A stretch of DNA of 64,000 bases. Origin: the human T2T-CHM13v2.0 reference genome, Homo sapiens. Shown here piece after piece: positions 1-64,000 of the stretch (the first letter of the stretch is position 1; every line of letters starts with the position of its first letter). The position numbers and the translations under genes are program-made. The notes beneath the pieces are model-generated. The model saw only the letters and a program-made list of their open reading frames with translations, was not told the DNA's origin and searched no databases. The stretch is taken from the NCBI RefSeq assembly GCF_009914755.1, contig NC_060928.1; one strand, written 5' to 3'.

Positions 1-4
1 TACT

Positions 5-210
5 ATTGCCAAGTACTTTATATGCATTTTCTCACTTAATTTTTTGGAACAACCTTATAAGGTGAGTATTTTCATTATCCGTATTTTATAAATGAGGAAA
101 CTGAGACTCAGAGAAGTTATGTGACTTGCCAAAGTCCAGAGAGCTGATAAATGACAGCTGAGACTCTAGCACAGGAAGCTGTACTAGAGTTCATTCTCAT
201 GACTATTACT
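5..210 (-). mobile_element. MIR SINE
   Basis: Contains the MIR core attttataaatgaggaaactgagactcagagaagtt...gacttgcc. Confidence 0.75.
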
Positions 211-380
211 TATAACATCTTCCCTCTTTCCTTGATTGTCCAAAAATTATAAATAAAATATTATATATGATGTTTACAATTTGTCTGAAATTTACTTCTT
301 GGGAACTGACCATGTTCACTGTGAAAAAAAATTTTAAATACCAAGGTCTCTAGTTTTTGCAAAATTTCATTATAATACAT

Positions 381-639
381 AAGAGGGACCCACACATTTC
401 AACTGCCTGTAATGTGGGGACACATGATTGTGAAGTAAATGAGATATCCAGTAAGTACCTGGCTAGGTTTCGTCACAGGTGCCAACAACGCTACTGGGCC
501 ACCAGATTCTGTCCCCATCCTGGCTCTTTCTGGCACCATATGGTAACAGTTTTTGTCAATTTAATTATTGGGGCTAGGCTTTTGGGTCTTGTGGCTGCTG
601 GCACATGTAAACAGTGTCAGTGGCTCCAATAATCGCCCA
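381..639 (+). pseudogene. Candidate first coding exon of the C4orf33 paralog (cytoplasmic tail plus transmembrane helix)
   Basis: The frame of ORF 357..632 gives KRDPHISTAC...RFRHRCQQRYWATRFCPHPGSFWHHMVTV. A +1 shift in the T-run 550-554 continues LSI*LLGLGFWVLWLLAHVNSVSGSNNRP, ending at a phase-0 donor CCA|GTTAGT (640). This matches the phase-0 acceptor of the 18879 exon. No homolog is recalled with certainty. Confidence 0.45.
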
Positions 640-949
640 GTTAGTTGGCATCCTTTCATGGGCTTAATCCAGAAAGATTGGCCACAAGAATCCTGGAGAC
701 ATGGAAACCACCTCCTGTCACTGTTTTCCCAGATGGAGTCATCCCATGATCCTTTCTTCTTTCTTTCACTCTGTCCTCTATAAGATTGTCCCCCTCTCTT
801 CCATAGAAGAAGATAAAGAACCTTTGCCTTAGGACTCTTAACCCCAAAATCAATTTTGAGTATAGTAGATGATCTGTTGGTTTCTATCTTCTCCCTAGTC
901 ACCTTTCCCTCTAAAATGGGAGTGGACTAAGGCTTTACAAGCTTCAGTG

Positions 950-1690
950 TAAAAATAAAACTTAAAAAAATTTAAAAACTTAAATGAGAAAATGTGGTGA
1001 AACATCTTTGTGATATTGGGCAGGGGAAAAGATTCTCTAATCAAGACCCCAAAGTTCTGATCAGAATGAAAAATATTATTAGATTTGACTACAGTGGAAT
1101 AGCAGCTCCATGTTCAGGGGAGGTCGTGATAGACAAACTGGAAAGAAAGAGGTTAGATTGAGAAAACTCACACAACATTTAGAAGCAGTAAGCAATACAA
1201 AGACTTCCTACAAATCAGCTATGAAAACCAAAAGGAAAATTAGCAAACGAAATGAACAGGCACTTTATAGACAGGGAAACTGAAGAGACAAATAAGCATA
1301 TGAAAAATGTTCTAACTGACAAATAACCATTCTGTCCTATAAATAAAATATATTCCTGTTAGGGAATAAAGTATAACATCAAATAATGTTAAATGCTGGT
1401 GAGAATGTGAGGCAATAGGACTTTAATCTATGGCTGGTGAAATTGTGACCAGCACAGCTCCTCTGGCCAGCAAATTGTCACACCTGTTCAGGATACATAT
1501 TTTCCCCTGACCCGGAACTCCCACTACTGAGTACAGCACCCCAGGTGTCACCACCGGGCCACAGAAGACAGGAGCCAAGATCTTAATCACACTGTACTTT
1601 CTTGTAGGGAAGCCTTGGGCCAACTTAGGGTTCTTCAATAGTGGGATTAATGAATGAAATTGAGTCTGTAGAGAGTACAGAAGAAACAAT
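950..1690 (+). mobile_element. Old L1M (L1ME-like) 3' fragment
   Basis: Degenerate L1 ORF2 3'-end motifs (aaacatctttgtgatattggg, atgaaaaatgttc, atgctggtgagaatgtg). Boundaries approximate. Confidence 0.6.
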
Positions 1691-2134
1691 AACAGCCAAT
1701 ATTCACACAGTGCTTATGATACGTTCTAATGCATACATGTATTAATTAATAACAGCCATTTATTATTAATGTTCCCATGTTATAGGTCAAGACACAAGAG
1801 GTGTAGAGAAATCAGGAGAATAGCCTGGCTCAGAGCAGGGGAGCCAGGTCGGCACTCTGCCCCCAATAGTCTGTGTTCCAGCCACTGAAGGAATTGCAAG
1901 GGGATGGAATGAGATGAGAAGCAATCCCCAAACAGCAATTTCCATCATGTTCATATAATGGCAAGGGATGAGGAGCCCTATCAGATATCCAGCGAGATGA
2001 GACATTCAGGGTGATGAGGCATCCAGGGTGGAGGGTTCTTCCTAAAAGTGAATCTTACAAGGAAATACAGATGGACTTAGGAAAAGGTTTAAGAGCCTGA
2101 CTAAAGTTTGGTTAAGTGAAGAATCATGATCACA

Positions 2135-2210
2135 TCTCTATCTGTCTGTCTGTCTATCTACCCATTTCTATCTCTGTTGATCTATCATCTACTTATCATC
2201 TATCTGTCTA
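2135..2210. repeat. Degenerate (TCTA)n microsatellite
   Basis: tctatctgtctgtctgtctatcta...atcatctatctg. Confidence 0.7.
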
Positions 2211-2442
2211 ATCAAAGCTGCAGAAATTTCATTGATTCCATATTGAGTAATTTTATGGGGATCACAGAAAAAAATAACATTTCTTTATTCTTTTTCATTT
2301 GTCCCTAATCTCTCTAAGTTCCACTAATCAGAACCTCAAACCTTAATGACATTGATGTCAACTTCCTGGTATAAAATAAGGCATAAAATAAAATTTCCAT
2401 GTCTTTTGTTGTTGCCCTAATGTTCCATCTTTCATGTATTTC

Positions 2443-2742
2443 TTTTCTTTTTTTGTTTTTTTGAGACAGAGTTTCACTCTCGTTGCCCAGGCTGGAGTGA
2501 AAGGCGTGATCTCGGCTCACTGCAACCTCCGCCTCCCAGGTTAAAGTGATTCTCCTGCCTCAGCCTCTTGAGTAGCTGGGATTACAGGCATGTGCCACCA
2601 CGCCCGGCTAATTTTGTATTTTTAGTAGAGACAGGGTTTCTCCATGTTGGTCAGGGTGGTCTTGAACTCCCAACCTCAGGTGGTCTGCCCGCCTTGGCCT
2701 CCCAAAGTGCTGGGATTACAGGCATGAGCCACTGTGCCTAGA
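2443..2742 (-). mobile_element. Alu (AluSp-like)
   Basis: Full Alu with TSD catctttcRtgtatttc. Confidence 0.95.
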
Positions 2743-2784
2743 CATCTTTCGTGTATTTCTGAGTATATTTGTACCATTTTCAAA

Positions 2785-4350
2785 TACAGTCCTGCACTGC
2801 ATAATGACATTTTGGTCAACAACAGACCACACATAAGACAGTGGTCCCATAAGATTATAATGGAACTATCACATATAGCACCATCATTACAACATCTGTT
2901 GTAATGTCACAGTGTTATGCATTACTTACATGTTTGTGGTGATGTGGGTGTGAACATAAAATTATGTATGGTGCATAATGCTTGATGAAAATAACAAATG
3001 ATGATGTTAATGTTCTATGTATTTACTATTCTACAGTTTGTATTGTTATTTTAGAGTATATGCTTACTACTTATTTTTTTTTAAGTTAACTATGAAACAA
3101 CCTCAGGCAGGTCCTTCAGGAGGTTTCCAGAAGAAGGCATTATTATCATAGGAGATGACAACTCCATTGTTGTGGGAAGTCAGGGACCCCGAACGGAGGG
3201 ACCGGCTGGAGCCACGGCAGAGGAACATAAATTGTGAAGATTTCATTTTAATATGGACATTTATCAGTTTCCAAATAATACTTTTATAATTTCTCATGCC
3301 TGTCTTTACTTTTATCTCTTAATCCTGTTATCTTTGTAAGCTGATGATGTACGTCACCTCAGGACCACTGTGATAATTGTGTTAACTGTACAAATTGATT
3401 GTCAAACATGTGTGTTTGAAAAATATGAAATCAGTGCACCTGGAAAAAGAACAGAATAACAGCAATTTTTAGGGAACAAGGGAAGACAACCATAAAGTCT
3501 GACTGCCTGTGGGGTCAGGCAAAAAGAGCCATATTTTTCTACTTGCAGAGAGCCTATAAACAGATGTACAAGTAGGAGAAATATCACTAAATTATTTTCC
3601 TAGCAAGGAATATTGGTATTAATACCCTGGGAAAGGAATGCATTCCTGTGGGGAGGTCTATAAATGGCCACCCTGGGAGTGTCTGTCTTATGTGGTTGAG
3701 ATAAGGACTGAGATATGCCCTGGGTCTCCTGCAGTACCCTCAGGCTTACTAGCGTGGAGAAAAACTCCATCCTGGTAAATTTGTGATCAGACCAATTCTC
3801 TGCTCTCGAACCCTGTTTTCTGTTGTTTAAGATGTTTATCAAGACAATATGTACACCACTGAACATAGACCCTTATCAGTAGTTCTGCTTTTTGCCCTTT
3901 GAAGCATGTGATCTTTGTATCTACTCTCTGTTTTTACACCCCCTCCCCTTTTGAAACCCTTAATAAAAAACTTGCTGGTTTGAGGCTCAGGTGGGCATCA
4001 CCATCCTACCTATATGTAATGTCACCCCCGGCAGCCCAGCTGTAAAATTCCTCGTTTTGTACTCTTTCTCTTTATTTCTCAGCCGGCTGACACTTTCGGA
4101 AAATAGAAAGAACCTATGTTGAAATATTGGGGGCAGGTTCCCCCATTACTCTATGCATGTTACTGCCCCTGAAGACCTTCCAGTGGGACAAGATGTGGAG
4201 GTGGAGGACAGTGCTATTGATGATACTGACCCTGTTTGTGTTTGTGTCTTGGTTTTATAAAAAAGTTTTAAAAGTAAAATAAATAAATAATAGAAAAAAG
4301 CTTGTAGAATAAGGTTATAAAGAAATAAAATATTTTTGTACAGCTATATA
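2785..4350. mobile_element. Tigger3/MER7-like DNA transposon, interrupted by MER11
   Basis: Starts with ta-cagtcctgcactgcataatgacattttggtcaac and resumes after the LTR at 4149. Confidence 0.7.
3168..4148 (+). mobile_element. MER11 solo LTR (ERVK/HML-8)
   Basis: Runs tgttgtgggaagtcagggaccccgaacggagggaccggctgg ... ttcccccatta; 6-bp TSD ctccat/ctctat. Confidence 0.88.
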
Positions 4351-4359
4351 ATTTGTGTG

Positions 4360-4482
4360 GTTTTTTGTTTGTTTATTTGTTTGAGACAGGGTCTCACTCT
4401 GTCACCCAGGCTGGAGTGCAGTGGCACAATCACAACTCACTGCAGCCTTGACCTCCTGGGGCCCAGGGATCCTCCCGCCTCA
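4360..4482 (-). mobile_element. Truncated AluJ/FLAM fragment
   Basis: tgagacagggtctcactctgtcacccaggctggagtgcagtggc... ends abruptly at the minisatellite. Confidence 0.85.
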
Positions 4483-5040
4483 GAAAGACACCAGTCCTCC
4501 AGGTAGACATCAGGTCCCAGGTGGACACTGGACTCAAGGTGTACATCAGGGTGCCAAGTTGACAACCAGGTCCCAAATAGACAGCAAGGCCCTTGGTGGA
4601 CATTAGGCCCATGTTGAATACCAGACTCATGTAGACATCTACCATGCCTTAGGTAGATACATAGGCTCCAGGTGGACATTAGACACACAGTCCCCAAGTG
4701 ATCATCAGGACCCCGGTGAAAACTGAGGCCTTAGGTGCATATCAGGCCTTAAGTGGACACCCAAGCCCCAGGTTGATCCCCAGGTCCGAGGTGATTACCA
4801 GGCCCCAGGTGGACACCAGGCCTCAGGTGAACAACAGGATCCAGTAGGCCATCAGGCCCCAGCTGGATACCAGTCTCCAGGTGAACACAAGGTCCCAAGT
4901 GGGACATAAGCCCAAGGCAGACATCAGGCCCAGGTGGACACACAAGCCCCAGGTGGAAATCAGGCCTGAGGAGAACATCTGGCTCCTGGTGGACATCAGG
5001 TGCAGGCATACAAGCAGGCCCTGGGTAGACATAACTATGT
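4483..5040. repeat. Degenerate ~18-19 bp minisatellite, consensus about CCAGGTGGACATCAGGCC, ~30 units
   Basis: Repeated ccaggtggacac/ccaggtagacatcagg units lie directly upstream of the CDRT15-like exon 1. Confidence 0.9.
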
Positions 5041-5264
5041 ATAGGTAAGGAGTTGACCTGGGGGGAGGGTGAACAGTCAGCACCTCAGTGGGGTCCTGAG
5101 CAGGTCTTATGGAAGGAAGGGGCCAAGAGGATGGAAACTTAAGCGACCTCACTTCCTTGATGACAGACCTGAACAGAAGAAGATAACTCTGGTAACCAGG
5201 CGCCCATATCTTAGACTCAGCCCTGTAGCCAGCTCACTTGGTGGGAGTCGCTCAGGAGAGGAAG

Positions 5265-6257
<993 letters not shown>

Positions 6258-6759
6258 CAGGTGGGTGGGGGATGCAGGGGCCAGGGGGGCATCTCCAAAG
6301 GATATAGGAACTGAAGCTTCCAAATTCACCACTTGTGCCCTGGGGTCTCCATGCCGCCACCTGTCCTAAGATTTATTCATAATATCAGAATTACAAGTTT
6401 CTAAAATGACATTTTAATAAAGTTTGACTTTTTGAAACTTCATGCCTTCTTAACTCATGTGAGATGGTGTTCTTGAGGCTATCCTGAAAATCTCTGATAG
6501 TTGTGTGTTTTTGTTGTGGTTGTTTGTGTGATTGAATTACTATCGAATCAACTGTCATTGGAAACCTTTCAGGTATGGCTTTTAGAAGACCTTGACCTAC
6601 TTTTGCCTGTTTTGACTGTCTGGTTTATTGTGAAAAGAGGGATCATGTAGGTTAATTTCTCCAGCAGACCAATCACCTTTTGCCATCAAAGATTTGGCAT
6701 CAGAGTTTCCACAAATTATGTGTACAAGTTGATATGTTGGCACTTTAGCTAATCTAGGG

Positions 6760-7085
6760 GCCAAAACAGAAGGTCATAGACTAGGTAGCGTACAAACAAA
6801 TTTATTTCTTACAGTTCTGGAGATGGTAAAACCCAAGCTGAAGTGGTCAGCAGATTCTGTGTCTGGTGAGGGCTGGCTTCCTCGTTCATAGACAGTCATG
6901 TTTCTACCGTGTCCTCACATGACAGAAGAGATGAAGGAGCTCTCTGTGGTCCTTTAATAGGGGCATGAATCTCATTCATGAAGTCTCTGCCTTCTTGACC
7001 TAATCACCTCCCAAGGCCCCACCCCCAAATACCATCACATAGGGAATAAGATTTCAACACATGAATTTGAGTTTATAGCATCAGG
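6760..7085 (-). mobile_element. MaLR LTR (MLT1A/MST-like)
   Basis: atttatttcttacagttctggag...gtgtctggtgagggc...taatcacctcccaaggcccc...accatcacat. Confidence 0.8.
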
Positions 7086-7161
7086 TCATCCTGATCCATA
7101 TGCACTCACAGGAAATCTATAATCTTCTATAATTATTTGCTGGTCCCTTCTGGGTTTAGGA

Positions 7162-11910
<4,749 letters not shown>

Positions 11911-12865
11911 TTAAAAATTAGGAAATAAACAAAAAGTTTATTTTCTTTTATTAAAAACTGAGTTTAAAATAATTATGATACTCATGGACACTTATATTTT
12001 CCCTTATAGTCTTTACATATTAAATACTTTGACGGCTTTTTATTTTTATCACCATTACACATGGTTAACTTGTTCACTTGAAAAGAAGAACGGGAAAAAG
12101 TTGCTGTCCTGGAGAACATTCTTTCCACTTCTGCATAACCCACATTTAACTTCTAAAACATTAATTACATTTGCAGTGAGGCAAACAGAAAATGTTAGAA
12201 GGGCAGTCAAACCTTATGTATTAGGGATAAGCTGGTGGCCTTTTAGTGCAGAGAATGCACAATTATGCTGTCCATTGCATATTATTTTTCATTAATGTCT
12301 TTGAAGCAGCTCTAACAATGCAGAGCAGCTGATTGTACCTCCTTTAAACTTTCCCTCTCTCCCCCTTCCAACTGACCCTATGCCTCAGGTCACAAAATTT
12401 TTCACTGCCTATTATTGCAGAAATATTTTCACTGGCAATTCCAATGGTGAAGTCCAATTGCAGTGGTTCTCAATTGTACCTCTTAAAACTTATAACAGCA
12501 TGGTTGCCATGTGCTTATAGCTGAGGAAATAATGGCATTCTAAATAGTTATCCAACAGTTTGTTCCAGATCCATAATTATGTATACCAAAATAAATCCAT
12601 CTCAATTTAATGTGGGGTGATACATAGCTTTACATATGTAGTTGAAGTCTTTGTGAAAGCATGCAAATACATGTATGACTTTAAGTAACTTTGACAGTTA
12701 TCCTAGCTGAGCACTATCAATTTGCTAAAATTATTTTAAAATACTTATCATATACTTATCATTTAAACCTTGAATGTTGAACTCTTATCATCAGTATTTC
12801 CTGAAATGGCATTTAGAACCATTTGATCGTGGTGTTTTTCTAGGACATTGTTTCTTCCTGCTTTT

Positions 12866-12882
12866 TGCCACTAGATGGAAGA
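12866..12882 (+). promoter_or_regulatory. Candidate CTCF site
   Basis: tgCCACTAGATGGAaga is one mismatch from the CCACTAGATGGC core. Motif evidence only. Confidence 0.35.
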
Positions 12883-15150
12883 AGCAGGTTAACAAAATGA
12901 TATTTTTGGTGCTTCATTCAACTCTACCAAGAAACACCACATAACTGTGTTTAAAATACTGACAACCTCAGCATGCTTTTATTTATCTATTTTTACTGCA
13001 TTATTCTTTTTGCGTGAATACTGGATCTAAGAACTGTATTTTTGTAGAGGTTAATTTTCTTTTTATTATTTTGATTACTGGAAATTTCAAAAGTAACCAA
13101 GAAAGAAAACAATTGCCAGCTGGAAGAGGAAAGGTAAGAATTATATAAAAACATCCATAACAGGTATGCCACAAAGTAATTCTTAGCATGCATTATTGCC
13201 AAGGAAGCACACAGTATTGCCCTTGTTGAAGACAGTGGACTAGGTGCTGTGAAACACACAAGAAATGACTTGGGTACAGCTCCTATTTATAAAATTTTTA
13301 CATTCTAGAAGAGAGCTAAGCAAGAGGTAAGCCAAATGAATTTACACATACTCTTAGAATAAGGTAGAGATGGATAAATATCAAAATCACAGATATAATA
13401 TTTGGGATGTACATGGTAGGTGGGGAGGGAGGTTTGGAATATCACTTTTATCTGAGAACATCAGGGATCACTTCAGGAAGAAACTGGATCCTTGAAGTAG
13501 GAGGGACAGAGAATAGCATTACAGTGATAGAGGCAGAATGAACAAAGGCACAGAGGCAGGAAACGACAATTTAAAAAATATTTAAAGATGAAAGGATAGT
13601 ACATTTTAAAATAATTTAAAAGCTTGCGTAGAGAGGACATTGTAAGTGGTACTTTTTAAGCAGATGATAGATACAGGAAGTATACTTACAAACTAAGGTA
13701 CCATCTAAGAGAAGCACCTTAGATGCTGGGAAAGTGAAGTTTCAGCTTGGAAATGGAAGGTCACCCAGGTTGAAAGAACCTGGAAATGGAAATTCTAGCT
13801 TCCATTTGATGCCAGTGTTTTATCAGATGTAGGCTTACTGTACACATGGTTCTATCAATTGTTGGGAAGATTCCACAAGGGAAATATACGTTTTGACTTA
13901 CAAAGGCAGCTTTCTGTGGCTTCTATTCACCTTCACTAATCTTAAGCATGCTTAAAAGAAGACAAAGGTGGTAAACATTGTCATTTGACTCCAAGAAACC
14001 AATATTTAACCCGTAAGGCTGCATGTTTTACTATCTACCTCCTTACCTAGCAGTATATTCATATGGATGATCAAAGAATTCTATTCCAGCCACTAAAGGC
14101 AATGATCTTGAGCCCTGATATTATGAGTGGCTATAAAATTATCCAGCTTTTAAATCCAACCACAGAATGTGATTTTATGACCTTCTGTGGAAGTGTAGCT
14201 ATAGGTTAACTAAAGGTTATGAAGTAATATTTCCTTTTTATAGTTCTGAATTCACTGGCTTGTAATTTCAGAGATCACCTTGTTCTATAGTGGGACAAGC
14301 TTTACAGTATTATAATTTTGTATAACCCAATGAAGACCTTGTAACTTTTTCTTTTCCGAATTCAGATTTTTACATTTTTCCTATGATATTGTTTGTATCT
14401 AGTTCACCATTTTAATTGCTAAAATTACACATAGGAGACTATATAATTTTTTTGGCTCTGGAGTAAAGACTTTATATAATTTTAAGTCTCATTTACGTAC
14501 TTTGTTCTATATCTTGCTTACAAGTAAGATGTAGTTAAAACTTAAATATTATTTTACATCTTACTGGGTAAAAATGCTGTTCATTAAATCTTACTTAAAT
14601 TTGATATATGTGTGATACTATATAGGATTATTAGATTACCTAAAAATTATATATATACTTTTATATAGATATCATTTCAAATTAATAAATTTTGATTATA
14701 AACCTCACTTTTTATTATAAAAAGTAACTTGTATCAATAGTTCTCTCTATATGCTAATTTTTCTGGATTCAAAGTAAATATCCTAGTGATTTTAACATAC
14801 CTACATCATCCATGTTTGAACCTAATTAAAGTTAATAATTTTATTTTGCTGACCCTTCATATCCTTTATAAAATATAAGCTGATTGTCCTACTAAGAGAA
14901 GATGCCAGTTTGATTTTACGATATTTTCTGCCTATCTACAATTAAAATCTTTAAATATCATAACTCAGTGGTAGTATTAGATATAAAAATATATAATTTC
15001 AAATGGATTTGTCAGAAGGATAAAAAAAATGGCCACAGAAACCTACATGAATTATTGCTTATCTTTTAGGGCCCTGTATATGTAGGCAAGGTAGCGAATA
15101 GAGGCAACTATTTGAAAAAAGGTGGGCAAAATGTAAAATCCTACAGTTGA

Positions 15151-15214
15151 AGAAATGATACAGCAAGGAGTTTTTAGCCTACAGAAATGATACAGCAAGG
15201 AGTTTTTAGCCTAC
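15151..15214. repeat. Perfect 32-bp tandem duplication
   Basis: agaaatgatacagcaaggagtttttagcctac occurs twice in tandem. Confidence 0.95.
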
Positions 15215-15812
15215 TTACCCAAACTGTGTATTTACATTGATTCTATTGACCTAATATAATCGCACAACTCTTGTAATTCTTTGCCCTTATAGATGAAAGG
15301 GGAACATCTTGAAATAAAATTCTCTAATTCTGATACAACTCAGCCCTAACTTTAATGTTGCTTGGTTTCCTATTATTCTGATTTGAAAATCATTAGTAAT
15401 TTTCCTGTAGAGAGTTTTAAAAATGAAATCTGTCAGAAAAAGGTTATATAGCTGAACAAAACCTGTCCATTAAAAGAGTGTTATCTGCTCCTTTATTGAC
15501 TTTTAGAAGTGTATTTCTTTCAGTTTAGAGAAATTTGATTTTGCCTTTCAGGAATCATACCGTTTTTGGCCAAATAAAACCTCTTTGTTACTATAGGTTG
15601 TAGGATATTCCTCTGTGGAAACCTAATTTAAAAAACAAAAAACAAAAATCAACTCATTGGGTCAAATTCTGTTTTATGTAGTGCTGGCATAAAGTGGGAA
15701 TTTCATAAATTTAACAGAAAGCTGACTAAGCAGTTGAGAATTTGGTAAGCATCAAGCTATTTTAGAATACACCAGCAGTTGAGCATTAGGGTGTCTACAA
15801 ATGTTTTTTTTT

Positions 15813-15866
15813 TGTGTGTATGTGTGTGTGTGTGTATATATATACATATATATTCATATATATATG
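15813..15866. repeat. (TG)n(TA)n microsatellite
   Basis: Seen directly in the sequence. Confidence 0.85.
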
Positions 15867-17047
15867 AATCTTGCTTAAGACGTTTCATACCAGAGAACAT
15901 TTGATTACCAGAATTTTAAAAATGTCTTATTTGTCCACACATACTCATTTTTATTGTGTTTCATACATTTTCTGGTTAACATTTGATATTTCCAAACTAC
16001 ATAGCAAAACAAGTGAAATTTCATACTAAATTTAAAATTATTTTGACATTTTGAACTTTTACTGAAGGTGACAGTTTTACTGAAATTTGCGAGTTGCTAG
16101 AAGAATGCCTTTGACCATGTTGGGATGTTAGAAAGAACATAATCTATTTATAAAAAGAGGAAAAAAATAAATAGAATACATTTTAAAAATCATTCTAATT
16201 CTATTTCTAAGCAAAAGTAGCTCAGAGTTAGGCACAATTTGGGAATGTTTAGGAGCAAATGAACAATCATACCACTGACTATATGGAGTTTTAAACTTTT
16301 TTGCACACAAATTTCTTCTGCTTTTACGATGGGATAGTTTTCTAAATGGCTGTTTAGACCAATGTTTTATCATAATTTATTCTTGGCTTTAAATTTTGTT
16401 TTCTTTTCTTTAGTCAGAGTCAGTTTGGTTAATTTTCTCTACATAATGGGGAATGAATAATTTAAAAGACTTGAATGTATTCTGCACTAGGAAATTCAAG
16501 AAGTATTATGTTGTAGCGAGAAAATAGAGTTCTATTGAATTGAGTTCAATTGTATTCTTTAAGATCCTTTTGTCTTATAAACATTGCATAAGAACCATTG
16601 GAAATAAAGACTATAACTTTGAAAATAAAACCTTACCAGTGTAGTTAGGAGAAATCGGGATAGAAACAAATAATTAATAAATAAAATAAATTTGGATTAA
16701 GACTTCAGATTTCTCAGAGTGTTTTGGTTTTTCTATACATCTTCCATAGTGATTTTTCTAAAACATAAAACTTGTCAGTAAATTCCCTGCTTACAACCTT
16801 CAGTGGTCCACATGGCTTCAGCATAAACTCGAATGTCAGCTCAGTGATCTGCACCCCTTCTGCCAACATCACTTCTTTCATCACGCCCCATCCACCATGT
16901 CCCTTATGCTCCGTTTATCTCCTATCTCCCCTCAGCTATCTCATGGTTCTGGGCTTTTGTTCATGCTATTTCCTCCATTTGTAACATAACTGTTTCCTTT
17001 CCTGTTCTGTTCCTGCACATCCTGTGAGGTCTTTGCTGGCACTCCCG

Positions 17048-17592
17048 TGTTGGAGGCGGAAAGAGTGAGGGTCGTGATCAACTCAGTATACCACTGGAGG
17101 CTACATAAGTAAGCAACAAACTGTTCTCATAAATGCAGAATGTTGGCAAACTGACAAACTGCGTCTGCCGCCCAGAAAGACTGCTGAGGTCAGTCACAAC
17201 CCAGGCGCAAGTGGTTCCTACGATTAGGCGTAATTGAAGCCTGTTAGTAACAATATGAACCTGTGATCAATTAAGCAGCTGACCAATCGTTACCTCCTCC
17301 TCCCTGCTCTTGTTACCCAATAAGGGCTGTAGATGCTTAGGCGGCTGCCTTTGCTCATTAGAAGCAGGGAGTCTTTCTTCTCTCCTTCTCTCTTCTTCCC
17401 CATGCTAGCCTTTCCTTAAAATAGTTACTTTTGTCTTAAGTTTTCATGTCTTCTTTAAAACAGTTTCTTTTGTATTAAGTTTTCATTTCTGCGTTCGTCC
17501 CTTCCTTCAGTCTTGTAATGACGGTCCCAAGCAGTAACAGTAGTAACTGCTATAGTGACAGTCTCAGGTAGTAACCCTGGCAGTCAGCCACA
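17048..17592 (+). mobile_element. LTR3 solo LTR (ERVK/HML-6), inserted in an L2-like remnant
   Basis: tgttggaggcggaaagagtgagggtcgtgatcaactcagtataccactggagg...cagccaca; 6-bp TSD ctcccg/ctctcg. Confidence 0.8.
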
Positions 17593-18045
17593 CTCTCGCT
17601 CTTGCAGCTCCCACCATCAGAACTAGAGGCCCCGTGCTCTGTGTGCCCCTACTTCTATTAAGGCACTTTTCATGCTGTTTTCTCACATGTTGCTCACAGT
17701 TGTGTGTTTTTCCATTAGATTGTGAGTCATCTAAGTCCAAGGGACAGGTCTTGTTTTTGTAACTTCATCATCTAGAACAAAAAAGTCATGATGTTTATTA
17801 ATTGATTAGCACTTGCTAAGCATTCAATATATACCTAGGTCAGAACAACATTCTATTACATTTTGGGAGGGTACATAAAAGTCAGCAGCTAGCATAGAAT
17901 GTGAGCAATAAATGCTAACTGAGGCGATTACTTTCAGCTTTCAAAAAAATTGAAATTAAAATAGGCAAAATAAGCATCCATAAGATAGTTACATTAAATA
18001 TATGTATTTTCCTTTCTTGTGCAGCTCAAGTTCCAGGAGGCTTTT

Positions 18046-18049
18046 TTTC

Positions 18050-18083
<34 letters not shown>

Positions 18084-18332
18084 AAGACGGAGTCTCACTC
18101 TGTCACCCAGGCAGGAGTAGTGCAGTGGCGCGATCTCGGCTCACTGCAAGCTCCGCCTCCCGGGTTCACGCCATTCTCCTGCCTCAGCCTCTCGGGAGTA
18201 GCTGGGAGTACAGGCGCCTGCCACCACACCGGCCTAATCTTTTATGTTTTTAGTAGAGACGGTGTTTCACCGTGTTAGCCAGGATGGTCTCGATCTCCTG
18301 ACCTCGTGATCCGCCCACCTTGGCCTCCCAAA
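18046..18332 (-). mobile_element. AluY, slightly 5'-truncated
   Basis: AluY diagnostics (gcaagctccgcctcccgggttcacgccattc, ccgtgttagccaggatgg); TSD ccaggaggctttt. Confidence 0.93.
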
Positions 18333-18878
18333 CCAGGAGGCTTTTCTGACTACTACAACTCATATTTATCTCTATGTTTTTATTACTTTTCTGTGTATTC
18401 CAATCAGGTTCTTAATGCTTTTTTGAACTGTTCATTAGTTTGTAGATGTGCATTTTGTTTTTTTCCCCTAATAATAAAGATTATAACTTTTTTAAGGGAA
18501 GGGATTACATCTTTAGCTCTTTGACTCTCCTTTATAGAACCTAGTGAGCAGCTGCATATAGTCTATTCTCAAAACTTGTTTGTGGAATGAATAAAAACAT
18601 GTTTATGTTGGTAAACCTTGTATGTACTGCATAGGTAATGTACCTGTATTAAGTCACAACAAGCAATTCTTCAAAATTTTTTTTTTGTAGAAATTTTGCT
18701 ATGGGTAAAAACATTTTAATGCAACTAATAGAATTTTAAAAAATGCAATGAAGTATTCGTTGCCTTGAGGATATTGGTAAAAATGTTATTTGAGCTTAAT
18801 TACATCAAGACCAAGGGAACAAGAAACACATTGCTTCACTTATATCATGGTATTTGATCTCCTGTCTCATTTTGGTAG

Positions 18879-19060
18879 TTGGAATATAAAACTACCACAA
18901 CATGGAACAGTACACCAGTGATACACAGGCCTGTAACTCTCACATTTAAACCTGGGGCTTGAGGCTTACTAATGGAAGTGAATGCTCCAATTTTCAATGA
19001 TCCCCCAGCACCATCAGGGGGCACCAGGGCAACCTTTTAATGAACTCTAGAAGTATGAAG
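18879..19060 (+). pseudogene. C4orf33-paralog exon (matches C4orf33 aa 1-60)
   Basis: [58 protein letters not shown] vs recalled [60 protein letters not shown]. Acceptor tttggtAG, donor G|GTTAGA. Lesions: TGA 18960, extra G in 19017-19021, TAG 19048. Confidence 0.92.
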
Positions 19061-19689
19061 GTTAGAGATTTTGTATTTTGAGTGCCAACAGTGAGAAAAA
19101 TGAAGAACACACATTATGATATGCGGCCATGTTTTCTTACAGTAGCTATTATTTTTCTCGGAGTTTCCAAATACCTCAGCTTATTCAACATGAGTATCTG
19201 AAAAATTTAATGACTCAGAAAGCTGGGCCAAAGATTGTGTGAACCGGAATTGAGATTTTTGGAATGAACAGTCTATATTTGATAAGCATGTAAGAAAATT
19301 ATCCATGAAACAATATTAATTAGTAATTCATGTGAAAATGTTAGTCCACATAGTCAATACAGATAATTGTTTTATTTCAGGTATTGAGTGGTATTTGCAA
19401 AGCACTAAATTTAAATTGACAGTGTTCTTTGAAGTTCTAGGAACTATAAGTTAAAACTGTGCCCCTTTAAAAATTGTACAGCAGTATTGTGATGCTTAGT
19501 TCTAACAAGTTATCTATAGCTTTTGAAGAAAGATTTTAAATGTAGATATTTTGTGTTTTTAAAATTTATGGACTTCACTGACTAATTTAGGGAAAATTAG
19601 GTGACTGTTTCAGAGATTCATAATATATTGGAACTCTGCCTGTGAAGGATCCAGTCAGTTAGCTCCCTTAAATATACCTGTCCCTATAG

Positions 19690-20610
19690 TATGGAGTAAA
19701 ATATTTGCAAACTGCATAGAACAAAAGACTAATGTATAGAATCTATAAGTAATTTAATAAGAAAAAGGCAGACAAAGGATATGAATAGGCACTTCTCAAA
19801 GGAAGACATAAAAGCAGCCAACAAACATACAAAAAATTGTTCATCATACCTAATCATCAGAGAGATGTAAATCAAAACCGCAACGTGATACCATCTCACA
19901 CCAATCAGAATCGCTATTACTGGAAAGTCAAAAAATGACAGATGTTGTCAAAGTCATGGAGAAAGGAGAACCCTTGTATACTGTTTGTGGGAATGCAAAT
20001 TAGCTCAGCCCCTGTGGAAAGCAGTTTGGAGATGTCTCAAAGAACTAATAATAGATTTATACCATTTGAGTCAGCAACCCCATTACTGGGTATATACCCA
20101 AAGGAAAATAAATTATTCTACCAAAAAGACACCTATAAGCATAGGTTTATTGCAGCACTATTCACAACAGCAAAGACATGGAATCAAAGCAGGTGCTCAT
20201 GAATCTTGGATTGGATAAGGAAATGAGGTAATTATGCACCATGCAATAGTATACAGCTATAAAAAAGAATGAAGTAATGTCCGTTGCAGCAACATGGATG
20301 CAGCACAAGGCCAGTATCCTGAGAAAATTAAAATAGATAAAAAAAACCAAATACCACATGTTCTAACTTACAAGTGGGAGCTAACCATTGGGTGCATGTG
20401 GAAACAAAGATGAGAACAATAAACATTGAGATTTCCAAAAGGGAGGAAGAAGGAAGTGGGGGACAAGCATTGAAAAACTACTTATCAGGTATCATGTACA
20501 TTACTTGGGCAACGGGATTATTAAGTGCCCATACTGCAACATCATGCAGTATACCTGTGTTACAAATAAGCACATGTTCTCCCTGAATCTAAAATAAAAA
20601 TAATAAAATG
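19690..20610 (+). mobile_element. L1 3' end (L1PB/L1MA-type)
   Basis: ORF2 C-terminal motifs (CKLAQPLWKAVW, FIAALFTTAKTWNQ) plus a 3'UTR ending gaatctaaaataaaa. Confidence 0.85.
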
Positions 20611-20614
20611 CTTT

Positions 20615-20690
20615 GTGGTATAATATATATTACATTATATTACTAGATGATATATAATTATGTATATATTATATATATATATATATATAA
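20615..20690. repeat. (TA)n-rich repeat
   Basis: Seen directly in the sequence. Confidence 0.8.
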
Positions 20691-22471
20691 TGTCTACAGC
20701 TGAGGTTTCTTGACTTAAAACTCAGAACCTTCCAACATATGATGATACTTTGATTTGAAAAAATCCATTTCTTAGGCTACTAGAATTTAATCAGTAGACA
20801 TTCTTTGTTTGGAGTCACTTTTGAATAATATTTACAATTTCCTCATGAACATGAAAACCTGTATTTTCTTTACACTAAACCTTATATACCTAAATATGAA
20901 CTTGTCCTCCTACAAAATCTCTTCATTTCCAACTTGCCAGTTCAGTTAAGTTATTTTCCAAGTTACCAGCTTTCAGAGTCTGGTGTTATCATTGACCTCT
21001 TAGTCATTTGTTGTTGTTGTTGTCCACAAACAGTTATCGATTCTTGTTAATTCCTCTTTGCCGATATCCCTTGAATATGTCCCTTCATTTCCATCATCAG
21101 CATTGGTGCTTGAAGACCATCTAGACTATTATAATATGGTCTCAGAGGCTGTACCTGCTGCCAGTGCCTCTGTTCCACACTCAATGACCTGGCTAGCTGT
21201 CCTGAAACACCACTTTGATTATGTCACTCCATTGTTTTCAAGATTAGTAGCTTGCAAGGTTAAGCTCAAAGTTGTTAGGTAGACATTTCAAGGCCTTTAA
21301 TTGGCTGCTCCTGAACCTGTGTTCAGTTACTGTTCTTCCAAAAGCCTCTGCCCCGACCAAGCAGGTTTTCTCCTTTTAACTTAAATGATTTGAACCTCTG
21401 AATACACAGAATTTTTTTCTTTTTGCCTACTCCAATCCTTCATTTTAAACCTCATTAAAATGACACCTCCTCTGTGAATCCTTCTAAAACAGTTTCAGTT
21501 TATGGTGATTATCTTTTGAGTTTCTGCAACATATACTATCTGTGCCATTCACTTAGAAATGTATTATATACTGCTTTGTGGCATTTACATAGCACCATAC
21601 TGAATTTTCTCTTATATTTTGATTGCTGCTTAAACTCTTATGCATTGTCTTATTTCCTTTGTTTTATTTTAAAATCCTCGAAGGCAAGAACACGTATTTT
21701 CTCTCTCCTCAGTGGATTTATTGTAAAGCTAATAAAGCTTATGCTTCAGGGCTCACTTGCATAGATCCCTTCTAAGATTCTGTGTCTGTGTTACAATTCT
21801 GTATTTCTTTTTTTTTTCAGAATTCCCCAAATTGTCTAAACTTCTGGCCCCACAAACCCTGACTCCGGCCCTGAATGGCAATGCTGGCTAACAATGTTCA
21901 TTGTGTGCTTACTGTTGAGACGGTTTTGCTGTACTACAGTATTTCTGTTTGGCTGCAGATAGAAAAAACACTCCTCCCCAACCCTACAATGGCCCCAGTA
22001 TAATTATGTTAATCTCCGAATTTATAACAAAAAAATATAGAAATCCAGCAGAAGCAAAGGCACACAAGGCAAGAGAAAATATAGGATTTCTCAGAGCAGC
22101 TTCCTTTGGTCCCAAAGTCTTGGTAGTGACACAATTACAGCCAGGCTCAGTCATGAAGGCTCTGAGAAACTGAATACTTTGTTATGTCACTCCTCTTTAT
22201 GTTTTGGATTTATGTTATCATCCAAGAAAATCTTCTACTAGCAATAATATGTCCTCGGGGAGAAATATTTGAAGACATCTGCATTTTCCTGGCTCTCAAG
22301 TCAAAGGAAGCATCAGAAGGTCAGAAGCTTAAGGAGGGATAGGGAAATAGAAACACATCAGTACCCAGGATGCCCTGAGCAGGATTTCTGTCCCCAGCTT
22401 GGTAACATTTTAGCAAGTGCTTTACAATTGTTCCTTCAGTCCTCATGGCAATCCTGTGAGAGAAGCATGGT

Positions 22472-22936
22472 TGTTTCTGTAGGTAGCTAGTTAGGTATGA
22501 GCAGAGCAAACACACACACCAGGAGTGTCGGGCGACCATCAGGTGATGGACAGGAGGTTGTTAACTGTCTCGCTAAGGAAATAATTAGTCACAGCTGGCA
22601 CCAGGCAAAGGCTGGTTCCTACTAGATAGAAAACACCTGAAACTAGCAATCAGCAGTTTCCAATAAGATCTCAGGCGTGGGGAGAAGTAATGCAAGACTC
22701 CAGAAGTACGCCAATGTATAAAGCCCCAAGTCAAGAGGTCAAGCCGCACACTTGGTCTTTCAAGTCGCCTGCTTGGTCCTCTTCCAAAGGTAACTTCCTT
22801 CCTTTCATTACTGCTCTGAAACTTGCCTTGGTCTTTCCTTTTGCCTTACACCCCTCAGTCAAATGCTTTCTTCTGAGTAGGCAATAATTGAGGTTGCTGC
22901 AGACTCGTATGGATAACTATAATACCACTGCTAACA
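22472..22936 (+). mobile_element. ERV1 solo LTR (MER83/MER50 family) nested in a MIR
   Basis: ggcgaccatcaggtgatgg...tagatagaaaacacctgaaact...gctaaca; 4-bp TSD TGGT; MIR halves on both flanks. Confidence 0.78.
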
Positions 22937-23735
22937 TGGTGACTACTACCGTTTTGCAAATGAGGATGTAGAGGCTCAGAGAAGTTCATGATCTTGCCTA
23001 AGATCACGCAGTGGGTAAATGATAGAGCTGGTACTCAAAGCCAGATTATCTGATTTTAGCACTAGAACTCTTAGCCACTGTGCAAGACTCTGGGACATGA
23101 AAACAGCTCCTGACTAGAGTGGTAATAGTAGAAAGATTCTTTTGTATTATCTTTTTTAAAAAAATCTTTTTGAAATCCCCTTCTTATTTATTTATATTCC
23201 TCAACTCAGTTCTTTGACATTAGTTTTGAAAAATGTGCTCAGAGAAAACAAAGTTTTCATGGTGAAAAAAGTTTGGAAAACACTGCAAATTCTATTTGTC
23301 CTTTGGAGGATCACTGAGTATTAGCATAATAACAACTCCAAAATCTTTCAGAAGAGAAATGTCTCATTTTATTAATCCAGTGTATCCCAAACATATTTGA
23401 CCACTGTAATTTTTAACATAATAGTAATACTAATAACAACAATGGCAACTACTATTTTTGAATACTCGCTGAATCTTGTGATATAGATACCATTTTTATC
23501 CCTGTTTCATAGATCAGAAAACTGAGACATAAAGCAATTAAGAAATATGTCCAAGGACACATAAGTGGTGGCGGCATAATTTGAACTCACCTTCTTTGCA
23601 CGTACAGCCCTCACTCGTAACTACTATTCTAAACTACTTCCCATATTTAATGCCCATTATCTGTAGAAATTCTGTGGAATTAACGTTTCCAGGAAATCAC
23701 TTTGAGAAACAACTGGAGTAGAATATTTTGTATAG

Positions 23736-24049
<314 letters not shown>

Positions 24050-24252
24050 GCTTTTACTTTTAATATTCACAAGGTCCTGAGGACGTTACATTGCATTTTC
24101 CAGAAACGATTGGCAGTACTGTTGAATATAAAAATTTCCTTTTATAAGGTACTAGACTTCCCTTCTTCAGAGTGTGACCCTTTACAAATGTTTACTTTCT
24201 TCAGTTTTTCTGAATTAAATCTCTTACTATAATGATTGTTTTTTATTTGCAG

Positions 24253-24309
24253 TGGTTGGGTCATTTTTTTTGAACCACAGGACTAAGCAGTACCTTGAGG
24301 TGGAACTCG
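24253..24309 (+). pseudogene. C4orf33-paralog exon
   Basis: ttttatttgcAG|(V)VGSFFLNHRTKQYLEVEL|GTAAAT vs recalled VVEAFFLNDITEQYLEVELCP. It appears ~4 nt short at the 3' end, giving a phase mismatch with the next exon. Confidence 0.88.
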
Positions 24310-27300
24310 GTAAATTCTCTTGTAATGCATACTTAAAGCTGCTCACTGCTTTTGACTAGCTTTCTAAATAGTTTTTAAAAATCAGTAAACTCTCATTCTA
24401 TTTGGTTTGCAAAATATGCATGAATCCCATCTGTATTTATTATTTTAGACATCGTGCAAAGTTCGAAGAATTGGACTATGCATTTCCTATGAAATGCAAA
24501 ATCACACGTAAGTGGAGATTATGATGTTTTCTTAAGGCTGACCCACTTCCTGATTTAGGTTCATCATGATGATACCTTTTCATGAAACTAGTCTCATGGA
24601 TCTCAAAACTGTGGAGATTTTAGTGTAGGTGCGATTTCCAGTGATTTTTAGGATACTTATGACCCTGATGTAACTCCATTAAATAAGTTCTATGCACACA
24701 TGCCCCACCCCACCCCTTATGCTTTATAATCTCTGCCTGTGAGTCAACAAGCAAGCAAAGTTTAGCAGATAATTTCCTAATGAGAGAAATTCCGAGCTCC
24801 AAAGCCTTTACTGTAAACTTCAAAAGCTTAAAGTTTAAAGTGATCCATTCAGCTCTGTCTGGCTATCATCCATTTCTATACAAAATCCATACAAGGTTAA
24901 TAATATGACTCTCTGACCTTCATTGTGCTTTAACATTTCCTCTGGCATTTGACGAATAAACGCTATTGACACCTGGAAAGATGGATGAAAGATGTATTCT
25001 CAGTCAGGGAGTATGATTTGCAGATGCACTGCATAGTTATAGCTTTAAAGAAAGAAATAATTCTTTAGGTAGTCATTTTGGATAGTTAAATACAATTTCA
25101 CCACATTTAGAAAGCGCTTACCACATTTCAGCATATTTGAATCACTGTGAATTCTGCCTGTTGAAAATGGTATACTGGACTTCTTTTCTATAACAGACAA
25201 TCATCCAAGAATGTTCTTTGCCTCCTCAAATTAACCTCACCCACAGATTTTTCTCTTTTGTTCCTTAAAGTGCTTATACATTCTGTCCTCTTCTCATAAG
25301 GCTTGCTACGTGATTTTCTAACATGTAATGAATTAACAAATTCATTTAGGTACAGCTGAGTCACTTAACCTATAATTGAAAAAAATAGCATGTGTCTTTT
25401 TATCCTTTAATGATGAAAGGAAATAATGTATATGGTAAAACATTTCAAAAATAATAAAAGATACACAAACATAAAAGCCACGTAACATTACTACTCAGGT
25501 AAAGTCATTATTTACTGTTGAATGTACAACCAGGTGTCTCCATTGGTGTCTCAAAGGCCGAATATGGTCAGCAGATTTTTTTTTTTTTTGTCAGCTTACA
25601 ATGTGCTTTTACAATTTTGAATTTTAGCGCTTATATTCAGAGTGTTTCTTACAGTCACAATGCATGCGTGGTCTTGTGCATATTTTGAACATGAGATCCC
25701 TAGGATCATAGACAGCATTTTATTTGCTGTACATTATCATATTATTGTAGAAAATAAGCAGAAGCAATCAGCATTAGATTCTTTCAGCCTCAAGTCCCAA
25801 ATTCCTAGTCAGATAATTTGCTTTCCATTGCACTCCTCTCTAAGGAGAAAAAGGGCAGGTAGCAAGGGGAACTACCATGCTATTTTGGCTTTGTCATTAC
25901 TAACATTGCTGAGATGCTTAATTAATTTGGATGTTGTACATATGAACTTTTGTGCATCTATCAAGTAGATCTGATCCTCATTTCTTTAATTGAAGCAAAG
26001 TGTGAGATGATAAAATGAACCAACCAATGAGGCATTTTAAAGCATTGTACTATTATTGCCAAGTCATGTTCATGAAACCTAGGGTCTGCTTATTGTGAAA
26101 TCATTTGTTTTAGATAACATGACTGACACTGATGTAATGCTTACTCTGTGTCAAATACTGTTCTGAGCACTGTCCACATTTTAAATCTTTTAATGACTCT
26201 GTAATCTATCTTATAGATGAGAAAACATGTGCCTCCCAATGAGCAAGTGGCAGGGCCTAAATATGAATCAAGGCAGTCTGGCTTCAGATTATGTGCTTTT
26301 TAAAATCCTCATGCACTAGTGACTCTGTTGCTAACTTAATAATTATATTAACTTGAGTTGGTAAGATAATTTCTTCAAAATAAATTCGTCATTTTCAGTA
26401 TTCTTTCTAATTGTGTGGAAATTCACAACTCATAGAGGAGAAAGTTTTAATAAGTAAAACCCAAGTGTTCTGCAATTTTAATTATACAAATGTATAAAAT
26501 ATTAAAAACAGAAAACAAAAATAGTGCCCATATTTGAAAATCTTGAGTATTCATAAGACTTGAAATATTTTGATTTATAAACTTATTCTGTACCTTAGGT
26601 ATTTTGTAATTAAGTAAAATAGAAAATCTCCTGTGTGCATTGGAATTCTTTTCATTAACAGCGAAAGAAGTACAACTCATAAAAAAGAGGCTTGTTGGCT
26701 CAGGTTTCTAAGAAGATCAGAGGTGAACTAGGTGGCCTGCCTCAGACCTGAATGAATCCCAAGATCAGAGCGATGTAAACGGGCATTTCTCCCTTGCTCT
26801 GTACCCTTCTCATACTCCCATGCCTTACCCCTCATTCATCTCTGTCTCTTACAAATCTGTGTGCGTCTGTCTTAATTTATTCTTTCCTCTTATAGAAAGA
26901 GGCTTTCATTTTGTAGTAGAGTTGAGGGAGCTGACTCAGGCAGGTGAAAATTTGCAGCAGTGCTAGCTAAGCCACCTTAGAGGAAACAAAGATTTTTTTT
27001 CTTCCTATTTCAGCATGTAAAGATAAGGGGTCTGTGAATCACAGAGTTGGAAGGGAGAGGAGCTGTTAGTTCTCCAAGGGACTGACGGCTCTGGGGGAAA
27101 GGGAGAAACATTAGCTAGAAGAGAGAAGTGACTGGTGTCTGTTATACCTCATTACATACAGTACATTCATAATATAATTCTTAAACATAAATCCTTGTGG
27201 GTTATTCAGGTGCATCACGTTTTGTTTCTTCTTTTCTATCAGGAACTCTGCCTTTTGGAGTACTGAATACAAAAATGAGTAAGTGTGGATAAATCACTTT

Positions 27301-28669
27301 TCCTATACATCAGGAACTACTAAAATATGTTTTAGGAAGATGAGCTTGAAATTATTGAAATTTTAATTTCTTCTGTTAAAAACATTTCTCTTGTGTAGTC
27401 CCAGAGATTGAGAAGAAATTCAAGAGTTTATCATTTTTGATTTTTAAATTTCTTATGTGTTAAGACTTCCAGGTGGTAACAGTTTTGCTTAATTAACTCA
27501 CAATATATGACTAATTGGAATATTTTGTTACTTAGATTGTAAAGGTAAGCATTTTAGTGTAAGTAGTTAGTGCCATAAAGATACGAGTGATCTGATCTTT
27601 CCAAGGCGAGATCCTGGAAGGAAATAGAATATCTAGCTATATTTTAAGTACTGCTTCATTTAATTTTAATAGAGCATTCTTTCACATAGTTTCTAATTCT
27701 TAAAATAAGTTTGTTGTAGAAAATAAAATCATTTTTATGTAAAAATGTCTTGATTACTGATTCATTTATTTTAAACACCTTGTTCCAGTGTTATTTTAGG
27801 CACTGGAGATACAGCAATGGAAAAAAAATTGGGTAAAAGTCCTTTCCTCCTGGTACTTTTATTCAATGAATTTATAGTGCATAAATTATAATATGAATAG
27901 TCATATAATTAACATCACATTATAAATACTATGTGATTGATTTACAAATAACATTTGTCGAGGATTTACTATATTCCAGGCCATTTTAAGCATCTTATAC
28001 ATATTGTCACATTTTGTCTTTACCTGGGAGGAAAGTATCATTATTTTATCCATTTTACAGGTGAGGAAACTTTAGGTATAAGAAACTGAGGTATACTAAA
28101 TGGCACAGCAAGGATTCCAATAGAGATTTGTCTCACTTGGAAGCTCACACTCTTAACTATAACACTATGTTACTTTCAGTGCCCAGAGCGTTGGCAGGTG
28201 CACAGTAGAGACTCGATAAATGATTGTTGAATAAAATTATTTTGGAGCCCCACTGAAAACAATGGCATTGTGTTAGGCACTAGAGATGGTGCAAAGATGA
28301 GCGTAGCATAGTCTTTGCCTTATTTGCTTTAATTAAACTTATAAATAAGCTGGAGGGAGCCATTAACTAAGGTGCTTGTAAAGTGACAGAATCTAGGGCA
28401 GGCATAAATATAAGTATGGCAAAAGTCAACCAACAGCATGTTATAAATTAGGATGTTAAATTACTCCATGATTGTAACATGAATCAATCAAGGAGTCTAA
28501 AACTGCTATTGTAAATGATAAATGAAAGATTTTTGATTCCAATTACGTTAATCTCAAAGCCATAGTTCTACTTTTATACTCTGAATCTGGAATCCGTTCT
28601 CTAGATTCTCAAACATTTTGTTTGTAAAATGTGGTTATTTTGTTTTTCAAAAAGAATAGGAACATGTGA

Positions 28670-28988
<319 letters not shown>

Positions 28989-29095
28989 AAAACTTGGTAT
29001 TATATAAAAATTATCTTTAAAGCAAATTTTTTTCATAATCATTAAGACTTGTTTCCCAGTAATCTAGTTCTTGGCTATAAATTACTTGGTTCTGA

Positions 29096-29404
<309 letters not shown>

Positions 29405-30040
29405 TCAGTTCTAAAAGTTGTCTTTTCTTTACTCGTTTTTGCCTCACTCCCTCCTGTCATTTCATCCTGCCTCCCATTTTCTTGCCTTCCTCCCAACTTT
29501 CCTTTTCCTACTTAGTATAGAACCATAAAATATTAGAGCTGGAAGAGACTTTAAGGGCCGTATATCCAAAACTTTTATTTGGTTCAGAAATCTCTCCTTC
29601 CAATTAGTGGTGGAGCCCATTATTCAGCCTTTGTTTGAAAAGAAAATCTCATGTTGCAAGTGCAATATCTTCTAAAGAATGTTATTGTTAGTAATTTCTT
29701 ATATTTGAGGCTCCCTCCTTTATATTTGTTGTGTTGTTCCTAGTTTTGTCCTTTAGATTAACAAAACAAGTTTTATTTCTCGTCTGTGTAATTAGTTTGG
29801 CTAAAATCTAATCACAGGGCCACATCTCGCTGCAAGGGAGGCTGAAAATATCACCTGTAGCAGTCATGGGCCAGCTAAAAGGTAGCAGGGGAGAGCAGAT
29901 ACTGGTGAACAATCAGCAGGAATGTTTCATGCAGAAAACAGGAAAACAAGTGAAACATGAACATCATTTTATGTGTTCTTTCATATGATAGTTGATTAGG
30001 TGTGGCTACAGGAGAGGCTCAGGGAAGCAAAGTTTATTAT

Positions 30041-30204
30041 ACAGATACGTCTCAACTTATAAGGAGGCTGACAAATCCATCCTAAGTTGAAAATAATGTA
30101 AGCTGAAAATGGAAGTGCATCTTCACACTGAACGTGTCACTTTTGCAGCATCACAATGTTGAAAAACCGTTAAGTCTAACCATCCTAAAATGGGGACCAT
30201 TTGT
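30041..30204. mobile_element. Tigger5/MER47-like MITE
   Basis: TA-flanked, cagatacgtctcaacttat ... atggggaccatttg inverted termini. Confidence 0.6.
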
Positions 30205-31495
30205 ACCCACAGGCCCTAGAAATTGGAAGCAAGGCCATATGGGAAAGCATCAGCTTTAGTCAGGATGCAAAAGGGCAGGAGCCAGGGGAGAGCCTGGGCC
30301 GTGGCTTTTGCTGGTGCAGGAAAGACAGGGTAGGTAAACAGTTTAGGATTGGGAAGTTTAAAAAATTTTGACAGCCTCTAAACTATGAGATAGGGGCTAT
30401 CCTCCGTTGCATGGTACCTGGCCTTGGGTTGTTTAAAGCAGAGGAATATTGCTTCCTGGGGTGTATGGATAGAGAAGATATGGCTCTGGATTGGTTACTT
30501 TGCATCTCAAAGGCATGCTCCCAGCTGGGCCCTTTGCTATTTCTAATAATTGGCTAGTTTCTGGATGGGCAGTCTTTCCTAGCCAGAAAGGCTTTTTTTA
30601 AGATTCCAAAAACATCCTAATATGCAGAAAGTAAAAAATATATACCATATACATCAGTGTAGGAAGTAAAAAACTTTAGGTCAAATAGTACTACATTGAG
30701 TGTCCATTAATTGTCCATTATTATAAATGAAAAATAATTAAATTTAAAGATAAAAGGTATTAAATTTCTGTAATTTAATTTTCTCATGTTACCAACTTTG
30801 AACACTACTGATCGAATGTTAATTTTAAAACATTATTGGGAATCCTAATTCTTAAGAGACGTTTCTAAGATACTCATTCTTTAACTTTTTTGATAAGGCA
30901 ATTTAGCTTCTAACCTTACAAATATGACACCTGTCGGGTATGTACTTAATGCAGATTTTGGTTGAAATGCACGTGTCTCTTGTGTGAAAGGCAGTAAATC
31001 GGGTAGATGCTGGTACATTTACATCTCTGACAATTTGTGAGTAGAATACATTAGCGTATTACGTACACTGTGTTGAACGTTATTAACGTGAATCCAAACA
31101 GCTGGTCCTGAAATTGATGTTCTTTTATCTGATAATTAACTTTTCCTGTTACTTGAAGAGGTAAAAATGTAAATGAAGTTCAGATTTATGGACATTGTTT
31201 AGCACACTTTTTATAGTAAGTTTTTTAAAAAGCGGGGAAATGTATATAATCTATGCAAATGGAAAAGACAAATCCCTTCCTTTAAAATCTGTAAATGTAC
31301 ACACTCTGTGTCCCACCATTACTGGTTCTCAACTTCTGTCATTTAAATAGCCACTATTTTCCAAGAATAAGCTACTAGAAAATCATGAATAAAATTATAT
31401 AAAAAATGAAAATTGGATGACATTTTGACTTGAAAATACTTGAGCTATTGGCCTAATTTCATCTTTATCATTATGATTCTCTTTTGTTTGCTTAG

Positions 31496-31544
31496 GTACG
31501 GACAGCACCTAGTCCTGCTGGTCTGCCATGGTGAAGCATTTGCT
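31496..31544 (+). pseudogene. C4orf33-paralog exon
   Basis: cttttgtttgcttAG|g-YGQHLVLLVCHGEAFA|GTGAGT vs recalled HGQHLVLLLSGRRNVWK. Confidence 0.85.
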
Positions 31545-32527
31545 GTGAGTAATACAAATCTATATTAAATTGATTTAATCATTATGCTACAATTACTATA
31601 TCTTGAAATGCAGGTTTAAATGTTTTTGGGAATTCAAAAACGTACTTTTTTTTTAACTTTGACTTTCTCCTCTAAAGTTCTGGGAAAAGGAAACAAAATA
31701 AGAGAGCTCAAGGACTTGAGAGGGTTGTATCTGTGAGGCTAATATTTTTTTAATGAACCCCTGGTTTGGATGGTTTATGAGTGGGTCCTTCATAAGACTT
31801 ATTGCTTTATATGTGCTCTTGCACACTGGATTTAGTAATGATAACTGCTCTTCTGGGAACAGAGTTTCTTCTACTCAGCTTCCTAAAAGGAACAGCAGAG
31901 AATAGTGTGTACTTTGTTGGAAAATCTTATATAAACTGAGGACACTTTCAACAATGTAGAACCATAAATTTTTTTAAAAAGTGAAATATTTCAAAATGAC
32001 TGAGAAGCACAGAAAATAATGACACTTACCACCTGGAATTAACTCTCACTACCTGAATTTGTCAGATATTAAAAAATAAATCATTATAGACACACCAAAT
32101 CTCACCTCTTAATCCTTTTCTTTTCCTTCCTTTCTTCTCTCTTCCTTTTTCATTTTTTTCTACTTTCACTATTCTAAAGTTGGTCTGTATTATTTCCATG
32201 GTATTTTCATGCCTTTCAATATGTGTATTCATAAAAGACATATTTTATGTATTTTGAAAGTTTATAAAATGACGTATTCTTGTTAATTAATTAAAAAAGC
32301 GATTAAGATGTTTTTGTAAATGACAATATGAGGCATATATATATATAGAGAGAGTCATAGGTATAGATATATAAATTATATAAATATGGCAGAAGTCAAA
32401 TATTTTGCAAAGTTGTATATTTTGCAATGGCTCATGTTAAGTGCTGTATTTTGTTTCAATATATAGAACTCATATGTTCCTCAATTGGTGGACAATTAGG
32501 TTATTTCCATAGAGTTTTTAAAAGCAA

Positions 32528-32947
32528 TTTTATTTTTATTTTTATTTTTTTCAAGAGAATTAAATCGTTTATTGATTACACATGATAATGGATGATGCAC
32601 AAGCTTCATTCCCATCTATAATTTTATCTGGTACCATTATTCAATTTAGATATATTGCATAGGATGTGCCAACAATCACTTTTATAACCAATAATTCCAT
32701 GATTTTGCTTGGGTAATCCCTTTTAATGGTGAACTTCAGGTCACAACAGTAACTATCAGTTCAACTACACCAAGGTTTCCAAAGACAGTGGCTTCGCCAC
32801 CCTAGCAGGTTGTATATAAATTCCAAATAGAACCTGGTATCACCCTGAAGGAATTCTAACTTCACACTTTTGGGGAAATTTACCAAGATGGCTTCAGAGT
32901 AGACTAACTTTACACAGCACATTTTAAAAAAAGACATTTATTCAGTG
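32528..32947 (-). pseudogene. HNRNPA1P: HNRNPA1 3'UTR-only processed retrocopy
   Basis: Matches the recalled reverse complement of the HNRNPA1 long 3'UTR (gattacacatgataatggatgat...cacaagcttcattcccatctataattttatctggtacc). Poly(T) at 32528-32551 and tttatt at 32568. Confidence 0.75.
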
Positions 32948-33299
32948 TGTTTTAAAAATTATTTTACAAACACACATGGTTTAGAAGATCAACTGCAGGG
33001 CTTATGAGTAAATGGAGCACTGTTTGCCCCATTACTCCTCACTCTAGTCTTGTTCCCTCACAGGCAACTGCTTGTAAATATCAAGAGTTGTCTTTGTATT
33101 TACTTTATTAATTATTTCTGAATAATATACAGATACTGGCCTTTTCTAATTCATCAAGCGAAAAGTCTTATCTATTCACCTCCTGTTATAGTGGTTGAGG
33201 ATTTAGCTCTCTTTTCATCACCTTCCCTCCTTACTCCATCCTTTCAGAACACTTACGTCACAAATTTTAGTTAAATTATCAGTGTTTATACTATGATTT

Positions 33300-35130
33300 T
33301 TAAATTTTGTCCGCTACAGAGGTGAGAAGTGTATTTAATAACACGTTCTTTATCACACTTTCTTCTAAAGTTTATAATTGCCTTATTTTTTTCATTTGTC
33401 TAGTTTCCTATTTGCCTGTATTTTTTTCCCCAAGTCTTCCCTCATATTTGTCATAAACCTATTAATTTTTTACAAATGCTCAAACCCAGTTTCAAATATT
33501 CTGTTGGTTTTATTTTTTCCCTATAGCTCTTAATCCACTTGGTAGGCTTTGGATTGGCTGCTTGCCACCTTGACAGTGAGCTGCACAGAGACCACTCAGG
33601 AGCTTCTCTGTAGCACTTACTGTGCTGGAGCTCCTGTTTGTTGGATAATTACCTTTCTTAGTTTATTCCCATGATTTTCTGAAGCATAAAATCCAGAATC
33701 TTCTTAGGAAAGAGGTGTGGGTTGTCCAGTTTCTGACTATTCTGTGTCTGAAAATGTCCACTGAAGTTGATAGTCATCTTTCCTCACCATCTTAATGACA
33801 GTCCTCCATGGTCTTCTAGTTTCCATTATTATTGATGAGACATTCAATTCTTTTACTTATTTTTTTAATGTGTCATTTTGTTTCTTCTTTTGAATACTTT
33901 TCCTGTGTTTTCTTTATCCCTGTCGCACTAGGATTTTAGATACTTTAAACTGATATGAATCTCTTTTCATTCTTAGTACTGGCTATGCTATGAACTCTTT
34001 ACTGTAGAGACTCATGTCCTTTACCTCTGGAAAATTTTTCTTCTAATATTTCTTTATTAACTTTCTTTTTTCTATTTTGTTTGTTTAGAACTCTTTAACT
34101 GTAAGATGTTGGACTATGTGGATGATTCTCTCTCTCTCTCTCTTTTAATTTACCTCATTTTCCATCCCTTTGTGACTTTACATCGTTTTCCATCCCTTTG
34201 TGACTTTACATCATTTCCCATGAGATTTCCTTGACTCATTTTTCAAATTTACATGTTTAAAATTTTTTCTGGTAATAAAAATTAATTTCCAAAAGCTATC
34301 ATCTATTCCATGAATGTGCACTTTAAAAACAACAATATCCAGCAATTTTTCTGTGTCTGCAACACCTCATCTTTTAGAAGATGTGAGGACTACTAATAAA
34401 TTTTAAGTTTTCTTCTGCTATTTCTGTTGCTCTATTTTCTCTGTGTTCTGTTTCTATGCTTGATCTTGTTCTTGCCATTTATATGAGAGGTTTTCTTCAA
34501 ATGCTTGGTGGTTCTTGTCTATTTTGATATTAGAAGCTCTGAGTGGATTTTTTTTTAAATTGGGAGACCTTCAGTAATCATTTGCTGTAAGTATATTCTC
34601 TAGGGCTGTTCTAGTTAGAGAAGAATTCATTAGCCTAGTTTCTGGGTGGTTTTCCTTCAGGATTATGAACAGCACAAAAATTGAGGTTGGAGTTTCTATC
34701 ATTCAGTGTATAGACTTCTTTAATCAACCATATTTCATCTACTTTTTCACCTCCAACACCCTCTCTGCCTAGTATGACTAAATCAAGAGCCCCTCTGGTT
34801 GAATTCTCTGAAGAACAAACCTCTGGTTTCCTGCCTGGGTAATAGATACCTCTGGCTGCTTGGGTTTAAGAAGAACTCTATGGGCATAATGACAATTTCT
34901 TTCAAATAAACTCCTGGCTTGAGCCATGAGATTTACTCATATCTTTAAAGTGTCTATTGTCTTCCCAAGGCCTGAGTCTTTCAGAGATTCTGTAGGGCAA
35001 ATTAACCTGCTTTTTATTGCTCTCTCCCTTTACATGCACTCAATGTTTTCTGATTTCTGCTGTTCTAGATCAATAAATTACCTTTCTTCCATCTAGTTTC
35101 TGAAAATTTATTGACATGCTTCTTCTGCCA
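33300..35130 (-). mobile_element. Highly degenerate old L1M/HAL1
   Basis: T-rich strand bias and motifs tgtctgaaaatgtc, ccatggtcttctagtttccatt, ctctggaaaattttt. Boundaries approximate. Confidence 0.5.
34158..34212. repeat. 28-bp tandem duplication
   Basis: ttttccatccctttgtgactttacatc occurs twice, separated by one base. Confidence 0.9.
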
Positions 35131-36302
35131 AGTTTTTCCTTGTCCTAAAACAAAGATAAATAAAATAGTGTGAATACAATATTTGGGCCATGTGTTTATA
35201 ATCTCAATTTTATAAAAGAGAAGTACTTATATAAATTTTTTCTTGATTTAATCTCAAGTAAATTAAAAGGCAAAAGCTTTATGGTTGGGGAGTTCACCCA
35301 GGCCAGTGACTTTAGAGCTCAGGTCCTTGGGTCTAGGAGATAGGGGTTCAGTACTGAAACTACCACTCACTGGCCTTGAACCTTTTTCAGACTTGGGTTC
35401 CTTATTGTAAAATGGGGATTACCAACCCTGCAGGGCTTCCAGGAAGACTGGATGAGTTAATGCATGTAAAATGGCACATTTAAAAACTATTCTTTATATT
35501 GTCCATGAGAGCTAAGGCAATACAAAATCTAGATATATAAGATCTAACCGAAATCCATGCTTAATATGGGTCACAAGTCTCTAACATCATGATTCTCAAA
35601 CAAATTGCCATGGGATCTTGTTAAAATGCAGATTCTGATTCAGTAAATTTGAGTTGGGGTGGGAGATCTTATGTTACTAATAAGCACCCATGTGATGCTT
35701 ACCTGCAGACAATACTTTGAGTAAAAAGGCTTTAGACTGACTTATTTCAATATTGTTGTAACCGATCTTCTGTCAGAATGGAATGGCAGGCATTATCAAA
35801 ACAGCAACTCAAAGTATTATATAAAAAAATGGAATGACAGGCAATTGGAAATCGGAAGTATCTAGGGAGCACTTGTATTGTGTAGGGCTTTGTTGTCAAT
35901 TGAGATAAGATTCACATTGTTTCAACACCAGGTATACAGGTGGCAAAGATGAAAATCGAGGTGATGAGACCTGTGACTCCCTCTTTTTCTCTCAGTCCTC
36001 TACAAATACACCAGTAAAAGTGTCACAAAAATAGTATAAATATCTTTGTCAGTGTATGAAAATTTGTGTTAAAAAGAAATTCATTTAAAAGCACCTAATA
36101 GTTTATGACATTATTAACTACTCATAATCAACAACCAGATGCTTTTTACTGAAAAACTTTGATTAGTTTTTAAAAGGTTGCCCTTGAGGTAAATTGGTTT
36201 TCATATTTAAGGGACTAGGTTCATGTTTCAGTGGCTCTTTTTACTTATTAAGAAAAGAAGAAACAATTGAATGATATATTCCTTTTTTTTTTCTAATACA
36301 TA

Positions 36303-36658
36303 TGTCCATTCTCATGCTGCTAATAAAGACATACCTGAGACTGGGTAATATATAGAGGAAAGAGGGTTAATTGACTCACAGTTCTGCAGGGCTGGGGAGG
36401 CCTCAGGAAACTTACAATCATTGTGGAAGGGGAAGCAAACACGTCCTTTTTCACATAATGACAGGAAGGAGAAGTGCCAAACAAAAGGGGGAAAAGCCCA
36501 TTATAAAACCATCAGATCTTGTGAGAACTCACTATCACAAGAACAGCATGAGGGTAACTGCCTCCCTGATTAAATTACCTCCCACTGGGTCCCTTCCCAC
36601 AACACTTGGAGACTATGGGAACTACAATTCAAGGTGAGATTTGGGCTAAACCATATCA
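36303..36658 (-). mobile_element. THE1 MaLR solo LTR
   Basis: gtccattctcatgctgctaataaagacatacctgagactgggtaat...aaaccatatca. Confidence 0.9.
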
Positions 36659-37349
36659 GCATATGACTTAAACTTTGTTGTAGTCTTATGTGATAAAAAG
36701 GCCAAGATTGGAGTTTTGATCCATGCGTTGGCCAGTTATCCCTGTGTGTTCCGTAACTATAGATTGCAATCTTAACTTTTGCCAGTTTTTTACCTGTGTA
36801 TTCTATTGGTTTCAGTTTTCAAAAAATAAGGAAGCAAGGAAACAACCAGAAGCTGACAGCATAAAGTTGCTGACCATGGTAGAAATATAGGATTTAGGAG
36901 CTCAAATAATGGCCTGTCTGTATAAAATAGAATAAACTATTAAGGAGTTTTTTTTCCAACTCTAGATATGAAATTCTCATCATAGGACCACCTGGAAGAA
37001 CAGATAGTTTCATCGCTGGAAATTACGAAGGGTTGCACATTCTATTACAGAGCCTTCCTGTATTTTTGTGTTGTTTTTTAAGTTTTGGAGGAAGGGGAAA
37101 TGACAGAAGTAACTCAGGTCTGTTGGCTATTTTGTTTAAGAAAAAAATTATGGAAGACTTTTTGAATTGGGGAACATTTGCAATATTGATCATATGTTGT
37201 AAAATATTTTCAGTAGTATTACAAAGTGGTAGTGGAAAAATAAATAATGCCTAAGGGTTTGCCATAAAAAAGAAAGTAGCCAAGAAGGTAATAATCTTAA
37301 AAGAAATGGCAGGACATCCTAAAAATGGACTTAGCTTTTGGGTATTCTA

Positions 37350-37565
37350 GGTCAGCACTGCCCAAATAGACATTTCTGTGGAAATGACAGAAAATGTTCT
37401 GTATGTGTCCTGTCCAAAATGGTAGCCACTGGCCACATGTGGCTTTGGAGTAGTTGGAATGCTGCTATTGCAACTGACAAACTGGATTCTTTTATTTAAT
37501 TCTAATTAATTCAAATTTAAATTTAAATAGCCAAGATGTGGCTAATGGCTACCATATTGAAATAT
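37350..37565. mobile_element. MER3/MER33 hAT-Charlie element
   Basis: cagcactgcccaaatagac...atggtagccactggccacatgtggc...gtggctaatggctaccatattg. Confidence 0.7.
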
Positions 37566-38314
37566 AATTGTGATGTTCTATTTTTAATGTGTTTGAGAAG
37601 AGAGAAAAACAAATAGCATATGTAGTAAGGAATCAATATATGTATTGACTGAGAACTACTTAATATAAAGATATACCACTGGCTTAAAAATCATTAAAAT
37701 ACATATATGTGAATGTGTATATATATGTATGTATATATAATGTGATTAAAATTTAACATATTTACACTAAACTACGCAATATAAAGGTATATTGCTGACC
37801 TTAATGTCATTAGTATGTATATACTTATTGATTCATAACAGATTATATTTGATAAGAAAAATATATGTATTAAAGTCAACTCTAGAATATGTGGTTATCA
37901 TAATATTAATGAAAATTAATGAGTATTTTCAAATTGTGGTGATCTTATACACATTTATCACTGTCTATCAATAATTACTCTTAGTTATCAGAGTAACTAG
38001 AATAGAGAAAAGAACAGAGGGAATGACAGAGGGAAAGACCCATTGAAACAATAAATGGGTCTCTTAGGAGACAGGATTGCTGGACCCAAGTGTGAATTAA
38101 GGACAAAAGAAGAAAAAAAAAATTCTCGAAATTTATCCTTTTGAGTATTTTGAGTTGGGATGAACCAGAATTGACAAATTGATGCCTGCTTTCTCTGAAG
38201 AGAATTTGTTTTGTTCAGCAGAGTTTCAAAACTAAAAATGTATTAATTAATGATTAAAATCCTTATAAGTAAGACTAAAAGGGTTGAAGTAGATTTTTTC
38301 CACAAGGAAGATGA

Positions 38315-38550
38315 TGAGCACTGGAGTCAAAGGGATGCAGTTCAAATCCCAGCTCTGTTGCTTTCTTCCTGTGTGATTTTGGATGAGTGACCCTGCCCTA
38401 CTAATGCTCGATTTCCTTACCTGTGAATTATAGAGAATGAAAATACTCCCTCAATAGGTTTGCAGAGAGGATGAAAAGAGAAATGAATTTCATGCACTTA
38501 ATATAATGTTTAATAAATAGAGTAAGTCCTCAAATGGTAGTTAATATTAA
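38315..38550 (+). mobile_element. MIR
   Basis: ttcaaatcccagctctg...tttccttacctgtgaa... Confidence 0.6.
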
Positions 38551-40090
38551 ACTTTGATGAAATACTAATAAATTAGAAGAAAGAGAGCATTTCAAGTTCC
38601 ATGGGGCTGTTTCAAGAATGCTAATGAAATTATAACCTAGAAACTACTTATGAGAAGGAGATACCACCCAAATATACGAGAACGGAGGTATGGAAAAGTC
38701 TGAGAGAAAAGCGTGAAACTTAGGAATTTGAAATTAGGAAATTATTAAAGAAGATGCGAACCTTTTATTACAATTTGAAACCTTGGAGAAAGATAATTGA
38801 AGTGGAGAAAAAGCTGCTTAAAAAATTTAAGTTTTGTGGAGTAGTAATGAAGCCTGAATTTATGGGAAATAGAAACACTGAAACTACTTGCTTGTAGAAT
38901 GCCCAAGTGTTCACAGGTTTTCTAGGAACAAGGCAAAAATAAAATAAGAATCCACCATGATCATGAGGTCTTACATACAAAAGGGATAAACTCCAAAAGA
39001 GACTTATCTGAAGGCTTTTCCCATACTATGATATCTTAGTAATGAGAGAAGTAGTTTTTAAGAAGTGGAAAAACATTTAGAAATCACTAAGATACTTACA
39101 TATGCTTGATATCCACTATTTAAAAAGCCCTCTAATCCATCTCCAAAGTGTTCTCCTGAATCTTTTCCTATTTGATTTCTAACAGGAAAACTATACATGC
39201 AGTTCTGTTTTCTTTGATGTGGTTGTTTCTTAAATCTTGTAGTCTGTTTTTTAAAAATTAAAAAACACTTAATATGTACCACATACAAAATGCTGTACAT
39301 ATTTAATGTATACAATTTGAGTTTGGAAAGAAGTACACACCCAGGTTTGTATTTTGGTTTTTATTTATTGAAGTTGTTTTGGCCAACAGATTTAATAAAA
39401 TCTCTCATTCTTCCAGATTTCTATGTAGTATGTGACATTGATGATCATTTCTCTCTTCCTAAGATTATTTTTAGGATTCTCCTACTTCTCCACTGACTAT
39501 TCCTTCTGGAACTCATTTTCTGTTTCCCGGGTCCTCTAAATATGTCTTTTCTCTGTATTTCCTTTCAGACTTCTTTCCTTTCCATTCTATACTATGACCA
39601 TCCGATCCTAACCCATGCTTTCAACCTTTATTTCTATTCATATTTATCCCGAACCTATATCTTTGGGCCTAAGCTCTCTCCAGAATTTTAGCCCTACCTT
39701 TCTAATAATGTTTATTGAATGTGTACAACTAGGTGCCCTGCAACTCAAAGTTAACATTCCTGAAAGAAATTGATAAATTTCCAGCTTTGGGTTGTGCCTT
39801 CCCTGTTTCTAAAATTGCACCACTATTTCCTAAATCAGGCAGACAAGAAACTTCTGCTGTCTTTGATTCTTCCATCTCTGTTGCCCCTCATATTGAATCA
39901 GTTGTCATGTTTTGTAACTTTTCAGAATTTTGTACAGAATTTGTACTTTATTCTTGTTGCACAGAATAAAGCAGCCTGTGCAACAGTACAAATGGCCACT
40001 GTGTGGAATTACCATAGACTGAACCAAACTTAGCAAATAGTGATTAGAAGGTTCATTAGAACCCCAGCCATTCCCTAAAAGTAGGCCAGT

Positions 40091-40770
40091 TGAAGCGGCA
40101 TTGTTGTCTGGGGTAAATACCTGAAATTCGCAGTCTCGCGGCCACGGAAAACTAGGACGCGGACACACAGAGAGTGAGTTCAGTGCTGAAGTTTAGCAGG
40201 TGAATGAACGAAAATAGCTCCCTCTGCTGCAGAGAGAGGGGTCCCAGAGAAATGAGTTGCCGCTTCCATGGTGGAATGCAGTGGGTTTTATAGATGAGCT
40301 TGAGGAGGCAGTGTTTGATTTACACAGGGCACGAAAGATTGGTCGGACCAGGTGTGCCATTTGCATAAGGTACGAGAAACTGGTTAGGGCTAGGTGTGCC
40401 ATTTGTATAGTTCGTGAAAAAACTGGCCACCCCACCCTAATATTTTATTATGCAGATGGGTTCTTTACCTTGGCTGGTGCAATGTTGCCTGCTTCTTTAC
40501 CGTACACATGGTGACAAAGGAAAGGGAAGATGGAGCCTGTGTATTGAACAAAACTGGCTTGCAGGTAGCCCTTTTCTATTGGCATAGCTGCTGGCATTCC
40601 CCTGTGTGAGCTTCTAGCTTGCTTATCTATGTCTGCAGCTAGATTTTTCAGGCTGCTCTTTGTTAGAAAAGAAATTATTTGGGGCTGCTTTCTGTTAAAA
40701 GAGAAATTCCACCAAGGACTCTGTTGCCCTTAATATCTTCCTAAATAATTTCTTTCTAGCTCCTGTATCA
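40091..40770 (-). mobile_element. MER51 ERV1 solo LTR
   Basis: Reverse complement begins tgatacaggagctagaaagaaattatttag and ends ...gccgcttca; 4-bp TSD CAGT. Confidence 0.85.
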
Positions 40771-43217
40771 CAGTTATGCAAGCAAATAGGTTTTGGAAAT
40801 AAAGCATGGCTAGATTTTTAAAGTAGTAAATGATGGAAGATGAAAACAAGAATGGGCCATGAGCCCAGCCAATGGGGGCATTCACATTATTCCTAATCTC
40901 TTGACAACTGTAGTGTGTAAGTCATGTCTTCAAAGTAAGTTTTCTGTATAGCTTTATTAGTGTTCCATACATAACAACCTCCCTATAAGTATTTTTGAAT
41001 ACCCTAACAGACTTCAAGCAGGTACGACTTAGATATGAATGAGACAAGATAAAAAAATTCAGTGAAAAATTGCAGATTTTAATTTGATTTTTCCTCCGCT
41101 ATAAACCTTTTAAAATATAGAAGAAAGGAAAAGATTTGAAGAGCAAACTGGGTCTTCTGAGTGGCCCAAATAATGTGCAGTATTGTGTTTTGTCACCTTC
41201 TTGCTTTTTATAATTAGAGGCTTCATTTTGTCAGCTGCTTTAAGCCACGTTTCCTGGCATCCTAAGGTTAGGTTCTGGTCATTTTTTGTTTGTTTGTTTT
41301 ATTTTTAACTACCCCCTCTTACCAGAGGATTGATAACAACATAGTAAGGCCTATTTATACAATATATATTTTTTTAAAAAATAAAGAAAATGGATTTTTG
41401 CATCTTGCCTTACTGACAAGTTTGTAAATTGCCAGTCTTTGCTCTTTTCTCTCTCTTCCAATTTTTCATGGTGGTAATTAAGGACTGTAAATTTCACTTT
41501 ATCATTTGTGTTAGGAATAGTAGCATAAATCGTAGTAATAGCACCGTTTATTTCAGTAATGCCAGCCTGCCTGCAAATCATTTGTAAATTGGTTCCATGG
41601 ATGTACCTCTATCAAATTAACCAAAAAACCACCTGCATACATTTCCTGAGCTTATTTGAAAGGCTTAGTAACAGTGAGGAAGAAAGACCATTGCTGACCT
41701 TTCCATTTTTATTTATTTGTAAGTTCTGAGTGGCTCATGCGTTATGTTTTCATTTTGAACCCTGGCAAATATCTAGCTGAGCATTTTATGTAATGCCTTT
41801 AAAAATTTTTTGAAACACAGGCTGAGATTTGTGTCACAAATAATATGCCTGCCAGATGGTCCTACTGTGTTTCATACACAGTAATCGTAATGTTCTATTG
41901 AACATAAAATTATATGCCATTTGTGAATTTATGGGAAGTAATGCTTTTGTGTTGGCAAAAGATTTTCCAAATGAGCATAATAGTTTTCAATATTGGGGAG
42001 TTAGGCAAGAGTCACTTATGTTTTTCCCTTGTACCCAGAAAGTTGATAGCAGTGTGATGTTCTGAATATGGAAGACAGGAGAGAATCTTTCCTTGTATGC
42101 TTTCCTTAGATGCCTACTTGTGCTCTCTGGAGCAATAGCTAAGACAATTCCAGTTCATATGAGGCTGCCTCCAGTACAGTTTATATAACATCTTGGGCTC
42201 TGTCCTGGATAGGTATGTTCCTTTCAGGGACCTCCTAGCATACAAAACTGATGTCCAGCTTGCTTCTTACTTATTGGTCCTACCCTAAGAAGATGAAAGA
42301 GAATTTAAATTTCATAATGGCTTACTCCTAGTCTTACCTCTAGTCAAATATTTTTAGGGAAAAAAAACAAGGGTACTTACCTTAATTTTGCATTTGGAAT
42401 TGCAAATCTGAGGCAAAATCAAGTTTTTGAGGTCTTAGAGAATAAAAATATAATAATAATTACAACATATAACTTTACGTTTTTATGTAGATCTTCTCCT
42501 TATTTCTGTTTCTGGTATATAAACTTTAAGAAATAATTATCTGAATCTAAATTCTGTATTTCATTGGTTTTATTTATTGTAGAGTCTTCGAGTTTAGCAT
42601 GAAAAATCAGAAAAGCGTATAGGGGCTTAACTTTCATAAGCAGCCTGCTCTTACATCTAATTAAGAAGATAATGACAAGTTTCCTTTAAATTCTTAATAG
42701 TTATATCTAGTTTCATTCTCTATATATTATTTATTATAGTCTCTGTGCTATTTAATAGATAATATTGAAGACTTCTTACTTAGGAAGTTGAAATAGTCTT
42801 CTAAGGAAATCCACTCACTATTTTTTTCTAATCCTCTTCCTATATATTCTTGTAAGTAATTGGCAATAACTTACTTTGAAGAATTTATTTTATTAGAAAA
42901 AGAAAAGACGAGAGCAATAGATTGCCTTGAATCTTACTATTCTCTAAAGAAGTTAGTCTAAATATTTTACTTCTATGTAGCAAAATCAGAGAGCCCTAAA
43001 GTAAGTTTGATGCATTTTGAAATACTGTTGAATAATTGTTTCAGTAACCATTATATAATTTAGTCCTAAGCACATATGCAATAATTCTCATGGAGAAAAA
43101 GCTCTGGAAAACAATGGATTAAAAAGCTAAGATATTAAGCAGAGATTTTAAAGAGTGACAGTTTTTATTATTATGGACTCTTCCATGTGTGGTTGAAGCT
43201 AGTGTTAAAAACATCTG

Positions 43218-43544
<327 letters not shown>

Positions 43545-44967
43545 TTATATGTAGATCCGTATTTGAATAAATATACATGTATTTATAAATATATATAGAT
43601 TAAATATGCTTTCAATGTCTGGTGTTACAGTAATCCATTTCGCTACATTAATGTGGGAGAGAATAAGTTAAAATGCATTAGCCATAAAGAATTTTTTTTA
43701 GCCTATTGGGCTTATTCTGTTCATGAGACTTTGAAATATTTGTGTAAATTCTTAGATAAAAGCCATAAAATTAAATGTTGAAAGCCATCACATTTCATTT
43801 AACAACAAACCTGTGATTAACTGATAATCAAGTTCTCAAAGATGGTGGAATAAATGATCTTTCCCTTCACCTCTGTTCTCTTCTAAAATAAATCGTCTCC
43901 AAATTGTGAACAAGCATGAGAAATTTCTAACTAAAGACCTTTCTTTCTCCAAGGCTCTGAAAAGAAGGGCTTGGAGTGAAAAGTGCCATAACTACAATAG
44001 TAAGTGCATTCTACCAAGAATAAATAAAAATTGCAAAGCCTGACAGTGAAGAAAACAGAGAGGAATTCAAGGGACTAAACCTCAAATAAAGGATTATCCT
44101 TGTTTGTGAAGAATCTATTCCAGTAAGAAATCAATCTAGGGGGTTTCTACATACAAAAGCAGTTGGGACGTTTTTTAAACTATAAAGAAACTGCAGCTGA
44201 GACCAGTAATTCTAACTGGGCAGTGGTCTCCCAACAGGTTTTCAGGCATCTGAAATGGACATCTGCCTTGGTCTTTTTCTGTACAGTTATTAGGTCCTGA
44301 CTATATTTATTCAGAGAGCAGCTGTCCTAAATCAATGACACCCACACTGTCATTAAAATAAATTTGGTACTATATTTTTTTACAGCTCTATTAACTGTAC
44401 CATTTGACTTTCTACTTTGTAAAAGTGGAGAAATAAAGAAAATTGAAGACTGTGAGTATATTGTTTAAGTGAATAGCAACTACATTAACATCCCATGAAC
44501 AGTAATGGAGGTAGCAGAAACAAAGTGACAGATTTAACACTGCTGTCTATTTAAGTGTCAAATGGAGTTAAGTGATTTGCTGAATTCTTAACATGGTTTG
44601 GTGCCATAGTACTATAACAGCTAGCATACAACATTGAAAATTAGACACTGAAAATTAGAGCACAATATTGTCTTAATATGTGGAAAAAGGTAGATGCACT
44701 TGAGTATCAAGCAAATTGCTACTGAAAGTGGTAGGTTTCTAGATGAAAAATGGGTTTGATTAATAAAAACAAAATAATTGAAATGTATTTATTCATTCAC
44801 TCATTCTTGCATTCATTCATTTATCAAGAATTTTTTGAGTACCTGTTATGAGCCTGACTCTGTTAGAGGCAGAGGATACAAAGTAACGGAATATGTGGTC
44901 TATGTTCTCCTGGAGATTTCACTCTAATAACATGTATTCATTTGGTCAAAATGTTTTATTAATTTAG

Positions 44968-45325
44968 TGCATTAGTCCATTCTCACACTGCTATAAAGAA
45001 ATACCAGAGATTGGGTAATTTATAAAGGAAAGAGTTTTAATTGACTCACCGTTCCGCATGGCTGGGGAGGCCTCAGGAAACTTACAATCATGGCGGAAGG
45101 GGAAGCAGGCATGTCTTACATGGTGACAGGAGAGAAGGAGAAATTAAAGGGGGAAGAGTCCCTTATAAAATCAGCGGATCTTGTGAGAACTCCCTCACTA
45201 TCACGAGAACAGCGTGGGGAAAACCGCCCCCATGAGCCAGTCACCTCCCAGCAGGTCCCTCCCTTGACATGTGGGGATTACAATTTGATAAGATTTGTGT
45301 GGGGACATAGAGCCAAACCATATCA
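44968..45325 (-). mobile_element. THE1D/MSTA MaLR solo LTR
   Basis: tgcattagtccattctcacactgctataaagaaatacc...gccaaaccatatca. Confidence 0.88.
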
Positions 45326-47409
45326 GTTAGTCAACATTTATTGGATTTATGACAAACAATATTTCTCGAAATGTTTTGAATATATTCTTCTTTTATATGT
45401 ACTTTAAATACCTCTGCTTCTATTTTGTAATACAAAAACAAAGGCAAGACAAAACAACAAATAACATGAAGCCATGCTAGTACACTGAGAGTCTACAGAA
45501 TAAGGACACTTCCTTCACTCTGATAGGAAAAAAATATATTTTCCTTCTATGTTAAGGGCTGTACCTTTTCTATTAGAGTGGCTTTTTGACTTAGAGGTTT
45601 ATAGATATATTGCCTGTGAAATCTGTCACAATGTTAATAAACTAATACATTTCAAATTTTTAGCTTAGGTAATAATTCTATAGGGCAATATTATACATAG
45701 TTAAGTAAATGAGAAGAATTTGTTCCCTAAATGAGAGAGATTACAATTCTTCCCAAGAGAATTGTGAATATTATTGTTTAGAAAATAGGCAGGCCATTGA
45801 AATGTGTTGAAGTCATCAATGTCAACTTTCAGCTTTTCTTGCATAGGTTCACCTGTGTTTTGTATTATAGGTTCTACTCTGGGTAAGCACGCTTGCATTA
45901 TGTGAAGCTTGATATATAGAGAGGTTTATAGACTCATTCATTCATTCAACAAATATTTTGTGAGCACCTACCTTATGTAGCATATTGTTCTCGTGCCTGG
46001 GGTTATAAGTGTGAACAAGATAATCAAAGCTCCTGCCTTCAAGGAGCTCACATTTCAGGGAAAATCTAGATAAAATGTGTAGGTAGAAAAATCGGTGATT
46101 CTGTCCCACGCTACCTTCAGGAAATAAAACATTGTAGTATGAGACTCAATAATTCATACATTTACTCTTTCAACAGATACTTAGTGTGCTCCTACTGCGT
46201 GCAAGACACAGTTCTAGGTATTGGATCTTCCCTTAATCTTCAAATTCAGAAGATCTTAAATGCATTCCAGAAATTTGTTTCTTATAAGTACATTGTGTGA
46301 GTTTACAATCAGAAAACTTTTTTGAAATTACCTCTTCAATCAATTTCTTTTGACTGTAAATTATCCTACCTGGATTTGTGATAAGAACGATGTAGCAGAA
46401 AATTCAGAACAGGAAGCACACTGTGATGATGGCTTTATTTGTTGTTGACTGATAGAAAACTATTGTGATCTTAACTAGACAAGCTGATGGCCAAGATGGT
46501 GTTTCAGAGGAAACAATGAAGAGCCTCTCTGAGATTCTCACTGAAATGAAAAGCAGCTTGCTTTACCAAGAAACTGCAGGAATGACTCAGGTAGTGCCAA
46601 AGCTTTTCTCAAAAAGCAACTCTGGTTCTACTCAAATACTTAAATAAGCACTTTAAAATTACAGAATTATTCACTATAAACTTTACAGATATTTGCCTGG
46701 AAGGTTTTTGAGGGTTGGATCCAATGTGGCTCCTGAACCATGTTTAGTTTATTCCTATTAAAAAAATTAAGCCATTGCTACAATCTAGTAGATAAAAGTA
46801 GAATAGGGTTTGAGAAGATAGGCAGTGGGTTGATGATGTTGCAATTTGGGGAAAGAATAGAGCTATCCTTTGTCATAATAATATGAATGACACATTGGTT
46901 CCTTCCTACAGCTACTATATATAGTCTTTTGCATCGCTACTCATAGCAAGATTTAAAGAATTTAGCAGCAAAAATCCATATTTTTGAAGGAAGAAGAAGG
47001 GATGGGGTGGGGGACAAAGAACATAGAAATAGCTACCTTAATCTATGATTTATGCATTTACAATCTTTTTAATGACCTGTTCTTCTGCCTGATATAACAG
47101 GAAGGACACTTGACAGTCACTTTAGGGAGCAAGAAGGAAGATGTGAAAAATTAAGAGTATTAAATGAAGCATACTTATTGTAGGATTCCCTGTGACTAGA
47201 TGCTTCAAAGATACTTATTTATTCATTCATTACTTGGCCTGTTGCTCATTCCATTATTCAACCAAACTTAGGCATGCCAGACAAAGGAGACATGCTGATG
47301 TACAAAGTAAACATAATCTCTGACCTCTTAGAATTATATTCTTCTCAAGCAGAAGGGAATATAGTACATGACAAATAAAAAGGTTATTCAGCTGGATGAC
47401 TTATTATTA

Positions 47410-47805
<396 letters not shown>

Positions 47806-49544
47806 TTAGGTGTTCTGCTGATACTCAAGAATCTCTTCTATGAATGTGCCTGAGATTTAAGCTCTATAAGGGCAAGGATTTTGCTTTTCTTGGCCACAAA
47901 TACCCAGTTCCATTGGGCAGTCACATAATATACTTGCTGAATAACAACCTGGGGCTTTATAAAGTCAGGAATTAATTTAAGTTTCTTGACACAGAAGCAA
48001 GTGGAGTGATGAGAGGAGCAATAATATCTGATTTAGATCATAACACTTGTTGGAGCTTGATGGACTAAGATCTTTATAAAATGATCTTTTTTTGAAAACT
48101 GTTTTTGGAAAAATGAACTCCCTAACCAGTGATGCTTGGTTCTTATGATACTCTTATCATCTTAGAATGAACCAAGAAATTCTAGCCATAATGGAGAATT
48201 CTTTTGAATTACTGTTTTGAAAGGAGGCCAAGCTAGTTATTCAAGTTTGTCCTGGCAGCAGGATGATATATAGGATTCTAATTATTTGATGATGGACCTT
48301 CTATTTTAAAAGTTATCTTTCTTAAAAAAAATCCAAAGGAGACAACTATTAGCAGCTCTGTGGAGTTGCACAGAGTGAGCTTCAGAGCCTTCCTGGATAA
48401 AATTCCTTGCATGCTTCCTTCTCTAGATGCAGAATACACTGTTAGTGAGAAATGACTATGATCAGCATACTGTGTTTATCAGAGACCATAGATTTTAGTT
48501 TATGGGTCTCTTCATAGAAGTTTTAAGTTGTACTGTGGACAACATTGTTATGGAAGTTCCCTGACAAATTTTAAAAATTAAGTTGTCCTGATCTCTGAGG
48601 GAGTGAAGTTGGAAGAGCAGAGATGGTAATTTGGCTCTCAATAACTACTGTTTTCCAAATGGGTAATTTTTAGAATGGGAATGTCAATTATTCCAGCTGA
48701 CTTCAGTTAGGATTAGATTCTTCATTAGGGTTGACAAGATCTGCTTTGGGAACAGAAGAGGAAAGTCTATGGCAAGATAATCTGAATAAAGACCTTCAAT
48801 ATTCTGTTTGGAACAGAGATGGTTTTCAAGTCCTATCTCTTTTGTTCCTTATTTCCATTAAAAGGTTAGATTATAAAATTAATATGGAGATGAACAGCTT
48901 CAAAAGGTAAAAATTGATATCAGCAAAAAATTGTTAAATATTCAAATTTGAATAAAATAGCAAAATAATGTTTGATGAATGAGTGAGTAAGACCAATATA
49001 ATATGATTAGCTTCTGAAAGCATGAGAAAGAATAAAATTAACTCAAGCAGCTAGGGGCATATAAGACCCCTTAGTTAGTACCTACATAGATCAAGTTCCT
49101 TGAGCTAAGGTAGCTGTTTAACAGGACTCCAAGATCTGGGTTTGCCCAGCAGGGATCAGTATGGATATTAACAACTGTAATAAAGTTAGGGCCAATGAGC
49201 AAACAAAGCAGTTTCAGTTGCTTTTCTGTAGCACACCAAGCATGAAGAACCGATGCCCAGATCAGCAGTATCATTATGACTCTTTTAAAAATTAGTCATT
49301 TGCATAAATCAGATCTGACATTTTGTTTTATTCCAGACCATAATACTTATAATATTTTTACCAGTGGGGCTATTTCTCAATGGCTTTATTAATATATCTT
49401 CAACCTAGGAACCATGACTTACAAGCTTGCTTTTCAAAACAATTATATAATTTTTGTTTAATTTAATCCTTGGTTCCATTTGTTCAATGCATGCTATCTG
49501 CTACCTTTAAGTTATACATTTTTGATTATTTTCCCCTGAGAAAG

Positions 49545-49744
49545 AAAGAGCTGAACTTACAATTTAAAGTCAACATTACTTGGAACCAGTGAAATGGGAT
49601 TGCATTTCTTCCTTGGGAATATTTTCCACTTGGTATTGACATGATGAATTCATATGCAATTCATGAATCTGGTATTGGAAGTATTTATGAAGCCCTTTAT
49701 TCAATACTGCATGAAGAGATTGAGGATGGGCAATGTCCTAATAC
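49545..49744 (+). pseudogene. C4orf33-paralog exon (200 nt)
   Basis: KELNLQFKVNITWNQ*NGIAFLPWEYFPLGIDMMNSYAIHESGIGSIYEALYSILHEEIEDGQCPN aligns without gaps to recalled [66 protein letters not shown]. Donor |GTCAGT at 49745. TGA at 49590 replaces Trp. Confidence 0.92.
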
Positions 49745-51165
49745 GTCAGTATGCAACAAGAATTTGATTACATATTTACTTTCAGCTTTTAACTACCTTG
49801 GGTTGTGAGAGGGAAATAAGAGCGTTAGCAACACTTCTTAAGTTTTTTTACTATCTAAAAAAGACATTTATTTTGTTTCTGGTATTAGAAATAAGGGGTT
49901 CTATTCACAAATAAGTGAGATTTTAACCAAATTTATTCTAAAACATTTTCTGCTTGTATTATATGATCAATATAAAATAATAGTAACTGAAAATGCCAAC
50001 GGACAATTGCAGACTATTTAAACTTTTTAAAATGTAGGATTAAATATACCAAGTAATCTTTCTTGTATATTTGCATTATTTTCTCAGTCTTCCATAACCT
50101 CAGCTGGAAATCCAAATGTAAAAAATTCATGCTATACTTTTAAAAAGCATCCCTCATGTATTATATTTTATGAATACAGTATGAAATATTTTGGTTTGAT
50201 ATCTGCTCATTTCAAAAATTGCACATTTTTTGAGAGATGCTTTAAACATACACCATTTTACACAGTGTCTAAATAGTTAAGGCATGTACATATAAAATTA
50301 TAATATATAAGGATATATTTTCTCTATATACATCTCTGATTATATAGATACACATGCATATACACACATATAGTATTTTTGTGCAGCACAGGTGAATTGT
50401 TTCAGCATGTTTATTTGAACTATTTTTATACTTTTATCTTTTAACAACTCTATCATTTGGATTAACTCCCAGCTAATTGGAAATAAATCTACATAGCAGT
50501 CAATTTGAATCAAATTCCTTCAAGCTATTTTAGGTCCTCTGTACAAGACTCCAAGATTCCTATTTGCTTTAATGGATAGTATTAATAACATTGCTGCTGG
50601 CAGCAAAAGTTCATATACTTTGATAATCTATAGTTAAAGCTCATCTTATAGGAGTGTGGTATGAATGAAGTACTTAATTAGTATATAGTATTACTATATG
50701 AATTGAGTCAGCATGTTTTATAGTAATGAGGAGCTCAGAAAAACTGTAAATATGACATGAGAGGATATTTTCATTATTACATATTGAACCTTAGAGTTGG
50801 ACCATCTTGACATGTCTTAACATGTAAATTCAATAAACTGCTTTATAACCTTTTTCAGGTATGATTTGAATTTAAAAATATATGTGTATATATAATACAT
50901 ATATATAAATTAAGTATATATTTATTAATAATTAGCATACAAAGAATGGTTTCTTGCTCTTTAATATTGTGGCAAGGTCTATACACTTTTGCATAGGAAA
51001 AATAATATATATAAATGAATATGTTTTAAAATAACAGATTTATGTATAAACTTTAAAGTAAAGCACACTTTTTTCTTTTAAGTTTTTCTAGTATTTAATG
51101 AATACAGAAAAACATGGCTGTGTATTTAATGCTTATAGTTAAATTGTTTTCAATGTGATCTTAAG

Positions 51166-51319
51166 CCATCACCTTGAGTATTTTAAACCTTTCAATCTGA
51201 AGTGGATTATGGGAGATAACTGGCAGCAGTGAGACTCAGAGCTATGGAGGGAGCTTTGTTGTGATCCTTTACCTTCTGACAACATGGGTTATAACCCACA
51301 AAGAAAGGCACTTAAATAG
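51166..51319 (+). pseudogene. C4orf33-paralog terminal coding exon
   Basis: cttAAG|c-HHLEYFKPFNLKWIMGDNWQQ*DSELWRELCCD...ALK* vs recalled [27 protein letters not shown]. Premature TGA at 51230; phase matches the previous exon. Confidence 0.9.
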
Positions 51320-53279
51320 AACTCCATGTACCACCACCTTTTGGCCACACTTGGATGGCTGCAGTAAAATCTTTGCCTGCTACCTCTGTAAGTGATCAAA
51401 CAACATGCCAAAAATAAAATATTTACATGAATTTTACTCTTTATGTTTTTTTACGTAATGATTCTTCTAACAAATGATAAAGAGAAAATAATTGTTTGGG
51501 TGCTTCTTTCCCATAGACTCATCCTTCCTGGCACATTTTCTGTTCCCTGAAATAGTTCTTTCGAAAATGAGGAAAGAGCATTTGATGTTTCTGTTAAAAT
51601 GCCAGTGATACATTGCACCATGCTGAGACCTGATCTAGAAAAATGAGCTGCTGCAAATTTGCCCTGGGGACATTTCAGTACCATGCAAACACTTGGAGGA
51701 GAATATTAGAGCTTCTATTCAATGCTACACTTTTATTATTATCTAATTTCTAAATGTGACAACTTTCCTGGTAGGGACAGCATGCAGGCCATCTGTCAGA
51801 ATGAATGCTAACTTAGCCTGAAAGACCCTGAACAATATTGGTTTAGGGAACTGGAGTAAATCTATTAGGCATAATCAGGTTGGGCACTCATAGAGTTCAA
51901 GGGTGTTGTGTGTGTTAGAGGTGTATTGAGTTGTCTTTCTCCAGCTACCAACACGTAAAATGACTCTCCAAAAAACCACTTTATTTATGGTGGTAGCAAG
52001 TGTCAATTTTGAAGCCATCCGTTTCAAGATAGAGTGTTTCTTTTCACATTGGCCTTTGAACTGGGGTGGCCAGAAACAGAACAGGATAATAGCACCAAGG
52101 AATAACTATTGTTGGCAAAAATTCTTATGTTGCCCTGTCAGAGAAGTGGAATCTGATCCTGAGAAATTTGCTGTCCTCATGTCTACCTCCCTGAAAATGG
52201 CTTACATTATTTATAAATGAAACCCTTGTTTAGCTAAAACTTGTTTAAACAACACAGTGTAGTTCTAATCTTATGGCAGCATCATAATCAGTTCTGGAGA
52301 TGGCAAAAAGTGAAGATTCTTAACAAAACAAATAAGTAATGACAACTGCAAACAGACATACCAGAAAACCTCAAGAGAATTTATTGAATAAATTCACTTG
52401 GAAACTTATATGAAGAACTGAAGCCCTTAAAGAATGAATAAAAAATGAATTATATTATTTCACAGCACTTAGTGTTATAGGCCAGTCCTGTTAAACATCT
52501 TAAAACTACCAACACTTCAGATTTAAGTTTGAAAACATACTATAAATTAAATACATGGTGCGGTGAAATTTAAATGCGAAATCATCCCTTCTGGACCACC
52601 AGCCTTCCTAGCTACAGTGAAAATAGCGCATTCTTATGTCCCAATTCATCCAAATTCAGTTTTCAGGTATTTTAGTGACTGAATCTGCCTGGCAAGAGGC
52701 CATCCATTTCATGCAAAGGTTTCTCAGTAGGGTTGCCTTGTCATACACTTCTGTAAATGGGAGTTTGGAAACTTTAAATGAAAGAGTGTATAAAGTTTTC
52801 TTTGCTGAGTGTTATTAACTGAGGGACTCTGGATTAATTTAGCATCCAGGTCTGTTCTTTCAGCCATAAGCCATGCTGTCAGGGAAACTTAATTATACTT
52901 TAAGTGGGATGCAAATGAGTTGTGACACAACATCATCTCACACGAAAGGTTCATTACTTACATTAACTTGCACAATGTTCACTCTTAAGCCTAGGACTCA
53001 TTACAATATTCGCGGGATTATATTTTGTAAACATTGTTAAATGCAAGTGGGGTTTTAACTTTTAATAACCTGTTTCTTTCTTAGTATTTAAGACTACAAA
53101 TATTCACTTTATTAAATGATTATGAATTGAACTACCGGCTACTTGAACATACGAAGGATTCCAGGGGGGAAAAATGTTCTACTAGGTGTCTGCTCCGTAG
53201 CAAATTCTCAGCACCAGATTATTCTTTGTTTAAATTGTAAATTTACAATTAAATTTAAATTTTAACTTATGTTATGATT

Positions 53280-58750
<5,471 letters not shown>

Positions 58751-59482
58751 TCGTTAACATAAAATGCAATGAAATTTATATTCTATATTGTGCCAGTCCT
58801 AGAAGTAACTTCTTAGTAATAAGTTCCTTAGCATCCCTATACACAATTTAAAATAGAAAATGTAGCAAGGCTACATTAAAATCAGAAGGCTAAGAAATTT
58901 TATGCCAGGGCTTTAGATTTTTCTGAACATCTGTTGGGTGAGGAAATCTATAAATATAAAGATATGTAACATATTTTATATTGATAGATAAAAAACTTGA
59001 GTGATAGAGATAAATGGGTCATGATTATCTGTCAAAGTGTTAGGATAGGTACAAAAACACATTTGGTCCTATTTTGAAAAAACAGATAAATGGTTCTGGA
59101 ATTGTAAAGGGAGAGAGAGTTCACTTTAGATTTATAGTTCTATTCTCTGATGTGGGGATGAGAGAGTTTTAGGAAAAATTAGTTGTTTTTTCTTAAAACA
59201 TAATCAGTCACCAACATCAACCAAGTGTTTGATAGTTATTTTCAAGTATATAGATGTAAGAAAAACAATAATGAACTTTTATTGAGTACTTATTATGCTC
59301 TTGGCAAAGAGTAGTTTACTTGTGTACACTCATTTAATACACACAAAACCCTGTGAAGCAGGTACTCTATTCAGATTTTACAGATCATAAAACTATAATA
59401 AGAAAGAGAGGGCTTAAGCAAGTTGCTCAACATCACACAATGAGTGTGAAGGACAGGTTTCAAATCTATTTGGTCTGATTCT

Positions 59483-60216
59483 TTGTGGCGTTCTCTGTAT
59501 TTCCTGAATATGAATGTTGGCCTGCCTTGCTAGATTGGGGAAGTTCTCCTGGATAATATCCTGCAGAGTGTTTTCCAACTTGGTTCCATTCTCCCCATCA
59601 CTTTCAGGTACACCAATCAGACGTAGATTTGGTCTTTTCACATAGTCCCATATTACTTGGAGGCTTTGCTCATTTCTTTTTATTCTTTTTTCTCTAAACT
59701 TCCCTTCTCGCTTCATTTCATTCATTTCATCTTCCATTGCTGATACCCTTTCTTCCAGTTGATTGCATCGGCTCCTGAGGCTTCTGCATTCTTCACGTAG
59801 TTCTCGAGCCTTGGTTTTCAGCTCCATCAGTGCCTTTAAGCACTTCTCTGTATTGGTTATTCTAGTTATACATTCTTCTAAATTTTATTTCAAAGTTTTC
59901 AACTTCTTTGCCTTTGGTTTGAATGTCCTCCCGTAGCTCAGAGTAATTTGATCGTCTGAAGCCTTCTTCTCTCAGCTCATCAAAGTCATTCTCCATCCAG
60001 CTTTGTTCCGTTGCTGGTGAGGAACTGCGTTCCTTTGGAGGAGGAGAGGCGCTCTGCTTTTTAGAGTTTCCAGTTTTTCTGTTCTGTTTTTTTCCCCATC
60101 TTTGTGGTTTTATCTACTTTTGGTCTTTGATGATGGTGATGTACAGATGGGTTTTTGGTGTGGATGTCCTTTCTGTTTGTTAGTCTTCCTTCTAACAGAC
60201 AGGACCCTCAGCAGCA
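59483..60216 (-). mobile_element. Internal young-L1PA fragment (end of 5'UTR plus N-terminal ORF1), no poly(A), inserted in a MIR
   Basis: ORF1 reads MELKTKARELREECRSLRSRC...NLRLIGVPESDGENGTKLEN; 11-bp TSD ggtctgattct at 59472 and 60217. Confidence 0.92.
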
Positions 60217-62299
60217 GGTCTGATTCTAAAGTCCATTATTTTAACTGCTATGGTATACTGCCTAAGGTGTACGAAGGTTTATATATGCAGTAAATATATT
60301 TATATAATTAATATAATATATAAATTATTACATTTTATATCATAAATTAATTTAAATTCTAATTTTATACCATAAATTCATTGTAATTTAAGTTTAATTA
60401 AATTATTATTGTAAAATAGTATTTATGTTTAATAAATTGGTTCATAACTTAATTCAATAAATTATATTTATTGATTATAAAGACCTCTTGTACAATTTGG
60501 GAAGTATATCATAGTAGTTAAAATCATGAACTTTAGAACTAGACTGGGTAGGTTTGAATCCTGTGCTCTCACAGTGTGAACCCTATGCATCCTGATTGAT
60601 ACACACATTAATGTGTATATGAAGTTGATGAATAATATTAGCATATTAGAGACGGGAGACATCTTAGGAGACATCTAGTTTACTACCTTCATTTTGTAGA
60701 AATCCAGAGAAGTTTATTCAGCATGTTGTCATATCTTTTACGTAGGATTTAACACTTCTAAATCTTCTCTTTAAGGGTTATATTTAAGATAATGATACTC
60801 TAATTATTTAAAACAATCATTTTGACTTGCATAGAAATTTTTATTTACCTTCAATTTCAGTATTTGTTGACATTCTACAAGTTCTCAAAGTGCTCGTGAA
60901 ATACAAGAATACAAAAAAAGAGACTCTTATTTTCTAAACTAAAACAAAATTTAAAATCTCAATGAAGCAATAACTTAAATATGATAAGAACCACAGGAGT
61001 TCTATAGAAAAAGACTGAAGATCATATTGAGGGTAATAAACAGTCCTTTCATAAAGATGATAGACATTTAAAGAGGCCTTGTAGGATGTGTAGGGTGTTG
61101 AATATTGAACTTGAGGAGTGGTGGATAAGGGCATGTGGACAGATTAAAGCATAAGCAAAGGCTCAGAGGCAGAAAAATATTTTACATTTGGATGGAAAAT
61201 GCACTCTAGTTTGCTTTACTGTGGCATAGGCTAGGCATGGGAATAGTGGGAAAATGACAAAATAACTGAACTGACTTCTTGAATTTTTGTGGATCGTGAT
61301 ACATCGTAGCCCAATAAAAATCAAGAAAATGTAAGATGAGATGAGTAAGATAAACATTTACATCAATTTGTGTTTATATAAATTTAAGTACCTTCATAAA
61401 TTGAGTTAAATAACAGAGCTTTGAAAGTAACCACATTCTTTATCTTTGGCCTCTGAAAAAAGAAGCTAACAAAGATCTAAGAAAGGACGAGAGCCATTTT
61501 GAATGTGACATGAATATAAAGATTTCTCAATGAATCATATATGGAAGATTAAATTTCATTTTTAGTAACCCTAAAACTATCTTCAGCATTGAATTGAATG
61601 TTAAATATGACAGCCAATCTTGACATATTAAAACAACTTAGAGGGCTTCATTTTCTGGATAGGGGATATTAGATAACTCAAGCGGCCTTCAGTTTTTAAA
61701 TACCTAAAAACACTAAATCAAATGTAACAACTATCTATTTAATTGCTCCCAAAAGAATTGGAAAATCTCAAGGGAGATAAACAATGAGGAAAAAATTCCT
61801 GGAGCAAAAGGTAATGTGGCAACCACCTTGAAAGGTCGGGGTCGGGGCTGGTTCCATCTCTCAGTAACAAGAATTGGAATTTAACACTCTTTAGGGACAG
61901 AAAATGATGCCGTGGATCTACATGAGCCAGGGAGTTGAAAAAGAAACAGAAAATAAAATGAAAAACGATCATCAGGTTGCAACACCAGTGAATAGGTCAA
62001 GGGTGAACCAGAAAAATATCTATCCCATGGCACAGGGAGCCAACCTACCTCTTTCAGCCTGAACTGGGAGTTGGTTTGGCAGAATTTTTCCTCTGATAAT
62101 TTGCAAATATAGGTCTGCCTTCACATTAATTTGGGGCTCAGTGTTACACTCTGTAGGTGATTTATACACTGGGTTGAAGCAGCCACAAATAACTTTAGAA
62201 GCCAGGTTTCATGGAATTTAGAGCTTTTTAAGGGTACATTGGATTGTTGTTTTTCTTCCTGAAGGAGGGTAGAGATGCAGATTAACTTCAGATTTTGTT

Positions 62300-63130
62300 A
62301 AATCAGTAGGTTATTCATAGGGAAACAAAAATGAATCTATAGAGTACAACATAAACAAAAACCAATTCCAGGTGTATTAAAGGTTCAAACATGAAAATGA
62401 AACTAAATTCCTTTCAGAAGAAAGCATAGAAAAAATATTTTTGACATCACACTAGGGATGGATTTCTTAAGACTTAGCATCAAAAAGATTAATCTAAATT
62501 TAAAAGATTCTATATATCATAAGACACTGTAAACACTGTTGGTGAGAGTATAAATTGGTACAATGACTTTGGAGGGCAATTGAAGCCACGTATTGCAAAC
62601 CTAAAGATGTGCATAACCTTAAAACCCCAAAATTCCATTCCCATGTATATAATCTAGGGACACTTCTTTATATGTATACAGGAGATACATATAGGAATGT
62701 TGAAACATTGTTTGAAAAATTGGAAAAAACTTAGATATATATATCCACAGGAGAATGAATACATAAATTTTGTCATATTAATTCATTAAAATAAAACAAT
62801 TAAAATTATGAATTAGAGCCAAATTACAATATAGATAATCTAAAAATATAATCTTGCATATATATATATACATACTATATATGGCATAAGTATAGTATGC
62901 TACTATTTTGTAAAGAATAGAGACATGAACAACAACACTTATATGTACATACATAGTTTATACAGTAAAATTATAAAAACATACTTGGAAGTTACAAACA
63001 CCAAATTTAGGATAATGGCTATTTTGAGGTAGGGAGAGAGATGAATGGAAGTTTTTCTTAAACTAGGTAGTTTATTAAACCTATACTTTTTAATATGGCT
63101 GAAATCTTTCATAATATTAGAGCAATTTAA
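62300..63130 (+). mobile_element. Old L1M 3' fragment
   Basis: gttggtgagagtataaattggtacaatgactttggagggcaatt and related L1ME-like motifs. Boundaries approximate. Confidence 0.55.
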
Positions 63131-64000
63131 TAACAACTTAATTAATGCCATAATTTTAACATCAAATAAAATGATCATGCTGGGCTGCACACATACTACC
63201 TCCATTTGGAAAGTTTCTTTTTCTCTGTCACTCATTCATTTTTTTCTAGTTATATAAACTTTGCTTTTGAATAATTTGTTGGACTTTGTTTTCTAATACC
63301 AAATTTCAAAATTTTAAGTATAATATAACACTGAGCTTTAAACTTATTTGCATGGCAAGAGTTTGCTGAGAGGCCTCTTTAGGATCCTGTATGTACTTTG
63401 GTTACATGGTCCAAATCACAACATGCTCAAATTCTTGTGACTTTTTCTTCCTTTAATTTAGCCATGTGACTTAATGGGCACCGAACAACCGAAGTGTTGA
63501 GATAAATTTATTTTCTTGGGTCAGTTTGTGCTAGTTATGTTATAGCTCCATGTCCTGGGAACTTCTGACTCAAGATATATAGTTATATTTGTAATATGTT
63601 TTACATTTTCTGATTATAAAATGTGAAGTTACATGTATATGTTTGAAAATATAGAGATATTAAAAAACAAAAAAATTCTTCTTAGAGATAACCTGTTATC
63701 TATGGACATAATTATATTTTGAACACAAATAGAGGCAGACTGTTCATGGTGATTTGTAACCTAACTTACTTTTTGTGCTTAACACTAAACTGAACATTTT
63801 TTCTTTTATCTTAATATTATCCTTCTAAGCTGCCATTACTTTTTGCTTTGTGACTTGCCTCATTGCTTCCTCCTCTTGCCACTTGCTGTCTGTTCTCAAC
63901 ACATCAGTCAGATCATTTCTCTCCTCTGTCTAAAACCCTCCAGTGGCATTTCACCCCATCCAGATGAAAGTACGCTCATGATACTCTTTTAGACCATAGT

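What the first reader, a model, noticed from the sequence alone, without database searches (positions are those of the whole stretch)
381..645. Candidate N-terminal exon would make the lost paralog a type II membrane protein
Seen: the 18879 exon starts with TTG directly after an acceptor, at the position of the C4orf33 initiator Met, which suggests an upstream coding exon in phase 0. Unique sequence at 381-639, repaired for one extra T (550-554) and a TAA (562), gives a basic Arg/His-rich tail, a ~21-residue hydrophobic stretch MVTVLSIxLLGLGFWVLWLLA, and a Ser/Asn linker ending at a phase-0 donor GTTAGT. AAG at 381 could be a mutated ATG. Inference: positive-inside topology places the C4orf33-like domain in the lumen or outside the cell, unlike C4orf33, which has no anchor in the sequence I recall.
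Basis: inference. Interest (0 to 1): 0.8.

Follow-up and report, generated by a model that had tools for sequence, protein, structure and literature searches.

The report
Chance reading, not a lost exon
The proposed membrane-anchor exon is a chance reading of ordinary single-copy non-coding DNA; the dead gene's real upstream exon lies 12 kb further on, and its intact relatives in other animals begin with a short secretion signal rather than a membrane anchor.

Summary
They are no more than chance gives. Donors that good occur about once per 109 nt.

The 18879 pseudo-exon belongs to a dead paralog of C4orf33, and intact relatives of that paralog exist. Sixteen of them begin with a short signal-peptide-like N-terminus (MKALLILSLIAAC..) followed by a linker of about 28 residues. 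None of 121 family proteins has a type II-like anchor.

The linker exon survives in the window at 13079-13133. It is 15/18 identical to Tamandua and ends in a phase-0 donor AAG|GTAAGA. This is the real exon upstream of 18879.

No ortholog N-terminus matches 381-645. One unnamed 89-aa ORF is colinear with the unrepaired frame, but it diverges as neutral DNA would and has no membrane-like stretch.

The exon and the anchor type were wrong. The signal-peptide exon was not found in human.

The parts
354..632 (+). Unrepaired stop-free frame of 92 codons (P0123) with no ATG before 540. Judged to be a chance open frame in non-coding DNA.
   Evidence: frame; 55 frames at least this long in the window; no Pfam family above cut-off; only one credible relative among 1.84 billion representatives; it diverges from that relative as neutral DNA would.
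540..602 (+). Hydrophobic run. As it stands it reads MVTVFVNLIIGARLLGLVAAG.
   Evidence: KD 1.96 unrepaired, 2.20 repaired; 1 of 28 such loci upstream of 18879; profile score 6.4 against the ortholog signal peptides, below the null median of maxima of 15.1.
640..645 (+). GTTAGT, the proposed phase-0 donor (context CCA|GTTAGT).
   Evidence: 6 of 9 consensus matches; 589 of 3456 GT sites do as well. The colinear ORF P0124 reads straight through this site.
13079..13133 (+). Relic of the paralog's true second coding exon (linker): T + GNFKSNQERKQLPAGRGK. Its phase-0 donor AAG|GTAAGA is the one that fits 18879. AC stands where the acceptor AG is expected.
   Evidence: tblastn, 79% identity, E 8.8e-5 and 1.2e-6; 15/18 identical to Tamandua; splice contexts; donor matches 8 of 9 positions.
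18879..19060 (+). Relic of the third coding exon, the start of the C4orf33-like domain (LEYKTTTTW..). It carries in-frame stops and a frameshift.
   Evidence: four stops in frame; 66-70% identity to wombat and Tamandua, with a second frame resuming at 19003; frames; placed in the mammalian paralog clade.
24253..24309 (+). Relic of the fourth coding exon (VVGSFFLNHRTKQYLEVEL).
   Evidence: 59% identity, E 1.2e-4; acceptor tttgcag| and donor |gtaaat.
31496..31544 (+). Relic of the fifth coding exon (YGQHLVLLVCHGEAFA).
   Evidence: 63% identity, E 0.024; acceptor tgcttag| and donor |gtgagt.
49545..49744 (+). Relic of the sixth coding exon, with one TGA.
   Evidence: 77% identity, E 9.6e-27; splice contexts; tree placement.
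51166..51319 (+). Relic of the last coding exon, with one TGA and the paralog-specific Cys-Cys tail.
   Evidence: 69% identity, E 5.4e-19.; tree placement.

Best explanation
Window 381-645 is single-copy non-coding DNA upstream of, or in the first intron of, a dead tandem paralog of C4orf33. It does nothing for that gene. The 'exon' is a chance reading: a locally GC-richer patch leaves one frame open for 92 codons, T-rich codons give a hydrophobic run, and a weak GT lies nearby.

The real N-terminal architecture of the paralog, seen in intact orthologs, has two parts:
- a first exon encoding a signal peptide of about 16 residues (MKALLILSLIAACxxG) plus about 9 more residues;
- a small second exon encoding the rest of a polar linker of about 28 residues.

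The relic of the second exon is at 13079-13133. Its phase-0 donor is the partner of the acceptor at 18879.

Shown: the homology of 13079-13133, the ortholog N-termini, and the lack of any match at 381-645. Inferred: that the N-terminus is a cleaved signal peptide so the protein is secreted, that intron 1 is in phase 2, and that the human first exon has been lost or has decayed beyond recognition.
For: (1) The pseudo-exon 18879-19061 finds Tamandua P0003 and wombat P0002 at 68-69% identity. Three window pseudo-exons, placed separately, each fall in a 9-row clade of mammalian rows: Tamandua, two marsupials, three afrotherians and the three window rows (SH-aLRT 98). That clade sits inside a 35-row clade (98) holding all the signal-peptide-bearing forms.

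(2) Of the 32 proteins in that clade, 16 begin M(K/N)xLxxLxxIAAC.. with a 12-residue core of KD 2.5-3.1 (measured on 7 of them) and nothing TM-like later (best 19-mer at most 1.25).

(3) tblastn of P0003 places its residues 27-45 at 13080-13136 with 79% identity. With 28 N-terminal queries against 94 kb, this is the only clear hit (E 1.2e-6). The next best, E 0.005, lies on the wrong strand inside the gene.

(4) Splice contexts fit..AGAGGAAAG|gtaagaat at 13133 and ..ttttggtag|TTGGAA at 18879.

(5) A profile HMM of the 16 signal peptides gives no hit at all to the 354-629 frame. The other pieces in 381-660 score -1.3 to -2.3 bits, ranks 1255-1887 of 2075. The 12 tblastn HSPs overlapping 300-700 all have E of 1.4 or more.

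(6) The chance counts are.

(7) The one relative of the 354-632 frame, P0124, stays in the unrepaired frame and reads past the proposed donor. It has Glu-Gly-Glu inside the 'anchor' (best 19-mer KD 1.33). It shows 40/83 identities but only 44/83 positives. So 0.10 of its non-identical pairs are conservative, against 0.22-0.25 in neutral simulations and 0.34 in real family pairs.

(8) 0 of 121 family proteins have a type II-like N-terminus.
Against: P0124 is an 89-codon ORF from an unnamed source. It is colinear with the human frame over 384-638 and starts with Met exactly where human has AAG-381. An open frame kept in two species hints that something might be read here.

The human signal-peptide exon was not found anywhere from -30000 to 13100. 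So the 5' end of the dead gene is not positively mapped, and an alternative first exon cannot be formally excluded.

The ortholog N-termini are computational gene models. 16 of the 32 clade members have other or partial N-termini.

The signal-peptide call rests on hydropathy and position, not on a dedicated predictor. No other vertebrate genome or RNA-seq data could be consulted.
Confidence: 0.9

Rival explanations
1. One reading: 381-639 is the decayed N-terminal exon of the paralog, encoding a basic cytosolic tail and a signal anchor of about 21 residues. It would be spliced in phase 0 to 18879 and make a type II membrane protein.
For: The repaired reading exists as described. The sequence is single-copy and lies upstream on the right strand. 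The donor and 18879 are both in phase 0, so skipping the small exon would keep the frame. In P0124 a Met sits at the codon equal to 381.
Against: It needs three repairs. 28 equally good loci exist upstream. No ortholog N-terminus matches it. The orthologs use a different exon, whose relic is at 13079-13133. 0 of 121 family proteins are type II-like. The hydrophobic stretch is not kept in P0124, and P0124 follows the unrepaired frame through the proposed donor. The phase-0 donor would not fit the inferred phase-2 acceptor of the second exon (inference).
Confidence: 0.02
2. The hydrophobic run from ATG-540 is the decayed signal-peptide exon (exon 1) of the paralog. It would read MVTVFVNLIIGARLLGLVAAGT in the unrepaired frame and end at CAT|GTAAAC (606|607).
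For: An ATG is followed by a hydrophobic run on the right strand upstream of exon 2. It ranks 18 of 24250 positions, and second among the 458 that start with Met, in an ungapped profile scan of -11200..13100.
Against: Its score is 6.4. By comparison, 15 of 16 real signal peptides score 21.5-42.1, and the median of the best score in 300 shuffles is 15.1. The other exons keep 59-79% identity to Tamandua, so a surviving exon 1 should score far higher. The GTAAAC donor is in phase 1, whereas phase 2 is inferred for intron 1. The HMM gives the frame no hit.
Confidence: 0.03
3. 354-632 is, or was, an independent small ORF or an exon of some other unannotated transcript shared with other mammals, unrelated to C4orf33.
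For: P0124 (89 aa, E 2.7e-10) is colinear in one frame with only in-frame gaps and begins with Met.
Against: Human lacks the start codon (AAG). The amino-acid changes are not conservative: 4 of 39 non-identical pairs. The middle 15 residues do not align, as after compensating frameshifts. There is no Pfam family and no other relative among 1.84 billion representatives. A 121-codon frame is open on the opposite strand over 564-926, as expected from composition alone. Finding P0124 was conditional on its being an ORF in the frame that was searched.
Confidence: 0.05

Closest known systems
Tetrapod signal-peptide-bearing paralog of C4orf33 (database name 'UPF0462 protein C4orf33 homolog', about 236 aa; e.g. 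Tamandua P0003, Chrysemys P0014, Xenopus P0025)
   Same: The window's pseudo-exons 13079-51319 are relics of this gene. The tandem order, C4orf33 then the paralog on the same strand, is also implied by read-through gene models in frogs, turtles and a lizard.
   Different: The human copy is dead: stops, a frameshift, AC at an acceptor, and no detectable first exon. Stretch 381-645 has no counterpart in any of these proteins.
C4orf33 proper (UPF0462, about 199 aa, starts MDF/MEFKIEHTW)
   Same: The same domain, 55-68% identical. The same intron position and phase before the last exon.
   Different: The forms of about 195-200 aa seen have no N-terminal extension; they start at the Met equivalent to TTG-18879. 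The family has no Pfam model above cut-off (only CBM9_2 at E 0.43) and no solved relative by sequence.
Type II (signal-anchor) membrane proteins
   Same: The repaired reading has a basic stretch followed by about 21 hydrophobic residues.
   Different: It exists only after three repairs, it is not conserved in P0124, and no family member has this layout.
Chance open frames in GC-richer intergenic DNA
   Same: Frames are open on both strands (92 codons on +, 121 on -). GC is 0.46-0.47. There are 55 frames this long in the window.
   Different: None found.

Membership tests
N-terminal coding exon of the C4orf33 paralog | Sequence similarity to the N-terminus of intact orthologs | tested here: not met
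   The HMM of 16 signal peptides gives no hit to the 354-629 frame; other pieces score below 0 bits. The 28 N-terminal queries give E of 1.4 or more for every HSP overlapping 300-700. The true match is at 13080-13136 (E 1.2e-6).
N-terminal coding exon of the C4orf33 paralog | Intact or nearly intact frame with a start codon | tested here: not met
   No ATG before 540. The reading needs a frameshift at 550-554 and read-through of TAA-562.
N-terminal coding exon of the C4orf33 paralog | Donor phase that fits the next coding exon | tested here: inconclusive
   The donor is in phase 0. The next exon (13079) is inferred to have a phase-2 acceptor, from the turtle read-through model P0005 and the human C4orf33 donor GAT TT|GTAAGT. 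It would fit only if that exon were skipped.
N-terminal coding exon of the C4orf33 paralog | Codon-level conservation | tested here: not met
   Only one relative (P0124) is available. 40/83 identical and 44/83 positive; conservative share 0.10, against 0.22-0.25 in neutral simulation and 0.34 in family pairs. No DNA of other species was available for a dN/dS test.
N-terminal coding exon of the C4orf33 paralog | Splice junction reads or cDNA | not testable with these tools
   No RNA-seq or vertebrate genome collection is held.
Type II signal-anchor protein (the paralog as a whole) | Hydrophobic segment of about 19 or more residues set back from the N-terminus behind a cytosolic tail, in intact orthologs | tested here: not met
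   Of 121 family proteins, 0 have it. 25 are signal-peptide-like, 59 have no extension, 34 have another kind of extension and 3 are partial.
Secreted protein with a cleavable signal peptide (intact orthologs of the paralog) | Short n-region, then a hydrophobic core of 7-15 residues at the extreme N-terminus, then a polar region | tested here: met
   16 of the 32 clade proteins start this way. In the 7 measured, the 12-mer KD is 2.5-3.1 starting at residue 2-3, and nothing later is TM-like. The cleavage site itself was not predicted; no SignalP-type tool is held.
Secreted protein with a cleavable signal peptide (intact orthologs of the paralog) | Marks of passage through the secretory pathway, such as conserved N-glycosylation sequons | tested here: inconclusive
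   The NGT sequon is present in 10 of 10 amniote paralogs. It is absent from 6 of 6 amphibian paralogs and from the 19 other rows of A1. Suggestive only.

The most novel reading that the evidence does not exclude
The 354-632 frame is the relic of a real small protein-coding ORF, or of an alternative first exon, shared by placental mammals. In another species it is still open for 89 codons and begins with ATG exactly at the codon that is AAG-381 in human (P0124). Human would have lost it by a start-codon change.
Probability: 0.05. Interest if true: 0.4.

Novelty: not a real feature. Interest (0 to 1): 0.1.

Why it matters
It matters mainly as a correction. The dead C4orf33 paralog next to C4orf33 should not be modelled as a type II membrane protein.

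Its intact orthologs point to a secreted form of an uncharacterised domain. The family has no Pfam model above cut-off and no solved relative by sequence. That reading rests on gene models and hydropathy.

Anyone annotating this unitary pseudogene should use 13079-13133 as the exon upstream of 18879. The first (signal-peptide) exon should be treated as missing in human.

Tried and rejected
(1) Signal-peptide exon in human. I looked for it three ways: a profile HMM over six-frame pieces of the window and of -30000..64000, an ungapped 16-column profile that tolerates stops, and tblastn with 28 N-termini. Nothing was significant.
- The best candidate in the relevant interval was 6485 (xKSLIVVCFCCGCLCD, score 17.9), followed 29 codons later by CAG|GTATGG. 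I rejected it because 35 of 300 shuffles reach that score, and because 6403-6700 is multi-copy, with 37 places on chr17, chr9, chr22 and others. It is part of the CDRT15-type duplicated block, not ancestral sequence.
- -22482 (TKSLLILMLISSLKNG, score 15.3, inside a C4orf33 intron) is at the null median and has no donor at the right place.
- 722-760 (CFPRWSHPMILSS against the lizard CFPDFAHHFVLSS, E 0.12) is within the noise and has no hydrophobic core before it.

(2) My first guess was that intron 1 is in phase 1, with CTG read as a mutated CAG. I dropped it after searches pointed to phase 2.

(3) A search restricted to residues 1-70 of P0003 returned only P0003 itself, so it yielded no further mammalian N-termini.

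(4) Pfam on the 18879 pseudo-exon gave 0 families. Pfam on P0003 and P0014 also gave 0 families, and on P0117 and P0123 only sub-threshold matches: CBM9_2 at E 0.43 and DUF3514 at E 0.18. A PDB sequence search with the family profile gave 0.

(5) Rfam on 1-1500 gave two sub-threshold matches: TUG1_2 at 22.9 bits against a gathering score of 90, and sR24 at 17.3 against 36.

(6) Structure prediction of the paralog was not accepted. So there is no fold assignment for the domain.

(7) Literature:
- 'C4orf33': 65 papers, 20 listed; only the listing and abstract starts were seen.
- 'UPF0462': 4 papers, listing only.
- 'C4orf33' with 'pseudogene': 8 papers, listing. In PMC9004415 I read the two passages that name C4orf33; it appears there only as the nearest-gene label for two transposon fossils.
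- 'C4orf33-like', 'C4orf33 homolog' or 'CD033': 53 papers, 12 listed. None of the 12 listed titles concerns this family.
- None of the titles and abstract starts that I saw in these four searches describes a C4orf33 paralog or its pseudogene. Supplements were not opened.

Full report
**1.

All the literal elements are present.
- AAG at 381-383, ATG at 540-542, a T5 run at 550-554, TAA at 562-564 and GTTAGT at 640-645.
- Frame 381 reads ..RFRHRCQQRYWATRFCPHPGSFWHHMVTV. After removal of one T, the text continues in frame 382 as LSI*LLGLGFWVLWLLAHVNSVSGSNNRP and reaches GTTAGT.
- The stretch is single-copy in this genome: 340-700 finds only itself.
- The exon at 18879 does begin with TTG straight after ..ttttggtag.

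**2. Is it more than chance? No.**
- The reading needs a missing start codon, one frameshift and one stop read through.
- With at most one frameshift and at most one stop allowed, 28 loci on the + strand of 1..18878 give a 21-residue stretch at least as hydrophobic (mean Kyte-Doolittle 2.20). There are 114 such loci on the + strand of the whole window.
- Without frameshifts there are 52 such windows in the six frames when one stop is allowed, and 27 with none.
- The donor CCA|GTTAGT matches the consensus MAG|GTRAGT at 6 of 9 positions. 589 of the 3456 GT sites on the + strand do as well, about one per 109 nt.
- The unrepaired open frame 354-632 (92 codons) is one of 55 that long in the window.
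- It lies in a patch of 0.46-0.47 GC between flanks of 0.28-0.36.
- The opposite strand is open for 121 codons over 564-926.

**3. What the 18879 exon belongs to**

Read through with X at its four stops, 18879-19061 finds two proteins among 9 candidates: wombat P0002 (69% identity) and Tamandua P0003 (68%). Both are named 'UPF0462 protein C4orf33 homolog' by their source.

With P0003 as query, 254 family proteins were found at E of 0.001 or less among 548 candidates. The best 120 were listed, so nothing can be said about the 134 not listed.

tblastn of P0003 against the window finds a colinear series on the + strand:

| Window position | Identity | E-value |
|---|---|---|
| 13080-13136 | 79% | 8.8e-5 |
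| 18879-19019 | 70% | 7.3e-19 |
| 24228-24308 | 59% | 1.2e-4 |
| 31488-31544 | 63% | 0.024 |
| 49545-49742 | 77% | 9.6e-27 |
| 51167-51310 | 69% | 5.4e-19 |

I built a quick maximum-likelihood tree of 115 rows. These were 112 family proteins, chosen as those of 160-262 aa plus three long outgroup rows, and three window pseudo-exons entered separately with X at stops.
- Each window row falls in a 9-row clade (SH-aLRT 98) with Tamandua, two marsupials and three afrotherians.
- That clade sits inside a 35-row clade (SH-aLRT 98) that contains every signal-peptide-bearing form.
- My 'SPclass' label of 17 rows wrongly included P0013, which has a different predicted N-terminus. The correct count is 16.

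Monodelphis, Latimeria and Rhineura each have one protein of each class, so these are paralogs.

Read-through gene models in frogs, turtles and a lizard (P0004-P0010) carry the C4orf33-type domain first and the paralog-type domain second. This is the same tandem order as in human, where C4orf33 ends 11.2 kb before the window (hub table).

**4. The real N-terminus**

In 16 of the 32 proteins of the paralog clade, the domain (LEYKITTTW..) is preceded by about 44 residues.
- They start with M(K/N)ALLILSLIAACxxG.
- A polar stretch follows, such as PAHHFLLSSRNVFTNNHQTKSLECKTSE.
- In the 7 I measured, the hydrophobic core is about 12 residues (KD 2.5-3.1) and starts at residue 2-3.
- Nothing later in those proteins is membrane-like: the best 19-mer is at most 1.25.

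This is the layout of a cleavable signal peptide. That is my inference from position and hydropathy; no dedicated predictor is held.

The other 16 clade members are partial or have other predicted N-termini.

Across 121 family proteins:
- 59 have no extension.
- 25 have a signal-peptide-like start, including fish isoforms of 222 aa.
- 34 have another kind of extension.
- 3 are partial.
- None has a TM-like 19-mer set back more than 25 residues from the N-terminus.

An NGT sequon is present in 10 of 10 amniote paralogs and in none of the 19 rows outside the tetrapod paralog set in alignment A1. It is also absent from the 6 amphibian paralogs.

**5. The real upstream exon**

The second half of the linker survives in the window. 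13080-13133 reads GNFKSNQERKQLPAGRGK. It is 15/18 identical to Tamandua GIFQSNQERKQLPAGRGE and 1-6/18 identical to 13 more distant orthologs.

With the N-termini of 28 paralog proteins searched against 94 kb (-30000..64000), this is the only clear hit (E 1.2e-6). The next, E 0.005, lies on the minus strand inside the gene and marks the noise level.

The exon ends ..AGAGGAAAG|gtaagaat. That is a phase-0 donor matching 8 of 9 consensus positions, a level reached by only 14 of 3456 GT sites. It fits the phase-0 acceptor at 18879.

Upstream is a pyrimidine tract..ttttctttttattattttgattac, with AC where AG is expected.

The turtle read-through model P0005 joins ..GQKPD to L-NVFTNNHQTK. Human C4orf33 ends that exon GAT TT|GTAAGT, which is phase 2. 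From these I infer that the paralog's second exon has a phase-2 acceptor and starts at 13079. This step is inference from protein models.

**6. Does any ortholog N-terminus match 381-645?**

No.
- A profile HMM of the 16 signal peptides gives 2075 weak domain hits over the six-frame pieces of the window. The 354-629 frame is not among them. The other pieces within 381-660 rank 1255 to 1887, with -1.3 to -2.3 bits.
- An ungapped 16-column profile scores ATG-540 (MVTVFVNLIIGARLLG) at 6.4. By comparison, 15 of the 16 true signal peptides score 21.5-42.1; the sixteenth is offset by one residue and scores -3.3. The median best score in 300 composition-preserving shuffles is 15.1.
- The 12 tblastn HSPs that overlap 300-700 all have E of 1.4 or more.

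**7. The one relative of the open frame**

The 92-residue frame (P0123) was scored against 1.84 billion representatives. Two proteins passed E 0.001.
- P0125 is a repetitive protein (24% identity, E 3e-4), which I regard as spurious.
- P0124 is an 89-residue protein from an unnamed source (E 2.7e-10).

P0124 aligns to 384-638 in the unrepaired frame throughout (49% identity, E 4e-16, three in-frame gaps). It begins with Met at the codon that is AAG-381 in human. This is the main result against my reading, so I examined it.
- (b) The 'anchor' reads VCVNLITEGEASGFVAVGI, with KD 1.33 and two Glu.
- (c) Identities are 40/83 but positives only 44/83. So 4 of 39 non-identical pairs are conservative (0.10). 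The share is 0.22-0.25 when the human DNA is mutated at random, and 0.34 in 229 real C4orf33-family pairs of similar identity.
- (d) About 15 residues in the middle do not align at all, as after compensating frameshifts.
- (e) The hit could only be found if it was an ORF in the frame that was searched.

I read P0124 as an ORF called on orthologous, neutrally evolving DNA of another mammal.

**8. The missing first exon**

No signal-peptide exon could be found between the end of C4orf33 and 13079.
- The best candidate, 6485, lies in sequence present at 37 places in the genome.
- About 4150-11120 is a multi-copy block related to the chr17 CDRT15 region and to the ZSWIM5 locus on chr1. This matches the annotated CDRT15P11 and ZSWIM5P3.
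- The other exons keep 59-79% identity to Tamandua, so a surviving first exon should have been visible.
- I therefore infer that it was deleted or disrupted, possibly together with this insertion. This is not shown.

**9. Verdict**

The proposed exon is not a real feature. They are borne out by a different exon (13079-13133) and a different device: a short N-terminal signal peptide, not a signal anchor behind a basic tail.

**Limits**
- No vertebrate genome other than the window's own was held, and no RNA-seq.
- No signal-peptide predictor was available.
- Structure prediction could not be run.
- The ortholog N-termini are computational gene models.
- None of the titles and abstract starts that I saw in four literature searches describes a C4orf33 paralog or its pseudogene. 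Passages of PMC9004415 were read. Supplements were not opened.

Noticed in passing
window 13079-51319 (+): Seven-exon-type unitary pseudogene of a signal-peptide-bearing C4orf33 paralog. It is not in the RefSeq table supplied for this window. Six exon relics were mapped. Lesions seen: AC for AG at the exon-2 acceptor; three stops and a frameshift in 18879-19060; one TGA in each of the last two exons; a shortened end of the 24253-24309 exon. Intact copies were seen in marsupials, a xenarthran, afrotherians, reptiles and amphibians among the 120 listed hits. Whether all boreoeutherians lack it was not tested.
   Followed up: partly
window ~4150-11120: Multi-copy block, 79-91% identical to places on chr17 (13.9-20.5 Mb), chr1 (44.89 Mb), chr9, chr2, chr13 and others. 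It covers the annotated CDRT15P11 and ZSWIM5P3.
   Followed up: partly
window 6485-6572 (+): Reading xKSLIVVCFCCGCLCD.., followed 29 codons later by CAG|GTATGG. It resembles the ortholog signal peptides (score 17.9). But 35 of 300 shuffles do as well, and the DNA is part of the multi-copy block. Judged to be chance.
   Followed up: yes
P0124 (unnamed source), aligned to window 384-638: An 89-residue ORF colinear with the human 354-632 frame, starting with Met at the codon equal to AAG-381. It diverges in a non-conservative way.
   Followed up: partly
P0004-P0010 (frogs, turtle, lizard gene models): Predicted proteins of 281-432 aa fuse a C4orf33-type domain to a paralog-type domain. These are read-through models that show the two genes are tandem and on the same strand in those genomes.
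   Followed up: partly
P0044, P0053, P0066 and other fish proteins of 222 aa: Fish C4orf33 isoforms carry a signal-peptide-like extension of 26 residues ahead of the normal Met (MG..LQ..LI.ILLCCESLP..). One gene may therefore give both a cytosolic and a secreted form.
   Followed up: no
L003, window coordinate about -22482 (+), inside a C4orf33 intron: TKSLLILMLISSLKNG matches the signal-peptide consensus at 8 of 16 positions, but scores 15.3, at the null median. No donor follows at the expected place.
   Followed up: yes
window 323-400 (-) and 128-170 (+): Sub-threshold Rfam matches: TUG1_2 at 22.9 bits against a gathering score of 90, and sR24 at 17.3 against 36. Taken as chance.
   Followed up: no
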